64,000 nt of DNA, from the NCBI GenBank assembly GCA_965261595.1, contig CBDHDG010000006.1, positions 1,280,001 to 1,344,000 on the forward strand, in the 5' to 3' direction. Of the stretch, positions 1 to 64,000 are shown in pieces. The DNA is from a bacterium (GTDB lineage Bacteria; UBA8248; JACPRG01; G963555815). Positions within the stretch are counted from its first letter, which is position 1. Each line of letters begins with the position of its first letter. The notes under the pieces are model-generated. The model saw nothing but the letters and a program-made list of their open reading frames with translations, had not been told where the DNA came from and made no database searches. Position numbers and translations under genes: made by a program.

Positions 1-282
1 GCTGCGGGACGTCAGACTGGTGGTCTTCGCCGGTGCCGGGGTGGAGTGACGGCGGGACATGAACTTGATGTGCTGCTGGAGAAAGCGGCGGTTGAGTTGG
101 TACCTGTCACGTCCGAACACGCCAGCGCCGCACGTCGGGCTTGGCGTCGTTTCGGCAAGGGCAATCACCCTGCGGCGCTGAACGTTGGGGACTGCTTGGC
201 CTATGCGCTCGCCGATGCGACGGGCGAGCCGCTGCTGTTCAAGGGCAAGGACTTCGCCCAAACCGATATCGGGCCGGCGTGA
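1..282 (+). CDS. vapC: VapC-family PIN-domain toxin, 3' part (5' end outside the window or truncated)
   Basis: C-terminus AARRAWRRFGKGNHPAALNVGDCLAYALA..GEPLLFKGKDFAQTDI is characteristic of VapC30-like PIN toxins. Confidence 0.8.
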   Translation, partial: AAGRQTGGLRRCRGGVTAGHELDVLLEKAAVELVPVTSEHASAARRAWRRFGKGNHPAALNVGDCLAYALADATGEPLLFKGKDFAQTDIGPA

Positions 283-396
283 TCGAGAAAACGGGCCGGA
301 GAACGGAAATGCCGATGACTGATCGGGAATGGATGCCTCAGCGATCGCGAATCCACGTGGATGACCGCCGCATCATTTCGCTTGGGTCAGCGCATC

Positions 397-3300
397 ATGA
401 ATAGTCTGATTCAGACTGCCACCGCAGAGCTTGCCGACTTCCTTACGGCACATCTGCCCCCTCTCGGCGGGGATTGGTGGAAGAAGCACGTTGAAGATCG
501 CTTGAGTTTCCAGCAACAGCGTATGGTGCGGGAGCGCGAGCTCACGACGCTGGAGCAACTGGACTTTGCCGCCCTGCTGCGAGTTCTTGACCAGAACTGG
601 CGCGAGCTTTCTCAGGTGCTCAGTCTGCCTCGCGAAGGACGCACATGGGTCAAGGAGCTGCAAACGGTACGTAACAAGTGGGCGCATCGATCGACCCAGA
701 CCATGGAGGCGAGTGAAGTCTATCGTGATGCCGATACCCTCGGCCGTCTCCTCGATATGCTGGGTGCTGCTCCGGAATCCGTCGCAGCGGTTGAGGCCGC
801 GAAGACGGATGCTCTTGCAAGTATGGCGACCGCCCGCGGCGTGATTGCCGGTTCTTCGGAGCCTGCCGAGGGGACAGGCGAACCAGCCGTTGAGGAGACA
901 GCGCAGGGTGGCGGATCCGGATCGTCGGAACCTCCTGAGACGATGTTCCAGGTCGGTAGCTTGGTCGCGCTGCGATCCGATCCGGCGATTGTCATGCCGG
1001 TCATCGAGGTCGTGCCGAGTGGGGCCGAATGTCGCTACCGTGTATTTCAGGACACCAGGAAGGTTACCTACTACGAGAGCCAGCTACGACATCCCGAGCA
1101 GACCGAGGAAGCGCAGCCCCGACCGAGCGCGGCGGACCTGCGCGCGTACCTGACGAGCCTGCATCTGCTCTCGCCCTCGACGGCCAACCTTCATTCGCTG
1201 CGCTCGGGGCGTATTCAGTTCGTGCCTTACCAGTACCGCCCCGTGCTGAAGTTGATCCGGGCGGATCGGCCGCGTCTGCTCATCGCCGACGAGGTCGGCG
1301 TCGGCAAGACGATCGAGGCCGGCCTGATCATCAAGGAGCTGCGGGCGCGCATGGACATCTCCTCCGTGCTCGTGATCTGTCCGAAGGCATTGGTCTCCGA
1401 GCGCAAGTGGTTCGTGGAGATGAAGCGCTTCGACGAACACTTCACGGCGCTCGATGGTCCGATGCTGCGCCACTGTCTGTGGGAAACGCATCTGGACGGC
1501 GAATGGCCGGACCAGTACGCCAAGGCGATCGTCCCGTTCTCGCTGTTCGATTCGGAGCTGATGTTTGGGAAAAGCGGGAGAGGCCGGGGCAGGAGCGAGG
1601 GGCTACTCGCCCTCGACCCGCCGCCCAAGTTCGACCTCGTGATCGTCGACGAAGCGCACCATATCCGCAATCCGGAAACGTACCTCCACCAGGGCGTGCG
1701 CTACTTTTGCGACAACGCGCAGGCCGCCATCTTTCTTACCGCTACGCCGGTCCAGTTGGGCAGCGAGGATCTCTTTACGCTGCTCAACGCACTCCGGCCG
1801 GACCTGGTGATCGACCGTCCGAGCTTCGAACAGATGGCCGCGCCCAATCGGTTTGTCAACGCGGCTGTGGGGCATTGCCGCGCCGCTGAGGATGGCTGGC
1901 AAGGCGAAGCGCGTGCTTGCATGGGCGAAGCCGAGCAAACCGAGTGGGGTCGCCTCTTTCTGCGGGAGTCACCGGCTTTTCAGAACATCTACGACCGGCT
2001 GGGAGGAGAGCAGGTCGATGACGCGAACCGCATCGGCATCGTCCGGTCTCTGGAGGATCTCTATACCTTCAGCCCGATGATCAACCGGACGCGCCGCAGG
2101 GATATCGGCGAGTTCACGACTCGAAGGCCGGAGACGCTGACGACCGAGTTCACGCCCGAGCAGCAGCGCCTGCACGACGATCTGCTCGATGTCGTGGCCC
2201 GTATCCTGGCGTTTGCGCACGGACAGCAGAACGTCAAGTTCATGATGACCACGATTCGCCGCCAGGCGGCGAGCTGTCTGTATGGACTGGCGCCCCTGCT
2301 GCGCAGCATCCTCGCCGGCAAGCTGGATGGCCTTGAGACGATGGAAGCGGGCGACGTCGAGGGCGAAACCGATCTCGGCTTCCTCGCCGAGGCGCGGAGC
2401 GATATCGAGGCGCTTCTGGAGAGAGCCGACAGCCTCGATCCGCGGGACCCGAAGGTTGATGCTTTTGTCCAGGTACTGCGCGACAAGAGCCGAATGGCCA
2501 ACAACAAGGCCCTGGTGTTCAGCACCTTCCGGCACACGCTTGCGTATATCGCAAGGCACACGGAAGACGCGGGATTGCGCTACGGGCTTGTGCATGGTGA
2601 CGTGGCGGACGAGGAGCGGGCGGACTTGCGCCGCCGGTTCGCGCTGCCGAAGGAAGACCCGGACGCGCTGGATGTATTGCTCTCCTCGGAGGTCGGCGGC
2701 GAAGGGCTCGATTTTCAGTTCTGCGACCTGTTGATCAACTACGATCTGCCCTGGAACCCGATGCGCGTCGAGCAGCGCATCGGGCGCATCGACCGCTACG
2801 GTCAACAGAGCGAGACCGTTGCCGTCGTCAATCTGGTTACGCCTGGCACGGTCGACGCAGATATCTACGAACGCTGTTTGTGTCGCATCGGCGTGTTCCA
2901 GCACGCGGTCGGCGGCAGCGAGGAGATTCTTGGCGAGATAACCCGTGAAATCCATGATATCGCGGAGAGCTTCACGCTTACGGCCGAGGAACGCGCGCAA
3001 CGCTTACAGCAGCTCGGCGACAACGGGATTCGGCAAATTCAGGAAGAGCAGGCGCTTGAGGAAAAACAGGCCGAGCTATTCGGGTTGACGGTTCCGAAAC
3101 AGTCCTGGCGCGAGGAGATCGAGGCCGCCGAGACCTTCTGGCTGTCGCCAAACGCCTTGCAGCGCTGCGTCTCGACCTATCTCTCCGGGCTGATGGAAAC
3201 CGAGGGGGAGTTTTTTCTCGGCGAGAAGCCGCTCAAGACTCTGAGGTTGAATCAGGAGACCCGGGCCAGGCTGCTCGAGGACTTCAAGCGTCAACCCCGT

Positions 3301-3996
3301 TCGACCGACCCGGTGGCCCGGCAATGGGAAAGGTGGCTCAAGGGCGCCGGTCCGATGCTGTCGGTCACGTTCGATCAGGAAACCGCCGCGGCCGTCCCCG
3401 ACGCCGTTCACCTGAACGTCCTGCACCCTCTGGTGCGCCAGGCGGCCCGGTTCCAGGAACGTTCCGAGGTTGCCCGCGTCAGCCTGACCGCATCGAGCGA
3501 GAGTCTGCCGGCAGGCGAGTACCCGTTCGCGCTTTACCGCTGGCGCAAGGTCGGGGTGCGAACCGACGAAGCGCTGATCGCGATCAGTACCGAGCCGGCA
3601 ATGGACGACGCCATCATGTCATTGCTGGAGGAGGCCGGCGACGCGCGCGCTGAAATACGGGATGCCGATGAAGCCCTGGATGCGCTCGATCAGCGGCACC
3701 ATGACGAATGGAGCGTCGCGCGAGCGAACCACGTAGCGGAGAATGAGGAGTTGGTCCGGCATCGCCTCCAAAGCCTGGAGGTCAGCCATCAGGCCCGATG
3801 CAGGCTGCTTGAGGACCAGGTTCAACGAGCGACCGATGACAGGATTCGCCGCATGAAGGAGTCCGAGCTGGCGAGAGCCGGATATGACTGCGAGCGGCGG
3901 GTTTCAGATCTGCAGAAGGCAGCGAACAGTGCGGACATTCACGCCGACCTGGTCGTGCTTGGGGTACTCACCGTAACGCGGAGCGACCACGGATGA
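397..3996 (+). CDS. SNF2/RapA-like helicase with N-terminal Swt1-like HEPN domain
   Basis: N-terminal LDFAALLRVLDQNW...VRNKWAH (HEPN Rx4H); Q-motif PYQ, Walker A ADEVGVGKT, IVDEAHH, LTATP, EGLDFQ and YDLPWNPMRVEQRIGRIDRYGQ; ATG at 397 chosen over 361. Confidence 0.88.
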   Translation: MNSLIQTATAELADFLTAHLPPLGGDWWKKHVEDRLSFQQQRMVRERELTTLEQLDFAALLRVLDQNWRELSQVLSLPREGRTWVKELQTVRNKWAHRSTQTMEASEVYRDADTLGRLLDMLGAAPESVAAVEAAKTDALASMATARGVIAGSSEPAEGTGEPAVEETAQGGGSGSSEPPETMFQVGSLVALRSDPAIVMPVIEVVPSGAECRYRVFQDTRKVTYYESQLRHPEQTEEAQPRPSAADLRAYLTSLHLLSPSTANLHSLRSGRIQFVPYQYRPVLKLIRADRPRLLIADEVGVGKTIEAGLIIKELRARMDISSVLVICPKALVSERKWFVEMKRFDEHFTALDGPMLRHCLWETHLDGEWPDQYAKAIVPFSLFDSELMFGKSGRGRGRSEGLLALDPPPKFDLVIVDEAHHIRNPETYLHQGVRYFCDNAQAAIFLTATPVQLGSEDLFTLLNALRPDLVIDRPSFEQMAAPNRFVNAAVGHCRAAEDGWQGEARACMGEAEQTEWGRLFLRESPAFQNIYDRLGGEQVDDANRIGIVRSLEDLYTFSPMINRTRRRDIGEFTTRRPETLTTEFTPEQQRLHDDLLDVVARILAFAHGQQNVKFMMTTIRRQAASCLYGLAPLLRSILAGKLDGLETMEAGDVEGETDLGFLAEARSDIEALLERADSLDPRDPKVDAFVQVLRDKSRMANNKALVFSTFRHTLAYIARHTEDAGLRYGLVHGDVADEERADLRRRFALPKEDPDALDVLLSSEVGGEGLDFQFCDLLINYDLPWNPMRVEQRIGRIDRYGQQSETVAVVNLVTPGTVDADIYERCLCRIGVFQHAVGGSEEILGEITREIHDIAESFTLTAEERAQRLQQLGDNGIRQIQEEQALEEKQAELFGLTVPKQSWREEIEAAETFWLSPNALQRCVSTYLSGLMETEGEFFLGEKPLKTLRLNQETRARLLEDFKRQPRSTDPVARQWERWLKGAGPMLSVTFDQETAAAVPDAVHLNVLHPLVRQAARFQERSEVARVSLTASSESLPAGEYPFALYRWRKVGVRTDEALIAISTEPAMDDAIMSLLEEAGDARAEIRDADEALDALDQRHHDEWSVARANHVAENEELVRHRLQSLEVSHQARCRLLEDQVQRATDDRIRRMKESELARAGYDCERRVSDLQKAANSADIHADLVVLGVLTVTRSDHG

Positions 3997-6900
3997 GCGT
4001 TATTCAAGAAATCCATCGAGATCGTGAGGATCTCGCCCGGGTTCTGAAGAATCACCCCGGAATTCGTAAGATCGTCGAAGATCTGTACCCCGATCGTGCG
4101 CATTTCATTTACGAACTACTGCAGAATGCCGAGGACAAGGATGCATCCGAGGTCTGGTTCGACCTATCGAAAGACGACTTGGTGTTCGAGCACAACGGAA
4201 AAATCTTCGAAGAAGATCACATTCGGGCCATCACCGACATCGGCGAAGGAACCAAAGCGGCCGGCGACGAAAAGATCGGCCGTTTCGGTCTCGGATTCAA
4301 GGCGGTCTTTGCCTATACGGAGACGCCGCGCATCTGGTCGCCGAAGTTTGCGTTCGAAATTTCTGACTTGGTTCTGCCCACCGAGATAAGGAAGGATGAC
4401 TTGCTTGGCGAACTCACGCGGTTCGAATTTCCGTTCAACAACCCGAAGAAGTCGAAGTCAGACGCTTTTGGAGAGGTGCGGGCTGGTCTCCATGAGTTAT
4501 CGGAAACCACGCTGTTGTTCCTCTCCCATATCGAGTCGATTCACTGGCGAGTAGATGGCGGTTCGGAAGGACGCTTGTTGCGAATCTCGCACACCGAGCA
4601 TCACGTTGAGATACTGAGGGAGAGAGATGGCAAGGCGACAAAAAGTTCACACTTCCTCCGTTTCATGGAACTCGTTGAGGGACAGGAACAGCAACACGCC
4701 GCCATCGCGTTTGTGCTCGACGCGTTACCGGTCGTAAGCAGATTCGACAAGACCAAGCCCTTGGCAAAACAGTTCCGAATCACACCGGTCGTGTGGGGAC
4801 GTGTCGCAGTTTACTTTACCGCCGCAAAGGAGACGTCGGGACTGCGTTTCCATCTCCATGCGCCCTTCGTGCCGGAGCTCAGTCGCGCGAGCATCAAGGA
4901 CACGCCGGCGAACGAACCGCTGTTTCAGCAGTTGGCGAATTTGACGGCACAGTCCCTGTCTGCGATCCGCGATCTCGGTTTTCTGAACAGAGACTTTCTC
5001 GCCGTGCTGCCGAACCCACACAACGATCTTCCCGACAGATACGGATGTATACGTGAAGCCATCGTCGACGCGATGAATAAGCAACCGCTGACGCCCACCC
5101 ATGCGGGGACTCATGAGCCGGCCAGGCAACTGCTACAGGCGAGAGCGTCTCTGAAGACCCTCTTGGCCAAGGAAGATATCGAGATTCTCGTCGACTTCGA
5201 GGAGACGCCGCTTGCCTGGGCAATTGGCGCAACTCAGGGTGCAACTCAGAAGGATAAGGATATTGACAGCTTCCTCTCCAGCTTGGACATCAGGGATTGG
5301 GACATTAAACAGTTAGTGGAGAGGTTGGTAGAAGGGTTAAGCAGTAAGCCGAGATTTTCTCATGACGGCAAAAAATATCTTACCGAGCCTGATAAGACGT
5401 TGCTTCAGTGGTTGCGGTCGAAATCCGATGATTGGCACCAAAAACTGTACGCGCTTCTCAATGGGAAAGAATCAGAGGGAATTACGTCCCGACTGAAGTA
5501 TTCCTACATCGTTAGTCTCTCCACCGGCGATTATATGGTTGGCAACGAATGCTACTTTCCTACGGAGGACGTTCAAGAGGACACAATGCTACCGCGGGTA
5601 GCGATCGGTACTTACACTTCGGGAAGGAACAGAAAGGAGCAGATACAGGCTAAAGAATTTCTTGAATCCATCGGCGTCCGTGAGGTTGGCGAGCGTGAAC
5701 AAGTCGAGGCCATTCTCAAGCAGCGATACTCGAAAGAAGCCGAAAACCCTGACAGGAAGACGCATAAGAACGACTTGAGACTCTTCATTTCGTTGGTGGA
5801 GAACGATCCAAAGGCGGCTTCTCTCTTTAAGGATTATTGGATATTTGAGCGGGCTGACGACCAATGGGGACAGCCAGATCAGGTGTATCTCGATACACCG
5901 TATTTCGAAACGGGATTGCATGCCTATTACAGATCACTCGGAGACACAGCGGATCGCGTGGTACTAGCGGACAGTTACAAGAGCCTTGGGATATCGCAAA
6001 GAAAACTGGTGGATTTTGCGAAAGCCGTAAGCACCTTGACTAATCTTGTCATCGAAAAGCAATCGACCTGTGAACACCCAATGTCGAATTCACTTCGTCA
6101 GGACTACCACCAGCGTGGGGTGCGGTCGACGCATACAAGAATCAATGATGATTGGACGATATCCGATCTGACATCGGTGCTGGATCACCCATCGGAGGAA
6201 CTGTCGCGGCTGGTCTGGCATACGATGACCAAGTCGGACGAGAGCATACTGGAAGCCCGGTTCCGCCCGAATCAACAATACGAGACGAAAGTTGAGCCGT
6301 CCACGTTGGTCCTGACATTGCAGGAACTGCCGTGGGTGCCCCAAAGAGACGGAGAATTCGTCCGCCCCGCCGAAGCCTCGCGGGATCTGCTGCCGGAGGG
6401 CTTTCCGTTCGATCCAGGATGGCCGTGGATCAAAGCAATCTGTTTCGGTGAGGAGAGCGTCAAACGACTCGAAGAAATCCAAAGACAACGCGAGGAAGCC
6501 AAGGAGCTTGGCTTTGACGATGCTGAAGCATTAGATGACGCCAAATGGTTTGGCGGATTGAATGCGGAGGAACGGCAACGGCTCAAGTCGGAGCACGAAA
6601 GCAAGCGTATAACGGACCTTCCCGACGACAAGCCAAGCGATCCGGGACGACGCGCTGAGAAGGTTCGCGAGCAGGCCAAGGAAGCGCCGGACCGCGGTGC
6701 CGTAACTGTCCCTCGCTCCGTATCCGAGCACCGCGAAGCGGTCAAGAAGGACACCGACCCTTACCTGCGCACTCAGTATACCAACGGCGACAAAGTAATG
6801 ATCTGCCAAGTGTGCAAGAACGCCCTACCATTCAAGTTGGCCGACGGAAATTATTTCTTCGAAGCCGTGGAGTTCCTGCAGGAATTGCGAAGGCGCCATT

Positions 6901-7118
6901 ACCAGAATTACCTGGCTCTTTGCCCGAATCATGCCGCCATGTACCGGCACGCGAATGGCTCTGCGAAGCGGATGAAGAGTCTGTTTCTCGACTTGACGGG
7001 AAACGAGCTGAAGGTAGTTCTCGCCCGTAAGAACAAGACTGTTTACTTCACCAAAACTCATATCGCCGATCTTAAGGACGTAATCGCGACGGCGGATACG
7101 AATGAGCCGGAGATTTGA
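3993..7118 (+). CDS. Sacsin-like GHKL (HATPase) ATPase with C-terminal HNH-like nuclease domain
   Basis: YELLQNAED, FEHNG, IGRFGLGFKAVF, FHLHAPF; C-terminal CQVC...NYLALCPNH; ATGA overlap with the upstream gene. Confidence 0.82.
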   Translation: MSVIQEIHRDREDLARVLKNHPGIRKIVEDLYPDRAHFIYELLQNAEDKDASEVWFDLSKDDLVFEHNGKIFEEDHIRAITDIGEGTKAAGDEKIGRFGLGFKAVFAYTETPRIWSPKFAFEISDLVLPTEIRKDDLLGELTRFEFPFNNPKKSKSDAFGEVRAGLHELSETTLLFLSHIESIHWRVDGGSEGRLLRISHTEHHVEILRERDGKATKSSHFLRFMELVEGQEQQHAAIAFVLDALPVVSRFDKTKPLAKQFRITPVVWGRVAVYFTAAKETSGLRFHLHAPFVPELSRASIKDTPANEPLFQQLANLTAQSLSAIRDLGFLNRDFLAVLPNPHNDLPDRYGCIREAIVDAMNKQPLTPTHAGTHEPARQLLQARASLKTLLAKEDIEILVDFEETPLAWAIGATQGATQKDKDIDSFLSSLDIRDWDIKQLVERLVEGLSSKPRFSHDGKKYLTEPDKTLLQWLRSKSDDWHQKLYALLNGKESEGITSRLKYSYIVSLSTGDYMVGNECYFPTEDVQEDTMLPRVAIGTYTSGRNRKEQIQAKEFLESIGVREVGEREQVEAILKQRYSKEAENPDRKTHKNDLRLFISLVENDPKAASLFKDYWIFERADDQWGQPDQVYLDTPYFETGLHAYYRSLGDTADRVVLADSYKSLGISQRKLVDFAKAVSTLTNLVIEKQSTCEHPMSNSLRQDYHQRGVRSTHTRINDDWTISDLTSVLDHPSEELSRLVWHTMTKSDESILEARFRPNQQYETKVEPSTLVLTLQELPWVPQRDGEFVRPAEASRDLLPEGFPFDPGWPWIKAICFGEESVKRLEEIQRQREEAKELGFDDAEALDDAKWFGGLNAEERQRLKSEHESKRITDLPDDKPSDPGRRAEKVREQAKEAPDRGAVTVPRSVSEHREAVKKDTDPYLRTQYTNGDKVMICQVCKNALPFKLADGNYFFEAVEFLQELRRRHYQNYLALCPNHAAMYRHANGSAKRMKSLFLDLTGNELKVVLARKNKTVYFTKTHIADLKDVIATADTNEPEI

Positions 7119-7151
7119 GCATCAAGCTAATGGGATGCCCGATACGCAGAA

Positions 7152-7310
7152 TCAAAGTTCTCGCGCCACTTCCGCGATCATGCTTGCGATGCGGTTGGCG
7201 GCGGACTTGACGGGGTCGTTGGCGAGGTGGGCATAGCGGGCGGTCGTGTGTACATGGTTGTGGCCCAATAGCTTACTGATCACGGGCAGGCCTTCGCCGA
7301 CCAGAAGCCT
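7152..7310 (-). pseudogene. Tyrosine integrase C-terminal relic
   Basis: Manual translation GEGLPVISKLLGHNHVHTTARYAHLANDPVKSAANRIA*, homologous to the integrases at 14119-15751. Confidence 0.8.
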
Positions 7311-7761
7311 GCCGCTCACATACGAGTTCCTCAGATCACGATTGAGGTGCTTATGGCTGGGCCAGAATGCCGTGACGACGGGCAGAACGTGAGAGGTCGA
7401 ACCGGGAGAAGCGGAGCATCCAGACCAGAGGGGGCTGCTGGTTACGATAATCCGCGCCTTGGAAATTGACTGTCGGCAAGCGCCCCGCTCAGAAGATTAT
7501 CGTCGCTGTGGTCGGCTGCGCCGCAGGCGCGAATTAGGTACCGTCATGGGGCGTGGACCGGTAGTTCCTAAAGTGCAGGTTCGCGGCGTGATCGTTCACA
7601 CAACCCGCACCGGCAACGGCGAAACTAGCAAGCATCTCACAAATGAGAGTGCACCCATAACCGACAAGCTACGCCAGACACACGCAAACCCATTGCCACG
7701 AGGGAAAAATAGATGTACGTAATATCGAACTACCCGAAACAGCAACCAAGGCAGAGGTCAT

Positions 7762-9821
7762 ATGATCAAAGGGGCGCGGCAATTACCGGTTCAACACCTC
7801 ACCATCCGCGTGCCCTGGCACGACAACGGCTGGCAAGGCACGTTCTGCAATAACCCCTGCGGTAACACCAGTTGCACAATCCTACCGCGTATCGCAACCG
7901 GGCGCGACGATGCCCAGGAGACCGAGCTGGCGGGAGGCAGCCTCGAGGAACTGGACCGCGAGCAATTGCCGCCCTGCGTGGACGAACATGCCACCATCAT
8001 GGCGCCGTTCGCGTTGCCGATGGTCAAGAACCATCCCTACGCGAAATCGGCCGAACAGACGCACGGTCATTTCGCCCCCACCCCTTACACGATCCAGCCC
8101 TATTCAGCGGCGGCCATTCCGTTCCACTGGATGCTGAAAGAGCAGGCCGAGGGCAACGAGGAGTTTGGCGTTCCGAGCAGGGCCGAGGATCTCAAGCTGG
8201 GCTATACGGCCGAGCGCGAGCCGGACCTCGGTTTCACCACCAGTTGGGTACAGGAAGGCACGAACCAACGTGTGCTGCTGGACACGTTCTTCAGCGCCGC
8301 CAGGCCGGATCAATCGCTCGTCTTTTTTTACGCGAAACGCACACCGATGGCGGAGGACGTCCGCCGCGTGATTGTTGGCGTCGGGCGTGTGAAAACCATT
8401 GGTGCGGCGACAGCGTATCGCGACGTCGTCGGCACCCGGCCGAATAGCAAGATCAATGGCTACCTGTGGGAACACAATATCGAGCACTCGATACGCCCTG
8501 ATGGTACGGACGGATTTCTGCTGCCTTATCGCGAACTGCTCGCACTCGCCGAAGACGATGCCAGTCTCGATCTCGGCGCCTGCACCGCTTTTGCCCCGGA
8601 CGAGTACTTTGAACAGTACTCCTATGGCAGCGAGCTGCTGTCGCAGGATGGCGCCATTGCCTCATTGCTGGCGCTGGAAAAGGCAATTAAGTCCATGCGT
8701 AGCCTGCTCGAGGCACCCTGGGCGGAGTACCTTCAGTGGATAGACCGAGAGCTTAACCGGCTATGGCAGGTGCGCGGCGCCTTCCCCGGCCTCGGCGCGA
8801 CCCTGCATGCGTTCGGCCTGCCACATGGGAATCTGTTGGCGTGGCACCTGGTGGGCGACAGCGAGAAAGCCATCGACCCGTGGCCTGTATTGACTGCGGC
8901 ACTCAAAAAGCCGTCGTCCCTGCCGGAATACCTCCGCGACGGCATTGGCAAAACCCAGCAGCAGAAGTGGGAAAAACTTCCGGACTCGCGCCGCGCGTTG
9001 CTGATGCTGTTGGCGCGGTTCAATCTGACCAATGTTCAGGCGCTGCGGTGGTATCAGGAGACCGAGAGGGACAGCGCAGGCATCACGCTCGACGACAAGG
9101 ATATCCTGGCCAACCCGTACACGATCTATGAAGCTGATCGTCTTCAAGCGGACCCCATTGCATTCGCGGTGATTGACCGCGGCATGTTCCCCCCGGAGCC
9201 GCTGCGCAAGGATTTCCCGACCCCCGAGCCCAGCAGGGTGCATGAGGCGATAGACCCGCGACGCGTGCGCTCGGCAATGATCCAGACGCTGGAAGACGCG
9301 GCCGGTGAGGGGCACACACTGATACCGGCCTCCTGGCTGATCCAGCGCGTGCGTGCGCGGCCCATGAAACCAGAGTGTCCCGTAGATGCAGACACACTTG
9401 CTGTCGTGGGAGACAGCCTGGAACCATTGATTACGACAGTCAATCTGGAAACAGAGGACGATGCGTTTCAGCTCGATCGCTATGTCGAAACGTCGAAGCT
9501 GATCGACGCTGCGATTACGAAGCGCAGAAACGGCAAGGCAAACGGCGGTGAATCCGATTGGGCCGCGTTGGTTAATGAGGCGATTGATGAGGGGAAAAAG
9601 AAATCCGCACTTACCGCTGACGACAAAAAGGCGCGTCAGGAAAAGGCTGCTGCGCTGAAAGAATTGTACCGGGGCCGGGTTTGCTTATTGATGGGATCTG
9701 CCGGTACCGGTAAGAGCACATTGCTGAAAGCCCTATGCCGCATCGATGCAGTATTTAAAGGCGGCATCCTGTTGCTCGCCCCTACCGGCAAAGCGCGCGT
9801 CAGACTCGAACAAGCCAGCGG
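7762..9821 (+). pseudogene. RecD-like SF1 helicase with Cys-rich N-terminal domain, truncated by IS insertion
   Basis: HLTIRVPWHDNGW..C..P..N..C N-terminus; Walker A GSAGTGKST and motif Ia LLAPTGKARVRL immediately before the IS end at 9822. Confidence 0.8.
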
Positions 9822-11225
9822 TCCCCCGCTCTAGGGTTTTGTTGGACACTCGATTGATCCATGATTCATGGAGAAAGGGGTGTCGCGATGAACGAACAAA
9901 AGCAAGAGGGGGCTTTGGCGGAGGGCGCGCGTAGGGCGAACGGAGCCAAGGCCCCAGGGCATCGCAGTGAGCGGGGTCGGTTCTCCTGCCAGCGCAAGCG
10001 GGAGGCGGTCCTGCGTCTTTTGCGGGGCGAGAGCCTGGAGACGCTCTGCCGCGAGTTGGGCACGACAGCGGCTCGGCTTTCCGCCTGGCGCGAGGCGTTC
10101 CTTCGCGGGGGCGAGGCGGCGCTCAAAGCCCGCCCGGCGGATGAGCGGGCCGAGGAGAACGCCCGGCTCAAGGCCAAGGTGGGCGAACTCACGATGGAGG
10201 GCGAGGTCCTGCGGGAGAAGATCGACCGCCTGGAGGCCGGCCGCCCTTTAGCCGGCAGGAGGTGGAGGCGATGAGTCAGGCCCGCTTCACCTCCACGGGC
10301 AGAGCCTACGGCCTGAAGCGGGTGTGCGCCCTTTGGGGCTTGGCGCGCTCCACGGTCTACGCGCAACGGCGGCGAGAGGCGGTCCCCGTTCATGAACGCC
10401 CCACGCCCAATAAGCGCGGCCCTGTGGGCCCGTGCACCGATGCGGAACTCCTCGGCCACATCCTGCAGGTCCTGGAGGACTCTCCCTTCCATGGCGAGGG
10501 CTACCGCAAGGTGTGGGCGAGGCTGCGCTTCGCGGGCATCCGCACCAGCAAGGAGCGGGTGCGTCGCCTGATGCGGGAGGCGGGGCTTCAGGCCCCCCAC
10601 CGGGTGGGCAAACCCCGAGGTCCCAAGGCCCACAACGGGACCATCCGCACCGAGCGGCCCGACCGAATGTGGGGCACGCACATGACGACGACAGTGACCA
10701 CCGAGGAGGGGATGGCCTCGGTGTTCGTGGCGGTGGATCACTGCTCGGTGGACTGCGTGGGGATCCATGCGGCCAAGAGCGGCAACCGCTTCGAGGCCCT
10801 GGAGCCGATCCGGCAGGGGGTCGCCGAGCGCTTCGCCGGCTTGGAGGCGGACGTCGCCGAGGGGCTTAAAGTTCGTCACGACCACGGCCCCGCCTATCTG
10901 TCCGATGACTTTCAGCGGGAGATCGCCTACCTGGGCATGACCAGTTCGCCCAGCTTCGTGCGGGCGCCCGAGGGAAATGGCTACTGTGAGTGGTTCATCC
11001 GCATCTTGAAGGAGAATCTCCTGTGGGTGCGCTCTTTCGCCACCGTAGAGGAACTGCGGTGGGCGCTGCTTGAGTTCAAGAACCTGTATAACCATCATTG
11101 GATTCTCGAGGGCTACGGCTACCGAACGCCGGCCCAGGCAAGGCAGGAAAAACTCGCTCAAGTTGCGGAGGCCGCATGAGGTCGAATACCCTCACCCGAG
11201 TGTCCAATAACCCAGGGGCGGTCCA
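9822..11225 (+). mobile_element. IS3-family element, copy 1 (orfA ~9888-10274, orfB 10271-11179)
   Basis: HTH orfA and rve orfB with ATGA overlap; imperfect IRs TCCCCCGCTCTAGGGTTTTGTTGGACACT / AGTGTCCAATAACCCAGGGGCGGTCCA; first catalytic Asp is His in this copy (WGTHM vs WGTDM). Confidence 0.93.
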
Positions 11226-11264
11226 CGACAGCCCTAAACTGTCCACTGAAACGGAGTAAATCCA
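11226..11264 (+). mobile_element. Orphan right end of the IS3 type found at 20259-21669
   Basis: cgacagccctaaactgtccactgaaacggagtaaatcca matches the reverse complement of 20259-20298. Confidence 0.75.
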
Positions 11265-11267
11265 GTC

Positions 11268-11468
11268 TTGGACGCTGCGGGCGATCTGCTCGTCGCCAAC
11301 GCTGTTAAGGATGGCTTCTTCGAGGACAAACATATCGCTGGCATGGAGTTCGATGTGACCGGTAGCAATGGGTTTCGGAAGAGCTTTCCAATGACGTTTA
11401 CCTATTGGGTAACTGATGCGGGTGTTGAGTCCATCAAGAGGTTTGCCGCAGGGATCGATATTGCGTAA
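11268..11468 (+). pseudogene. 3' fragment of an unknown (possible integron cassette) ORF
   Basis: Coding-like frame begins at the IS end and stops just before an attC-like site. Confidence 0.45.
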
Positions 11469-11474
11469 CCAGGC

Positions 11475-11546
11475 GGCTAACCATTCACTTCAGTTGACGT
11501 GATACGGCCTACGACCTTCGCACGTGGCTGAGTTTAAGCGTTCATC
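11475..11546 (+). other. attC-like integron recombination site
   Basis: GGCTAAC-5 nt-ACTTCAG...ACGTG/CACGT...CTGAGT-6 nt-GTT; canonical 5/6 spacing and an unpaired base in the L box; R' (GTTCATC) is degenerate. Confidence 0.55.
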
Positions 11547-11718
11547 TTGCGAGCCTTCGCAAACGGAGACTTGAAGAGCTACAGGTTTGCCGGGGGAACA
11601 ATAAGCAGAAGTTTTGCCTCCAAGGCGCCATACATGCAGTGGTTAGTGGTGCCGACTCCGTGCCGGTCGCTTTCCGAGGATTCGCGGCGGAGTTCGCAAA
11701 CAAAGCCGGCGTGCGCCG

Positions 11719-12048
11719 TCAACCTGGATTCGCCATCACCGCATCTTTACCTTGCTGCCCGTCAACATGGAGCGTGACTCGCAGACCGCCGTCGAGGGCA
11801 GCAAGCATCTTCATCAGCCGGTCCAGTGTAAACCGCCCCAGGTCCGCGTTGCGAATGCGCGAGAAATCGGCCGCGGCGAAGCGGGTCTGGGCGGCGGCCT
11901 TTCTCACCGAAAACCCGCGGTCGTCCAGCACCGCGATGATCCGGGCCGCGAGAATCGCCTTGGCTTGTTTCAGGTCCGCAAGCGGATCGTCGAGGTCGCG
12001 AAACACATTACCGCTTCCCTCGATTAGTTCGAAATCGCTTTCACTCAT
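11719..12048 (-). CDS. XRE-family HTH antitoxin (HigA/Ata-like)
   Basis: GSGNVFRDL...FSRIRNADLGRFTLDRLMKML; overlaps the toxin stop codon. Confidence 0.85.
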   Translation of the reverse strand: MSESDFELIEGSGNVFRDLDDPLADLKQAKAILAARIIAVLDDRGFSVRKAAAQTRFAAADFSRIRNADLGRFTLDRLMKMLAALDGGLRVTLHVDGQQGKDAVMANPG

Positions 12049-12395
12049 GGTAACAACTCCCTTTTCAGTCGCCTCAGCCGGTCCCTCACCAGATCGATCT
12101 CGGACTTCGGAGTCTTGATCCCCGTTTTCGATTTCTTCCGGAACGCGTGGATCACACATAGCCGTCCCGCAACTTCCGTTACGTAGACGACCCGCCAGGC
12201 ATCGGTTCGGTGCCGCACGGCGATTTCCATGACACCCGGCCCGAAACCCTTCAGCGGTTTCACGATGTCCGCTTTGCCGCCTTCAGCCGCTATCGTCAGT
12301 GCCGTGTTGACGCGATCCCGCACGGTCACGGAGAACGTCTCGAAAACCTTTCGCGCATCCCTGACCCAGCCGATCGGCCGCGTATCTTGGTTCAT
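12045..12395 (-). CDS. RelE/ParE-superfamily toxin (Gp49/HigB/Tad-like)
   Basis: KPLKGFGPGVMEI...WRVVY...VIHAFRKKSKTGIKTPKSEIDL. Confidence 0.88.
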   Translation of the reverse strand: MNQDTRPIGWVRDARKVFETFSVTVRDRVNTALTIAAEGGKADIVKPLKGFGPGVMEIAVRHRTDAWRVVYVTEVAGRLCVIHAFRKKSKTGIKTPKSEIDLVRDRLRRLKRELLP

Positions 12396-12399
12396 TCCG

Positions 12400-12429
12400 T
12401 ATATTGTCATTTATGACTACACATGTCAA
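12400..12429 (-). promoter_or_regulatory. Putative TA promoter with palindromic operator
   Basis: TTGACA on the minus strand (12424-12429); GTCAT-TT-ATGAC palindrome at 12406-12417 just upstream of the toxin ATG. Confidence 0.55.
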
Positions 12430-12678
12430 ACAAGCCAGGCGAGGTGACGCGGGATAGCGGATTCCTACCCCGGACACGGCTGCCGGGGCGCGCAAAACCC
12501 GGCGGTGCCCACTTCCGGCGCCGACCCTCGCGGCACGCGACACCTCATTTCCGTTACCCCGACAGGAAATCGGCTGCAATATTGTCGCCGAACCGTTCCG
12601 CCAACTCCCGCACCGAATCCTGCGCCAGCGTCCCTCGACGCGCAGCCGTGGCATAAATTGCGTTCGGATGACCCACTT

Positions 12679-13926
12679 TCATATCACAGCGGTTTCGGCG
12701 GTAGCGTCCACGTTCATCATGGCATCGATCCTGTCGGCGATGCGTTGTGAGGGCTCGCGGAGCTGCTCCACGGTCCAGTCGGCGGCGTAGCCTTCGGTGA
12801 TGTCATCATCACGGGCGTGGTTGACCAGCCGCTTGGTCAGCGAGCGCGGCAGCATCAGTTCACGCTCCGCCACCGTGATGAAGACATTGCGCAGGCCGTG
12901 GAACCAGAACCGGGTCCCCGCGGCGCGCCCGATATCGACGTAATACTGGTGAATGCCGCCGAGATGGCCCGTCGAACTCATGGAGGAGGGGAACACCCAG
13001 CCGTCCGGGTCCTCTCCGTCCGCCCGGCGGCGCTCGAATATCGCCGCCAGCTGCCGGGTGACGGGAAGCTCCAGCGGCTCTCCGGTCTTGGTCTCCTCGA
13101 CTCGCAGGATACGCCGCTCCAGTTCCAGGCGCTCCCATCTGAGCGAGACGATCTCGCCCAGGCGCATACCGGTATAGACCCCGACCAGGAAGATGTCGCG
13201 GTGCGCGGGCGGAAGCCCGACGGCATCCACACCGGCGCGCCAGCGCGGCAGCACCTCGGAAGGGGCGGAGATGCGCCGCCGCCGCTTGGGGTGGTAGCGC
13301 CCGCCCCCGGCGAGCCAGAGTTCGACCGGGTTGCGCAAGCCCTCGTGATCGACGCAGGACCGGCGATAGATGGAACGCAGCAGTGAAATCGTCTGATTGG
13401 CGCCCGCCCAGCCGTGCTCCTCGGTGATGAGGTTGAACCGTCCCTCAATGTCCCGCCGGGTAATGGCGTCGAGCGGACGGTTGCGCCAGCCGCGGAGATT
13501 GATCCGCATGTTCTGGCGGTAGCGCTCCACCGTCCTTGCCTTGCGGTTGGGGTTGGCGTCCATGTAGTCCTCGAACGCTTCTCCGAGGGTCGGCATTCCC
13601 CGCGCATCTGCGCGTTCAGAGGCGGGGTCGTCCCCTCCGGCGACGCGGCCGAGCAGTTCCTGGGCCATGCGCCGCGCCTTGTCGGGCGTGATGCGCCCGT
13701 AGCGCCCGAGGGTGACGCGCTTGTTGGGCGCCTTGCGCCCGCCGTCTCCGGCGCGGTAGTTGACGACAAAGGTCCTGGTGCCCGTAGGCTGGACGCGGAC
13801 ACCGAAGCCGGTGAGCTTGTCGTCCCATGCGATCCAGGGTTTCTCGGCGGGCTCGAGGGCCTCGACGGTTCGCTTGGTCAGGGTCAGCTTGACTTTGGCG
13901 ATGCGTTTTACGAGGTGGTTTTCCAT
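12679..13926 (-). CDS. P4-like tyrosine integrase with arm-binding domain
   Basis: WDDKLTGFGVRV arm domain; TGMRLGEI, HGLR, LVNH and TEGY catalytic residues intact. Confidence 0.92.
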   Translation of the reverse strand: MENHLVKRIAKVKLTLTKRTVEALEPAEKPWIAWDDKLTGFGVRVQPTGTRTFVVNYRAGDGGRKAPNKRVTLGRYGRITPDKARRMAQELLGRVAGGDDPASERADARGMPTLGEAFEDYMDANPNRKARTVERYRQNMRINLRGWRNRPLDAITRRDIEGRFNLITEEHGWAGANQTISLLRSIYRRSCVDHEGLRNPVELWLAGGGRYHPKRRRRISAPSEVLPRWRAGVDAVGLPPAHRDIFLVGVYTGMRLGEIVSLRWERLELERRILRVEETKTGEPLELPVTRQLAAIFERRRADGEDPDGWVFPSSMSSTGHLGGIHQYYVDIGRAAGTRFWFHGLRNVFITVAERELMLPRSLTKRLVNHARDDDITEGYAADWTVEQLREPSQRIADRIDAMMNVDATAETAVI

Positions 13927-14118
13927 GCGGACATTATAAGCAAACGCGAAAATAGTTCAACCCGATATTCAACACAAGGAAGTAAACTGGTGCCCGGACA
14001 TTCGCACCAATGGCGAGCGGTCCGAGGTGATTATTCCAGTTAACATACTGAAATACATGCATATATGTCGTCATTTGTCTATTCATGTGTATCCGTGACC
14101 AATTCAATTGATAAATGC

Positions 14119-14550
14119 TGGGACGACGTGGACCGCACGGCGGGCGAGTTGAGGCTCAGGGACGCCAAGTCGGGTCCGCGCATGGCGCCCCTAACCGGGC
14201 ACGTGCTGAGAGTGCTTAACGGCATTCCCCGTATCGAAGGCACTCCCTGGGTGCTTGTCGGACAAAGGCCGGGGACCGGTCTGACGAACCTCGACCACTA
14301 CTGGCAACCCATCCGGGCGCAGGCCGGCTTGGATGACGTCCGGATTCACGACATCCGGCACAGCTATGCATCGAGGGCCCTGGCGCTGGGCGAGAGCCTG
14401 CCCGTGATCGGCAAGCTGCTCGGTCACAGTCAAGTATCAACGACAGCACGTTATGCGCACTTGATGCGGGATGCGGAGAAGGAAGCCGCGACCCGGGTGG
14501 GCGACAGCATCGGCGCCCACATCGGGCCGCGGAGCACCGAGGCGGCATGA
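14119..14550 (+). pseudogene. 5'-truncated tyrosine integrase
   Basis: Begins abruptly at WDDVD after an AT-rich stretch; RIHDIRHSYASRALALGESLPVIGKLLGH..TTARYAHL. Confidence 0.85.
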
Positions 14551-14561
14551 GGCTGGATGAC

Positions 14562-15751
14562 ATGGCGAAGCTGGAATACAAGACGCTCTCGAACCGCACG
14601 GTCGAGAAGCTGAAGGTAGAAAAAGACACGGTGTTCTGGGATCACGAGCTCACCGGCTTCGGGATGCGGGTCTATCCCGCGGGCGGCAAGGTCTATGTCG
14701 CCCAGGCCCGGGGACCGGGGGGACCGAAGCGGGTCACGGTGGGCCGGCACGGGGTGCTCGGCGCGGAGCAGGCACGTCAGCGGGCGGCCCTGATCATCGC
14801 CCGGGTCAAGGCCGGCGAGGAGCCGGTGCCCGAGCCCATGGCGGTGAAGCTGTCCGGTGGGCCGACAGTGGGCCAGCTTGCGAGGCGGTTTCTCGAAGAG
14901 CACGTGGCGGTGCGCTACAAGCCGAGCACCATGAAGTCGACTCGCACGGTGGTGAATCGTCATATCGTGCCCGCCCTCGGTCAGCTACCGCTGGAGGCGG
15001 TCAGCCGCGCACGGGTCATGGAGCTGCATGACGAACTCTACGAGACCCCTGTGATGGCGAACATGGTGGTCCGCACCCTGTCGCTGATGTACAGGCTGGC
15101 CGAGAGCTGGGGGCTCGTTCCGGAGGGATGCAACCCCTGCCGGCTGGCGGTCAGGTTTCCGGAGCGCAAGCGGGAAAGGTTTCTGACCGATGGAGAGTTC
15201 ACCCGCCTGGGAAAGGTGCTGGATGAGGTCGAGACCCGGGGCGGCGCGTCGGCATCCGCGGTGACCGCTCTCCGTCTGCTTATGCTGACCGGATGCCGGA
15301 AGAACGAGATCCTGACCCTTCGGTGGGAGGACGTGGCGCTGGATCAGAATGAATTGAGACTGCCCGACGCCAAGACGGGCGCACGGGTGGTTCCATTGTC
15401 GCCCTCGGCGGTGAGGCTTCTTTCCGGTCTGCCGCGAGAACCGGCCAACCCCTGTGTCATTCCCGGGCGGAAGCCGGGCACGCATATGAGCAACGTGGAT
15501 CAGGCCTGGCAGGTCATCTGGGCGAGGGCTGGCCTGGAGGACGTCCGGATCCATGACCTGCGTCACAGCTTTGCGTCCAGGGCCCTGGCGCTGGGGGAGA
15601 GCTTGCCGATGATCGGAAAGCTGTTAGGCCACAGCCAGGTCGAGACCACGGCCCGGTACGCCCATCTGGCGCGGGATTCGGTGCAGGAGGCCGCGGAGCG
15701 AATCGCCGACAGCATCGCGGCCGACATCCTGGGCGAAGGCTGGAGGCCGGC
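14562..15751 (+). CDS. P4-like tyrosine integrase; extreme C-terminus interrupted by IS3 (frame reads through to 15824)
   Basis: FWDHELTGFGMRV, TGCRKNEI, RIHDLRHSFAS, LLGH, TARY. Confidence 0.9.
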
Positions 15752-17013
15752 TGGAGTTACCCCGGTTTGGTGGAGAGTTAAGCACTTGGGTTTTCAGGGT
15801 GTGCGTTGTTGTCTCCTTTCGTAGTTAACGGGTGACAGGTTGTCGATGGAGGAGTGCCGACGACGCGGGTTGTAGAAGCCCTCGATGAACCCGAACACCT
15901 CCATGCGCGCCTCGGCCCGGGTGCGGAAACTGTGGCGAGCGAGGAGCTCGCACTCCAGCGTGGCGAAAAAGCTCTCACACAGCGCGTTGTCGTAGCAGTC
16001 CCCGACCGAACCCATGGAGGGACGCCCGCCCGCCTGCCGGCAGCGCTGCCCAAAGGCGACCGAGGTGTACTGCGTGCCCTGGTCGGAGTGGTGGATGACG
16101 GCCCGGGGACGGCGCTTATACAGCGCCATGTCGAGCGCGTCGAGCACCAACTCGGCCCGCAGGTGTGTGGCCATCGACCACCCCACGATGCGCCGGCTGA
16201 ACGCATCGAGCGCCACGGCCAGATACAAAAACCCCGCCCATGTCGGAACGTAGGTGATGTCGGCCACCCACAGCCGGTCGGGGGCCTCGGCCGTGAAGTT
16301 GCGGTCCACCAGATCAGGGGCCGGCCGCGCCTCCTGCCGGCGCTGCGTCGTGCGCGCTCCCTTGCGCCGACTGACGCCCGCAAGTCCCGCCCCACGCATC
16401 AGCGCCTGGCGACGCGCTTGCGGCCCACACGCACTCCCTCAGCCTCCAGCTCGGCATGGACGCGCGGCACGCCGCAAGTCCCCCGAGAACGCTCGTGGAT
16501 CGCCTGAATGCGTTTGGTGAGCGCCCGATCGGCACACGAGCGGGCACACGGCGCGCGCCTGCACCACGCGTAGTAGCCGCTGGAGGAGACCCCAGCACCC
16601 GGCACATGGTGGCGGTCCGATACATGGCCTGGTTCGCCCTCACGAACCCGTAGATCCGGACGGGATCGAATCGGTCTCCCGAGCAAACCAGGCCGCGGCT
16701 TTTGCCAGGATCTCCCGCTCCTGGCGGAGCTGTCGGTTCTCGCGGCGAAGTCGGCGCAACTCCTCCCGCTCATCGCTCGTGAGCCCGTCTTTGCGACGCC
16801 CCTCGTCGACGTCGGCTTGATGGGCCCAGGTGCGGATCGTCTGCACCGAGGGCTCGAACTCGCGCGCCAGCGCCTCGGGCGTGCGTCCCGCCCAGACCAA
16901 CTCTACCATCTGGCGGCGGAACTCCATTGGATAGCGTGGGTGCAGCCTGCGGCATCGTGAACACCTCCTTTACCCCCAAATCATCAGGTGTCCACCAAAC
17001 CGGGTCAACTCCA
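15752..17013 (-). mobile_element. IS3-family element, degenerate (frameshifts in orfA and orfB)
   Basis: TG...CA ends with IRs TGGAGTT(G/A)(A/C)CCCGGTTTGGTGGA; WVADITY, HHSDQGTQY and DNALCESFF motifs; no TSD. Confidence 0.9.
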
Positions 17014-17325
17014 CTTTTGAAGAGCGGGTCGTCCACGAACCGCAGGTTGCAATCGAAGACGAAAACCTCCATCACGTCGAACTCCTCCTCCATGTCCTCG
17101 AAGACGAACGTAGTGATCTCGCCAGTAAGGTCCGTGAACAGCGCCTGTCTATCGATCTAGATGAGGAACGTCGGCTCGAAGGCGTTCAGGTCCATGCGCT
17201 GGGTCTCTGCTGGGACCACCACCTCGGTGGTCTTTAGCGGCAACTTACCGATGCATGGAAAAAGTGTCGAGAGGATTGACAGTATCGGTTCTGGCGACCG
17301 TCTGCCAAGTCGCCTGAATTCGTGT

Positions 17326-17360
17326 TTGACAAATCTGCGGCACTGCCGCATCTTAAACCT
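17326..17360 (+). promoter_or_regulatory. Putative higBA promoter/operator
   Basis: TTGACA-17 nt-CATCTT with palindrome TGCGGCA-C-TGCCGCA in the spacer; GTG start directly downstream. Confidence 0.55.
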
Positions 17361-17693
17361 GTGCGTGTCTTCGCCACCAAGACGTACGAACGGGCTATCC
17401 GCAAGCTCATGTCGGAAGCGGATCGACATGCCATCGAGGCAGCCATTGTCGCCGATCCGACTGCTGCGCCCGTAATCCGAGGAACCGGCGGGATTCGCAA
17501 GCTGCGCTGGGCTGGATCGGGACGGGGCAAGCGGGGCGGAGTCCGCACGATCTATTTCCATCAATCCGAGCCCGAGACAATCTACCTGCTGACCGCTTAT
17601 GCGAAGGCGGATCGGGACGACCTGAGCCCGGCGGACAAGAAGGTGCTTTCGCGGCTTGTGGCCGCAATCAAGAAGATGGAGGAAAACCGATGA
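17361..17693 (+). CDS. higB: HigB/RelE-family toxin
   Basis: IRGTGGIRKLRWAGSGRGKRGGVRTIYF, IYLLTAYAKADRDDL. Confidence 0.85.
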   Translation: MRVFATKTYERAIRKLMSEADRHAIEAAIVADPTAAPVIRGTGGIRKLRWAGSGRGKRGGVRTIYFHQSEPETIYLLTAYAKADRDDLSPADKKVLSRLVAAIKKMEENR

Positions 17694-17995
17694 CGACTGA
17701 GCGAACCCAAGTGGGACACGAGGTGGAGGAGGCCTTGGGCGAGGTGCTTGCACATTTGCGCGACGAAACGCCGCTTCCTTGCCGAATCGTCGACGATCCG
17801 GCCGCAGAACACATTGTTGCGCTGCGCAAACGCATGAAGCTCAGCCGCAAGAAGTTCGCGGATCGGTTCGGACTAGACGCCCGCGCCGTGCAGGACTGGG
17901 AACAGGGCCGGCGAGTACCGGACCGTGCGGCCCGCGTCCTGCTGACTGTCATCGACCGCGACCCGGAGGCGGTAGTGCGCGCCCTTGACGGGTGA
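17690..17995 (+). CDS. higA: HigA-like XRE HTH antitoxin
   Basis: LSRKKFADRFGL..VQDWEQGRRVPDRAARVLL; ATGA overlap with the toxin. Confidence 0.85.
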   Translation: MTTERTQVGHEVEEALGEVLAHLRDETPLPCRIVDDPAAEHIVALRKRMKLSRKKFADRFGLDARAVQDWEQGRRVPDRAARVLLTVIDRDPEAVVRALDG

Positions 17996-18007
17996 GGGGA
18001 AACGGTA

Positions 18008-18160
18008 ATGATCGAACGCGGCGGCAACGGATTCGCGGACCTGGGACTTCCGGATGCCGACGGGTACCTGCTCCTGGCCGAACTGGTCACGCGGTTAGAC
18101 AAGATCATTCGAGAACTCGGCCTCAAACAGCTCGAGGCGGCGAAGCTGCTCAGGCTGGAA
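18008..18160 (+). pseudogene. Degenerate XRE HTH antitoxin fragment
   Basis: IERGGNGFADLGLPDAD..AELVTRLDKII..LKQLEAAKLL, then similarity is lost. Confidence 0.55.
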
Positions 18161-18301
18161 CTCGCGAATCGATGGCGTGATCGATGGACCCGCCGCCGAC
18201 GCTTCTGGATGTGCTTTCTCGTTGCCGGGATGATTGTAGGAGGGCTGGGGCGTCTCGTGCCGGACCGGACGGTTTTTGGAGCTACGTTGAGGACGACACC
18301 C

Positions 18302-18467
18302 ATGATTACGACGAACGTATTATTCAGAGTCTTCCACATCGCTTGGGGAGATTCTACCGGCACTGCTTTTACCATCGATCATGCCTCCAAGCAGTACCTG
18401 GTCACAGCTCGCCATGTTGTGAAGGGGATTGGTTCCGGAGATAGCATCCGAGTGTTTCACGAAGAGC
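18302..18467 (+). pseudogene. Trypsin-like serine protease N-terminus, truncated by IS
   Basis: GTAFTI...YLVTARHVV (catalytic His motif); GAGGA RBS upstream. Confidence 0.75.
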
Positions 18468-19871
18468 TCCCCCGCTCTAGGGTTTTGTTGGACACTCGAT
18501 TGATCCATGATTCATGGAGAAAGGGGTGTCGCGATGAACGAACAAAAGCAAGAGGGGGCTTTGGCGGAGGGCGCCCGCAGGGCGAACGGAGCCAAGGCCC
18601 CAGGGCATCGCAGTGAGCGGGGTCGGTTCTCCTGCCAGCGCAAGCGGGAGGCGGTCCTGCGTCTTTTGCGGGGCGAGAGCCTGGAGACGCTCTGCCGCGA
18701 GTTGGGCACGACAGCGGCTCGGCTTTCCGCCTGGCGCGAGGCGTTCCTTCGCGGGGGCGAGGCGGCGCTCAAAGCCCGCCCGGCGGATGAGCGGGACGAG
18801 GAGAACGCCCGGCTCAAGGCCAAGGTGGGCGAACTCACGATGGAGGGCGAGGTCCTGCGGGAGAAGATCGACCGCCTGGAGGCCGGCCGCCCTTTAGCCG
18901 GCAGGAGGTGGAGGCGATGAGTCAGGCCCGCTTCACCTCCACGGGCAGAGCCTACGGCCTGAAGCGGGTGTGCGCCCTTTGGGGCTTGGCGCGCTCCACG
19001 GTCTACGCGCAACGGCGGCGAGAGGCGGTCCCCGTTCATGAACGCCCCACGCCCAATAAGCGCGGCCCTGTGGGCCCGTGCACCGATGCGGAACTCCTCG
19101 GCCACATCCGGCAGGTCCTGGAGGACTCTCCCTTCCATGGCGAGGGCTACCGCAAGGTGTGGGCGAGGCTGCGCTTCGCGGGCATCCGCACCAGCAAGGA
19201 GCGGGTGCGTCGCCTGATGCGGGAGGCGGGGCTTCAGGCCCCCCACCGGGTGGGCAAACCCCGAGGTCCCAAGGCCCACAACGGGACCATCCGCACCGAG
19301 CGGCCCGACCGAATGTGGGGCACGGACATGACGACGACGGTGACCACCGAGGAGGGGGTGGCCTCGGTGTTCGTGGCGGTGGATCACTGCTCGGTGGACT
19401 GCGTGGGGATCCATGCGGCCAAGAGCGGCAACCGCTTCGAGGCCCTGGAGCCGATCCGGCAGGGGGTCGCCGAGCGCTTCGCCGGCTTGGAGGCGGACGT
19501 CGCCGAGGGGCTTAAAGTTCGTCACGACCACGGCCCCGCCTATCTGTCCGATGACTTTCAGCGGGAGATCGCCTACCTGGGCATGACCAGTTCGCCCAGC
19601 TTCGTGCGGGCGCCCGAGGGAAATGGCTACTGTGAGTGGTTTATCCGCATCTTGAAGGAGAATCTCCTGTGGGTGCGCTCTTTCGCCACCGTAGAGGAAC
19701 TGCGGTGGGCGCTGCTTGAGTTCAAGAACCTGTACAACCATCATTGGATTCTCGAGGGCTACGGCTACCGAACGCCGGCCCAGGCAAGGCAGGAAAAACT
19801 CGCTCAAGTTGCGGAGGCCGCATGAGGTCGAATACCCTCACCCGAGTGTCCAATAACCCAGGGGCGGTCCA
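18468..19871 (+). mobile_element. IS3-family element, copy 2
   Basis: Near-identical to 9822-11225, same 1404-bp length; no TSD. Confidence 0.93.
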
Positions 19872-19902
19872 GATGGGGGTGCTTCCTTCGACCGGGTCGG
19901 CC

Positions 19903-20258
19903 TGACCTGACCGGCGTTTTTTGTACCAGCAGAAGTGAGAGAGAATCTCACGAAGGAGGAAGCTGGGCATGCCGATCCGAAAGTACAAAGCAGAGCAGAT
20001 TGTGACCTTGCTGCGGCAGATCGAAGTGCAGATGGCAAACGGGAAGACGGCTCCCGAAGGCTGCAAGGAAGCCGGCATCCACACCCAGACTTATTACCGC
20101 TGGCGGAAGGAATATGGAGGGCTGAAGCTGGATCAGGCGAAACGGCTGAAGGAGCTCGAGAAGGAAAATACGCGGTTGAAGCGACTGGTGGCCAAGTTGT
20201 CGCTGGAGAAGCAAGTGCTACGGGACGTAGCCCAGGGAAACTTCTGAGCCCTGAGCGG
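19903..20258 (+). mobile_element. Truncated IS3-family element (IS407-like): left end and orfA 19969-20247
   Basis: TGACCTGACC left end; TYYRWRKEYGG..QAKRLKELEKENTRLKRLVA; GGGAAAC frameshift window, then cut by the next IS. Confidence 0.85.
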
Positions 20259-21669
20259 TGGAGTTACCCCGTTTCAGTGGACAGTTTAGGGCTGTCGTCC
20301 CCAGCCCTGAGGTGGGCGACAGCCGGTGGACGTAAAGTCTTCTCCCGATCCGATAGATAGGGTGCCCCCGGGGGGTATGTCTTGACCTTTGGCTCGCTGC
20401 TCCGGGAAGCACCGGGGACGGCTCGAGCCGGACGATGAGCGTTGCGCACTGCACGTGGCGTTTCCTTCGCCACGGCGCGTTCGAAGTCGTTGGGGCTGAG
20501 GTAACCCAGGGCCGAATGACGACGGCGTGGGTTGTACCAGCCTTCGATGAATTGGAAGATCGCCATGCGCGCTTCGGCCTGGGTACGGAACGAGCGCCGG
20601 TCGATGAGCTCGCACTCCAGCGTGGCAAAGAAGCTCTCGGCCATGGCGTTGTCGAAGCAATCCCCGGCCGACCCGGTCGAGGGAACCACCCCCATCTCCC
20701 GGCACCGCTTGCCGAAGGCGAGCGAAGTGTACTGTGATCCCCTGTCGGAGTGATGCACGACCCCGTCGGGGCGGCGCTGTCCCAACGCCATGTTCAGCGC
20801 CCCGAGCACCAGTTCGGTGCGAAGATGGTGGGTCATGAACCATCCCACCACCCGGCGGCTGAACACGTCGAGCACGATGGCCAGGTACACGAACCCCGTC
20901 CAGGTCGGCACGTAGGTCACGTCGGCCACCCAAAGCCGATCCGGCGCATCGGCCTGGAACTGGCGTTCGACCCGGTCCGGGACCACACAATGGCTCTGGT
21001 CCACGCGCGTAGTGCGCATGCCTCGGCGTCGGCTCACCCCGGCCAACCCTGCCTCGCGCATCAGACGAGCCGCCCGTTTGCGGCTCACCCGGCAGCCGCC
21101 GGCCATCAGCTCGGCATGGACCCGAGGCGCCCCGTAGGTGCCACCAGATACCTCGTGGATGGCCCGGATCGTGCCACGCAACGCCTCCTCGCGCTTCGCA
21201 CGAAAAGAACGCCCACGGCTTCGCCACGCGTAGTATCCGCTGGGGGAGACACCCAGCCGACGGCACATCGTGGCCACCCGATGGCAGGCCTGATTCGCCT
21301 TCACGAGCTCGAAGACTTCGCCCGGACCGAGCCGGTCTCCCGAGCGAACCAAGCCGTAGCTTTTGCCAGTATCTCGCGTTCTTCGCGAAGCTGACGATTG
21401 TCCCGACGAAGCCGCCGTAGTTCCTCGAGCTCTGAGCTTGTCAGACCGTCCTCACGACGGCCCTCGTCGCGGTCGGCCTGGCGCACCCAGTTGCGAATCG
21501 CCGAAGCGGAACACTCGAACTCCCGGGCCAGCTCCCCGGGCGTACGGCCCGAGCGAACCAGCTCAACCATCTGGCGCCGGTATTCCGGCGCGTAGGGTGA
21601 ATGAGTTTTCGGCATCTGAACGCCTCCTCCGCACAGTCTGAAGGTGTCCACAAAAACGGGTCAACTCCA
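20259..21669 (-). mobile_element. IS3-family element (orfA 21301-21615, orfB 20264-21304)
   Basis: IRs TGGAGTTGACCCGTTT / TGGAGTTACCCCGTTT; WVADVTY, HHSDRGSQY and DNAMAESFF motifs. Confidence 0.92.
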
Positions 21670-24600
21670 ATCTGCACCACACAACATCAGGAGGCGGGCC
21701 GGCGGAAAGACTGCGGGACTGGGCCCTTGCGGTGTCGCCGACAATGCAGCTGGACGACGGTTTGGTGGACCTCTGTGCGATGACCCTGGCGTGGATGCTG
21801 GCAACATCCAATCGAACCGTTCGCAACGGGGCAACGACGGCTCTGGTGAACTTGCTCACGGGTCGGTTCGAGGCCACGGCGCGCCTGGTGGAGGGATTTG
21901 CGGATGTCGACGACCCCTACGTGGTGGAGCGCGTCTACGCAGTCGCATACGGCGTGGCGACGCGAAGCCATGATTCAGCCGAAGTAAAGGTACTGAGCGA
22001 ATGCGTGTACGGCAGGGTCTTTGGACAGAGCACCGCCCGCCAACATCCTGCTGCGGGACTACGCGCGGGGGGTCGTTGAGCGGGCGATCTACCTGGAGTC
22101 GCCAATCGACGTGGATGCAACGCGCATACGGCCGCTGTACGACAGCACGCCACCGGTGTTCCCGAGCGAGGAGGACGTGGCGCCGCTGTTGCCAAGTCCG
22201 GAACACAACCCCCACAGACGCGAAGGCGACGACTGGGCTCGCAGCCAAATCGGCCACTCGGTGCTGGAGGGCCATCTGCATGGAGCCATACGGGAGACTT
22301 GGAGTTGCTCAGGGGAGTGGCTGTCGCTCGGACTGGACCAGCCGGCGTGGCAGGAGCCGGGCGGTCCGGGGGAAGGAACCGAAGATGGCACGCCTGTGCC
22401 GGTGTTGGACCGCAGCCAGATCGAACGGTATCTGCTGCGGCGGGTATTCGAGCTGGGGTGGACGACGGAGCGGTTCGGGAGCTTCGACCGGAGTTGGGAT
22501 GTCGACGGAATCGGACGGCCAAGCAAGGAGAGCATAGGACGCAAGTACCAGTGGATCGCGTGCCGCGAGGTACTTGCACTGATCGCCGATCACTTCCAGT
22601 ACAGAGAGTATCCGGCAGACGTAGAACGCAGTCACCGTTATCTGGGGCCTTGGCAGAACTGGCTGCGCGACATTGATCCGACGTTGACCGGGACACTTCC
22701 GGTCGGGAGGCGATGGAGCTACCGGCAAGGCAACCCAGGGGTCTGGTGGACGGCGGGAGGATACGACGACTGGGAAGATTCGGATCGGCTCGGAGACTGG
22801 GTCCTGGCCAAGATGACCTGCCCAAGATTGAGGATCTCCTGATGGTGCGAAATCCAAGCGAGGGGACGAAGTGGCTAAACGGCAACAGCTACTTTGCATG
22901 GGAGCAGGAGCCGCCTGTCGGCCGAGAATTATTCGAGGTTGAGCGCGGCGAGGTTGCGTGGTGGATCACCGCGTACCTCACGCGTGGGGAAGATGTGCAG
23001 GTCTTTATGGAATGGGCCAGCGCGCGGCCCCTCGTAGACGCCGGGATCGAAGACGTCGCCGAGGTGTACGACGTGTATGTGGGCGAACACGGTTGGGCGC
23101 CGGCGGCGGGATACAGGCAGGTGTCGCGTGGTGGTTTGTTTGAGTACGCGCGGCCCAGCAGGAATGCACCGGTGTGCCTTGAGGCGGTCGCTACGAAATA
23201 CCCGTTTCGCGCGGGCGGCAGGGACGAATCAGTATCGTCGGACGAGTGGCTTCAACTTCCGGTTCAGAAGATCGTGCAGATCGGAGGGCTACGTTGGAGT
23301 GGGCAGGCCGCTGACTTCCTGGATCCCCACGGCAATTTGGCGGCGTTCGATCCAAGCTCTCACGCGGCGGGACCGAGTGCGTTGCTCGTGCGAGAGGAGT
23401 TCTTGAGAGAACTGATTAACCGGCACGGCCTTGGCATGGTGTGGACCGTTGTGTGCCTGTGGACCGCCCCTGGGTTATTGGACACTCGGGTGAGGGTATT
23501 CGACCTCATGCGGCCTCCGCAACTTGAGCGAGTTTTTCCTGCCTTGCCTGGGCCGGCGTTCGGTAGCCGTAGCCCTCGAGAATCCAATGATGGTTGTACA
23601 GGTTCTTGAACTCAAGCAGCGCCCACCGCAGTTCCTCTACGGTGGCGAAAGAGCGCACCCACAGGAGATTCTCCTTCAAGATGCGGATAAACCACTCACA
23701 GTAGCCATTTCCCTCGGGCGCCCGCACGAAGCTGGGCGAACTGGTCATGCCCAGGTAGGCGATCTCCCGCTGAAAGTCATCGGACAGATAGGCGGGGCCG
23801 TGGTCGTGACGAACTTTAAGCCCCTCGGCGACGTCCGCCTCCAAGCCGGCGAAGCGCTCGGCGACCCCCTGCCGGATCGGCTCCAGGGCCTCGAAGCGGT
23901 TGCCGCTCTTGGCCGCATGGATCCCCACGCAGTCCACCGAGCAGTGATCCACCGCCACGACCACCGAGGCCACCCCCTCCTCGGTGGTCACCGTCGTCGT
24001 CATGTCCGTGCCCCACATTCGGTCGGGCCGCTCGGTGCGGATGGTCCCGTTGTGGGCCTTGGGACCTCGGGGTTTGCCCACCCGGTGGGGGGCCTGAAGC
24101 CCCGCCTCCCGCATCAGGCGACGCACCCGCTCCTTGCTGGTGCGGATGCCCGCGAAGCGCAGCCTCGCCCACACCTTGCGGTAGCCCTCGCCATGGAAGG
24201 GAGAGTCCTCCAGGACCTGCCGGATGTGGCCGAGGAGTTCCGCATCGGTGCACGGGCCCACAGGGCCGCGCTTATTGGGCGTGGGGCGTTCATGAACGGG
24301 GACCGCCTCTCGCCGCCGTTCCGCGTAGACCGTGGAGAGCGCCAAGCCCCAAAGGGCGCACACCCGCTTCAGGCCGTAGGCTCTGCCCGTGGAGGTGAAG
24401 CGGGCCTGACTCATCGCCTCCACCTCCTGCCGGCTAAAGGGCGGCCGGCCTCCAGGCGGTCGATCTTCTCCCGCAGGACCTCGCCCTCCATCGTGAGTTC
24501 GCCCACCTTGGCCTTGAGCCGGGCGTTCTCCTCGTCCCGCTCATCCGCCGGGCGGGCTTTGAGCGCCGCCTCGCCCCCGCGAAGGAACGCCTCGCGCCAG

Positions 24601-25008
24601 GCGGAAAGCCGAACCGCTGTCGTGCCCAACTCGCGGCAGAGCGTCTCCAGGCTCTCGCCCCGCAAAAGACGCAGGACCGCCTCCCGCTTGCGCTGGCAGG
24701 AGAACCGACCCCGCTCACTGCGATGCCCTGGGGCCTTGGCTCCGTTCGCCCTGCGGGCGCCCTCCGCCAAAGCCCCCTCTTGCTTTTGTTCGTTCATCGC
24801 GACACCCCTTTCTCCATGAATCATGGATCAATCGAGTGTCCAACAAAACCCTAGAGCGGGGGACCTGAAGTCTGTAAGGTTGCTGGATCCGGCGCCGGGG
24901 TTACCCGCTCCTTCGGATCTCGGGTGCTTATAGGCTGTCGGAGACAGGGCCCGTCGGATTCATGCGGCCGGAGGTGATAAGGCGTGAGAGCCAACCATGG
25001 GATGTTTG
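21670..25008 (+). pseudogene. Avs2-like (AVAST) sensor C-terminal region: 5'-deleted, frameshifted and IS-interrupted
   Basis: DVDDPYVVERVYAVAYG, PPANILLRDYARGVVE, ESIGRKYQWIA, WLRDIDPT; frameshifts near 22020 and 22810; sequence resumes after IS copy 3 (LRISGAYRL..GPVGF). Confidence 0.72.
23460..24863 (-). mobile_element. IS3-family element, copy 3, with 4-bp TSD CCTG
   Basis: Near-identical to copies 1 and 2; CCTG at 23456-23459 and 24864-24867. Confidence 0.93.
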
Positions 25009-25086
25009 ATGCATACCCTACCGTAGCCCTACGTCAAGAGCCTTGGTGGGCCGCTGCCGGCGTCATATAAATCCGGAGACCAATTT

Positions 25087-26385
25087 TTGAAGGTGCGCTT
25101 CCATCCACTCGATAAGGTGCCATACTCAGTGTCCGAAAAACGCAACACGTGCATTGCCATTCTTGAGACCGACACACCCGACGACTTAGACCGGCGGATA
25201 ACGGAGCTGGAGATCGACGTACCTCCTCGCGCGCAAGACCCGACGACCGACGATTGTGAACAATGGCAGATGCAACACCTCCTGCGCGCGCTATGTTGCG
25301 CCAGCCAATTGCCTCTACCTGTGCGACTCTACAAACGCGAGGCGCCAGACTTCGTTCTCGAAACCGGCAATTTGCGGATCGGGGTCGAGACCACAGAAGC
25401 AATCAACTCCGACTACGTTCGGGCGCAAATGCACCCCGCCGCTCAGGAAGACGGTGTGGTCGTCGACCCGTCGCTGTACAAGTGGGGCAACCAGGGCCGC
25501 CCGAACTCGCAGATTCGCGAAGAGGCCGGGCGGAAGCATCTGTCAGGCGATGGCTGGGTCGGAGACAGCGTTGAGTGGGAGTTCGGGCAGTCGATCATTG
25601 ATGTAGTTCGGCGCAAACACCTCAAACTGCGCTCCCACTACGCGAGATACGATAGCGATCGTCTTCTCGTTTACTACAATCAACTATCCCCGGTAATTGA
25701 CATCGACAAAGCACGCGTCTACGCCGCTAAATGCCTTGTGGACTACTGGAACCAATTCGGTTTCGATACAGTTTACGTACACAAATACAACTGGGTGCTG
25801 TACTTTACGAGAGATGCGTCAGGAATTCTGTACGAATTCCCGCGATCGGACGCGCCGCTCGGCATCAATACAGATACGTGGGAACGGCTCGAATCCGTCG
25901 AAAAGCTATACCTGAAGTTACTTGAACACGAGTCCGACTTCATGCAACTCATCTCGATCAGCGACCCTGAACCGGAACCCGACCATCTCCTCGTGTACAA
26001 AAGCGACTTGCAGAACCTTCACCACGAGTGGCATGAAAACAGAGCCCGCGACCTCCTCGAAAGCGGCTACAGCGGTCTACTCCAGCCGCCGGACCAAATT
26101 CGCCTCAGGACTGCATCCGAAGTTGCTGCCTGCCCAGCCGCATTGGATTTGTTCCGGGGTGGCGTCCTTGAGTATGTCTTCCGCGCCGTGGCCGAGGCGG
26201 TTGCCGACGTCGGCGCCACGGAAATCCCTCGGTTGCACGGGACGATGGCTTCCCGTTGCCCTGAATTCGCGACAACCGTGACTGCCGTCCTTCGTTACCT
26301 ATCCACGTTCGAGCACATCACGCACTGGGCTCGCGATTCGCGTAGTTGTTCAACGATCCTTGACGCTCTCCATCACCAAGCTTGA
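25087..26385 (+). CDS. Hypothetical protein: putative PD-(D/E)XK nuclease N-terminus, DUF1156-methylase-like C-terminal tail
   Basis: REAPDFVL..RIGVETTEA; tail WERLESVEKLYLK..RLRTASE..RYLSTFEHITHW. Confidence 0.6.
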   Translation: MKVRFHPLDKVPYSVSEKRNTCIAILETDTPDDLDRRITELEIDVPPRAQDPTTDDCEQWQMQHLLRALCCASQLPLPVRLYKREAPDFVLETGNLRIGVETTEAINSDYVRAQMHPAAQEDGVVVDPSLYKWGNQGRPNSQIREEAGRKHLSGDGWVGDSVEWEFGQSIIDVVRRKHLKLRSHYARYDSDRLLVYYNQLSPVIDIDKARVYAAKCLVDYWNQFGFDTVYVHKYNWVLYFTRDASGILYEFPRSDAPLGINTDTWERLESVEKLYLKLLEHESDFMQLISISDPEPEPDHLLVYKSDLQNLHHEWHENRARDLLESGYSGLLQPPDQIRLRTASEVAACPAALDLFRGGVLEYVFRAVAEAVADVGATEIPRLHGTMASRCPEFATTVTAVLRYLSTFEHITHWARDSRSCSTILDALHHQA

Positions 26386-26664
26386 CACAGGCGCACAACA
26401 GCGCCGGACCGTGAGTTCGGTAACGAGTTGGGTGTAGTGTCACGGGCTCCGCTGCAGCGCAGGCGATACAGACAGAATTTGAAGGCCAGTGGCGCGTGCA
26501 CGATGCCGAGACATTCGCATGAGCCGAGGTCCCGATGGCGGCCACCGGCCGCGACGGTCTCGATTGACCTCCCTCCTCTTGAGACTGGAACGTCGAACTG
26601 TGCTGGTTCCACGTTTGTGGTGAACATGCGTGTGCAACCACGGGGCCAGAGATAGGTGGGTACG

Positions 26665-27951
26665 ATGAGGGGCAGATGTTTCAAGTGCGGTGACGATCAG
26701 GAGCTCGTGAAGGATTCGCCACGGGTGGTGCTGCATGCGTTGACGCAATTGGCGTCGCCTGTTGAGATAGAAGTCCCGATTCGGTGCACGAATTGCGGTC
26801 GCGAGGTTGGCGCCAACGTTCAGTTCGTCGCGACAAACAAGAAAGTCTCCCGGCCCTCCCGAATGGATGACCAGCCTGCGGCGGAGAGGCGACATGGCAG
26901 CGTCTGGGGGCCTCACGGGAAAGTTTCGACATTTCTGAATTACCCGGGTGTCTTGATCCCTGGGCAAAACGTGCTGTACCCCGCACACGAGGGCAGGCTG
27001 AGTGCCGGTCACGCCATTGATCGCTACGGCGATCCCGATCTCATGGCGGAGTTCGCTGCCGAGTACTTGAAGCAGTATTGGGTGATCGTCCCGAAGGGCA
27101 GGCTGCCACAAACGGTGAGCGAGATGATGCCCGCGCTGAATCTGCTGGTGAACGCCGCGGAGCTCGCCATGAAGGCCGACCTAATTCGGTCGGGCAATGA
27201 CAGCGGGGGGCACTCTCTGCCGACGCTCTATGGGCGTGTGGACTGCAAACACCGGGAAGTGATCGAGCGACGTTTCGCCGAAGCGCCGATGAATAGCGAT
27301 CTGATGACCTTGGGATCCGAGCCTCCTACAGTGGAAAGCGTGTTGGGCGCGTACGAGCACGGATTCGGCTGGAGCCCGGTGTATCAGGACACGCGCTATT
27401 ACGCCGAGCCGACGACGAGGGTGAAATCGGAGGACGCGAAGGGGGGAAACTTGGTCAAAGACACCCCGTACCCGATCTTTCTCCCCGTCGTCGTCCAAAC
27501 AATCATTGACATGTACGGGTTCTTCTCCGGTGCCGAGCGACTGAAGCGGCTCGGGGCGGAAGTCGGTTATGGGTCGCGTGATCCGGGGAATGACCAACAC
27601 GGCGATTGGGGACTGGTCCCGTCCTCTGTCGGGCTTGTCGTCCTTCGTGTTGCCCAATTCGTTGCCGGGACTGAACGCGGGGAACTCCGCGAGGAATTTC
27701 GCCAGTTCAAGGAGGCGCGTCCACCTCTCTACTGCACGTCGTGGATGTACGGGGGAAACGTCCTTCTCTTCTATCGGGCCGGCAGGGAGCACCCCGAGGA
27801 TGGTGAGACCGTCATCGATGCCCTGGAGTGCAAGGTCTGGTATGCCGGTAGTCTGGGTATGCATCCGCGCGATCTCTTCCTTCTCGCGGACGCTCTCGAA
27901 GCCCCCGGAAAGGTCGAGGAATTCCAGTGGGGGAGTTCGTCGGCGCGCTGA
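26665..27951 (+). CDS. Hypothetical protein with N-terminal Zn ribbon and HEPN-like core
   Basis: CFKC..CTNC; NAAELAMKA..GHSLPTLY..DTRYYAE. Confidence 0.55.
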   Translation: MRGRCFKCGDDQELVKDSPRVVLHALTQLASPVEIEVPIRCTNCGREVGANVQFVATNKKVSRPSRMDDQPAAERRHGSVWGPHGKVSTFLNYPGVLIPGQNVLYPAHEGRLSAGHAIDRYGDPDLMAEFAAEYLKQYWVIVPKGRLPQTVSEMMPALNLLVNAAELAMKADLIRSGNDSGGHSLPTLYGRVDCKHREVIERRFAEAPMNSDLMTLGSEPPTVESVLGAYEHGFGWSPVYQDTRYYAEPTTRVKSEDAKGGNLVKDTPYPIFLPVVVQTIIDMYGFFSGAERLKRLGAEVGYGSRDPGNDQHGDWGLVPSSVGLVVLRVAQFVAGTERGELREEFRQFKEARPPLYCTSWMYGGNVLLFYRAGREHPEDGETVIDALECKVWYAGSLGMHPRDLFLLADALEAPGKVEEFQWGSSSAR

Positions 27952-28042
27952 CGGTGTTGCTCCGCGCGTATGCTCGACGCTGATCGGCGGAGTAACCCAA
28001 TGGTTTACCTGGATTTATGGGGGTCAAGGCCCGGGTCTGACG

Positions 28043-28325
28043 CACAATCAGCGGGACATCCAGGCCCTGCACCGGGCCCGCCAGCGGATGGTGAACCATC
28101 GAATCGCCATGGTCAGCCAGATCCGCGGCCTCCTATTCGATCGCGGCATCGCCTTCCCAAGAGGATCATCCGGGCGCGCCGGACGATCCAGGAGATCCTC
28201 AGCAAGGAGGAGAACGAACTGACCGGCCTGGCCCGCGACGCGATCGGCTAACTTCATGACCTGTTCAGGGACTTGGTTCTCAGGATCGCCAGCTTCGACA
28301 AGAAGATCGAACGGGTGTCCCGTTC
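28043..28325 (+). pseudogene. IS110-family transposase internal fragment
   Basis: QRDIQALHRARQRMV..SQIRGLLFDRGIAFP with a frameshift and a stop. Confidence 0.7.
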
Positions 28326-28455
28326 ATCCGCGGCCTAACTGCCTCGGTGCTCTCATGGTGCAAAATAGCTTTGACGTATCACGTGTTCCTATAATGTTCG
28401 CGCCATGGTTTACGCAACAGATATTAGGGTCTGATTGTCGAGGTAGATATACAAT

Positions 28456-28712
28456 CGTAGCCTCAATCGGTAAGATCGCTTCTGCTTCCCAGGGCGTCGC
28501 CTGTTTCGAGAGGGACAGCTAGTACGCCAGGGACGACCCCGCGCACAGAGAGGCGAGCGCCTGAGTGGGCAAGGGCGCGGAGACGCTCGGGCTTTCGGGT
28601 TCGGTCGATGCCGATACCTTCACGACGATTCTCGAAGGCAGGGTGCCGGACGAGCCGCAACTCGACATGCGGGACCGGGACGGCAACATACATCACGTCC
28701 GGGCCGCCATGT
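28456..28712 (+). pseudogene. MobF/TrwC-like relaxase N-terminal relic
   Basis: VASIGKIASASQGV..ERDS*YARDDPAHREASA*VGKGAETLGLSG.VD.DTF..ILEGRVPD. Confidence 0.75.
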
Positions 28713-28720
28713 AACATTAA

Positions 28721-30387
28721 CCCGCATTTCCCATATAGATCATAAGTTTTGTCGGACCGAATACCGTTTTCTCGTGTAAGATCAAGGTGTTGGCCTCCCC
28801 CTGCCATCATCTTGCGAGGGGACCCAATGGGTGAAGCGAAGAAGGGGGCTTTGAAGATCCGTTTTGACCGTCGGCTGAGGCTTGAGTTTCACGGAACCAG
28901 AATCACTTCGGATGCGGGATTGCTGGCCTGCCGGGAGCTGGATGATGCGCTGGGTTTGACGGTGAGAGCGCCAGTGCAATTGCAAGAGATCCGTCATGGC
29001 CGGAACATCCAGCATGAGTTGGCGCCGCTATTGCGCCAGTCGGTCTATAGCCGCTTGGCAGGGTATGAAGACACCAACGATGCCGAGCGGTTGGCCCAGG
29101 ACCCCGCGATGCAAGCCGTGGTCGGCCGCCGAGCGCTTGAGAAGCAGGCGGCGGGCGCCAACACCCTGAGCCGGTTCGAGACCGAGGTTCTCACCAGGGA
29201 GGAAAATCTCAAGGGGTTGAGCGAGCTGAACCGGGAGTGGGTGGACCGGGCCATGGCACACTCACCCCATCAGCGAATCATCCTGGACATGGACAGCTCG
29301 GAAAGCCCCGTCCATGGGGAGCAGGAAGGTACGGCCTACAACGGCCACTTTCGTTGCACCTGTTATCACCCTCTTTTTTGCTTTAACCAGTTCGGGGACT
29401 GCGAAGGGGCGATGTTGCGCCCCGGCAACGTGCACAGCGCCGATGGCTGGCGCGAGTTGCTTTCGCCCATCGCGGCCCGGTATGAGCGGGCGGGTGTTCG
29501 CCGTTACTTCCGAGCCGATGCCGCCTTTGCGCGCCCGGAGGTCTATGAGTGCCTGGAAGCGCACAGCTTCCATTACGCCATCCGCCTTCCCGCCAACGAC
29601 GTGGTGCAGCGAGAGATCGACTTCCTCCTCACCCGCCCGGTCGGTCGCCCGCCCAAGAGACCCATCATCTTCTATTACGACTTCCGGTATCAGGCTGGAA
29701 GCTGGGACCGTTCCCGGCGGGTCGTGGCGAAGGTGGAATGGCACTCAGGCGAACTCTTCCCTCGCGTCGGATTCATTGTCACGAACCTGACGGCTCGACC
29801 CGAGGGGGTCGTGCACTTCTACAACCAGCGAGGCACAGCCGAGCAATGGATCAAGGACGGCAAGTACGCCCTGAACTGGACACGCCTTTCCTGTCACCGG
29901 TTCGTGTGCAACCAGGTGCGGCTCCTTCTCTTCGTCCTGGCGTACAACCTGGGCAATTTCCTGCGCAGGCTAGCCTTGCCCAGGGGGCTCAAGCACTGGT
30001 CGCTCCGAAGCCTCCAGGTCAAGCTCATCAAAATGGGCGGGAGGATTGTGCGCCACGCCTGGCAGATCATCTTTCAATTGGCCGAAGTAGCGGTATCCAG
30101 GGAAGAGTTCGCCATCATCCTGGACCGAATCAACCGATTACGGCCGGTGCCGGTCTAACCTTGTGCAGAGGGTTCCCGGCAGCATGAGGTGATTGGTTAA
30201 CGGGTTGAACCGCGAACAAAGGGGACCGAAGGGCGAGGGTCCGCCTTTTGGGGCAGTCGATGGCCGTCAGCACCTTGTTGCGGAGGGTTGGAAGGCTCTT
30301 GACAAACCCATCGGAAGGGGATCAACTGGTTTTCATCGGGAAAGGGGACCGGAAACCACCCAAGCAAGTTGATATGGGAAATTCCGG
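28721..30387 (+). mobile_element. IS1380-family element (transposase 28827-30158)
   Basis: ITSDAGLL, ILDMDSS, FRADAAF, YNQRGTAEQWIK; IRs CCCGCATTTCCCATAT / ATATGGGAAATTCCGG; TSD ATTAA. Confidence 0.95.
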
Positions 30388-30486
30388 ATTAAGCGCATTC
30401 AAATCCGTCTTTCTAGTCGGCATGACCGGCGGCAACGATCGCCTGACCGCCTTGCACCCCATCTGTTCGCAGGTCCGGGCTACTTG

Positions 30487-30590
30487 GCGGCGGAAGCTGC
30501 AAGCTGCGCGGCGGAACATCTGTCCGAGCGTCAGGCGGTGTTCGGCCATACCGATCTGCCGGCCGCGACGCTCGCCTTCGAGTCGGAACC
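30487..30590 (+). pseudogene. Second MobF relaxase relic (central region)
   Basis: AAEAASCAAEHLSERQAVFGHTDL resembles the TrwC AVxHLSERxAVF segment. Confidence 0.5.
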
Positions 30591-30672
30591 TGCCAGGACA
30601 CATTGCGAGGAGCGGAGTTCGTGTCCGTGTCGCAGCTCAGGATATCGACCTAAACTCGGAGGGCCAAAATGT

Positions 30673-31338
30673 ATGATCTATCTCGTCGTAGCCTGCATCG
30701 GACTCCTGGCCGCTGCCTTCTCTCCCGCGACTTACGCCCAGCTCTCGGGCCCGGCCTCGGTGACCGATGGAGACACCCTCAAGGTTTCCGGCCACCGTGT
30801 CCGGCTCCACGGCATCGACGCACCGGAGAGCGCTCAGACCTGCCGGGCTGAGGGCAAGCCTTGGAGTTGCGGTACGGCTGCCGCGACCGCGCTCCGCAAG
30901 CGCCTCGCCCGACGGCCCGTCGCATGCAAGGAGCGTGATCGCGACAGCTACGGGCGCATCGTGGCGGTATGTCGAGTCGCCGGCGAGGACGTCAATGCGT
31001 GGATGGTCTCCCAAGGCTGGGCGCTCGCGTACCGCAAATACTCGCCCGACTACGTTCCACAGGAGAGGGGTGCAAAGGCCGCTCGTCGCGGGCTCTGGCG
31101 AGGGGCGTTCGTGCCCCCGTGGGATTGGCGGCGCGGGGACCGTCTTCAGGGGCCGGTTCTCACCGACACCGGCGAGTGTCGCATCAAGGGGAACATCGGC
31201 CGCACGGGCGCGCGCATCTATCATGTGCCGGGGGGCCGGTCCTATGACCGGACCCGCATCGACACGTCGAAGGGCGAGCGGTGGTTCTGCACCGAGGCGC
31301 AGGCCGAGGCCGCCGGGTGGCGGCGGTCACGAAGATGA
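30673..31338 (+). CDS. Secreted thermonuclease (SNase family) with C-terminal Cys domain
   Basis: Signal peptide; VTDGDTL, VRLHGIDAPE, DSYGRIVA; CRIKGNI..YHVPG..ERWFCTE..AAGWR. Confidence 0.9.
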   Translation: MIYLVVACIGLLAAAFSPATYAQLSGPASVTDGDTLKVSGHRVRLHGIDAPESAQTCRAEGKPWSCGTAAATALRKRLARRPVACKERDRDSYGRIVAVCRVAGEDVNAWMVSQGWALAYRKYSPDYVPQERGAKAARRGLWRGAFVPPWDWRRGDRLQGPVLTDTGECRIKGNIGRTGARIYHVPGGRSYDRTRIDTSKGERWFCTEAQAEAAGWRRSRR

Positions 31339-31659
31339 GCGTGTGCGTCCATGGCTGACCGTCCATACACCCAATGCCTTGTCGCCTTTCCACCTCCTTG
31401 CCGTCCACCTCCTTGCCGTCCGGCAAACCGTCAGGTCGGTCCTTGCACTTCCCTGGCTGGACCCTCCGTCCGCGCATGCTCCTCAACCAGCCCTTGAGGA
31501 CGCGGGTCTGCACCCCCGCGCGTAGTTTTTCGACCCGCTTTCACCACGAGCCTGCGCCTCGGAACCGGCCGGTGTTCCTCCTTCCCTGGCCCCGATATCG
31601 TGTTCGAACCGAATATGGAGCCATCTGGCCGGGCCCGTAAAGACTGGTAGGCTCGCCCC

Positions 31660-32334
31660 ATGTGCGGACGCTTCACCCAACGTTGCACATGGCCTGAGGT
31701 TCAAGCCTGTCTGGACCTGGTCGGCCCGCCCGTGAACCTCAGTCCACGCTACAACGTCGCGCCGGGCCAGGACGTCGCGGCCGTCCGTTCGGACGAGGAC
31801 GGCCGCCGGCTCTCGATGCTCCGCTGGGGTCTGATCCCCGGCTGGGCCAGGGACGCCAACATCGGCTACAAGCTGATCAACGCCCGCGCCGAGACCGTCG
31901 GCACGAAGCCGGCCTTCCGCGACGCGTACCGGAACCGCCGCTGCCTCATTCCGGCCGACGGGTTCTATGAATGGACGCGGCAGGGTGCGGCCAGGCAACC
32001 GTGGCTGATCGGACTGAAGGGGGGCGCGCTGTTCGCCTTGGCCGGGCTGTGGGAACGCTGGACAGCCCCGAAGGAGAGCGCGCTCAAGGGGCCGGGCGAG
32101 ACGATCGAAACCTGCGCCATTCTGACGACCGCCGCCAACAAGGCGGTAGCGCCGGTCCACGACCGGATGCCCGTGATCCTGCCCCCGGAGGCGTTCGAAC
32201 CGTGGTTCGCGGGCGAGACCGTCGCGCTCGGCCCCTATCCTCCGGAGGGGATGACGGTCCACCCCGTGAGCACCCTGGTCAACAAGCCCTCGAACGACGA
32301 TCCCCGCTGCGTCGAGCCCGTGACCGCACCGTAA
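31660..32334 (+). CDS. SOS response-associated peptidase (SRAP/YedK family)
   Basis: MCGRF N-terminus, INARAET, RCLIPADGFYEW, HDRMPVIL. Confidence 0.95.
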   Translation: MCGRFTQRCTWPEVQACLDLVGPPVNLSPRYNVAPGQDVAAVRSDEDGRRLSMLRWGLIPGWARDANIGYKLINARAETVGTKPAFRDAYRNRRCLIPADGFYEWTRQGAARQPWLIGLKGGALFALAGLWERWTAPKESALKGPGETIETCAILTTAANKAVAPVHDRMPVILPPEAFEPWFAGETVALGPYPPEGMTVHPVSTLVNKPSNDDPRCVEPVTAP

Positions 32335-32608
32335 GGCCGGGAACCCCCACGCTCTCCCCCTCTCGACCCGACGCCCGTTTGGTCCCCATCGTTTCCTTCC
32401 TCTCCCCGTAAGCGCTCCTCGCCGCCGAGAGCCGGAGTCGGGCCGGGTATCGGGCGAAGGCCGGACGCCCGAGGGGGTGTCCTCCCCTCGATCTCCCTAT
32501 TCCTCCGGAGTTGCCCATGACCGACACCATCACCGCCGACTACACGCTCCGTCCGAGCGAACTCGCCCACACCCTGGCCCTGCTGGTCGAGGCCCGCCAG
32601 CCGGCCAT

Positions 32609-32699
32609 CGTCTGTAATGGCGATTCCCGCGTAATGGAGAGTGGGTGTGCTCCGGCCCCGTGGACCGCGGATTAGGGGCCGAAGCAACTTCCCATTTCT
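32609..32699 (+). repeat. 91-bp perfect inverted repeat, left copy
   Basis: Reverse complement of 37527-37617. Confidence 0.95.
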
Positions 32700-33127
32700 G
32701 TACGGTGCTCCTCCGCTGTTTCATCAACGAGAGGAGCAAGGCGATGCCGTCACGCAAGACAGGAAGGAAGGCTGGATATGTCGGGGGACCGTTCGGACCG
32801 TTCATTCAGGAGTTCGTGACCTACCTCAAGGAGGCGGGGCTTGGTCAGAGTCAAATTTGGAAGCTTGGCCGTGTTGCCAAGGAGGTGCTGATTTGGCTGC
32901 AGGCTGACGGTGCGGCGATCGAATCAGTCGATGACGCCGTACTACGCCGATTTCGGGATGAGTACTGCCAGGAGATTCTGAAGCGACGCGAACATTCGAG
33001 GCCGGCTCAGATACGTGTAACGCTGCTAATGAATTCGTGATTATGCCTTTGACGCAGTAAGACACAAGATATAGGTGCGATTTTGAGACACTACATGTTG
33101 TGGTTATCCAACAGGAGGGGGTCACTT

Positions 33128-33343
33128 TTAGGGACCCGTGGAACCACATATCCTCCCATTGATGATGGCTGGTGGCCCGACGTAAGAGCCCCGAATTTCG
33201 AGTGGGATGCGTTTCTTCGGCGGTTTCTTATTCCTTATCCCCATCAAGTAGAAACCCGCATAGAAGAGAAGATCAATAACCCTAGAGGCTGCTTCGGAGA
33301 TGAACCATCCAAAAACGTCAAATCCTTCATATCTAAATTCCAT
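33128..33343 (-). CDS. Small hypothetical passenger protein
   Basis: GGAGAG RBS; start context similar to the neighbouring passenger gene. Confidence 0.4.
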   Translation of the reverse strand: MEFRYEGFDVFGWFISEAASRVIDLLFYAGFYLMGIRNKKPPKKRIPLEIRGSYVGPPAIINGRICGSTGP

Positions 33344-33412
33344 TGCCTGGGCTCTCCAAGCTGCGGGTTAATGGAACGCCACGGCTGGGGCCGTATACCC
33401 CAGCCGTGGCAC

Positions 33413-33700
33413 TTATTCACACGCGATGTCCTGTTGCGCCGATGCAATCCTCACTTCAAATTCACCGGCAAACCTGAATATCACCTTCTCAAGTTTGGGA
33501 CTATTGAGATACCTATGTTGGGGCGGGTGTTTCCTGACAAAAAATACACGCCTCCGCTTTTTGTTGAATCTTCCTCCAAGTCTCTCTACGGCCAAGTAGT
33601 CTCTGTCCTGAAGAACCTGCACCAGCAGTTTAAGTTTTCTCGGGGAGACATAGGCGGGTCGGCTAAAAGCCTTTTCCTTAAGAAAGCATTTTGCTTCCAT
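33413..33700 (-). CDS. Hypothetical passenger protein, paralog of 33794-34144
   Basis: AAGGAGG RBS; shared motifs CF..PAYV..DRD..LG..HP..YL.S..FRF.GEF..I.C. Confidence 0.7.
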   Translation of the reverse strand: MEAKCFLKEKAFSRPAYVSPRKLKLLVQVLQDRDYLAVERLGGRFNKKRRRVFFVRKHPPQHRYLNSPKLEKVIFRFAGEFEVRIASAQQDIACE

Positions 33701-33793
33701 TGCCCCAGTCCTCCTTCAAGGTTGGGTGGTGATGGAACCGCAGCGCCAGGGGCGGGATCCCCTGGCGCTGCACTTGTAAATCTTATTTTCCAC

Positions 33794-34144
33794 CTATTTG
33801 CACGAGATGAACTCGCACAACGTCTCAAAAACCTTGAATTCCCCTTCAAAACGGAAAGTCGTAGAGCCAGGGATGCTCTTCAGGTATTGGAATCCTTTTG
33901 GATGCTCACTCACCATGAAAATACGCCATTTCTCCTTTGCGTTTCGGTATCCAAGTTTATACAAAGCTACCAAATCGCGATCGTCCAACATGCGAAGTAT
34001 GAGTTTTCTTCGTTCCAAATCCACATAAGCGGGGCTGTACACCGCACCTTTTCCGATAAAACAGGCCTTGTTGGATTCTCCAGCCATGACGGCGGAAGAT
34101 GCGATGAGGGCAGTTGTAAGTATGCAACCGCCGATAGTACGCAT
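33794..34144 (-). CDS. Hypothetical secreted passenger protein
   Basis: Signal peptide MRTIGGCILTTALIASSAVMA; paralogous to 33413-33700. Confidence 0.7.
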   Translation of the reverse strand: MRTIGGCILTTALIASSAVMAGESNKACFIGKGAVYSPAYVDLERRKLILRMLDDRDLVALYKLGYRNAKEKWRIFMVSEHPKGFQYLKSIPGSTTFRFEGEFKVFETLCEFISCK

Positions 34145-35607
34145 GGGCAGACCCCCAGAAAATCGAGGTTGACACGGGCTTGGGGATTTGCTACAAGGAG
34201 GGTCTGTGAGGTCCTCTCTTGTAGCAACGCCCCGGGGTTCCCTCGGGGCTTCCACCCTTTGAAGTTCCATATACCACATGTAGTGGGTCGGATTCAATTT
34301 TCGAGGGACCACCATATCTTGTGTCTTACTGCGTCAAGGGCATAATCACGAATGAATTGCACTCGCTGGCTCGTCCGGTTCGCCGAGCACACCGGTCGTG
34401 TCCGGCATCCTGGCGAGCTCGCCGACGGTTTATGCCTCCTCGATGAGTATCTCGCTGAGTTGGGCGGCGAAGGCTATAGGCCCCGGGCGCTCAAGTCCTA
34501 TCACTACAGATGCCACCACTTTCTGACCTGGCTCCACCAGTGCCGTATTCCTTTGGCGGAGGTGAACGCCAGCACCCTGGAACGGTTTGTCGACCATGAC
34601 TGTGTCTGCCCGTGGAGGATGCGCAACATAGAAAAACGGAAGTCTCGGCATATCGGCTCCATCAAGGCGTTTCTACGGTTCCTCTTCACCAGCGGGGTGA
34701 TGCCGGACGCTTTCCCTGTCGAAGATTCCGGCGCCGCAATGTCGGGGTTCCGTTCATGGCTCCGCCGGCATCGCGGCATCGGGGACGTCACCATTCGCAA
34801 GTATGTGAAGACCCTCTCTTTGTTCTTGCCCGAGCTGGGAGATGATTCTCGGCACTACGACGCGGCTCTCATCATGGATGTCATGTTGAGCCGTTTCACG
34901 AAGATCGCGCCGGAATACGCGCGGGAGATGACGAAAGCCCTGCGCATGTATCTGCGATTCCTCGCCTCGAATGGAGCGTGTCGACCGGAACTCGTCAACG
35001 CCGTGCCATCGGTGCCGCAATGGAGACTTGCGACCCTCCCCCGCTACATCCCAACCGATGATATCGAACGGGTGATCGCGTCGTGCAACGCCAGGACAGC
35101 GGCGGGAGTTCGCGACCGGGCGGTCTTGCTGCTTCTGGCCAGGCTGGCGCTTCGCGGAGGCGACATCTGCGAGCTGCGGTTGGACGACATCGATTGGACA
35201 AAGGCCCTCGTCAAGGTCAGCGGGAAGTCCAAGAGATCGGTTCAGTTGCCGCTTCCCCAGGATGCCGGAGACGCGATCCTCGACTACATCGAGAAGGCAC
35301 GGCCTCGAATCGATGAGAGCAAGTTGTTCCTGCGGGTGCTGGCGCCGCATGTGCCATTCCGTTCTTCCAGAGTTGTTACCCACATCGTGTGTCGAGCTCT
35401 GGATCGAGCAGGAATGCACGAGGCGAGTCCGAGGGGCGCCCAACTGTTCCGGCACTCCACGGCGACCGGTCTGCTGCGGTCCGGAGCCTCGCTGGAGACT
35501 GTCGGCACGTTGCTGAGGCACCGCTTGCCGAACACCACCGCGATCTACGCCAAGGTCAATGTCCCCATGCTCCAGGAAGTGGCGCAGCCCTGGATAGGAG
35601 ACGTCCA

Positions 35608-36531
35608 ATGAACATGATCGACAACGTGGAGCGGTACATCACCTTCAAGCGCCATCTGGGGTTCAAGTTCGTCGAGGACGCTCGGACACTGCGAGCTTTT
35701 GCGCATGAGGCCGTCGCCTGCAGCGATGGCTTCATCCGAGCCGCCTCGGTGATCGCTTGGGCCCGCAAGACATCGACAGCTGGCCAAGCACGCATCCGCC
35801 TGCGAATGGTTCGTGGCTTGGCCGTGTGGCTTCACGCTGAGGACCAACGCCACGAGGTTCCCTCGCCGGTTGCCCTCGGCCGAGTGCCGGTGAGGAGATC
35901 CTCCCCTCATCTCCTGAGCGCGGTCCAGGTCAAGGAGATCATGGACGCGGCGTTGTTAATGAGAAGCACAGGTCCGCTCAACGGTTATACGTACCACTAC
36001 ATGATCGGGCTGCTTGCCTCGACGGGATTGCGTCTCTCGGAAGGGCTCGCCTTGAAGCTGACCGACATCACCCCCGATGGGCTGGTGGTCAGACAATCCA
36101 AGCTCGGAAAATCGCGGTTGGTTCCCCTTCACGAGAGTACGAGCAACGCGCTGAGCGAGTATCTTGAGATCAGGATGCGCAAGGGCGGATGCCACGAACA
36201 CCTGTTCGTTCTCTCCAACGGCAAACCCCCTCATCACAGCACTCTCTCGAAGATCTTCCTCAGACTCGCCAGGCAACTCGGCTACCGCGGTAGTCCAGGG
36301 GAGCCGGGTACGCGACTGCACGATTTGCGACATGGATTCGCCACGCGTTCGCTTGAGAACGCAGTCGCGGTCGATCGCGACAGCGTCAGCCGACACGTCC
36401 TGGCGTTATCCACCTATCTCGGTCACGTCAGCATGGCCTCGACCTACTGGTATCTGGAAGCTACGCCCGTCCTGCTCCGGGAGATCGCCCGCGCTGCTGA
36501 AAACACACATGTGGGGAGGATCTTGAGATGA
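35608..36531 (+). CDS. ritB: RitB tyrosine recombinase
   Basis: YITFKRHLGFK, TGLRLSEG, RLHDLRHGFA, LSTYLGH..TYWYL. Confidence 0.88.
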   Translation: MNMIDNVERYITFKRHLGFKFVEDARTLRAFAHEAVACSDGFIRAASVIAWARKTSTAGQARIRLRMVRGLAVWLHAEDQRHEVPSPVALGRVPVRRSSPHLLSAVQVKEIMDAALLMRSTGPLNGYTYHYMIGLLASTGLRLSEGLALKLTDITPDGLVVRQSKLGKSRLVPLHESTSNALSEYLEIRMRKGGCHEHLFVLSNGKPPHHSTLSKIFLRLARQLGYRGSPGEPGTRLHDLRHGFATRSLENAVAVDRDSVSRHVLALSTYLGHVSMASTYWYLEATPVLLREIARAAENTHVGRILR

Positions 36532-37528
36532 CCGCGCTTTCCCCCCATATCAGCAAGTTCCTGTACGAATATCTGCCGCGCGATCGTGGCGCGAGTCAGC
36601 ATACTATCGATAGTTACTCGGTGAGCTTCCTACAGCTCATTGACTTCGCCGAAAACAGGCTTCGCGTTCGGGCTTGTACGCTCACGATCGAGCAGTTGAC
36701 GGCCGAAGTCATCCTCGACTTCCTCGAACACCTGGAACGGGACCGCGGAAACACGATTGGAACACGCAATGTACGACTGGCCGCGATTAAATCCTTCTTC
36801 CGATTCCTTGAGCATCGGGCGCCGGCATGTCTTCACTTGGCAGCCCAAGTCCACGCGATTCCGCTTAAGCGCCGCAATCAACCATTGGTCGACTACCTCG
36901 ACCACAATGAAGTACAGGCCGTGCTTGAAGCACCGGATCCGTCGACGCGTGCGGGGATACGCGACCGCGCGATGCTCCACCTTGCCTATGCGGCTGGACT
37001 GCGAGTGTCGGAGTTGGTGGGCGTTACATGCCACGATCTCGAGCAACCCGGTCTCAACCTCGTCCGCATCCGCGGAAAGGGGCGCCGCGAACGCGTACTC
37101 CCACTGTGGGCGCAGACACGATCGGTGCTCCGGGACTGGCTCGCGATACGTCCTGAGGCGACCAGCCCCTACCTGTTCCTCAACGCCCGCGGGGTGGTCA
37201 TGACCCGCCACGGCTTCGCTCACCGTCTGAAGCGGCATGCGGACACTGCTCGGCGATCAGTACGTCGATTGCCACCAAGCGCATCACCCCCCACGTGCTT
37301 CGGCACAGCTGCGCCATGAATACCTACGAATCCGTCGGCGACATCCGCAAAGTCTCGACCTGGTTGGGTCATGCAAGCGTCCAAAGTACGGAGATCTATG
37401 TCCGGGCAGATACATTGGAAAAGCTCGACATACTTGCTGCACGACGGCCTCCGTCGATCCGCAAGGGGGTCTTCATCGATGCTAGGGACCGGTTGATGAG
37501 GATACTGAACGAAGACAAGCTGAAATAG
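36528..37528 (+). pseudogene. ritC: RitC tyrosine recombinase, frameshifted near 37262
   Basis: RNVRLAAIKSFF, GLRVSEL, GKGRRER; ITPHVLRHSCAM..WLGH..TEIY continues in another frame. Confidence 0.85.
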
Positions 37529-37617
37529 AAATGGGAAGTTGCTTCGGCCCCTAATCCGCGGTCCACGGGGCCGGAGCACACCCACTCTCCATTACGCGGG
37601 AATCGCCATTACAGACG
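37527..37617 (-). repeat. 91-bp perfect inverted repeat, right copy
   Basis: Reverse complement of 32609-32699; overlaps the ritC stop codon. Confidence 0.95.
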
Positions 37618-37643
37618 TAATGTTGAGCTCAACATTACGTCTG
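37612..37643. repeat. 32-bp perfect palindrome
   Basis: CAGACGTAATGTTGAG|CTCAACATTACGTCTG. Confidence 0.95.
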
Positions 37644-38590
37644 GGGGCCGCCCAGGTGCGCCAAGTCCCAAATCGCCCAACAGGTGGCCGCCGACGCAGG
37701 ACGCGAGTACATCGACGTCCGGGCCCTCCTGCTCGACCCCGTGGACCTGCGCGGCATACCCTGGCGCGACGGTTCGGACCGCACCCGCTGGGCCCCCCCG
37801 GCCTTCCTGCCGCCCTCGGATCGGGACGGCCGCTGGCTCGTCAACCTGGAGGAGCTGCCCTCGGCCGCGCCCATGGCCCAGGCGGCCCTGTACCAGCTCG
37901 TGCTCGACCGGCGCTGCGGCGAGTACGAGCTCCCCGACGGCGCCTCGCTCATCGCCTGCGGCAACCGGGAGACCGATCGGGGCGTCACCCACAGGATGCC
38001 GACTCCGCTGGCCTCCAGATTCGTTCACCTGGAGATCCGCGTGGACGTTCCGGACTGGTGCGCCTGGGGAGCGGCCCACGGCATCGCGCCCGAGGTGCTC
38101 TTCTTCATCCAGATGCGGCCCGAGCTGCTGCACCAGTTCGACCCGCAGTCGCGGGAGAAGGCCTTTCCCTGGTCGCCATATTGGGAGTTCGTCTCCAACA
38201 TCGTGCGCCAAAGGAACGGTCTCGATGCCGCCTCCGGGCGCGCCCTGTTCCGGGGGGCCGTGGGCGAGGCCGCCGCGGTGGAGTTTTCGGCCTTTCTCAA
38301 GGTCTGGCGGGAGCTGCCCCACCCCAAGGCCGTGATCGACGATCCCGAGAACGCGGCCATCCCCGACAACGCCAGCGCCCTGATCGCCCTCTGCGCCTCC
38401 CTCTACAGATTGGCCGACGACATCAACCTGGGGTCCATCGTCACCTACGCCAAGAGACTCAGGCGCGAGGTCGGCGAGTTCCTCGTGGGCTCCTGCATCC
38501 GCCGCAACCCGGACCTTCAGCACAGTCCCGCCTTCATCCAGTGGGCCGCCGCCAAAATCCGGTGACACCCCATTTCGGAGATCAAACACC

Positions 38591-38711
38591 ATGAACCTCA
38601 CCCATGATGCGATGCTCGTGAGCCTCCGGATCAACGCCTGGTCCGGCAGGCTCTACGACCGCCAGGCCAGCCGTCACGTGGCCATCCATCACGACGCCAG
38701 CGCTAGCGCCG
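38591..38711 (+). pseudogene. MoxR-associated hypothetical protein (DUF3150-like), truncated by IS
   Basis: MNLTHDAMLVSLRINAWSGRLYDRQAS ends at IS copy 4. Confidence 0.55.
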
Positions 38712-40115
38712 TGGATCGCCCCTGGGTTATTGGACACTCGGGTGAGGGTATTCGACCTCATGCGGCCTCCGCAACTTGAGCGAGTTTTTCCTGCCTTGCC
38801 TGGGCCGGCGTTCGGTAGCCGTAGCCCTCGAGAATCCAATGATGGTTGTACAGGTTCTTGAACTCAAGCAGCGCCCACCGCAGTTCCTCTACGGTGGCGA
38901 AAGAGCGCACCCACAGGAGATTCTCCTTCAAGATGCGGATGAACCACTCACAGTAGCCATTTCCCTCGGGCGCCCGCACGAAGCTGGGCGAACTGGTCAT
39001 GCCCAGGTAGGCGATCTCCCGCTGAAAGTCATCGGACAGATAGGCGGGTCCGTGGTCGTGACGAACTTTAAGCCCCTCGGCGACGTCCGCCTCCAAGCCG
39101 GCGAAGCGCTCGGCGACCCCCTGCCGGATCGGCTCCAGGGCCTCGAAGCGGTTGCCGCTCTTGGCCGCATGGATCCCCACGCAGTCCACCGAGCAGTGAT
39201 CCACCGCCACGAACACCGAGGCCATCCCCTCCTCGGTGGTCACCGTCGTCGTCATGTCCGTGCCCCACATTCGGTCGGGCCGCTCGGTGCGGATGGTCCC
39301 GTTGTGGGCCTTGGGACCTCGGGGTTTGCCCACCCGGTGGGGGGCCTGAAGCCCCGCCTCCCGCATCAGGCGACGCACCCGCTCCTTGCTGGTGCGGATG
39401 CCCGCGAAGCGCAGCCTCGCCCACACCTTGCGGTAGCCCTCGCCATGGAAGGGAGAGTCCTCCAGGACCTGCCGGATGTGGCCGAGGAGTTCCGCATCGG
39501 TGCACGGGCCCACAGGGCCGCGCTTATTGGGCGTGGGGCGTTCATGAACGGGGACCGCCTCTCGCCGCCGTTGCGCGTAGACCGTGGAGCGCGCCAAGCC
39601 TCAAAGGGCGCACACCCGCTTCAGGCCGTAGGCTCTGCCCGTGGAGGTGAAGCGGGCCTGACTCATCGCCTCCACCTCCTGCCGGCTAAAGGGCGGCCGG
39701 CCTCCAGGCGGTCGATCTTCTCCCGCAGGACCTCGCCCTCCATCGTGAGTTCGCCCACCTTGGCCTTGAGCCGGGCGTTCTCCTCGTCCCGCTCATCCGC
39801 CGGGCGGGCTTTGAGCGCCGCCTCGCCCCCGCGAAGGAACGCCTCGCGCCAGGCGGAAAGCCGAGCCGCTGTCGTGCCCAACTCGCGGCAGAGCGTCTCC
39901 AGGCTCTCGCCCCGCAAAAGACGCATGACCGCCTCCCGCTTGCGCTGGCAGGAGAACCGACTCCGCTCACTGCGATGCCCTGGGGCCTTGGCTCCGTTCG
40001 CCCTACGGGCGCCCTCCGCCAAAGCCCCCTCTTGCTTTTGTTCGTTCATCGCGACACCCCTTTCTCCATGAATCATGGATCAATCGAGTGTCCAACAAAA
40101 CCCTAGAGCGGGGGA
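38712..40115 (-). mobile_element. IS3-family element, copy 4
   Basis: Near-identical, 1404 bp; no TSD. Confidence 0.93.
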
Positions 40116-40341
40116 CCTGGGGCGAGCGCATCGACATCAAGATGGCGTGAGTGTGGGACGGTGCACCGTTTCCCGCCCTGTCCCCCGCTTGGCCGGCGCG
40201 TCCATTCACCGGCCGGTTTCCCGAACACGCCGATCCCCGCCGCGAGACCGAGGCCGGGCGGCGGCCGGGCGAAGCGCGGGCGCTGAGGCGAGGCAGGCGC
40301 CATGCCCCGGCCCCGCGCGCCGTCCCAACGGAGGAACCGCC

Positions 40342-40584
40342 ATGACCGATACCAACATCACGGAGGAGCACCGACGGGCCTTCTCGGCCCTGACCAGTGG
40401 CGACTGCCGGAACTTCGCGCTTTTTTCCTGCTTCTGTGACGGCCGGCCCACGGCGGCCATCGCCGCGGTGACCGTCCACCCGCCTGCCCACGAAGACGGC
40501 GAGGCGGAATACCGCGTCAGCCCGCTGTTCATCAGCCTCACGCCGGACATGATATTAACCGACCATGACGGGCGCGAGGCATGA
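40342..40584 (+). CDS. Small hypothetical protein typical of mobile elements
   Basis: GGAGG RBS; NFALFSCFCDGRPTAAI..YRVSPLF; coupled to the next gene. Confidence 0.7.
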   Translation: MTDTNITEEHRRAFSALTSGDCRNFALFSCFCDGRPTAAIAAVTVHPPAHEDGEAEYRVSPLFISLTPDMILTDHDGREA

Positions 40585-41432
40585 GCGCCGACGTCATGCG
40601 CCGCCGGTCTCCGGCCGATCCGGGCCGCATCCCGCACATTCCCTTGCCGCCGGAATGCCGGGAGATGATCCGGCGCGGCGCGCTCTTCGCCCTGAACCAC
40701 AGCGGCGGCAAGGACAGCCAGGCGATGACGATCCTTCTCGCCCGGATCGTCCCCCGGCAAAACCTTCTGGCGGTTCACGCCCCGCTCGGCGAGGTGGAAT
40801 GGCCTGGCACCATCGAGCACATCGAGGCAACGATCCCGGGCGGCGTGCCCCTCGTTTTCGCGCCCGTCGCTTCCGGCAAGACGCTTCTCGACAGGATCGA
40901 GGAACGGGGCCGGTTCCCCTCGGCGTCCGTTCGCTGGTGCACTTCCGATTTCAAGAGATCGCCCATCGAACGCGAGCTACGGCGTTATCTCAAGGCCCAT
41001 CCCCGCTTCGGCAGATGCGTCGTGAACTGCATGGGGCATCGCGCCGACGAAAGCGCCGCCCGCGCCGTGCGGGCCGCCTGGAGACGCAACGCCCGCAACA
41101 GCAAGGCGGGCCGGGAGTGGGTGGACTGGCTTCCGGTCCATGCCCTCTCGACCGCCGACGTGTTCCGGGTCATCCGCGACGCCGGCCAGTCGCCGCACTG
41201 GGCCTATGCGGCCGGCATGACGCGGCTCTCTTGCAGCTTCTGCATCCTCGCGTCCCGCCAAGACTTCCGCACCGCGGCGCGGCTCCGTCCGGCGCTTTAT
41301 CGCCGCTACGCCGCGCTCGAGCGGCGCATCGGCCACACGCTGTCGCCGTCGCGAATCCCCCTGCCCGAACTGACGGGCGTGCCGGCCGAGGCCGGGCAAA
41401 CCCCCTTCGAAGGAGTCCCGCATGTCCCTTGA
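40581..41432 (+). CDS. PAPS-reductase-family (PP-loop) protein
   Basis: NHSGGKDSQAM, RWCTSDFKRSPI, GHRADES, RLSCSFCI. Confidence 0.88.
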   Translation: MSADVMRRRSPADPGRIPHIPLPPECREMIRRGALFALNHSGGKDSQAMTILLARIVPRQNLLAVHAPLGEVEWPGTIEHIEATIPGGVPLVFAPVASGKTLLDRIEERGRFPSASVRWCTSDFKRSPIERELRRYLKAHPRFGRCVVNCMGHRADESAARAVRAAWRRNARNSKAGREWVDWLPVHALSTADVFRVIRDAGQSPHWAYAAGMTRLSCSFCILASRQDFRTAARLRPALYRRYAALERRIGHTLSPSRIPLPELTGVPAEAGQTPFEGVPHVP

Positions 41433-41922
41433 TACCGCCGTGACCGTGCGCGCCGCCCGCATCCTGATCGAACGCGATCCGGGTCCCGGTGACCGGCTCG
41501 ACGCCTTTCTGTTGCTCACCGGCCAGGAGTATCTGTGGCGTCGGGACCGCCCCGGCTCCGACTTCGGCGAGGCGGTCCGCATGTACGAGGCCGCGGCCGG
41601 CCGGCGCATCCCGAGGCCCGCGTCGCTCCCCTTCTTCGGCGCGGTCAAGCGGCGGCGCATCGAGCGTCGCCGGGAAGTCGCCGTCTGGCTCGCGGGCCGC
41701 TTCCTCGACTGGCTGTACAGCCCCGATGGCCGGGGCCGCGCTTCCGACACGGACTGGCGTCCGGGCCCCAGCCTGTCGATTGGCCTGGGGCTGCCGTACG
41801 AAACGGCCCTGAAGGAGCCTCCTCGTTCGCTTCCCCATGCCGAGCGTCGCGTGACCGAGCTCGCCCTCGCGAACGTCGTCGACCCCGGCGTTGAGGGTGT
41901 CGCCCGTGAGCCGCACGGTTGA
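41422..41922 (+). CDS. Hypothetical protein
   Basis: AAGGAG RBS; overlaps the previous stop codon. Confidence 0.6.
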   Translation: MSLDTAVTVRAARILIERDPGPGDRLDAFLLLTGQEYLWRRDRPGSDFGEAVRMYEAAAGRRIPRPASLPFFGAVKRRRIERRREVAVWLAGRFLDWLYSPDGRGRASDTDWRPGPSLSIGLGLPYETALKEPPRSLPHAERRVTELALANVVDPGVEGVAREPHG

Positions 41923-42106
41923 CGGCACACCGGCGCCGCCACCGCTTCCCCGCCGAGCGACCTGCCGCCCGGCATCCTTCCGCAATCCGCCTCGCGGTCC
42001 CGCGTGCGCGCCCCCGCGAGGCCGAGCCGGGCCGGGACCGGTCGCAGGACGGACGGCCGGAGCGGCCGTTCCCCGCGCCATCCACTTTCATCCATGGGAG
42101 ATACGC

Positions 42107-44425
42107 ATGAACCGCATCGCTTCCACGCCCGAACCCGTCATCCGAACCATCCCGCTGAGCCGGCTGGATCTGGCCCCGGAGAACGTGCGCAAGACCCCGG
42201 CCGATCCGGCTGCGCTGGCCGAGCTTAAGGCCTCCATCGCGGCCCACGGGCTGCTCGAGAACCTCGTCGTCCGGGCCCAAGGCTCAGGCGACCATGGTGC
42301 CGGCCGCTACGCGGTCATCGCCGGCGGCCGCCGTCTCGCCGCCATGAGAGCCCTCGTCAGCGAGGGCGTGCTGGATAAGGACCACCCCGTGCCCTGCCTG
42401 ATTGCCGTCAATGGCGATTGCGGAGAGCTGTCTCTCGCAGAGAACGTGGTCCGCATCGCCATGCACCCGGCCGACCAGGTGATCGCGTTCTACAGGCTCG
42501 CCGAATCCGGCGTGACGATATCCGCGATCGCCGCGCGCTTCGGCATCTCCGAGCGCCTGGTCGAACAGCGCCTGCGGCTGAGCCGTGCGGCCCCGGAACT
42601 GCTCGACGCCTACCGGGCCGAGGAGATCGACCTGGAGACCCTGAAGGTCTTCGCGGTCACGACCGACCACGGCCGCCAGAGGGCGGTCTGGGAGCAGGTG
42701 AAGGATCAGGGCTGCCGGCCCGGGGCCTGGCAGGTGAAGCGCATGCTGACCGAGGACAGCGTGCCGGGAGCCGCCGCCATCGCGCGCTTCGTCGGTATCG
42801 ACGCCTACGAGGCCGCGGGCGGGACCATCACCCGGGACCTCTTCGCACAGGAGGACGACCGCGGGATCTGGTTCGACGATCCCGTGCTCCTGAACAAGCT
42901 CGCCATGCAGAAGCTCCAGGACACGGCGGACGAGCTGGACACCCGCTGGAAGTGGGCCGAGGCGGCGCCGGAGTTGGACTGGAGCGCGACCGCGCGGTTC
43001 GGGCGCATCCGGCCCGAGCCCGCGGAGCCGACCGACGAGGAGCGGGCCGAGCTCCAGCGGCTGAGCGCCCGCCACGACGAGTTCGCCGACATGGACGACG
43101 AGGACTGGACCGGGGATCTCATAGAAGAGGCCGAAGGCATCGAAACGCGTCTCGATGAGATCCATGCGGCCGTGGATGCGCGGGCCACCTTCCGGCCCGA
43201 GGACATGGCCATGGCCGGGTGCATCGCGACCATCGGCCAGGACGGCGCGCTCCAGGTCATCCAGGGCCTGGTCAGGCCCGAGGACATGCCCAAAAAGGCC
43301 GGCAAGGGCGCAGACGGACTGGAAGCCGACACTGGGGACAGCGGCGCAGCCGAGCTTGGCCGCGTCGATGGCCCCGAGATCTCGGCCCCCATCGCTTCGC
43401 CTCCCGACCCGCGCGCCAAGGCCCGGGAGGAGGCCGGAGTGGGCATCGGCCTCGCCGACGACCTGCGGGCGGTCCGCACGGCCCTGGTCAAGGCGCATCT
43501 GGCCAAGGACTACGAGGCGGCGTTCGATCTCATGCTGTTCCAGCTCGCCCGGGCCGTGTTCACGAACGTCCACCGGGCCGACGCCCTCGACGTCGCCGTC
43601 AAGGAGACCGCCGACCGGCCCGCGTCGCGCATGAACGACGAGGCGTTCGCCGGATGGAGCCCGGGCGAGGCCATGCTCGCGGACCGCTCAGGCCTCTCCC
43701 TCGACTGGATGGAGCAGGAGGACGAGGGCGAGTCCTTCGCGGCCTTGCGGGCCCTTCCCCAGGCGGAGAAGCAGGCCCTGTTCTCAGCAGCGGTGGCGCG
43801 CACGGTCAAGGGCCAGCTCGCCTTCGAGCCGGACGCCCGGCCCGAGTTGGAAGCCACCATCGCCCGGCTCGACATCGACTTCACCGCCCATGTACGACCA
43901 AGCGCGGACATGCTGTGGTCGCGCATTCGCAAGGACCGGATCCTCGCCGTGGCGCGCGAGACCCTGGGCCCTGCCTGGGCCTCGGCGCGCTCGAAGTACA
44001 AGAAGGCCGACCTCGCCAAGGCGATGGAAGGGGCTTTCGCGGCCGGAGACCCGCCCGTCGGACTCACCGCCTCTGCCAGAGCCGCCGCCCTCGCCTGGAC
44101 GCCGCCCGGCTTCGCGCCCTTCGACACGGGCCGCGTGGAGGAGCCGGACAGGGACGTCCCGCCGGCTGGCGAACCCGAACCGGATCCCGCTCCGGTTCCG
44201 GACACCATGGAAGTCGTTGATGACGGCGTCCCCGATACGGTCGGCGGCGATGCGTCGGAAGCCTCGGGTCCCGGTGTGCCGGCAGACAGGGACCCCGGCC
44301 CGGAGACCGCCAATGGCGGCCCCAGCATCGACGTGTCCCAGGAGAACGTCCTCACCCCGCCACGGACCAACGGCCGCGACAGCGGCGACGGACTCGACAT
44401 TCCCGAGTTCCTGCGCCGGGCCTGA
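42107..44425 (+). CDS. Large ParB/RepB/Spo0J-family protein
   Basis: ENVRKT..LKASIAAHGLLENLVV..VIAGGRRLAA..SLAENVVR..MHPADQ. Confidence 0.9.
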   Translation: MNRIASTPEPVIRTIPLSRLDLAPENVRKTPADPAALAELKASIAAHGLLENLVVRAQGSGDHGAGRYAVIAGGRRLAAMRALVSEGVLDKDHPVPCLIAVNGDCGELSLAENVVRIAMHPADQVIAFYRLAESGVTISAIAARFGISERLVEQRLRLSRAAPELLDAYRAEEIDLETLKVFAVTTDHGRQRAVWEQVKDQGCRPGAWQVKRMLTEDSVPGAAAIARFVGIDAYEAAGGTITRDLFAQEDDRGIWFDDPVLLNKLAMQKLQDTADELDTRWKWAEAAPELDWSATARFGRIRPEPAEPTDEERAELQRLSARHDEFADMDDEDWTGDLIEEAEGIETRLDEIHAAVDARATFRPEDMAMAGCIATIGQDGALQVIQGLVRPEDMPKKAGKGADGLEADTGDSGAAELGRVDGPEISAPIASPPDPRAKAREEAGVGIGLADDLRAVRTALVKAHLAKDYEAAFDLMLFQLARAVFTNVHRADALDVAVKETADRPASRMNDEAFAGWSPGEAMLADRSGLSLDWMEQEDEGESFAALRALPQAEKQALFSAAVARTVKGQLAFEPDARPELEATIARLDIDFTAHVRPSADMLWSRIRKDRILAVARETLGPAWASARSKYKKADLAKAMEGAFAAGDPPVGLTASARAAALAWTPPGFAPFDTGRVEEPDRDVPPAGEPEPDPAPVPDTMEVVDDGVPDTVGGDASEASGPGVPADRDPGPETANGGPSIDVSQENVLTPPRTNGRDSGDGLDIPEFLRRA

Positions 44426-44451
44426 ACCGTCCCCGCATTCCCATCCCTCAT

Positions 44452-44490
44452 GCGCCCCGCCGGTCCCGCGCCGGCGGGGCGCTTTTCGTT
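44452..44490 (+). terminator. Putative intrinsic terminator
   Basis: GCGCCCCGCCGG..CCGGCGGGGCGC followed by TTTTCGTT. Confidence 0.6.
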
Positions 44491-44517
44491 TCGGCCGCTT
44501 CCACGGAGACTATCGCC

Positions 44518-46266
44518 ATGAACGACATTTCCGGCACGGGGCCCCGGCCCTGGCTTGGCCGCATCCGGGCGAAGATCCATGACAGCGCCCTCCAGCGCGT
44601 CACCCGGCTCTGGGCCGCCACAACCATCGACACCCTCGTGGAGAGTTTCCAGAATGGCAGAAGGGCCGGCGCGACGCGCGTGTCGGTGATCGTTACCGAT
44701 CCCGCCGGTGAGCCATCCGACAACAGCGCCCTGACCGTCACCGTCACCGATGACGGCATCGGCATCGCCGATCCTGCCGTGCTCCTGAGTCTTGGCGAGA
44801 CCGGATGGGACGGGGAGCTTGCCGGCCGAGAGGACGCGGCCGGGATGGGATTCGCCAGCCATGCCCGCCAAGGCTGCCGCATCGTCTCGCGTCCCCGCTC
44901 CGACAGTGGACAACCCGCCCCCGGCTGGCGCGTCGATCTCACGCCCGCGCATTTCCTGGGGGAGGAGGAGGCGACCGTCGTCCCGGAGGACGGCGGGCCT
45001 TGGCCCCACGGCACGGCCGTCAGCTTCACGGCCTCGGGCGACCGCGATTCGATCCGCCGGGCGGTCGAAGCCGCGGCCCGCCATTATCCGCTCCCGGTCA
45101 CACTTGACGGGGAGACCGTGCCCCGCCGGGCCTTTCTCGACGGGGCCGTTGACGCCGAGCCTTGGCGGGGACTCGTCTTCGGCGTGTTCGTGGGCCGCAG
45201 CCGCGGCTGCAGCGAGCCCGACCTCAACTTCCACGGCCTCACCCTGCCGGTGCGCCTGCCCACGGTCGATCCCGTGACCGGCCAGACCTGGTCGGTCCGC
45301 GCCGAGGTTGCGAGCTGTCCCGAACTGGAGCTCGTCCTGCCGGCCCGCAAGGAGGCCGTCGAGACCCCTTTCCTGAACGAGACGCGAGAGGCCGCGCGGC
45401 TCGCCGTCTACCGGGTCATGGCGTCGACCGAGGCGCCGCCGCGCATCGCCTTCGAGGACTGGACCCGGGCGCGGGAAGCCGGGATCGAGCTTCCGATACC
45501 GTCCCCCCAACTGCGTCCCTGGCGTCCCTGCATCGCCGATATCGACGATTGGCGCGAGGCGCCCGCTCTCGCATCCGTATCCAACGACGCGCTCGTGATG
45601 CACGTGGATCCCGAACCGCCCGAATCCCAGGCCCTCTGGCGCGCCGCCGAACATGGCGGGATAGCCCCACGGCTCTTCGAGGCCGACCGCCGGCTTGACG
45701 GCTACGGCTGGTACGACGCGCTTCCCCGCGTCACCGATGTCCGCACCGAGATCGTGACCGGCGGCGAGGCCCGTCCGCTGGAGGACTACCGGACTCCGTC
45801 AGAAGGATCCAGCCCCATCGAGCCGCCTCCACGGCCGGATTGGATCCGCATTTGCCTCGATGTCGAGGGCGTGAACGGCAAGACCAAGACCCTCGATCTC
45901 GACGCCGATCTCGCATTTTCCGGAGAAGCCTGGGTCTGGCTTCCCGATGCGAAGCCGCTGGTCACGGCCGAGAGCGCCCTTGAGCCCGCCGAACTGGCCG
46001 AGCTGCTGCGCGCCGCCTACTTCTCTCCGTCGGATGAAGCGGATTCGGACAGTTGGGAGACCCAGCGCCTGCGCTTCGACGAAGAGGCCATGCACATAGC
46101 CGTGAAGCTCCTTTGCTCGGCGGACGAGGCCCGCCGGACATCCATCGCCGAAGCGGTCAGGCGCGAGCTGTTCTGGCTCATCCCCCGGGACCGCGAGGTC
46201 ACCATTGCCGTGCGCGGGAGGGAGGTCAGCGTCGATCTCGGCGCCGCCAGGGAGACTGCGGGATGA
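44518..46266 (+). CDS. GHKL (HATPase_c-like) ATP-binding protein
   Basis: ESFQNGRRAGA, VTDDGIG, EDAAGMGFAS. Confidence 0.8.
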   Translation: MNDISGTGPRPWLGRIRAKIHDSALQRVTRLWAATTIDTLVESFQNGRRAGATRVSVIVTDPAGEPSDNSALTVTVTDDGIGIADPAVLLSLGETGWDGELAGREDAAGMGFASHARQGCRIVSRPRSDSGQPAPGWRVDLTPAHFLGEEEATVVPEDGGPWPHGTAVSFTASGDRDSIRRAVEAAARHYPLPVTLDGETVPRRAFLDGAVDAEPWRGLVFGVFVGRSRGCSEPDLNFHGLTLPVRLPTVDPVTGQTWSVRAEVASCPELELVLPARKEAVETPFLNETREAARLAVYRVMASTEAPPRIAFEDWTRAREAGIELPIPSPQLRPWRPCIADIDDWREAPALASVSNDALVMHVDPEPPESQALWRAAEHGGIAPRLFEADRRLDGYGWYDALPRVTDVRTEIVTGGEARPLEDYRTPSEGSSPIEPPPRPDWIRICLDVEGVNGKTKTLDLDADLAFSGEAWVWLPDAKPLVTAESALEPAELAELLRAAYFSPSDEADSDSWETQRLRFDEEAMHIAVKLLCSADEARRTSIAEAVRRELFWLIPRDREVTIAVRGREVSVDLGAARETAG

Positions 46267-46742
46267 AGAAGCCATACACGGTCCAGTGCGCCCATGCGGC
46301 CTATTACGGCAACATCGTCACCGTCGAGGCCGACACCCTGGACAAGGCGATCCAGGAAGCCGACGGCGATGCGGACGGCTGGCGTTCCATGGACGATGCC
46401 GGCCCGACCTTCGTCGTCGAAGTCCGCGAGGGAACCCACCTCGATCCCCTGGATCGCGAGACCCCGGCGCTTCCCATCCCCGACCGATTCACCGAGCAGG
46501 GCGAGCCGCCGGTGGTCACCCTGATTGATCCCGGTCAGCCAGGCGGCGGCGCCATCGAGGTTTCCCGGGGCCGGGTTCTGCTTTGCTTCACGACCCGGAA
46601 CGGAACGGTCACGGGCGAGCTTTCCGATCCGCCCCATCCCCCGGCCAACCACCCCCTCGTCGTCATCCGGCGCCGCGCCGACGGCGCGCCCGACGTCACC
46701 GTGACCGAGGGCCGGGCCCGGGTCCGCATCCTCGACCCCTGA
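46263..46742 (+). CDS. Hypothetical protein
   Basis: ATGA overlap with the upstream gene; coding-like composition. Confidence 0.65.
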   Translation: MKKPYTVQCAHAAYYGNIVTVEADTLDKAIQEADGDADGWRSMDDAGPTFVVEVREGTHLDPLDRETPALPIPDRFTEQGEPPVVTLIDPGQPGGGAIEVSRGRVLLCFTTRNGTVTGELSDPPHPPANHPLVVIRRRADGAPDVTVTEGRARVRILDP

Positions 46743-46905
46743 CCCCGGCTTCCCGCCGCCGACCGGACCGCCCGTCCGCGCCGTCCTCCAACCATCGCCC
46801 ACAGTCCGTTTCGTACCGCCCGGAGCCGATTGCCGGCGGTGCGGAGCAACCAAGACGCGGAAGCGGCCTCCGCTTCCGCTCCCTCATCTCCGGGAGACAC
46901 GTTCC

Positions 46906-47295
46906 ATGGAACTCATGACCAAAAAGCAGCGCGAAAAACTGCTCGCCAACGGCGCCGACCGCGGGGCCGACCACGTGCCCGTGGTCAAGCTCTTCAACCC
47001 CTGCGGAGCGGGAACGTGGATCGTCACGGAGCTGGATCCCGAGGATCCCTCCGTGGCTTTCGGACTCGCGGATCTCGGCTTCGGCTTTCCCGAGCTGGGC
47101 AGTTTCAGTCTCGAAGAACTGGAAGCCTTCCGGGGCCCGTTCGGCCTCGGGATCGAGCGTGACCTTCATTTCGAGGGCAAGTACGCGATTTCCACCTATG
47201 CCGAAGCCGCCCGGGCCGCCGGCCATATCGTCGAGTACGGGCCTGAACTCGAGGCCGCCGCGTACCGCCGCACCCACGCGGCAGCCGGCGCCTGA
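46906..47295 (+). CDS. DUF2958-family protein
   Basis: PVVKLFNP.G..TW..TE..FGLADLG.G.PELG...IERDLHF. Confidence 0.88.
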   Translation: MELMTKKQREKLLANGADRGADHVPVVKLFNPCGAGTWIVTELDPEDPSVAFGLADLGFGFPELGSFSLEELEAFRGPFGLGIERDLHFEGKYAISTYAEAARAAGHIVEYGPELEAAAYRRTHAAAGA

Positions 47296-47453
47296 CCCTG
47301 GCCTCCCGTCGCCAGCCACACCGGGATTCAGCGGCGACGCGCCTTGCGTCTCTATGAGACGAGCCTGGCCCGGCCGGGTCGATCCGTGAGGCCCGGGGGC
47401 GTTTCCCCCCCGCCAGCCCCCGACTTCCAAGACTTCCGAGGAGAAGACCCCCC

Positions 47454-50400
47454 ATGCCCCACGCCCTGACGGCGGCGGAGGGCGAGCGTGCGAGTGCTCG
47501 TCCATACGTCCCCCGGTCCATCCCGTCCATACCCACGGCCGCGCTCTTCACCGCCGCCCAGGCCCTGTGGCCTGTACTGACAGCCGGCCGGCCTCTCGAC
47601 GCGGCCGCCCTTCGTGGGGCCATGACCCAGGCCTTCGGGGCCACCGACGCCGAGGGGGCCTGGGTCTGGAAGGACGCCTACGAGGCCGCCGAAGCGGCCG
47701 TCGTGCTCTTCCTGAAGTGCTACGGCCGGGCCATGCGCCGCCGGGCCGGAGCCGGCGGCCCGCCCGCCATGCTGGCCCTGCTGCAAAAGATCGCGGCCCT
47801 GGAGCCCTCCCACACGAAGCGATCCGAGTCCCAGGTCCGGCTCCAGCAGTTCTCCACGCCCCTGGGCCTCGCCTATGCGGCCTTGCAGGCGGCCGCCATC
47901 CGGCCCGGCGACATCGTGCTCGAACCCAGCGCCGGGACCGGGATCCTCGCCGTCATGGCCGAGTGCGCCCTCGGAACCGGCGGCGAAGGCGCGCTCCATC
48001 TGAACGAGATCGCCGGGACCCGGGCCGGCCTCCTGTCCCGGCTCTTCCCCAAGGCCTCGGTGACCGGGTTCAACGCCGAGGCCATCGCCGACCGTCTCCC
48101 GGACGTCCGGCCGACCGTGGTGCTCATGAACCCGCCGTTCTCCGCGAGTCCGGGGGTGCATCGCATCCGCCATGACGCTGACCTGCGCCACCTTCGCTCG
48201 GCCTTCGCCATGCTGGGGCTTGGGGGCCGGCTCGTGGCCGTCACCTCGGCGGGCTGCATGCCCGGGGACAGGGTCTGGAAGGACGCCTTCGAGCGTCTCG
48301 ATCCCCCGGCCCGCGTCGTCTTCTCCATGGCCATTGACGGCCGGGCCTATGCCAGACGCGGGACCACCTTCGACACCCGCCTGACCGTGCTCGACCGGAG
48401 CGGGGACCGCGAGCATGCCGCCATCGATCCCGCGGCCCGGGCAAACAGCTCCGCCGAGCTCCTCGAAGCCGTCATGGCGGGCGTGCCGGCGCGCCTCGCC
48501 ACTGGCGCTGTCGAGATCCCGGACACAGCCGCTCCGCTCCGGGACCTCTTCGGCGACACGGCCCCGGTCAAGTCAAAAGAGCGCAAGACCACGGCCAAGC
48601 CCGCCCACCGGCCGGCCGAAGACAAGGACCGCCGTCACGACTGGGGGCCTGTGTCCGAGCTCGCGTATGCGACGGCCCCGGTCTCCGTTGATGCCCCCGC
48701 CGGCTCCGAGACCGCTACCGGCCCCTATGCGCCCTGGAAGCCGGGCATTGTCCATGTCCCGGGCGCCGTCGTCCATCCCACGCCCCTGGTCCAGTCCGCG
48801 GCCATGGCCGCCGTACCGCATCCCGGCCCGTCCTACCGCCCGATGCTGCCGGAGCGCGTGGTGACGGACGGCCTGCTCTCCGACGCCCAGATCGAGAGCG
48901 TCGTCCTGGCCGGCGAGGCCCACAACCGCCATCTCTCGGCCCGCTACCGCATCGGCGCCCAATGGGAGACCGTCCACCGCTGCAACGACGATGATGCCGG
49001 GGTCCGTACCGCCGGCGCGACCGAGGACGGCGAGGCGCTCTCCGAGACGGTGCGCTTCCGCCGCGGCTGGATGCTGGGCGACGGCACGGGATGCGGCAAG
49101 GGCAGGCAGGTCGCCGGGATCCTCCTCGACAACCGGCTCCGCGGAAGGAAGCGGGCCCTGTGGCTCTCGCAGTCCGACAAGCTCGTGGAGGACGCCCGCC
49201 GGGACTGGGCCGCCCTCGGGGGGAACGAGGACGATGTGATCCCCTTGGGCAAGTTCCGCCAGGGAGCGGAGATCCCGCTCCCGGAGGGCGTCCTGTTCGC
49301 GACCTACGCCACGCTGCGCTCGCCGGCCCGCCAGGGCAAGGCCTCGAGGCTCGAGCAGATCGTCTCCTGGCTCGCGGGGGGAACGGAACAAGACCAGCGT
49401 CACGCCTTCGACGGCGTGATCGTGTTCGACGAGGCCCACGCCATGGCCAACGCGGCCGGCTCCAAGGGAGCGCGCGGGGAGGTCAAGCCCTCGGCCCAGG
49501 GACGGGCCGGACTCAGGCTTCAGAACGCGCTGCCCGACGCCCGTGTTCTCTACGTCTCGGCCACGGGCGCCAGCACCGTGCCCGGCCTCTCCTACGCCGG
49601 ACGCCTCGGCCTCTGGGGAGCGGAGGAGACGCCCTTCGAGACCCGGGGGGATTTCGTGTCGGCCATGGAGGCTGGAGGCGTCGCCGCCATGGAGGTGGTC
49701 GCCAGGGACTTGAAAGCCCTCGGGCTCTACCAGGCCAGGGCACTGGCCTATGACGGGGTGGAGATCGACATCCTGCAGCACGCGCTTACGCCCGAGCAGC
49801 GGCGCATCTACGACGCCTATGCAGGCGCCTTCAAGGTGATCCACGCCAACCTCCAGGACGCGCTCGAGGCCACCGGCGTCATGCAGGGAGACTCGACGCT
49901 GAACAGGAACGCCAAGTCCGCGGCCCTGAGCGCCTTCGAGGGGGCGAAACAACGCTTTTTCGGCCACCTGCTGACCGGCATGAAGTGCCCGTCCCTGATC
50001 CGCGCCGTCGAGGCCGATCTCGATGCCGGCCGGTCGGCCGTGATCCAGCTTGTCTCCACGGGCGAGGCCCTGATGGAGCGCCGCATCGCCGAGATCCCCG
50101 CGTCCGAATGGGACGACCTCTCCATCGACCTCACGCCGAGGGAATACGTTCTGGACTTCCTGGCCCACGCCTTCCCGGCGCAGCTCCAGGAGCCCTTCAC
50201 CGACGAGGAAGGGTACCTCATGAGCCGGCCCGTGTTCGACACCGACGGCAACCCCGTGCTCTGCCAGGAGGCCCTGGCCAAACGCGAGGCCCTGATCGGG
50301 AAACTGGCCTCCCTTCCGCCCGTGCAGTCGGCCCTGGACCGGATCCTCCACCACTTCGGCCACGAGGCCGTGGCCGAGGTCACGGGCCGGTCCCGCCGGG

Positions 50401-51944
50401 TGCTCAGGATCGCGGACGGCCGGGGCGAGCGCCTGGCGCTGCGCAGCCGGCCCGCCTCCGCAAGCCTGACCGAGACCGCCGCCTTCATGGACGGGGAGAA
50501 GAAGATACTCGTCTTCTCCATGGCCGGCGGCACGGGACGCAGCTACCACGCGGATCTTGCATGCGGCAACACCGTGCGCCGGGTCCACTACCTGCTCGAG
50601 CCCGGCTGGCGGGCCGATCAGGCCATACAGGGGCTGGGCCGTACCCACAGGACCCACCAGGCGTCGGCCCCCGTGTTCCGGCCCGTGACCACGGACGTGA
50701 AGGGCGAGAGGCGGTTCATCGCCACCATCGCGAGAAGGCTCGACTCCCTCGGGGCCATCACCCGGGGCCAGCGGGACTCCCAGACCGCCATGGCCGGCGA
50801 TGACGCGGCGCTGTTCCGCGAGAGCGACAACCTGGAGAGCGCCTACGCCAAGGCGGCGTTGAGACGGTTCTACATTGCGCTGTGGCGCGGCCGCATACCG
50901 GGCTGGTCCCTCGGCCGCTTCGAGGAGGCCACCGGCCTCGCCCTCACCTGGGAGGGAGCGCTCAAGGACGACCTGCCGCCCATGTCCAGGTTCCTGAACC
51001 GCCTGCTGGCCCTCCCCATCGACGAGCAGAACGCGCTCTTCGCCGAGCTGGAGTGCCTCATCGCGGAGAACGTCGAGCAGGCGATCGAGGCCGGCGCCCA
51101 TGACATCGGCGTGGAGACCCTGCAGGCCGACTCGCTCGCGGTGGCCGGCCGGGAGACCCTCTACACCCACCCCGGGACCGGGGCCGCGACCGATCTCGTC
51201 GAGATCCTCCTCCGCGACCGGCTGGAGCCGACCCCGGCGGACGCGGCGCTCGAGATCGGGACCCAGGGCGGGGACAGCCGGCCTGGGCTCGTCGTCAACA
51301 GCCGCTCGGGACGAGGGGCCGTTGTCCTGCCCGCGCCGTCCAGGATGCTCGACGACGGCGGGGTGCAGGAGCGGGTGCGCCTCCTGCGGCCCACGGCCCG
51401 GGAAGCCATGGCCAGGGCCGAGCTCGAGGCCTCGAACTGGCGCAGGGCCTCGGAGGGGGAGTGGCGTTCCCGCTGGGAGGAGGAGATCGCCGGCCTGCCA
51501 ACCCATACCGAGTCCCGCTTCTGGCTCGTCACCGGGCTGCTCCTGCCGATCTGGGACCGGCTCGGAATGGAGAACATGCGCGTGCGCCGGCTGTTGACCG
51601 ACGCCGGCGAGGCGATGATCGGCCGCGTGCTCGACGCCGAACAGGTACGGGCCGCGCGCACCTCTTTCGGCCTTGCCGGCGGTCCCGGCATGACCCCCCT
51701 CGAGACCTTCGAGGCGGTCATGGGGCGAGGCGCGTCGTTCGGCCTCGCGAACGGCTGGCGTCTTGCGCGCCGGCGCATCATGGGGGCCGACCGCGTCGAG
51801 ATAGAGGGTCCCGTTGACGGCGACATCGCCGCGCTCAAGCGCATGGGGTGCATCGTCGAGATCGTCTCCTGGCGCTCACGCCTCTTCGTCCCCGACGCCG
51901 GCGTGCTCGAACGCGTCATCGAGCGCTGGCCCATCGCGGCCTGA
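47454..51944 (+). CDS. Strawberry-notch-family helicase fused to an N6-adenine-type methyltransferase
   Basis: QQFSTP, VLEPSAGTG, MNPPF; LSDAQIE, GDGTGCGKGRQ, FDEAH, YVSATGA, QGLGRTHRTHQ. Confidence 0.92.
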   Translation: MPHALTAAEGERASARPYVPRSIPSIPTAALFTAAQALWPVLTAGRPLDAAALRGAMTQAFGATDAEGAWVWKDAYEAAEAAVVLFLKCYGRAMRRRAGAGGPPAMLALLQKIAALEPSHTKRSESQVRLQQFSTPLGLAYAALQAAAIRPGDIVLEPSAGTGILAVMAECALGTGGEGALHLNEIAGTRAGLLSRLFPKASVTGFNAEAIADRLPDVRPTVVLMNPPFSASPGVHRIRHDADLRHLRSAFAMLGLGGRLVAVTSAGCMPGDRVWKDAFERLDPPARVVFSMAIDGRAYARRGTTFDTRLTVLDRSGDREHAAIDPAARANSSAELLEAVMAGVPARLATGAVEIPDTAAPLRDLFGDTAPVKSKERKTTAKPAHRPAEDKDRRHDWGPVSELAYATAPVSVDAPAGSETATGPYAPWKPGIVHVPGAVVHPTPLVQSAAMAAVPHPGPSYRPMLPERVVTDGLLSDAQIESVVLAGEAHNRHLSARYRIGAQWETVHRCNDDDAGVRTAGATEDGEALSETVRFRRGWMLGDGTGCGKGRQVAGILLDNRLRGRKRALWLSQSDKLVEDARRDWAALGGNEDDVIPLGKFRQGAEIPLPEGVLFATYATLRSPARQGKASRLEQIVSWLAGGTEQDQRHAFDGVIVFDEAHAMANAAGSKGARGEVKPSAQGRAGLRLQNALPDARVLYVSATGASTVPGLSYAGRLGLWGAEETPFETRGDFVSAMEAGGVAAMEVVARDLKALGLYQARALAYDGVEIDILQHALTPEQRRIYDAYAGAFKVIHANLQDALEATGVMQGDSTLNRNAKSAALSAFEGAKQRFFGHLLTGMKCPSLIRAVEADLDAGRSAVIQLVSTGEALMERRIAEIPASEWDDLSIDLTPREYVLDFLAHAFPAQLQEPFTDEEGYLMSRPVFDTDGNPVLCQEALAKREALIGKLASLPPVQSALDRILHHFGHEAVAEVTGRSRRVLRIADGRGERLALRSRPASASLTETAAFMDGEKKILVFSMAGGTGRSYHADLACGNTVRRVHYLLEPGWRADQAIQGLGRTHRTHQASAPVFRPVTTDVKGERRFIATIARRLDSLGAITRGQRDSQTAMAGDDAALFRESDNLESAYAKAALRRFYIALWRGRIPGWSLGRFEEATGLALTWEGALKDDLPPMSRFLNRLLALPIDEQNALFAELECLIAENVEQAIEAGAHDIGVETLQADSLAVAGRETLYTHPGTGAATDLVEILLRDRLEPTPADAALEIGTQGGDSRPGLVVNSRSGRGAVVLPAPSRMLDDGGVQERVRLLRPTAREAMARAELEASNWRRASEGEWRSRWEEEIAGLPTHTESRFWLVTGLLLPIWDRLGMENMRVRRLLTDAGEAMIGRVLDAEQVRAARTSFGLAGGPGMTPLETFEAVMGRGASFGLANGWRLARRRIMGADRVEIEGPVDGDIAALKRMGCIVEIVSWRSRLFVPDAGVLERVIERWPIAA

Positions 51945-52124
51945 GCCTGTCCGTACAGCCGGCCCGCCGTCCGCCCGCGGGGGGGGCCGTTCCACCGCCT
52001 TCATCCGTATCGCCGTCCGCCCGGATACGTATCGGCCCGGAGCCGTCTGGAACCCGTATGGCCGGGGGGGGGCCATCACCCACGCCCCCCGGCGCACCGC
52101 CGACACCTCACGGGAGACCCGAAC

Positions 52125-52394
52125 ATGACCGCGCACACCCTGCCGGACAACCCCGACTACGCCTTCTGTCCCGCCTATGACCTCGCCGACGAGCCGCAGC
52201 AGATCCGAATCGTCATCGACGGCATGGCGGGCTACGTCCCCACCGCCCTGGTCGCCCTCACCCTCGAGGACGCCGAGCGCATCTGCGACCGATTGAACGC
52301 TCGCCTCGGACTCTCGCGAAAGGACTGGACCGAACTCGCCGCACGGTCCATGCGCGCCGAGAACGGTGCACCGGACAACGAGACCGTGCACTGA
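52125..52394 (+). CDS. Hypothetical protein
   Basis: GGAGA RBS; co-oriented with the backbone. Confidence 0.6.
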   Translation: MTAHTLPDNPDYAFCPAYDLADEPQQIRIVIDGMAGYVPTALVALTLEDAERICDRLNARLGLSRKDWTELAARSMRAENGAPDNETVH

Positions 52395-52436
52395 GTCGCC
52401 CGCCATGCTGCGCAGCCGGCCCGACGTCCTCCGGCC

Positions 52437-52817
52437 TCAACCCCGCCGCTTGAGCCACCACCACGCCGCCCAGACCGGAAGGCTGAGCACCGCCGCGTAG
52501 ACGGCGATGGCGACCGGGCCGAGCAGTCCCGCCACCAGCGACGCCGCCACCGTGACGGCGCCGAGCCCGATCCCCGCCGTCCAGGCGGCGCGCCGGTAGC
52601 CCAGCCGCCACAGTCGCCGGCATCCCAGCGCCAGCGGCAGGCCGCACGGCGCCACCGGCACCAGCGACCCCGCCCACATCAGCGCCATCCACAGCCACAT
52701 CCCGGGCTCCATCTCCGGCGCGAAGCGCACCGCCGCCGTCGCGACCACTCCGGCGGGCAGCCACAGGAGCGCCAGCAGCCAGAAGCCGCGCCGCTTGATG
52801 AGGCCCTGGTCGTCCAT
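52437..52817 (-). CDS. Small multi-pass membrane protein
   Basis: About four hydrophobic segments. Confidence 0.6.
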   Translation of the reverse strand: MDDQGLIKRRGFWLLALLWLPAGVVATAAVRFAPEMEPGMWLWMALMWAGSLVPVAPCGLPLALGCRRLWRLGYRRAAWTAGIGLGAVTVAASLVAGLLGPVAIAVYAAVLSLPVWAAWWWLKRRG

Positions 52818-53078
52818 GCGCCTTATCCGACTCGAAACTCGCACCGCACGCAAGCCCGAGCGGGTCCGTGTTCGACAACAGCCGGGCGAGGGCGAAGACC
52901 GCGCAAGGTCGGCGAGCGGCTGCCGGCGTCCGTCGCGCCCTCTGAGCTCGCCCCGGGTCCCGTCACCGTCCTTCGAGTCAGAGGGAAGCAAGGGCCGGGC
53001 GAAGACCCGGCAGGGGAGAGGGAGACGGTCTCCCGGTCCCGATGCCGGGAACGGCAATCCCGGACAGGAGGCTAACCC

Positions 53079-53219
53079 ATGCTCGACCGTGACTTCGAAC
53101 CCGACATCCCGACCCATGACGAACTGCTCGCCGAGATCGGCCTCGACTCTTACACCATCCGCAGGATCCTCACCGAAGCGGTCCATGCCGACACCGGCGA
53201 AGGAGAGGCGCTTTCATAG
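53079..53219 (+). CDS. 46-aa acidic hypothetical protein
   Basis: AGGAGG RBS; MLDRDFEPDIPTHDELLAEIGLD.. Confidence 0.5.
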   Translation: MLDRDFEPDIPTHDELLAEIGLDSYTIRRILTEAVHADTGEGEALS

Positions 53220-53307
53220 GGTGAACCGAAGGGGCCGGAGAGAGAGGCTCTCCCCCCTTTTCCGTCACCCGTTGTCATCCACACCCTCACGCAGAAGGAG
53301 AACCGTC

Positions 53308-53733
53308 ATGGCATTCGGACTCAATCGCGCTGAAGTGATCGGCCGCCTCGGCGCCGACGTCACCGTCAACCACCTCACCAGCGGCGGACGCGTGGCCAAC
53401 CTGTCGATCGCCACCGACGAGGGCTACATCGACAAGCAGACCGGCGATCGGGTCGACAAGACCGAGTGGCACCGGGTCGTGACCTTCCAGCCCGGACTGG
53501 TCGACATGTTCGAAAAGCACGCGACGAAGGGCCGGCTGGTCTATGTGGCGGGCAAGCTCCAGACCCGTCGCTGGAAGAAGGACGACGAGGACTCCGACCG
53601 GTTCTCCACCGAGATCCTGTTGGTTCCGGGCGGGCGCGTGCAGTTCCTCGACAAGCCCAACGGCAACGGCGCGCCGGTCGCGGAGGCGGAGACGCCGTCC
53701 GCCGAAGCGCCCATCGACGACATCCCGTTCTGA
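53308..53733 (+). CDS. ssb: Single-stranded DNA-binding protein
   Basis: LNRAEVIGRLGAD, TEWHRVV, GKLQTRRW, C-terminal DDIPF. Confidence 0.95.
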   Translation: MAFGLNRAEVIGRLGADVTVNHLTSGGRVANLSIATDEGYIDKQTGDRVDKTEWHRVVTFQPGLVDMFEKHATKGRLVYVAGKLQTRRWKKDDEDSDRFSTEILLVPGGRVQFLDKPNGNGAPVAEAETPSAEAPIDDIPF

Positions 53734-53761
53734 GCGCGCATTCCGTTTCCTCCCTCTACCC

Positions 53762-53794
53762 GGGCCGGCGCTTCGCGCGTCGGCCCTTTTTCTT
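53762..53794 (+). terminator. Putative intrinsic terminator after ssb
   Basis: GGGCCGGCGC-TTC-GCGCGTCGGCCC followed by TTTTTCTT. Confidence 0.55.
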
Positions 53795-53927
53795 GCTGCC
53801 CGTTCCGAGACAGCGCCCGTTCGGGCCTCGCGCCAGCGCTACGCGCGGCGCTTCGTCCTCCGGCGCCGGCCGGAGGCGGAGGCCGGCCGGTATCGGGCCT
53901 TCCCCGTCCGTCCAGAGGAGGCCCGTT

Positions 53928-54959
53928 ATGCCGCCCCCATCGTCCCGTTCCGTATCTCCCGCCGCCGACATCGCCGCCGCGCTCGGCGCGTGCGCCGAGG
54001 CCGTTTGCCGGCGTTACCTGCCCCAGGGCCGCAAGCAGGGCCGGTACTGGGCCGCCGGCGATCTCGAAGGCGCTCGCGGCCGCTCGCTCTTCGTCCGCCT
54101 GCACGGTCCCGGCGTCCCCGGCAAGTGGACCGACGCGGCCACCGGAGAGCACGGGGACCTGCTCGATCTCGTCCGGCATCGCTCGGGCGCGCCGACGCTT
54201 CGCGCGGCGCTCGCCGAGGCCCGCGCCTTCCTCGCCCTGCCGGCTCCGCCGGCGTCGGGCGGGAGCTACGACGCAACAGAAGCGGCCCGCCGCCTCTGGC
54301 GGCGTTGCCGCGCCATCGACGGCACCCATGCCGAGGCCTACCTCCACGCCCGCGGACTCGCGCGCTGCCGGTTCCCGGCATTGCGCTTCCATCCCGAGCT
54401 TCGCTATCGCGAAGGCTCTTCCCTGCGCCGTTTTCCGGCGCTGGTCGCCGCCGTGACCGGCGACGACGGCGCCATCCACGGCGTGCAGCGCACCTGGCTC
54501 GATTCGCGCTTGCCCGCCAAGGCGGACGTCGCGGCCCCGCGCAAGGCGCTCGGCCGCATCCACGGACGCGCCGTGTGCTTCGGCAGGCCCGCCGACGGCG
54601 CTTCGCTGCTCGTCGGCGAAGGCATCGAGACGGTGCTGTCGATCGTCACCGCGGCGCCCGGGGTCATTTCGGCGGCCGCGCTCTCGGCCGGAAGCCTCGG
54701 CGCCTTCGCTCCGCCTGGCGGGCTCAAACGGCTCGTCATCGCCCGCGACAACGATTCCGAGGGCGAACGGGCCGCCCAACGCCTCGCCCGGCGCTGCGCG
54801 CGGGCGGGCGTCGCCGCCCACGTCATCGTCTCCGAATACGGCGACTTCAACAACGACCTCGTTACCCTCGGACCCCGGGCCCTGGCCCTTCGGCTCGCCG
54901 CCCTGTTCCCCGCGCCGCAGCGGGTCGGAGAGAGGGAGGGAAGAGCGGGGGAGGGATGA
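53928..54959 (+). CDS. Toprim-domain primase-like protein
   Basis: GKWTDAATGEHGDLLDL, GVQRTWL, VGEGIETVLS, IARDND, GDFNND. Confidence 0.88.
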   Translation: MPPPSSRSVSPAADIAAALGACAEAVCRRYLPQGRKQGRYWAAGDLEGARGRSLFVRLHGPGVPGKWTDAATGEHGDLLDLVRHRSGAPTLRAALAEARAFLALPAPPASGGSYDATEAARRLWRRCRAIDGTHAEAYLHARGLARCRFPALRFHPELRYREGSSLRRFPALVAAVTGDDGAIHGVQRTWLDSRLPAKADVAAPRKALGRIHGRAVCFGRPADGASLLVGEGIETVLSIVTAAPGVISAAALSAGSLGAFAPPGGLKRLVIARDNDSEGERAAQRLARRCARAGVAAHVIVSEYGDFNNDLVTLGPRALALRLAALFPAPQRVGEREGRAGEG

Positions 54960-54983
54960 ACGGCTCCAAAGGAGAAAGAGAGC

Positions 54984-55310
54984 ATGGCGCACATCGTCAA
55001 TCTCAGGCATGCGCCCGCCCTGCGGGCGGCGCTCGACGGCAAGGCGGAGCACGGCGGGACCGTGCGGATCGACCGCCGCTCTCAATGGGGAAACCGGTTC
55101 CGCATCGGCCCGGACGGACCGCGCGATGAAGTGATCGCGCGCTATCGCGCCGATCTCTGGCGCCGCGTTCGCGCCGCCGAGGTCGGGTTCGACGAACTCG
55201 CCGCCCTTCACGGAAAGCCGCTGGCCTGCCGGTGCGCGCCGCTGCCCTGCCATGGGCAGGTCCTCGCCCGCGCCGCGCGGCATGGGCGGCCTCCGTTCTG
55301 GCGGAACGGA
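54984..55310 (+). CDS. DUF4326-family protein (3' end uncertain)
   Basis: IDRRSQWGNRF.IG.DG.RDEVIARY..LHGKPLACRCAPLPCHGQVL. Confidence 0.8.
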
Positions 55311-55719
55311 GGGGAGAGTGAAGCGGGAGAGAGGGCGAACGCCGCGAGGAGGGAGAGAGAGGGCCCCGGGCATCGGCAACACGGAAGGAGAACCGAAATG
55401 CAATCCGTTACCTCGAGGAGCATCGCCCGTACGAGTCGAGGCTCTACCACGATGGCAATCTCGCCTGCGAGGTTGCGGAGCGACTCGTCGATACGCGTCC
55501 GTTGCGGTGACGGGCCATGCCGTCTTCGGGCGATCCCTTCGGGCCGGGCTCCCCGCTGCAATCTCCGCTCCGCTCCGATTTGCGCTTCTATCCCTATCGC
55601 CTCCGCTCGCTGGCGCTCGCTGCGCGCTCCTGTACCTCTTATAAGTGACTCTGCGCTTCAATAGCACGGAATTGGGCAGGCCGCCGGGAGCAACCCTTGC
55701 GCGCTCAGTGCCATCAGCA

Positions 55720-57335
55720 CCTCAAGCGGACAGGTGCCCCGGCGGTCCTGCCACGACGGATGCCCCGTGAGGAGTTAGCGCCTTGAGCGCCAAGTACAGG
55801 AGTCGGCAGGCGTCGCGGCAGGCCCAGCCACCATCGCACAGATTAGGGAGGGAGACGAATTGGCAGATCTCAAGTGGTTTGTCGGAATCGATTGGGGGTC
55901 CCGAATCCACCAGGCCTGCATCCTCGACGCGAACGGCGACGTTCGAGCCGAGCATGCGTTCGCCCACGGCGGCGCCGGTTTCGCCGCGTTGACGGACTGG
56001 ATTCTGTCCGGCACCGAGGAGGCGCCGGCGGACCAGGTCGGCGTGGCCATCGAGACGCCTCGCGGACCCGTGGTCGAAACGCTCCTCGGATGCGGCTTCG
56101 CCGTTCACTCCATCAACCCCAGGCAACTGGACCGCTTCCGCGACCGTTACTCGCACGCCGGGGCGAAGGACGATCGTCGCGACGCCCTGGTGCTGGCGTC
56201 GGCGCTACGCACCGACCCGCACCGGCTGCTGCGGGTCAAACCAACGGCTCCCGCAATCGTCGAGCTGCGCGAGTGGTCCCGCATCGTCGAGAGCCTGACG
56301 CGCGAGCGGGTGCGCCTGTCCAATCGCATGTGCGACCAGCTCTGGCGTTACTATCCCGAGTTCATCAATGTCGTGGAGGACTTCAATGTTCACTGGGCAC
56401 TGGCCCTTTGGAACCGCGTGCCGACGCCCGCGGCCGTGCGCGGCGTCCGGCTTTCCACGCTCGAGAAGCTTCTGAAAAAGCACCGCGTTCGACGTATCAC
56501 CGCCGAGGAGCTCCGCGACCAGCTTACCGCGCGCGCCATCGACATCGACCCCAGCGCAATACGCGCCGCCGAGACCCACGCCCGCATCATTGCGAAGCAG
56601 CTTGCGCTCGTGAACCAGCAGTTGACAGAGGCCAACTCACGTCTCGAGGCGCTCGTCACCCAGCTCGCCGAAGCCGCCCCCGATCCGGACGAAAGTTCCG
56701 AACCGGGGCAACACAAAGAACAGCGTGACGTGGCTATCCTGCGTTCTCTGCCCGGAGTCGGCACGGTTGTCCTCGCCACGCTGTTCGCAGAGGCCGATGA
56801 CGCTCTGCAGCGCCGAGACTACCACGCGCTGCGCTGCTTGTGCGGCGTGGCGCCCGTCACCAAGCGCTCCGGCAAGAGCATGCGCGTCTCCCTCAGACGC
56901 GCCGCGCATCGTCGCCTGCGCAATGCCACCTACCATTGGGCACGCGTGGCCATGCAGAAGGACCCCGTCTGCAAAGCCAAGTACCAGGTGCTTCGCTCCC
57001 GAGGCCACGGCCACGCCCGTTCGCTGCGCTCCGTCGCAGACCGCCTCCTCAATGTCGCCTGCGCCATGCTTCGCGACCAGACACTGTTCGACCCGCAGCA
57101 CGCCAGCGCTGCAGCAGGTTCACACCGCGAAGCGGTCAATGGAATCTCAATTGAATCATCTGTTGTTGGTCCTGTGGAGCTTGTGGGCGAGAGGGGCGAG
57201 AGTGTGGGCAACGCGGTGGGCAACGCGTAAGCGTTGTCCACGGACTTGTCCATACGGCCCGCAGGGCTCGCGCCGGTCCTCAGGACTCGTCCACAAATCC
57301 ATAGGACTACCCCCTTGCAAGTTGGTGAGGAGTCC
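55720..57335 (+). mobile_element. IS110-family element (transposase 55860-57230)
   Basis: FVGIDW, AIE, KDDRRDA (DEDD); SLPGVG and GVAPVTKRSGKS; CC core at both ends. Confidence 0.9.
55722..55859 (+). ncRNA. Candidate IS110 bridge-RNA region
   Basis: Left non-coding end contains GTGAGGAGT (identical to the right terminus) and CTTGAG (complement of the left terminus). Confidence 0.55.
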
Positions 57336-57735
57336 GCTTGCCGGGCCGGCGCCCGAGACCCGCGTCTCAATCCCGGAACCGCACAGGGCGTCCGGGACAG
57401 TGACAAACAATATCCCTCTCGACGTGATGGCCCATTGTCCCACACGTGCTCGCTGCGCCAACCCCGCCTCCGGCGGGGTCCTCCTCTTCGTTCCGGCCCT
57501 GGCTCGCAAGGCTACGGCGCTGAAGCGCCTAGGCGCGGCAAGAACCGCGACCGAGGCTCCGCGCTCCCTGCGGTCGCTTGTGCGCCCGCACCACTCGCGC
57601 TTCTCGCCGCGCCAAGCCTTGCGGCCACGGTGGCTTTGCAGCGCGCGCGTGGGCCACTCAACCATCACGTTCGGAGACTCTCTCCGCACAACGAACCATA
57701 ACGGTTCTCTACACTCAATCCATAAGGAGAGCATC

Positions 57736-58659
57736 ATGCACGATATCGACAACATCTCAGAACAGAACCAGTCCGTCACCGCCACCGTCTGCGAGCAGGC
57801 GGCTCTCTTCGGCGCGACTCCAGAGCGCGACGAATTCGACAACCGGGAGGTCTGGGACCCGGAGAACGCCCTCTCCGCCGTCACGGAAGCCTTCCGCATC
57901 ATGGCACACGGCGTCGCCCCCGACGGAACGCAACTCGCCGACGAGCGCGAGAGCCTGCTCTGGGGATTCGTCAACATGCTCGACGCCCAGACCCAACGCC
58001 TCGACCGCGCGGCCGACAGGCTCCTCCCCGACATGCGCGACCTCCAGCGAGAGCAGGACGGCTCGGAGATCCGGTCCCGAGAGCTCGAACTCGTCACCGA
58101 CCGAACCAAGAACCTCACGGACCGGCGGGACGCCTTCGAGCAACTCAGAGATGCAGCGGCCGAGGCCTACCGGGTCGAGACCGGAGACCTCTGGCGGCCC
58201 CGGCGCGGGTCCCACACCTCCCAGACCGGCAAGCTCACTTCGGCCATGATCGACGCCCGAGACTTCCAGCGTGCCCGCAGGGACCGCGAGAACAAGGCGC
58301 TCCTGCCCCAGGGAACGCTCGTCGCGGTGGCAGGCGGCAAGCACGCCGGCGACGCAGGCGCCATCATCCGCACCCTCGAGAAGCTCAAGGCCAAGTACGA
58401 CGACGTGGTCCTGGTCCACGGCGGCGGCCCCGGCGTCGAGAAGATCGCGGCCAAGTGGGCGGACCGCAACGGCGTCCATCAGATCGTCTGCAAGCCCAAC
58501 TGGGACGCACACGGACGCGCGGCGCCCTTCCGGCGCAATGACGAACTGCTCGATCTCCTCCCCAAGGGCGTCATCGCGTTCCCGGGTTCCGGCATCACCG
58601 ACAATCTGGTCGACAAGGCGCGCAAGCTCGGTATCCCGGTCCAGTGCGTCGCCGCCTGA
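57736..58659 (+). CDS. DUF2493 (YspA/SLOG-like) domain protein
   Basis: VAVAGG, LVHGGGPGVEKIAAKWA, AAPFRRNDELL, IAFPGSGIT; AAGGAG RBS. Confidence 0.88.
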   Translation: MHDIDNISEQNQSVTATVCEQAALFGATPERDEFDNREVWDPENALSAVTEAFRIMAHGVAPDGTQLADERESLLWGFVNMLDAQTQRLDRAADRLLPDMRDLQREQDGSEIRSRELELVTDRTKNLTDRRDAFEQLRDAAAEAYRVETGDLWRPRRGSHTSQTGKLTSAMIDARDFQRARRDRENKALLPQGTLVAVAGGKHAGDAGAIIRTLEKLKAKYDDVVLVHGGGPGVEKIAAKWADRNGVHQIVCKPNWDAHGRAAPFRRNDELLDLLPKGVIAFPGSGITDNLVDKARKLGIPVQCVAA

Positions 58660-59030
58660 TCCGAACGACCTCGCGGGTCGCGTCGCCACCCGGCGGCGCG
58701 GCCCGTTCTTCCTTCCTTCAGGTCCCATTGCACTGTGCTCCGCACCGGTGCAAACCCCACTGCTCAATCCGTCCTGCACCGCTCCATGCACTGTGCTCCG
58801 CACGGCCACCCGCTCAATCGCCGCGGCGGCTCCCCAGCGCGTCACGCGCCCGCGGAGATCCCCTCTTCGCTCGTTCCTCGCATTTTGGTCTGTCGGACGC
58901 CGGTCGGCGCTTTTACTCTCACACCCCACGCACCGATGGTGCCCTCACAACCGGGCGCGCGCTTGTCATGCGGTTTGCTGCGCCAATACCGACACAAGCT
59001 GCCTGGCGGTTGTTGGATCGAGCGTATACC

Positions 59031-59146
59031 GCACCGATATACGAGGCTAAGATATTGATATTGCGAAGTTTTAATTCGGGCTGATATACGACCGGCATAC
59101 GTCCCTGTCGCGGCTGCGACGGCCGTGTATGCTGCACCGATATACG
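59031..59146. repeat. GCACCGATATACG / GATATACG direct repeats (putative oriT or RHH operator)
   Basis: 13-mer at 59031 and 59134, 8-mer core at 59083, AT-rich spacer. Confidence 0.55.
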
Positions 59147-59239
59147 GGGAATCGACGCCGCCGAGGACGGAACTGCTTCCGTTCCCTGAGGAAGCCTGTG
59201 CATTCTCGAACGAAGACCACGACCCGGAGAGACAAAACC

Positions 59240-59623
59240 ATGAGCAAAAACGAGCAAATCGGCGCCGAAATCGGCGCGACTCCAGACGAAAAACAGACCG
59301 ACACGCGCACGCCGCGGGCGATCCGGTTCTCGGATTCCGAGTGGAAACGGGTCAAGACAGCCGCTGCGGAGTATGATCTTTCAGTGGCTGAGTTCGTGCG
59401 CGACGCCGCCTTGGCTTTCGCCGGAGGCAGAACCGGCGCGGAGTCCGCCGCGATGCCGGCCGGGGTCGTCGGGCTGATCGAGCGCATCTATCGAGGCGTT
59501 TACCTTCTTTCGACGCTGAAGCGGGACGAAATGATCCGCGAAGGACGCCAAGATGAGCTCGACCGGATCAGAAAGGACGCCCGCGACTCCCAGGCATCGT
59601 TGCTCGACGGCACCTCGGAATGA
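59240..59623 (+). CDS. Ribbon-helix-helix protein (MobC/CopG-like)
   Basis: RAIRFSDSEWKRVKTAA..LSVAEFVRDAAL. Confidence 0.75.
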   Translation: MSKNEQIGAEIGATPDEKQTDTRTPRAIRFSDSEWKRVKTAAAEYDLSVAEFVRDAALAFAGGRTGAESAAMPAGVVGLIERIYRGVYLLSTLKRDEMIREGRQDELDRIRKDARDSQASLLDGTSE

Positions 59624-59976
59624 AGCTTCCATTGTCGGTCTCGCGCGACCTGCCTCACCCATTCTGTCGGCACCAGCCCCTGCCGCCGCCCACAATCCCA
59701 CGCCCGGCTGTTGCCATACGCCGGTTCGGCGAATGGATTTTCGCCCTCCATGAGCATATACAACCGGGAAGTCATTCAAGAATCCGTAGATGAGTTTCTC
59801 GGTTTCTACCGAATTCATCAACCATGTGCGCCTTGCCGCAGCCATCGACACCCTTCAAGACAAGAGGGGAGATTGATGATATGGAAGAAAATTAGACGCC
59901 GATACGCGAGGCGTCGGGCATCCGTCATCGTGGCGGACTTGTTCCACGGGCTCGCTGGACGGTAGAGCGTACCGAC

Positions 59977-60767
59977 ATGCCAATCTGCTACCTTTGCGGG
60001 CAACCCGTCGATAGTTCCCTACGCACCGGAGACCATGCTATCCCGCGCACCTTGCTCGATAACAAGAAGCCGAAAGTGCGAGGATTCGACTATGGAGGCA
60101 AGCTCGATACACATGCCGAGTGCAACAATCGGTTTGGAGAAGAGACGTTCGTGCGGAAGGCTCTCGACCTGTTGGGCGCCCTCCATGACCCCGATACAAC
60201 GCTGAAGCGGTCGCTTCCCAATAACCCATCCATCCGATTCCTGGCGCTTAACGCAGAAAAACTTCCACGTTTCGGAAAGAGAGACTTTCTGTTTTTCTGC
60301 ATTCATGACGCCAAAGGCGACGACGTTGCGAATTTTCGGACCGAGGGTACTTTGAGAACAAGCCGCGCGTCGATCCTGTGAAACGACCGCTCTTCACAGC
60401 GCTCTCGGTACTTGCAAAAAGCGCAGCCACACTTCTAGTAGACCGAAAGCTGGAAACTCTGCCGTGCCGCTGGAACATAGTTGCGATTCCTTACGTCGAC
60501 GACTTTACTCAGGCGGATTTTGCCACTGTTTTCGGAGACACGAAGCCTTTTGGCCCCGGCGTGCGGGTCTGGACCAAGGAAGTCGAGCCCGATCTGTGGC
60601 TCTCCCTGTACGTTACCAGGACCGCGATGGTGTACTTCTTCTTTATCTTGGACGACGAATCGAAGGCAATCGAAGCGATTCGGAGCAAATTCCAGGATGC
60701 ACAGTGCTTCCAATTCCAGGGAAGTTCTCTTATGTATCTGGTAGGCTATAATTGGAGAATTGTTTGA
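59977..60767 (+). pseudogene. HNH-like protein, frameshifted near 60340
   Basis: CYLC..DHAIP..HAECNN; continues in a second frame. Confidence 0.65.
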
Positions 60768-60963
60768 GAAGCGCGTCAAGACGTACTGCCCGGAACATTG
60801 CGCGTCCCAGATGCCGGCGGTGGAGCGGAATCAATCCATCTCATCTAATGACCTGCCTCCTTCTAGAATCCAGGAATACTCATTTATCAACTGGACTCGC
60901 TTGAAGGGGGCAGGTCAGTTGCCGTCGCCCCATAGCTTGCCGCGGAATGGTTGGGGACCGCGT

Positions 60964-61401
60964 CTACCGCCGCTGATATATCCCGACGCAGGCCGAATCC
61001 GACATTCGAAACACCGCATCCTGCTTGAACCGAGTCTGGTACTCGGCAGAAATCTCGTCAACAAGTTTCATGCTCTGGTTCGCGTCGGACGCGACCGCGC
61101 CGATCACGACCTTGACCGGCTCCCGCTGCAGGGTGCCCGACGGAGCTAGCCACTGTCCCTGTCCGTCCAGGACGGTCAGGCCCGCCCGGAAGCGTGGAGT
61201 GATGGTATCAGCGAGGAACCGCTGCCACTCATCCTCGGTGACGATTTCGCCGGCGGCATCAGTCAGCCCGAAGAAGATCCGGAATTCGGTTACCGGCTTC
61301 AGTCCCTTCGGACATTCCCGGCCGGTACCGGCCGAACCGGCCGTTCCCCCCATCGCAAGGATGAGAAGGGCAGACAACCAAACCCTGACATTCACCATCA
61401 T
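60964..61401 (-). CDS. DUF3574-family exported protein
   Basis: Signal peptide; FG..VTEDEWQRFLADTITPRF..GLTVLDGQGQW..FKQDAV. Confidence 0.85.
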   Translation of the reverse strand: MMVNVRVWLSALLILAMGGTAGSAGTGRECPKGLKPVTEFRIFFGLTDAAGEIVTEDEWQRFLADTITPRFRAGLTVLDGQGQWLAPSGTLQREPVKVVIGAVASDANQSMKLVDEISAEYQTRFKQDAVFRMSDSACVGIYQRR

Positions 61402-61476
61402 GTATTTCGTCCCCCTTGGTTGGAGTCGTCAAAAATCGCATTCTACCAGAAATCTGGCGGTTCCACGTGCTTGGCT

Positions 61477-61985
61477 GGTCAACGTCAACTATGTTTTCCG
61501 TTGGCGACAATTAAAAGTTCCGTTTTGGAGCTCTGGACGCAGGGTCTGAGAATTTGAATGCTCCTGTTGTTGTTGGGCCAGTGGGTATGTGGGGAACGGC
61601 ATAGCAGGTGTCCACCCATCCACAGGCTGTACGACTCGAGAGAGAACATCTCGTGTCCCCTGCGGTCTCCACCGGATCGCGCGCACAGGGCATCGGCGAC
61701 GGCCAGACGCCGCGGGCGTTGCGGTCTTCACTCGTCCCGTCGTGCGGTCAAGACGCATCGGGCTTGGCGTCCTTCTTGCCGCGTCCGGACCGGGTGCGCT
61801 GGTGCGCCGCCTCGGCTCGATAGCTCTTGACGTTGAGTTCGAGGATCACCGAGTGGTGTACGACCCGGTCGATCGTGGCGGCGGTGGTCATCGGGTCCTG
61901 GACGATCTGGTCCCACTTTGAGAACAGCAGGTTGGAGGTGATCGCGCCGCTGCGCCGCTCGTAACGTTCGACGAGCAGAGAACAC
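61477..61985 (-). mobile_element. istB: IS21-family relic (istB 3' end and right end)
   Basis: ERYERRS..TSNL.FSKW..DPMTTAATIDRVVHHS..SYR. Confidence 0.82.
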
Positions 61986-62170
61986 AAATCCCATGGAAGG
62001 CACTTCGCCGAGACGAAGGGCGGTCAATGCTTGGGTCATCCTCGCGACTGCGGTGTCCAGCGTATGTGCCGCTCTCATACGAGACCAGCGATGGCTACTG
62101 ATTCTCTACAGTAACTCCACGTCTCACGATATGATCGCACCGCCTCGTGCCAATAGCTGGAGATGATACG

Positions 62171-62670
62171 ATGGAATTGTTTCTTATCGTATTCGTCATT
62201 TCGTTGGGTGCCTACACCGTAAGGTGCGTGTTGCGGACCCGACAGGACGATCGCACAGCGGCCAATATCGAGAAGCGGATCCGTCGCATGGATCGCTTCG
62301 AACCGGCGGATGTCTATGTCAGCCCTGACAATTTTGCAGGCATCGCGATTGATGTGGGTCGTCAAGAACTTCTGCTGGCAGACGAAAGCGGGCTACGGCG
62401 ATTCACGGCGTCATCAATCGTCTCGTGCGAGATTCTTGAGGACGAAATTCAGCTTGATAACGTGAGCATGGTGGTTCTGTGTTTGTGACCGACGATTTCG
62501 ACAAGCCGAAGCATGACATAGTGCTTGCTTGATTGGAGCTTCCGCAGAAAGGGCCTGAGACGAGACAATGCGCTCTACCGTGAGGCTCGGCAAATAGCGG
62601 AGTTATGGCACAGCAGAGTCATGGCGATGATGAAGGCTGACGAGCCACGCGCGGGGGGCACGGCTTGAAG
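62171..62670 (+). pseudogene. Membrane-anchored hypothetical protein, frameshifted
   Basis: N-terminal TM segment; frame break near 62480. Confidence 0.45.
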
Positions 62671-62881
62671 TAAACGTCTCGACCGTGGAATCGGCAGCGA
62701 AACACGGGCTCGCAACGCATGAGCAGTTCGACGGCTGGCACCGCATGCTCGACGCGTGGAAGGACACCCCCGGTTCGCTTGCCGCTTTGGCCTTTGGAGA
62801 GGCGATAGGACGCAAACCGTAGTGGAGCCGACCAGTTTTCGGCGTACACCTTCACACACCGTGCGCGGGAGGAGGTGTCAG

Positions 62882-63043
62882 ATGTCGAACACCCATCCGC
62901 CCTACGCGCCGGCGTCAGATGGTCGAGTTGGTTCGAGCGGGGCGGACGCCCGGAGAGCCGGCTCGCGCGTTTGAATGCTCCGCTTCGTCGATTCGCAACT
63001 GGGAGCGACAGTCCAAACATGTCCACCAAAATGGATCAATCCA
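62882..63043 (+). mobile_element. Internally deleted IS3 relic (orfA fragment and right IR)
   Basis: QMVELVRAGRTPGE.AR.FECSAS.IRNW matches orfA at 21301-21615; ends TGTCCACCAAAATGGATCAATCCA. Confidence 0.7.
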
Positions 63044-63198
63044 GTACTTCCCGAAGGGGACTGACCTATCCCTCCACGCCCAGGACGAGCTCGACGCCGT
63101 TGCTCGAGAGTTCAACTCCCGCCCTCGACAAACGCTCGGCTGGATGAAACCATGTGAGGTCTTCGCCAAGTCCGTTGCGTTGACCGCTTGAGACCGCC
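63044..63198 (+). mobile_element. IS30-family relic (transposase C-terminus and right end)
   Basis: YFPKGTDLS..LDAVAREFNSRPRQTLGW..P..VALTA*. Confidence 0.8.
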
Positions 63199-63220
63199 CC
63201 CGCTTCAGTGGACACCTTCA

Positions 63221-64000
63221 TTACTGAAGGAAAAACCTAACCGGGACGAGGAATTCGATCCGGCTTTCGCGCATCTCAAGGGGTATCTTCGGTAGCGGCT
63301 GCGCCCGCTAGATCATCTTCCTTGCCTCCTCATCCAAACGCGAGTGACCCGAACTCTTTTCAATGCCGAAGGCGCTCACCTCGCCTCTGCGCGTCACCAC
63401 GAAGCGTAGAAGGACGACACCTTGCTCGCCGCGAAGCCTCGCGCGGCGCGGGTAGCGCTTGTGTTTCTCCAGCCATGCCTGGAGCCGTGTGTAGTACCCG
63501 GCCGCTGCTTCCGGCGCGCCGCCGTGGGGGGCGTATTCGCCGCTGCCAGCGTCGATTCGCGCAAGGGCTCCGATCCTGCCCCCGGCGCTTAGCATCGTCG
63601 GTGCCAGTGTGGCGACCTGTTCCACAATTGGGCGATCGTTTTTCGCCGCAGTCGGCCCAGGCTGTTGGTGCGCCGTATCGGTGAGCATTGGCGCCGATGC
63701 CGGCTTGGTCTGGGCCCGGGTGGACTCTGGCCGCGTGGGCAGTTCGGGCTGCGGCCTCGGTGTCGGCGGAACAACGATCTGGCGCGCCGTAACCTCTTCG
63801 CGCGGCTTTGCATAGACGAATTCCGTGCGCGGCGGCGGGGTGACCGTCTGGGTGAACGTTACCTTGCGGATCACCTGTTGTTCCTTCGTATTCGCGTCCG
63901 CAGCTTCGCAATTCTGCGACCGTCATCAAGAGTTGTACTTGCCGAGCGATCGTCACCGCCGACACGGTCTCGATCAACTCGGCAGGCACAGTTCGGTCCG
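63221..64000 (-). pseudogene. tonB: TonB-family energy transducer with in-frame TAG at 63308 (5' end outside the window)
   Basis: Pro-rich linker; YPRRARLRGEQGVVLLRFVV..SSGHSRLDEEA; frame continues past the stop as RAQPLPKIP..VPVRFFLQ*. Confidence 0.75.

Follow-up and report, generated by a model that had tools for sequence, protein, structure and literature searches.

Results

A coupled gene pair in a mobile region

The window analysed here is a 64,000-nucleotide stretch of a bacterial contig (CBDHDG010000006.1, positions 1,280,001 to 1,344,000 of the forward strand), near the start of which ORF calling identifies two intact ORFs, 361/397..3996 (+) and 3993..7118 (+), flanked as follows.

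1..282, + strand: 3' end of a PIN (VapC-like) ORF that runs off the window (Pfam PIN, 1.5e-8)
397..3996, + strand (longest ORF from ATG 361): gene 1, HEPN-SNF2 protein (ORF and homologue alignment)
3993..3996, + strand: ATGA start/stop overlap of genes 1 and 2
3993..7118, + strand: gene 2, sacsin/Hsp90-like GHKL ATPase with helical repeats and a degenerate HNH domain, 1041 aa
7762..9834, + strand: N-terminal half of a PDC-S68 gene, possibly linked to the pair (PADLOC PDLC05065, 1.5e-250)
~9822-11225, strand not given: IS3-family element, interrupting PDC-S68 at about nt 9822

Counted from ATG 361, the start to which gene 1 residue numbers refer, the gene 1 product is 1211 aa long. ATG 397 is the likelier start, as alignments with homologues begin at residue 11-13 of this longer product. 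Direct reading of nt 3993-3996 bears out the earlier description of two large intact ORFs joined by an ATGA overlap, and the overlap marks the two genes, as read from the sequence, as translationally coupled.

The window is an integrase/IS/ICE-like region. An earlier note on this DNA considered the locus free of IS hits, which holds for the gene pair itself but not for the neighbouring PDC-S68 gene, of which the IS3-family element leaves a remnant spanning profile positions 4-668 of 1221 (PDLC05065). Full-length PDC-S68 adjoins the pair in 6 of 65 related loci. That no methyltransferase lies next to the pair is correct within the window, where neither restriction-modification (R-M) genes nor a methylase adjoin it and only 360 nt upstream of it are visible.

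Gene 1 joins a HEPN domain to an SNF2 motor

Gene 1 is a Swt1-type HEPN domain fused to a RapA/DrmD-like SNF2 motor, with the following parts.

424..759 (residues 22-133), + strand: Swt1-like HEPN domain (Pfam PF18731, HEPN_Swt1, E 1e-17)
670..687, + strand: HEPN Rx4H motif RNKWAH (sequence)
793..954 (residues ~145-198), + strand: acidic, Gly/Ser-rich linker, poorly conserved (sequence)
1225..1842 (residues 289-494), + strand: SNF2 ATPase lobe 1 (Pfam ResIII/SNF2-rel_dom)
1297..1311, + strand: SNF2 motif I, Walker A GVGKT (sequence)
1648..1659, + strand: SNF2 motif II, DEAH (sequence)
2452..2805 (residues 698-814), + strand: SNF2 ATPase lobe 2 (Pfam Helicase_C, E 1.4e-20)
2773..2805, + strand: SNF2 motif VI, QRIGRIDRYGQ, its residues conserved in 46-52 of 52
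2938..3993 (residues 860-1211), + strand: C-terminal RapA/DrmD-like region with no Pfam domain, to which the PADLOC DrmD model aligns

The earlier account of this protein, with a Swt1-like HEPN domain carrying an intact RNKWAH, an acidic linker and a full SNF2 motor, is upheld at each point. The Rx4-6H motif within a HEPN fold by which Swt1-like HEPN RNases are recognised is present, and the domain is a predicted RNase. RN[KR]WAH is retained in 45-46 of 52 aligned gene 1 homologues (46 have the R, 45 the H, in a set that takes in HEPN-less forms), and PF18731 and SNF2 domains occur together in 119 of the best 120 homologues. Motifs I, II (DEAH) and VI, which define the SNF2 family, are all present in two RecA-like lobes; G313, G315, K316, T317 and DEAH are found in 52/52 aligned homologues and V314 in 49/52, while mean column identity to the window protein is 0.20 in the linker block 151-200. 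The nearest solved relative of gene 1 is RapA (E 1.2e-46), and the score against the NCBIfam RapA model, 181.6 bits, is far under its 576-bit cut-off. For the C-terminal region, RapA_C in 15% of Atlas cluster members provides a lead only.

Gene 2 carries a sacsin-type ATPase and a degenerate HNH module

The following features are observed in gene 2.

4062..4361 (residues 24-123), + strand: sacsin-type Bergerat ATP-binding core (Pfam SACS, NCBIfam P_loop_sacsin)
4113..4136, + strand: GHKL N-box ELLQNAED (sequence)
4278..4301, + strand: GHKL glycine box GRFGLGFK (sequence)
4905..6422 (residues ~305-810), + strand: middle region of helical/small beta-hairpin repeats (AF2 secondary structure)
6690..7115 (residues 900-1041), + strand: McrA-like HNH fold with a beta/alpha cap (profile search, Foldseek)
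6804..6815, + strand: HNH zinc-ligand motif CQVC (sequence)
6861..6875, + strand: EAVEF, counterpart of McrA EVHHV (profile residue alignment)
6921..6932, + strand: HNH zinc-ligand motif CPNH (sequence)

Assignment of the ATPase to the sacsin-type GHKL group, as previously proposed, is confirmed by Pfam SACS (E 1.8e-17), by NCBIfam P_loop_sacsin (94 bits, cut-off 50) and by matches to sacsin structures 5v44-5v47 at E ~1e-17. The residues diagnostic of GHKL proteins, E41, N45, D48, G96, G99 and G101, occur in 107/107 gene 2 homologues, and gene 2 is a predicted ATPase. In the AF2 model (mean pLDDT 92), the N-terminal part and middle region superpose on full-length Hsp90/TRAP1. Pfam DUF3684 has no match in gene 2 at E <= 0.1, while alignments to PADLOC TmtA profiles extend as far as residue ~600-800.

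The C-terminal module has a restriction-type fold. A profile of the gene 2 family finds EcoKMcrA (6ghc) with E 6.5e-7, and Foldseek on the C-terminal model ranks 6ghc first (E 1.2e-3, prob 1.00) among top matches comprising McrA (6ghc/6ghs), TagI, Cas5-HNH, Cap5 and PacI. C938, C941 and C977 are near-invariant in the 107 homologues and position 980 is H in 63, C in 41 and D in 3; since His alternates with Cys at this position, H980 of CPNH is read as a zinc ligand. Textbook HNH enzymes depend on a general-base histidine and metal-ligand histidine. When EVHHV...CPNCH of McrA is aligned with EAVEF...CPNHA of gene 2, the catalytic His positions correspond to V959/E960 and A981, and across the 107 homologues position 981 is A in 82, S in 20 and G in 5, position 960 is E in 69 and Q in 19, E957 is kept in 103 and N972 in 79. 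Neither the general-base His nor the catalytic-metal ligands are found in gene 2 in this alignment. The module retains the fold and zinc site and has lost both catalytic histidines; the HNH-like CxxC...CPNH module of the earlier note stands as a fold, but its CPNH His is a zinc ligand rather than a catalytic residue. This leaves the HEPN domain as the sole predicted nuclease of the pair with an intact catalytic motif.

The pair is conserved across genomes

Pairing was examined in 65 related loci, 62 of them evaluable; these are the closest relatives (39-60% identity) and do not represent the family at large. In 53 of the 62 evaluable loci, spread over many phyla, a close SNF2 homologue (47-76% identity) immediately precedes gene 2 on its own strand, and an adjacent but divergent one in a further locus brings the total to 54, so that the pairing put forward in the earlier note is maintained well beyond this window. 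A 4-nt ATGA/GTGA overlap occurs at 35 of 45 homologous junctions, and a 30%-identical relative on a Rhizobium plasmid still adjoins an SNF2 gene. Pairwise identities in gene 1 rise and fall with those in gene 2 (r = 0.67, 41 pairs; matched in 0 of 999 permutations), which shows co-inheritance only. Genes 1 and 2 form a genuine unit, conserved and coupled in translation, and their pairing is not due to chance. The module is confirmed in 551 stretches, representing at least several hundred species-representative genomes of many phyla, and 1385 gene 2 relatives at E <= 1e-30 are found among 50%-identity cluster representatives. The gene 2 tree disagrees with taxonomy, indicating horizontal transfer.

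The HEPN domain is detected by tblastn in 43 of 49 complete upstream SNF2 homologues. In the six others the pair is still kept, so HEPN cannot be the universal effector; the L017 partner carries DUF2283 in place of HEPN, and in L018, L044, L053, L055 and L063 neither HEPN nor a substitute domain was found.

A Type III Mod/Res pair, absent from the window, is joined to the module in 10 of 62 evaluable loci, relatives that the earlier note overlooked and in some of which HEPN resides on a separate AbiJ-like protein. In eight loci the operon order is HTH-SNF2, AbiJ-like HEPN, mod, res and gene 2, with gene 2 directly after res; these form one clade with 100% support in the gene 2 tree, their SNF2 proteins are without HEPN, and a separate AbiJ-like Abi_C (HEPN) gene is present in the operon in 5 of the 8. 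L012 and L014 have the order mod, res, HEPN-SNF2, gene 2. In the unrooted tree the forms linked to Type III genes nest together as one clade and are a minority state; of the 54 loci with SNF2 adjoining gene 2, the remaining 44 have no R-M gene conserved beside the pair. R-M or methyltransferase genes flank L009, L027, L030, L033, L034 and L048, and a separate DrmD/DrmMI-like pair adjoins the locus in L009 alone.

When flanking ORFs were compared with PADLOC (E <= 1e-25), 25 of 47 loci, as a raw count, had defence-gene neighbours; the matches include Azaca, Lamassu, CBASS, Avs3, BREX, short pAgo/TIR, Hma, R-M and PDC-S68. No PADLOC-matching neighbour was found at the other 22 of 47. These observations support a pair built from defence-type parts that often lies among known or candidate defence genes.

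Comparison with known systems

PADLOC v2 assigns the genes only to single components, DrmD and TmtA, and to no matching multi-gene system, in line with the earlier note, which named no system of this architecture. DISARM is composed of a DrmA/DrmB core, DrmC, the DrmM methylase and, in class 1, the helicase DrmD. Gene 1 shares the RapA-like SNF2 core and C-terminal region of DrmD, residues 199-1189 aligning almost end to end with PDLC02623 (2.3e-115), but the score against NCBIfam DISARM_DrmD (314.7 bits) is under the 610 cut-off, and DrmD has no counterpart of the N-terminal HEPN. DrmA, DrmB, DrmC and DrmMI are absent from the window and from the gene clusters common to the 65 loci.

Gene 2 and Tiamat (TmtA) have a sacsin/Hsp90-type ATPase in common, as well as some of the middle region; alignments with PADLOC TmtA models (2e-48 to 3e-35) cover the N-terminal ~600-800 residues of gene 2 and only the first part of the models' 1063-1782 positions. 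In contrast to gene 2 with its McrA-like HNH fold, Tiamat ends in a PD-(D/E)xK (NOV_C/DUF3883) nuclease, and canonical Tiamat is a single gene whereas the SNF2 partner is nearly obligatory here (54/62). The text of a preprint of 1 October 2026 (bioRxiv 10.64898/2026.09.30.754977) lists a Tiamat-like Type IV-A, consisting of ATPase, DUF3684 and an HNH-like fold without catalytic residues, and, for Type IV-B, a genomic setting in which a helicase carries a fused nuclease; Swi/Snf is named among SF2 neighbours. With its ATPase, middle region and HNH-like fold without catalytic residues, gene 2 fits Type IV-A as that text describes it. A HEPN-helicase is not mentioned in the text of the preprint. 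The system can thus no longer be called wholly undescribed, as it was in the earlier note: its gene 2 type is listed, and the pair is only partly catalogued.

Hma and 'Type-1 BREX-related' systems, made up of the SNF2-nuclease HmaA, methylase HmaB and HEPN-DUF499 ATPase HmaC, likewise bring together in one operon an SNF2 motor of RapA type, another large ATPase, a HEPN RNase and a domain of the DNA-nuclease type (PMC12839542, PMC11232893). In PMC12839542 the HEPN on the DUF499 ATPase of Hma/BR systems is read as a 'backup effector'. The present pair reverses this arrangement, HEPN residing on the helicase and the degenerate nuclease on the ATPase, which is GHKL rather than STAND/AAA+, and its core is without a methylase. 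The gene 1 match to HmaA (8.5e-38) is confined to the helicase core, PADLOC models give no HmaC match for gene 2, and no HmaB-type methylase is present in the window.

PMC3710099 describes fusions of HEPN domains with paraMORC GHKL ATPases near R-M genes, interpreted as analogues of PrrC/RloC, and PMC2292703 describes the MORC/paraMORC GHKL ATPases of R-M systems as teamed with SF2 helicases and methylases. PrrC/RloC and Ymh-HEPN-paraMORC resemble the pair in having an ATPase control a HEPN RNase, within R-M loci or next to them. The pair's GHKL branch is that of sacsin/Tiamat and not MORC, its HEPN is Swt1-like and fused to the helicase rather than the ATPase, and most loci are without R-M genes. 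Animal sacsins, listed with PF25794 and PF05168 domains, have the same ATPase family and likewise combine it with HEPN in one functional unit, but there the HEPN is of another family (PF05168) and on the same polypeptide, and SNF2 and HNH are lacking. The two associations probably arose independently.

Discussion

The gene pair is probably an anti-phage system. More specifically, we favour, with confidence and doubt about evenly balanced, a two-gene coupled nucleic-acid surveillance module directed against phage or mobile elements and having a HEPN RNase as output; the 22 of 47 loci without a PADLOC-matching neighbour count against it. Gene 1 would be a double-strand DNA translocase of the RapA/DrmD-like SNF2 type carrying the RNase, while the zinc-bearing, catalytically degenerate HNH domain and helical-repeat body of gene 2 would bind nucleic acid and, by GHKL precedent, gene 2 may close as an ATP-driven dimeric clamp. 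We infer that the proteins form a physical complex in which the ATPase pair would be triggered by recognising either a stalled complex or invading DNA. A pair of HEPN domains would then be brought together, because HEPN RNases act as dimers, and the resulting cleavage of RNA would abort infection or arrest growth. In the minority relatives, the Type III Mod/Res pair would contribute DNA cutting and, through methylation, a means of telling self from non-self. A tentative and somewhat unlikely version of this model is that the pair senses DNA without cutting it, the dead HNH serving as DNA reader and the GHKL clamp and SNF2 motor switching on the HEPN RNase by ATP-driven dimerisation.

The earlier note instead included a DNase for direct attack, and the same parts could be arranged as a restriction-like degrader in which motor and clamp deliver an active, non-canonical HNH DNase and HEPN is the abortive back-up. 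The genuine HNH fold, closest to the restriction enzymes McrA and TagI, the near-invariant zinc site with E957 and N972 widely kept, and the HEPN-less variants (6/49), which need another effector, are in keeping with this, and the domain may still be active since PacI, according to the preprint text, cuts DNA without canonical HNH residues. Nevertheless, V959/E960 and A981 occupy the general-base and both metal-ligand His positions, which vary as described above, and with both catalytic histidines gone and the CPNH His a zinc ligand the DNase arm is unsupported. Furthermore, neither in the window nor in most loci does a modification gene adjoin the pair, which would leave a sequence-independent DNase with no means of sparing the host's own DNA. 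We consider this reading quite unlikely.

R-M genes near some relatives suggest another role, that of an accessory or guard, comparable to PrrC with EcoprrI, which senses failure or inhibition of R-M or aids translocation and has little activity without an R-M partner, which here would be encoded elsewhere in the genome. The eight-locus clade with gene 2 directly after Type III res, the mod-res-HEPN-SNF2-gene 2 order of L012 and L014, the six R-M- or methyltransferase-flanked loci and the GHKL-HEPN fusions known from R-M neighbourhoods (PMC3710099) point in this direction. Such a role is possible but on the unlikely side, as the Type III-linked forms are one nested clade and not the majority, and neither the remaining 44 of 54 SNF2-adjacent loci nor the window has a conserved R-M neighbour. 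A pair without immune function, in which a RapA-like RNA-polymerase or DNA remodeller works with an Hsp90-like chaperone for a mobile element or in housekeeping, would account for RapA as nearest solved relative, the Hsp90/TRAP1 superposition, the integrase/IS/ICE-like setting and the loci without defence neighbours. A conserved HEPN motif, a restriction-type HNH fold, patchiness discordant with taxonomy and frequent defence neighbours are not housekeeping features, however, and gene 1 falls under the NCBIfam RapA cut-off, which makes this explanation very improbable.

The surveillance module favoured here places an RNase on an SNF2 motor, an arrangement without study in the searched literature, which holds no experiment on any member of the gene-pair family nor on preprint classes IV-A or IV-B, and it would keep a restriction-type HNH domain for a non-cutting role. 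The pair raises the questions of whether it is a new defence system, whether its target is DNA or RNA and whether a GHKL ATPase gates a HEPN nuclease, and the Type III-linked relatives allow the module bearing a methylation-based arm to be compared, in natural settings, with the module that lacks one. If the pair does sense DNA without cutting it and act on RNA, it would be a new and widely distributed abortive-infection system that merits a name, and it would also provide a tractable two-protein bacterial model of a sacsin-type ATPase controlling HEPN and would bear on the unexplained ATPase-HEPN pairing in the human ataxia protein sacsin.

Organisation and domain content of the gene pair

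Judged from sequence, the two genes are best described as a Tiamat-like GHKL ATPase (gene 2) with a nearly obligatory HEPN-SNF2 partner (gene 1). The earlier note had described two large intact ORFs joined by an ATGA overlap, a reading that is borne out, and the HEPN domain with RNKWAH, acidic linker and full SNF2 motor of gene 1, together with the sacsin-type GHKL motifs and terminal CQVC...CPNH of gene 2, were each found where it placed them. As gene-1 homologues begin aligning at residue 11-13 of the longest ORF, the ATG at 397 given in the earlier note is the likelier gene-1 start; gene-1 residue numbers below count from the start at 361.

Features of the gene pair
361..3996, +, gene 1, intact, 1211 aa, longest ORF
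gene 1 residues 22-133, +, HEPN_Swt1 (Pfam), E 1e-17
670-687, +, HEPN motif RNKWAH
gene 1, +, acidic/Gly-Ser linker after HEPN, weakly conserved
gene 1, +, complete SNF2 motor: GVGKT, DEAH, motif VI, Helicase_C
3993-3996, +, ATGA, overlap of the gene-1 stop and gene-2 start
3993..7118, +, gene 2, intact, 1041 aa
gene 2, +, sacsin-type Bergerat motifs, N-box ELLQNAED and GRFGLGFK (Pfam SACS match)

The PADLOC DrmD model PDLC02623 covers gene-1 residues 199-1189 nearly end to end (2.3e-115), RapA is the closest solved structure (E 1.2e-46) and the C-terminal 350 residues point to RapA_C, an Atlas lead for a family present in only 15% of cluster members. Of the best 120 database homologues, 119 carry PF18731 and SNF2 domains at a length of ~1198 aa, and their annotations go no further than 'helicase-related protein' or 'HepA'; a PHROGs search likewise returned generic helicase families only. 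Across 52 aligned sequences, V314 (49/52) is the one position of SNF2 motifs I and II that varies, each motif VI residue is retained in 46-52, and the HEPN residues R104 and H109 are kept in 46 and 45, respectively, in an aligned set that contains HEPN-less forms. HEPN was found in 43/49 gene-1 partners having their N-terminus on the contig, four more partners being left out as truncated by contig ends. Among the 49, the partner in L017 (L numbers denote related loci carrying a gene-2 homologue) has DUF2283 and a weak HTH in place of HEPN, and HEPN is undetectable in those of L018, L044, L053, L055 and L063.

In gene 2, the NCBIfam P_loop_sacsin model scores 94 bits (cut-off 50) and PADLOC models of the Tiamat protein TmtA match at 2e-48 to 1e-11, over only the N-terminal ~600-800 of their 1063-1782 positions. 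Across all 107 gene-2 homologues, neither the GHKL N-box nor the glycine boxes vary. An AlphaFold2 model built from 107 diverse homologues (mean pLDDT 92, pTM 0.69) superposes on full-length Hsp90, TRAP1 and HtpG over 500-740 columns, additionally resembles the MutL-family N-terminal domain, and is laid out as ATPase, beta-rich segment, helical/hairpin repeats (~305-810) and C-terminal domain. Sacsin-type ATPases were also observed fused to SF1 (AAA_11/AAA_12, UvrD-like) helicases (1820-2170 aa) and to transglutaminase-like domains (2000-2570 aa), among proteins P0273-P0286 and P0287-P0340. Of 191 longer relatives, the best 120 included no fusion of SNF2 to a sacsin-like ATPase, a weak indication.

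Base composition differs between the genes inside one overlapping operon, GC being 0.63 in gene 1 vs 0.53 in gene 2 (GC3 0.77 vs 0.63). Gene-2 GC lies below gene-1 GC in 41/41 related pairs, with a mean difference of 0.037; the gap in the window, 0.096, ranks among the largest, with L021, L059 and L041, and may reflect recombinational replacement of gene 2. Promoter and terminator consensus sites were less frequent in nt 1-8000 than in shuffled sequence, and operon boundaries could not be read from them.

The HNH-like domain of gene 2

The gene-2 family profile matches the EcoKMcrA HNH domain (6ghc) at E 6.5e-7, and a model of residues 895-1041 (pLDDT 90) has 6ghc as its top structural match (E 1.2e-3, prob 1.00), followed by TagI, Cas5-HNH, Cap5, PacI, Gme and VcaM4I. 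Since all of these are HNH enzymes, the C-terminal fold is that of an HNH domain. McrA 'LEVHHVIP ... DNCVALCPNCH' aligns with 'FEAVEFL ... QNYLALCPNHA' of the family, placing V959 (V in 93/107) and E960 (E69/Q19/D4/R3/S2 of 107) at the HH dyad, and A981 (A82/S20/G5 of 107) at the His past the second zinc knuckle; we take the catalytic roles of these McrA positions to be those of textbook HNH enzymes. H980 of 'CPNH' sits at the fourth zinc Cys of McrA and varies as a ligand would (H63/C41/D3 among 107), and is therefore read as binding metal, not as a catalytic base. By this alignment, which is decisive, the zinc site is kept and the canonical HNH active site lost. The 'HNH-like module' of the earlier note thus stands as a fold, without the canonical catalytic His residues, and the DNase arm for direct attack that it envisaged is unsupported. 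A bioRxiv preprint of October 2026 on Tiamat likewise describes the HNH-like fold of Tiamat-like Type IV-A as without catalytic residues, with the caveat that PacI cleaves DNA without canonical HNH residues (10.64898/2026.09.30.754977).

A related domain occurs on a Proteus mirabilis plasmid (L067, 3177-5729), in an 850-aa hypothetical protein without a Pfam domain whose C-terminus is 39% identical to gene-2 residues 924-1027, so that the degenerate HNH module is reused in another architecture. This protein adjoins a restriction endonuclease, a GIY-YIG nuclease, a DEAD helicase and a methyltransferase.

Conservation of the pair

When a single genome of each species was scanned, at least 606 pattern matches were obtained, at least 551 of them encoding a gene-2 relative; the best 80 yielded 65 loci, which represent the closest relatives (39-60% identity) and not a whole-family sample. 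A close SNF2 homologue (47-76% identity) lies immediately upstream of gene 2 on the same strand in 53/65 loci, is adjacent but divergent in L027, and is arranged differently in the eight Type III-linked loci considered below; three loci could not be judged, gene 2 being a fragment or starting at a contig end (L024, L031, L037). Where both ORFs were called (45 junctions), the overlap is ATGA in 28, GTGA in 7 and TTGA in 2, the next start falls within ~10 nt in 6, and gaps of 132 and 278 nt separate the remaining 2. Conserved adjacency across genomes, one of the checks proposed in the earlier note, is thus confirmed by the 53 upstream partners and by ATGA or GTGA at 35/45 junctions. Over 41 pairs, the pairwise identity of gene 1 tracks that of gene 2 (r = 0.67, a value reached by 0/999 permutations), which shows co-inheritance, not binding; mean pairwise identity is 62% for gene 1 vs 47% for gene 2, gene 1 being the better conserved. 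The pairing is far beyond chance.

An origin of the pair on phages or plasmids is rejected, as 50,697 phage records gave one partial match and 72,556 plasmids gave three full-length gene-2 matches, each just ~30% identical, with no near-identical DNA found on the plasmids. The one inspected of these three, from a Rhizobium plasmid, follows an SNF2 gene at a 1-nt spacer. A conserved third small gene in 7119-7761 was also discarded, only weak minus-strand similarity being seen in two loci. Within this 640-nt spacer between gene 2 and the PDC-S68 gene, spacer nt 52-219 have weak minus-strand coding similarity to an ORF of L029; the spacer may be a gene remnant.

Type III-linked forms

L039, L047, L049, L052, L056, L061, L064 and L065 form one clade in the unrooted gene-2 tree (100% SH-aLRT) and share the following operon.

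Operon of the eight Type III-linked loci
position 1, HTH_17-SNF2 protein (DrmD model PDLC02619, 1e-192)
position 2, AbiJ-like Abi_C (HEPN) protein, in 5/8 loci
position 3, Type III methyltransferase (PDLC03636, 5e-225)
position 4, Type III restriction subunit (PDLC03648, 1e-232)
position 5, gene 2

L012 and L014 have mod, res, HEPN-SNF2 and gene 2, in that order, and in 10/62 evaluable loci a Type III R-M system and the ATPase module are integrated. The statement that no methyltransferase adjoins the pair therefore holds within the window but not as a family rule. HEPN therefore accompanies the ATPase module in two forms, fused to SNF2 or encoded on its own, as in the AbiJ-like gene of the Type III operons.

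Neighbouring genes and the rest of the window

PADLOC matches at E <= 1e-25 were sought for ORFs flanking within 5 kb, with a minimum length of 280-300 aa. At least one match was obtained in 11/19 loci of a first batch (82 proteins) and in 11/28 of a second (91 of 132 selected flanking ORFs scanned), the L049 match being left out of the latter tally as the system's own helicase. Adding the Type III loci L012, L039 and L049, not already included, gives defence-type neighbours in 25/47 loci, a raw count inflated by methyltransferase matches.

PADLOC matches among neighbours
Azaca ZacABC; Lamassu LmuAB; CBASS cyclase and E1-E2; Avs3
BREX PglZ/BrxD/BrxHI; TIR-APAZ and short pAgo; HmaB/HmaC; AbiU; SoFic
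PDC-S01, PDC-S02, PDC-S13, PDC-S68; HEC-01A; Type I, IIG and C5 methyltransferases

Branching in the gene-2 tree does not follow taxonomy; for instance, an actinobacterial sequence is sister to an alphaproteobacterial one and Acidobacteriaceae group with Burkholderia, as expected for mobile defence genes. As a candidate reading, a defence role of the pair is well supported by context. In some loci related systems are stacked directly after the pair: a second SNF2 paralogue that lacks HEPN, together with a Type IIG/DrmMI-like methylase, as in L009 (13138-19013), or a second gene-2 paralogue with a C5 methylase and SNF2, as in L030 (14102-22821).

The region of the window is rich in mobile elements, with several tyrosine recombinases.

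Other features of the window
1..282, +, PIN-domain (VapC-like) toxin ORF, 3' end only, continuing beyond the window start; 115 nt upstream of the likely gene-1 start
7762..9834, +, PDC-S68 gene downstream of gene 2, cut by an IS at ~codon 686, remainder absent
9822-11225; 18468-19871; 23459-24865; 38710-40117, IS3-family element, four ~1.4-kb copies, 99% identical
10262..11176, +, IS3 orfB (rve)
12679..13926, -, further integrase genes
14065..15824, +, further integrase genes
34352..37316, +, three tandem tyrosine-recombinase ORFs (34352, 35389, 36528)
within 41891..59620, ParB_N protein; SSB; YAcAr/SLOG protein; NikA-like protein
within 41891..59620, Strawberry-notch-like helicase, 1496 aa (AAA_34 and Helicase_C_4)

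Full-length PDC-S68 adjoins the pair in 6/65 loci (L008, L011, L013, L026, L034, L044), directly downstream on the same strand in four of them, a recurrence that could reflect a functional link or a mere shared island. The 431-aa ORF in each IS copy was rejected as the transposase; it has no Pfam match, runs antisense to the true IS3-type orfB and is probably spurious. The three tandem recombinases resemble a recombinase-in-trio element, and 41891..59620 has the look of an integrative- or conjugative-element backbone.

Relation to known systems

The Tiamat family is the closest described entity to gene 2. Canonical Tiamat is, however, a single gene with a C-terminal PD-(D/E)xK nuclease, whereas gene 2 has an HNH-like end and a partner gene, which excludes canonical membership. 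DISARM, whose DrmD is a relative in kind of gene 1 (314.7 bits against the NCBIfam DISARM_DrmD equivalog cut-off of 610), is excluded by the absence of the DrmA/DrmB core from the window, and Hma by the absence of an HmaB methylase or HmaC ATPase there. In Hma and Type-1 BREX-related systems, HEPN sits on the ATPase and the nuclease on SNF2, which mirrors the arrangement in this pair (PMC12839542, PMC11232893). Further relatives in kind are the Ymh-HEPN-paraMORC fusions interpreted as PrrC/RloC analogues (PMC3710099), the GHKL-nuclease Shedu VcSduA (PMC12137116) and MORC/paraMORC R-M systems (PMC2292703).

The pair had been put forward as undescribed, a claim weakened because the preprint already catalogues part of it under Tiamat-like Type IV classes: in its accessible text, Type IV-A is set up on the HNH-like fold, Type IV-B is placed among neighbourhoods having a helicase fused to a nuclease, Swi/Snf is listed among the SF2 neighbours, and HEPN is named for sacsin only (10.64898/2026.09.30.754977). 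A HEPN-SNF2 or HEPN-helicase fusion was not found as a named system in any paper of the literature searched, which did not extend to subscription-only papers; broader searches led only to the works cited here.

Proposed mechanism and significance

The sequence establishes intact motifs in both ATPases and in HEPN, an HNH fold that bears zinc but has no active site, and tight operonic coupling. These features support an ATP-driven surveillance pair in which HEPN is the sole nuclease with an intact motif. The two products would form a complex in which the GHKL protein undergoes ATP-dependent dimerisation and binds nucleic acid by way of its repeats and HNH-like domain, and the SNF2 motor translocates along double-strand DNA; HEPN domains may then dimerise and cleave RNA, leading to abortive infection. 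That six partners lack HEPN argues for an effector that can be exchanged and lies outside the core of the machine, and the Type III-linked forms suggest that the core module is able to serve a DNA-cutting partner too. Built of familiar defence parts and partly catalogued already, the pair is widespread, cleanly defined, easily testable and unusual in how its domains are distributed.

Follow-up and report, generated by a model that had tools for sequence, protein, structure and literature searches.

Elements of the RIT type, in which the genes ritA, ritB and ritC follow one another, were described in Cupriavidus metallidurans CH34 and others by Van Houdt et al. (2012, PMC3414803), whose available text gives gene overlaps of 4-8 bp and lists D. 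shibae DFL 12 with two identical copies. According to the available text of a 2023 paper (PMC10214605), RIT elements are widespread, yet nobody has achieved their transposition under laboratory conditions. Their ends are only vaguely described in what is available of the two papers, with repeats of 34 bp in one (PMC10214605) and of '28-9 bp' in the other (PMC3414803); the one-sided palindrome of 6-10-10-6 layout, its independence from gene orientation and the concerted repeat arms dealt with below go undescribed there. The element analysed here shares with RIT elements the three tandem tyrosine recombinase genes, the 4-bp overlaps, the length of about 3.7 kb and the several near-identical copies per genome; nothing essential differs, and the copy in question is broken in ritA and ritC. 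A further source on RIT elements is said to be Ricker et al., 2013, in Plasmid.

The elements Tn554, SEs (strand-biased circularizing elements) and GInts, as presented in the available text of Idola et al. (2023, PMC10214605), likewise combine several tyrosine recombinases with site-specific insertion and carry along a 6-bp sequence from the previous site. They differ in lacking long terminal inverted repeats and an end palindrome, both of which the RIT element has, and in encoding the non-recombinases TnpC, Srap, Tfp and GinD, whereas all three Rit proteins are tyrosine recombinases. A Tn554-type, SE or GInt identity was ruled out by the three recombinase genes and the 91-nt inverted repeats.

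The sites of Xer/dif, Cre/loxP and FLP/FRT consist of a 6-bp centre between inverted arms of about 10 bp each, and in the 2-micron plasmid the crossover sites lie within long inverted repeats, such that FLP recombination flips the segment in between while the repeats stay identical. Arm-core-arm sites appear to recur in the RIT element, and so does the 2-micron arrangement of crossover sites inside long inverted repeats; unlike Xer/dif, Cre/loxP and FLP/FRT, it has three recombinases, about eight arm-like sites, and what look like two full sites joined back to back by a palindrome common to both. Its function is transposition, as opposed to dimer resolution (Xer/dif) or copy-number control (2-micron). 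Tn916 and CTnDOT tolerate heterologous overlaps, the overlap sequences of target and element segregating to either junction. This tolerance and segregation of coupling sequences is seemingly shared by RIT elements, although Tn916 and CTnDOT are large and conjugative, rely on a single integrase plus Xis and have no long inverted repeats.

The split ATPase gene

The window, meaning the whole 64-kb stretch of DNA that was analysed, contains a RIT copy within a phage-type ATPase gene, laid out as follows.

32518..32614, + strand: 5' part of the target gene, phage-type ATPase, from the ATG to ...PAIV, including the left core (ORF reading)
32609..32614, + strand: left core CGTCTG, target/element junction (direct repeat of 37638-37643, inverted repeat of 37612-37617)
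32615..32699, + strand: left long inverted repeat, 85 nt past the core (100% match to the right arm)
32615-32624 (TAATGGCGAT) and 32632-32641 (TAATGGAGAG): 10-bp sites inside the left long repeat (motif search)
32745..33035, + strand: ritA 5' part, codons 1-97, cut by the insert (from the uninterrupted 514-aa RitA in the C5 copy)
33036..34350, no strand: 1315-bp IS-like insert in ritA, GC about 49% (repeat search, GC, duplication)
34351..35611, + strand: ritA 3' part with the catalytic domain (ORF reading, Pfam)
35608..36531, + strand: ritB, 307 aa, ATGA overlap with ritA and with ritC (ORF reading, Pfam)
36528..37528, + strand: ritC pseudogene, HxLRH...Y part out of frame (alignment to the C5 copy)
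37527..37611, - strand: right long inverted repeat, exact mirror of 32615-32699, beginning at the ritC stop codon (repeat search)
37612..37617, - strand: middle core CAGACG, the core in inverted copy (sequence and repeat search)
37618..37637, no strand: short 10-bp arm pair TAATGTTGAG / CTCAACATTA, palindrome centre, apparently part of the element (sequence)
37638..37643, + strand: outer core CGTCTG, at which the interrupted target continues (V-W codons; sequence and target frame)
37638..38565, + strand: 3' part of the target gene, WGPPGCAKS..., Walker A directly after the insertion point (ORF reading)

The target frame runs from PAIV into WGPPGCAKS across the element, which bears out the claim of the initial annotation that the gene resumes at the second CGTCTG (PAIV to WGPP). 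The 3' part is 80.7% identical in nucleotides to an uninterrupted paralogue, C2 (L008:1930-3150), which matches PHROG 1297 'ATPase' at E 1.2e-88 and, weakly, Pfam AAA and bpMoxR. C2 is the only empty paralogue in the genome; it reads GGAATG at the core position and has no short arm pair. Taken with the target frame, this points to the short arm pair at 37618-37637 as having been brought in by the element here.

The rit genes and their damage

The three tyrosine recombinase genes are adjacent and on the same strand in the order ritA-ritB-ritC, with ATGA overlaps at both boundaries. The proteins of the C5 copy, a second and intact RIT copy in the same genome, measure 514 (RitA), 307 (RitB) and 333 aa (RitC), the RitB query used in searches being a 310-aa translation with three extra upstream codons. 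Pfam Phage_integrase was matched by RitA (E 7.7e-24), RitB (E 1.5e-20) and RitC (E 5.5e-34), and the trio of D. shibae DFL 12 pDSHI03 is 39% (RitA, 487 aa), 49% (RitB) and 55% identical (327 aa, with the intact C5 RitC). The latter also aligns with XerD (1a0p) at E 1.2e-25 through its catalytic-motif residues. Putative catalytic motifs of the pattern Arg ... His-x-x-Arg ... His/Trp ... Tyr can be read in the C5 translations as HDLRH...LGH...Y in RitB and HVLRH...LGH...IY in RitC, and by eye as QLFRH...LRH...IY in RitA, with Gln at what would be the first His position. NCBIfam holds no RIT-specific model, and matches to its XerC and XerD models fell below their cut-offs. The gene order, the homology to a published trio, the putative motif in all three proteins and the repeats with their palindrome identify the element as a RIT, and near-identical copies at different sites (C6, the window copy, and C5) are a sign of mobility. 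The window element adds no new kind of element.

The initial annotation had spoken of ritABC in need of repair, and rightly so. Within ritA, the 1315-bp insert is flanked by an 8-bp target duplication, AATGAATT, at 33028-33035 and 34351-34358, and the genome has three full and six internally deleted copies of it. No recognisable transposase was found in the insert, nor any match in Pfam, NCBIfam, PHROGs, Rfam or the ESM Atlas. Contigs of all four public runs contain a joint that bypasses it; the insertion into ritA is later than the RIT integration and adds 1323 bp, namely the insert and the 8-bp duplication. The window copy of ritC is frameshifted, one C being missing after 37262 by comparison with C5; contigs of the same four runs all have a C put in behind that position.

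Terminal structure of the window copy

A repeat search of the window returned a perfect inverted repeat of 91 nt with arms at 32609-32699 and 37527-37617, 100% complementary, and abutting its right arm, with which it overlaps, a perfect 32-bp palindrome at 37612-37643 (17-nt arms, 100%) laid out as a 6-bp core, two 10-bp arms and a further 6-bp core. The left junction reads target ...GCCAT, CGTCTG, TAATGGCGAT..., and the right side reads ...ATCGCCATTA, CAGACG, TAATGTTGAG, CTCAACATTA, CGTCTG, GGGGCCGCC; a 6-nt duplication marks the junctions of this copy. The long perfect inverted ends and the palindrome of the initial annotation, with its order of inverted left end, core and short end, then short end, core and target, are thus confirmed as described.

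Perfect palindromes with a half-length of at least 12 number only 14 in the whole 6.17-Mb genome, and the 32-mer itself, with four substitutions allowed, occurs only twice, at C6 and at C5, both times beside a RIT repeat. The end structure is far beyond chance. Exact TAATGNNGAG occurs four times in the 64-kb window, always inside the element ends; with one mismatch, it showed no enrichment across the window (25 found against 22.7 expected). The internal site ATCGCCATTA-CAGACG-TAATGTTGAG (37602-37627) exactly mirrors the junction predicted from excision and fits a core layout of dif or lox type, in which a centre of 6-8 bp stands between inverted arms of about 10 bp. The proposed anatomy of a 6-bp crossover region flanked by TAATG-type 10-bp arms is supported. 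A degenerate inverted site was also spotted by eye near the inner end of the left long repeat.

Sister copies and relatives

The intact C5 copy lies in a paralogous ATPase gene and is 99.27% identical to the window copy (26 mismatches and one gap in 3687), against no more than 88-94% for the flanks. The two copies have the same ends and carry the palindrome on the same target side, with the C5 interior inverted relative to the window copy, so that the suggestion of an interior that may lie either way holds, albeit between different target copies. A fragment elsewhere in the genome (C4) is explained by segmental duplication involving the C5 junction and represents no independent insertion event.

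RitB relatives were found in 318 plasmid records. RIT copies with an identifiable repeat pair were compared in a small and non-random sample of 15, from nine families, three genomes and five plasmid records, which includes plasmids of Dinoroseobacter, Paracoccus, Paraburkholderia and Rhizorhabdus. All 15 have repeat arms of 85-174 nt that are 95-100% identical within the element, and in all 15 the 6-10-10-6 palindrome is confined to a single side, where 12-16 of its 16 pairs match, against 7-11 of 16 for the best palindrome on the opposite side. The palindrome is on the ritC side in nine copies and on the ritA side in six. Where targets are paralogous or identical, its side is constant (window family 2/2, G033 3/3, D. 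shibae 2/2, sphingomonads 4/4), and the interiors of these same copies are oriented 6 versus 5. Orientation differed only where different target copies were compared: at shared loci, no difference was found in D. shibae (three records of each plasmid, RitB on the same strand and at the same coordinates), and R. wittichii pDC04 and S. amiense pSAMIE_2 agree in both site and orientation.

A Novosphingobium plasmid provides an empty site, which matches the two flanks of the element in R. wittichii at 100% and 99.9% identity; this empty site has no palindrome and retains the 8 nt ACATATTC common to both junctions. The palindrome therefore arrives with the element in the sphingomonad family. Among four sphingomonad copies that are at least 99.9% identical, the 5-mers GACAT, CAGGA, CACAT and AACAT are permuted among the left, middle and outer cores, which suggests that the cores behave as coupling sequences. 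All three cores are identical in the window family, so that any of them might be the one carried by the element there.

The arms were also compared between elements. Between D. shibae and P. aminophilus, identity amounts to 74% in the interior and 68% in the arms, yet arm-to-arm identity within each element is 98.6% and 98.9%, respectively. For 36 pairs of families, arm identity has a median of 49%, versus about 48% in a shuffled control. Imperfect arm pairs within an element are seen at 95.3% (P. fungorum) and 96.5% (G036). As far as these alignments go, the two repeat arms evolve in concert.

Proposed site model and alternative explanations

The window copy is probably an ordinary RIT element with family-normal ends and three core sites, excised and integrated via mirror sites, and is itself crippled. 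An element of 3707 bp would have integrated site-specifically into the 6-bp sequence CGTCTG, immediately ahead of the ATPase gene's Walker A codons. Each long repeat would end in a predicted 10-bp recombinase-binding arm beside a 6-bp crossover core, and an extra pair of 10-bp arms, the palindrome centre, would be carried at one end of the element. Three candidate sites result: site A (target, core, repeat arm) at the left junction, site B (repeat arm, inverted core, short arm) as a complete internal site, and site C (short arm, core, target) at the right junction. Recombination of A with C would excise a circle and restore the ATPase gene; recombination of A with B, which is also possible, would invert the interior in place. 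The window copy, with ritA split and ritC frameshifted, could presumably be moved only if the intact C5 copy supplied the proteins.

Since the circle junction (short arm, core, repeat arm) mirrors site B, the two would form equivalent and opposed full sites within a perfect palindrome that measures about 200 bp. Offering two mirror-image crossover sites, the circle would allow integration through either one, with the same ends relative to the target and ritABC in either orientation. The core, as a coupling sequence, may differ between partners and travel on to the next site, and repeated pairing or exchange between the arms would preserve their near-identity. A stronger form of the model is put forward more tentatively, at somewhat less than even confidence: the junction of the intermediate would be this mirror palindrome, running from long arm through core and short arm to the second short arm, core and long arm; the orientation of ritABC would be random at each integration and the side of the palindrome set by target polarity; the 5-6-bp cores would record earlier targets; and pairing or branch migration between the long arms would keep them identical over evolutionary time. 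In bacteria, a double-stranded circle bearing a perfect palindrome as long as about 200 bp would be expected to be unstable, and a different intermediate could be favoured for that reason.

The initial annotation had read the right end as a special recombination product resembling a captured circle junction, and this reading is not supported: the one-sided palindrome and the long repeats are the norm in all 15 copies compared, an outcome that the annotation itself had listed as refuting. A one-off junction peculiar to the window copy would account for the exact mirroring of the predicted circle junction by 37602-37627, and the available literature gives only short repeats for RITs (PMC10214605, PMC3414803). 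The annotation's remark that such repeats tend to be much shorter goes back to how thin that literature is and not to the sequences, which show arms of 85-174 nt. The identical end at the independent C5 insertion, the layout shared across nine families and the empty site, where the palindrome arrives as part of the element, make such an event very improbable. On the sequences compared, the end structure of the window copy is the normal structure of the RIT family. That the palindrome or the perfect repeat is a misassembly is scarcely credible: the public-run contigs do break at the repeats, with no independent bridging of the palindrome in the listed pieces, but this assembly has the same 32-mer and arms at two loci whose flanks differ, and the architecture is repeated in 13 further copies from other assemblies, complete plasmids included.

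It is unlikely that the orientations arise mainly from inversion in place after insertion, by recombination of the left junction site with the internal one and flips of 3.7-5 kb. In its favour, the cores at 32609 and 37612 make an identical, inverted pair with perfect homology alongside (85 nt, on one side), concerted arms need repeated arm-to-arm exchange or pairing, and pSAMIE_2 and pDC04, at the same site, differ in their middle and outer 5-mers, so that something acted after or between insertions. Against this, orientation never differs at one locus (three and three records in D. shibae, one sphingomonad pair), the left and middle cores differ by eye at 1-2 of 6 positions in several copies, and the window copy has no working RitA and RitC. 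Strand-changing joints were absent from the contigs of the four runs, which break at the repeats (32622/32670, 37556) and cannot show such joints reliably. A single-stranded or fold-back hairpin form, with the long repeats as stem and the 20-bp palindrome as tip, would explain near-perfect arms by copying one from the other in each round, and the arms are indeed 95-100% identical within elements and at most 68% between families. Nielsen et al. (2017, PMC5737581) proposed hairpin intermediates, in text whose available part reports raised, exonuclease-protected coverage of ritABC in the mobilome and states that circular intermediates could not be determined by paired-end read mapping. The hairpin is nonetheless rather improbable, as the permuted 5-mers fit duplex exchange with a heteroduplex overlap, and the imperfect arms of P. 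fungorum and G036 argue against obligatory copying. Furthermore, tyrosine recombinases with dif-like 10-6-10 sites normally use duplex DNA, integron attC sites being the known exception.

Implications for RIT transposition

The impression that long perfect repeats or a palindrome are exceptional in a RIT element is corrected by this comparison. The window copy, its flipped sister and their relatives support a concrete and testable site model, which specifies 10-bp arms, 6-bp cores and a diagnostic junction and would explain random orientation with a fixed palindrome side. If the stronger form of the model is true, this genome, with one copy intact, another crippled and oppositely oriented, and an empty paralogue of the target, would offer a natural system for setting up and dissecting RIT transposition.

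Anatomy and ends of the element

Between two long inverted arms, the RIT (recombinase in trio) element of the window carries three same-strand tyrosine recombinase genes, ritA, ritB and ritC, each with a Pfam Phage_integrase match and with ATGA overlaps at both gene boundaries. Identity to the Dinoroseobacter shibae DFL 12 proteins is 39% for RitA, 49% for RitB and 55% for RitC, that genome being named as a RIT carrier in excerpts of Van Houdt et al. 2012 (PMC3414803), and the alignment of RitC with XerD runs through the catalytic residues. Repeat finding in the window recovered a 91-nt inverted repeat (32609-32699 and 37527-37617, 100% complementary) and, besides it, a palindrome at 37612-37643, confirming the long arms and palindrome described in the initial annotation. 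The 6-bp core is present in two direct copies and one inverted copy, and the two sides were read from the sequence as follows.

Left junction (core 32609-32614), in order: target ...GCCAT / CGTCTG / long arm beginning TAATGGCGAT
Right side (middle core 37612-37617, inverted; outer core 37638-37643), in order: long arm ending ATCGCCATTA / CAGACG / TAATGTTGAG / CTCAACATTA / CGTCTG / target GGGGCCGCC...

A chance origin of the 32-bp palindrome is excluded because perfect palindromes with a half-length of at least 12 number only 14 in the whole 6.17-Mb genome, and this one occurs there exactly twice, each time adjoining a RIT arm. Solo copies, as possible "empty docking sites", were not found in the genome even when as many as 4 of the 32 positions were allowed to differ. 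Scans of the left end for a sigma-70 promoter and a terminator gave no match, and neither did Rfam within 31000-40500.

A 1315-bp insert, present in several copies in the genome and flanked here by an 8-bp duplication, splits the window ritA at 33036-34350, and ritC lacks one C after 37262; the window copy is an ordinary RIT element with two broken genes and with ends that are normal for its family. The insert itself has terminal inverted repeats of approximately 37 nt, a GC content of about 49% (vs. 60-70% in the genome) and one 420-codon frame open over nearly its full length, and it is present in the genome as three identical full copies and six internally deleted ones. Being without a match in Pfam, NCBIfam, PHROGs, Rfam or the ESM Atlas, it is a mobile element matching no recognised type.

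A flipped sister copy in the same genome

Five copies of the 91-nt arm are present in the genome, two in the window (contig C6), two on contig C5 and one on contig C4. The C5 pair encloses an intact second RIT, which, with the insert set aside, is 99.27% identical to the window element (26 mismatches and 1 gap in 3687). Its flanks, a paralogous ATPase locus, are only 88-94% identical to those of the window, a disparity which indicates that the C5 copy would be a separate insertion and not an inherited one. Relative to the target, its ends are arranged as in the window: CGTCTG and an arm lie towards the 5' half, and the 32-bp palindrome, identical in sequence, lies towards Walker A. Its interior is inverted, with ritC adjoining the 5' target half. 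The single C4 piece, which is cut by an IS, was rejected as an independent insertion, being a segmental duplicate, at 100% identity, of the left junction on C5.

Intact second RIT: C5:1041875-1045561, encoding RitA (514 aa), RitB and RitC (333 aa)
Second perfect 32-bp palindrome, outside the window: C5:1048656-1048687 (10657-10688 of locus L006), 6-10-10-6 layout, TGGTGC CTATCTTGCG CGCAAGATAG GCACCA
Further copies of the second RIT family: C7:55738-56440 and C7:1325386-1326088

Behind this second C5 palindrome lie two CTATnTnGCG sites in direct orientation and the first part of a RitA-like ORF. The palindrome forms the end of another, decayed RIT family, whose RitB is 40% identical to that of the window.

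End structure across related elements

RitB relatives were sought in 61 genomes (the window's own and 60 relatives), of which three have them, namely the own genome, G033 and G036; 318 plasmid records have them as well. A pattern-based search of the genome contigs gave 46 pattern matches, of which none was confirmed. The copies compared comprised seven from G033 in three families, one from G036, and plasmid copies from D. shibae (pDSHI03 and pDSHI01), Paraburkholderia fungorum, Rhizorhabdus wittichii (pDC04) and Paracoccus aminophilus (pAMI8). Fifteen copies with an identifiable repeat pair, including the own genome's two, were counted; L030 (the second RIT family on C7), L031 and L037 (the truncated trio of R. 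johnstonii) have no usable repeat pair and stand outside this count.

All 15 copies have arms of 85-174 nt with 95-100% identity, and in all 15 the core-arm-arm-core palindrome (6-10-10-6 bp) is confined to a single side, where 12-16 of its 16 positions are paired, against 7-11 of 16 at best on the other. It lies at the ritC side in nine copies and at the ritA side in six. The initial annotation had regarded the right end as an unusual captured circle junction, a reading that is not borne out by these shared arms and one-sided palindromes; the structure is the norm among related RITs, a uniformity with which the annotation had itself held its reading to be incompatible. The supposed captured junction is the RIT's built-in second pair of binding arms.

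In excerpts of the literature, RIT repeats are given as 34 bp (PMC10214605) or "28-9 bp" (PMC3414803), together with an "overlapping palindromic sequence". The literature search returned no account of a one-sided 32-bp palindrome, on which Ricker et al. 2013 or supplements may say more, and no treatment of the RIT mechanism beyond the excerpts of PMC10214605, PMC3414803 and PMC5737581.

The RITs of D. shibae pDSHI03 and pDSHI01 and of P. aminophilus pAMI8 (L032, L033 and L036) are 6.3 kb long, their cargo being a DEAD/DEAH helicase gene within the repeats. The ritA start codon falls within their arms of 148-174 nt, and its mirrored copy lies 120 nt upstream of, and in frame with, the annotated helicase start; the two genes may thus use the same repeat-borne start signals.

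Concerted evolution of the arms

Within an element, the arms are 95.3-100% identical, whereas between families their identity is at most 68% (median 49% across 36 pairs, vs. approximately 48% in a shuffled control). The D. shibae and P. aminophilus elements share 74% identity inside and 68% in the arms, the two arms of each being alike at 98.6% and 98.9%, respectively. Near-identity within elements and divergence between them argue that the two arms frequently exchange information, be it through recombination, copying or branch migration into the homologous arm. This lends indirect support to a physical interaction of the two RIT ends, and the hairpin idea put forward for RITs in the excerpted text of Nielsen et al. 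2017 (PMC5737581) is kept in play by such concerted arms.

The target gene and its surroundings

The target ORF begins at 32518, reads ...ARQPAIV and resumes as WGPPGCAKS... beyond the element. It encodes a phage-type ATPase and is located downstream of an SRAP peptidase gene; its intact paralog on contig C2 matches PHROG 1297 (E 1.2e-88). Together with its surroundings, the pair of SRAP peptidase and ATPase genes recurs as a block in four diverged copies of 77-94% identity (window, C5, C4 and C2), possibly a component of a prophage-like or integrative element; a RIT or RIT piece is present in three of its four ATPase genes. Among unoccupied target paralogs in the genome, only C2:50202 is clear, with a core differing from CGTCTG, the scan with 5 mismatches having been too loose and its output mostly noise.

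SRAP/ATPase block in the window: 30584-32486 and 37527-38711
Insertion points at Walker A: GVQGY/AGTGK in G033 (L022-L024); PAIV/WGPPGCAKS in the window (37638-37670)
IS directly after the target ATPase region: 38711-40115, about 1.4 kb, rve-type integrase (Pfam HTH_21, rve, rve_3)

In G033 and in the window alike, a RIT has gone into an ATPase gene, within its Walker A (P-loop) codons or immediately before them. The two RIT families are unrelated, and the shared position could be accidental or could reflect a preference for the DNA of conserved motifs. The IS at 38711-40115 has undergone massive recent expansion, with about 180 near-full-length copies of at least 98.8% identity on all seven contigs (179 matches span 90% or more of a 1290-nt query).

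Element-borne palindrome, orientation and proposed movement

A Novosphingobium capsulatum plasmid has the target of the sphingomonad family in uninterrupted form, matching the two flanks of the R. wittichii copy at 100% and 99.9% identity. This empty site reads ...gataatcgatGACATATTCacgaggg and has no palindrome. In the occupied site, ACATATTC stands at each of the two junctions, and a palindrome is present on one side only; the 20-bp arm pair therefore arrives with the element, and exchange occurs within these 8 nt. Derivation of the palindrome from the target was rejected, since it is absent from the ATPase frame, the C2 paralog and the sphingomonad empty site. Four copies of the sphingomonad element, at least 99.9% identical, occupy one shared and two paralogous targets, with the 5-mers GACAT, CAGGA, CACAT and AACAT permuted among their left, middle and outer cores, as would be expected of a heterologous overlap that segregates to either junction and is carried to the next site. 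The coupling sequences of Tn554 and Tn916 are such heterologous overlaps, going to either junction and on to the next site, and the permuted sphingomonad cores fit such behaviour. The window family is uninformative in this respect since all three of its cores are CGTCTG; the core assignments for D. shibae and the G033 family, resting on paralogous targets without an empty site, are suggestive only.

Among same-family copies in paralogous or identical targets, the palindrome always lies on the same target side (window family 2/2, G033 family 1 3/3, D. shibae 2/2, sphingomonad family 4/4), abutting ritC in six and ritA in five. Target polarity thus appears to fix the side of the palindrome, leaving the orientation of ritABC free. 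From the sequences of the RIT copies, a circle, excision and flip are proposed: excision between left and right cores would yield a circle joining short arm, core and long arm, a junction that, on the opposite strand, would read as the internal site does (long arm, core', short arm). Two full sites, equivalent and facing opposite ways, would then lie on the circle; whichever of them served for integration, the ends would be identical, with ritABC in either orientation. Such a circle predicts exactly the fixed palindrome side and free orientation.

The same arrangement would result if the left and internal sites recombined and inverted the interior in place; however, records of one locus never differ in orientation (three and three for D. 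shibae; pDC04 vs. pSAMIE_2), by which a choice of orientation at integration is mildly favoured. Eight public sequencing runs were listed, all as contigs, six of them holding at least half of the sampled words. Four (X3, X4, X7 and X8) list no strand-changing joint, although their contigs break at repeats and such joints could escape. A joint in X3 from 32604 to 37668 (depth 2) was rejected as precise excision; it has 34 differing letters between the target halves and probably comes from another ATPase paralog or from a related strain within the sample. Taken with the comparisons across relatives, the flipped sister copy yields a testable model of RIT sites rather than a new kind of system.
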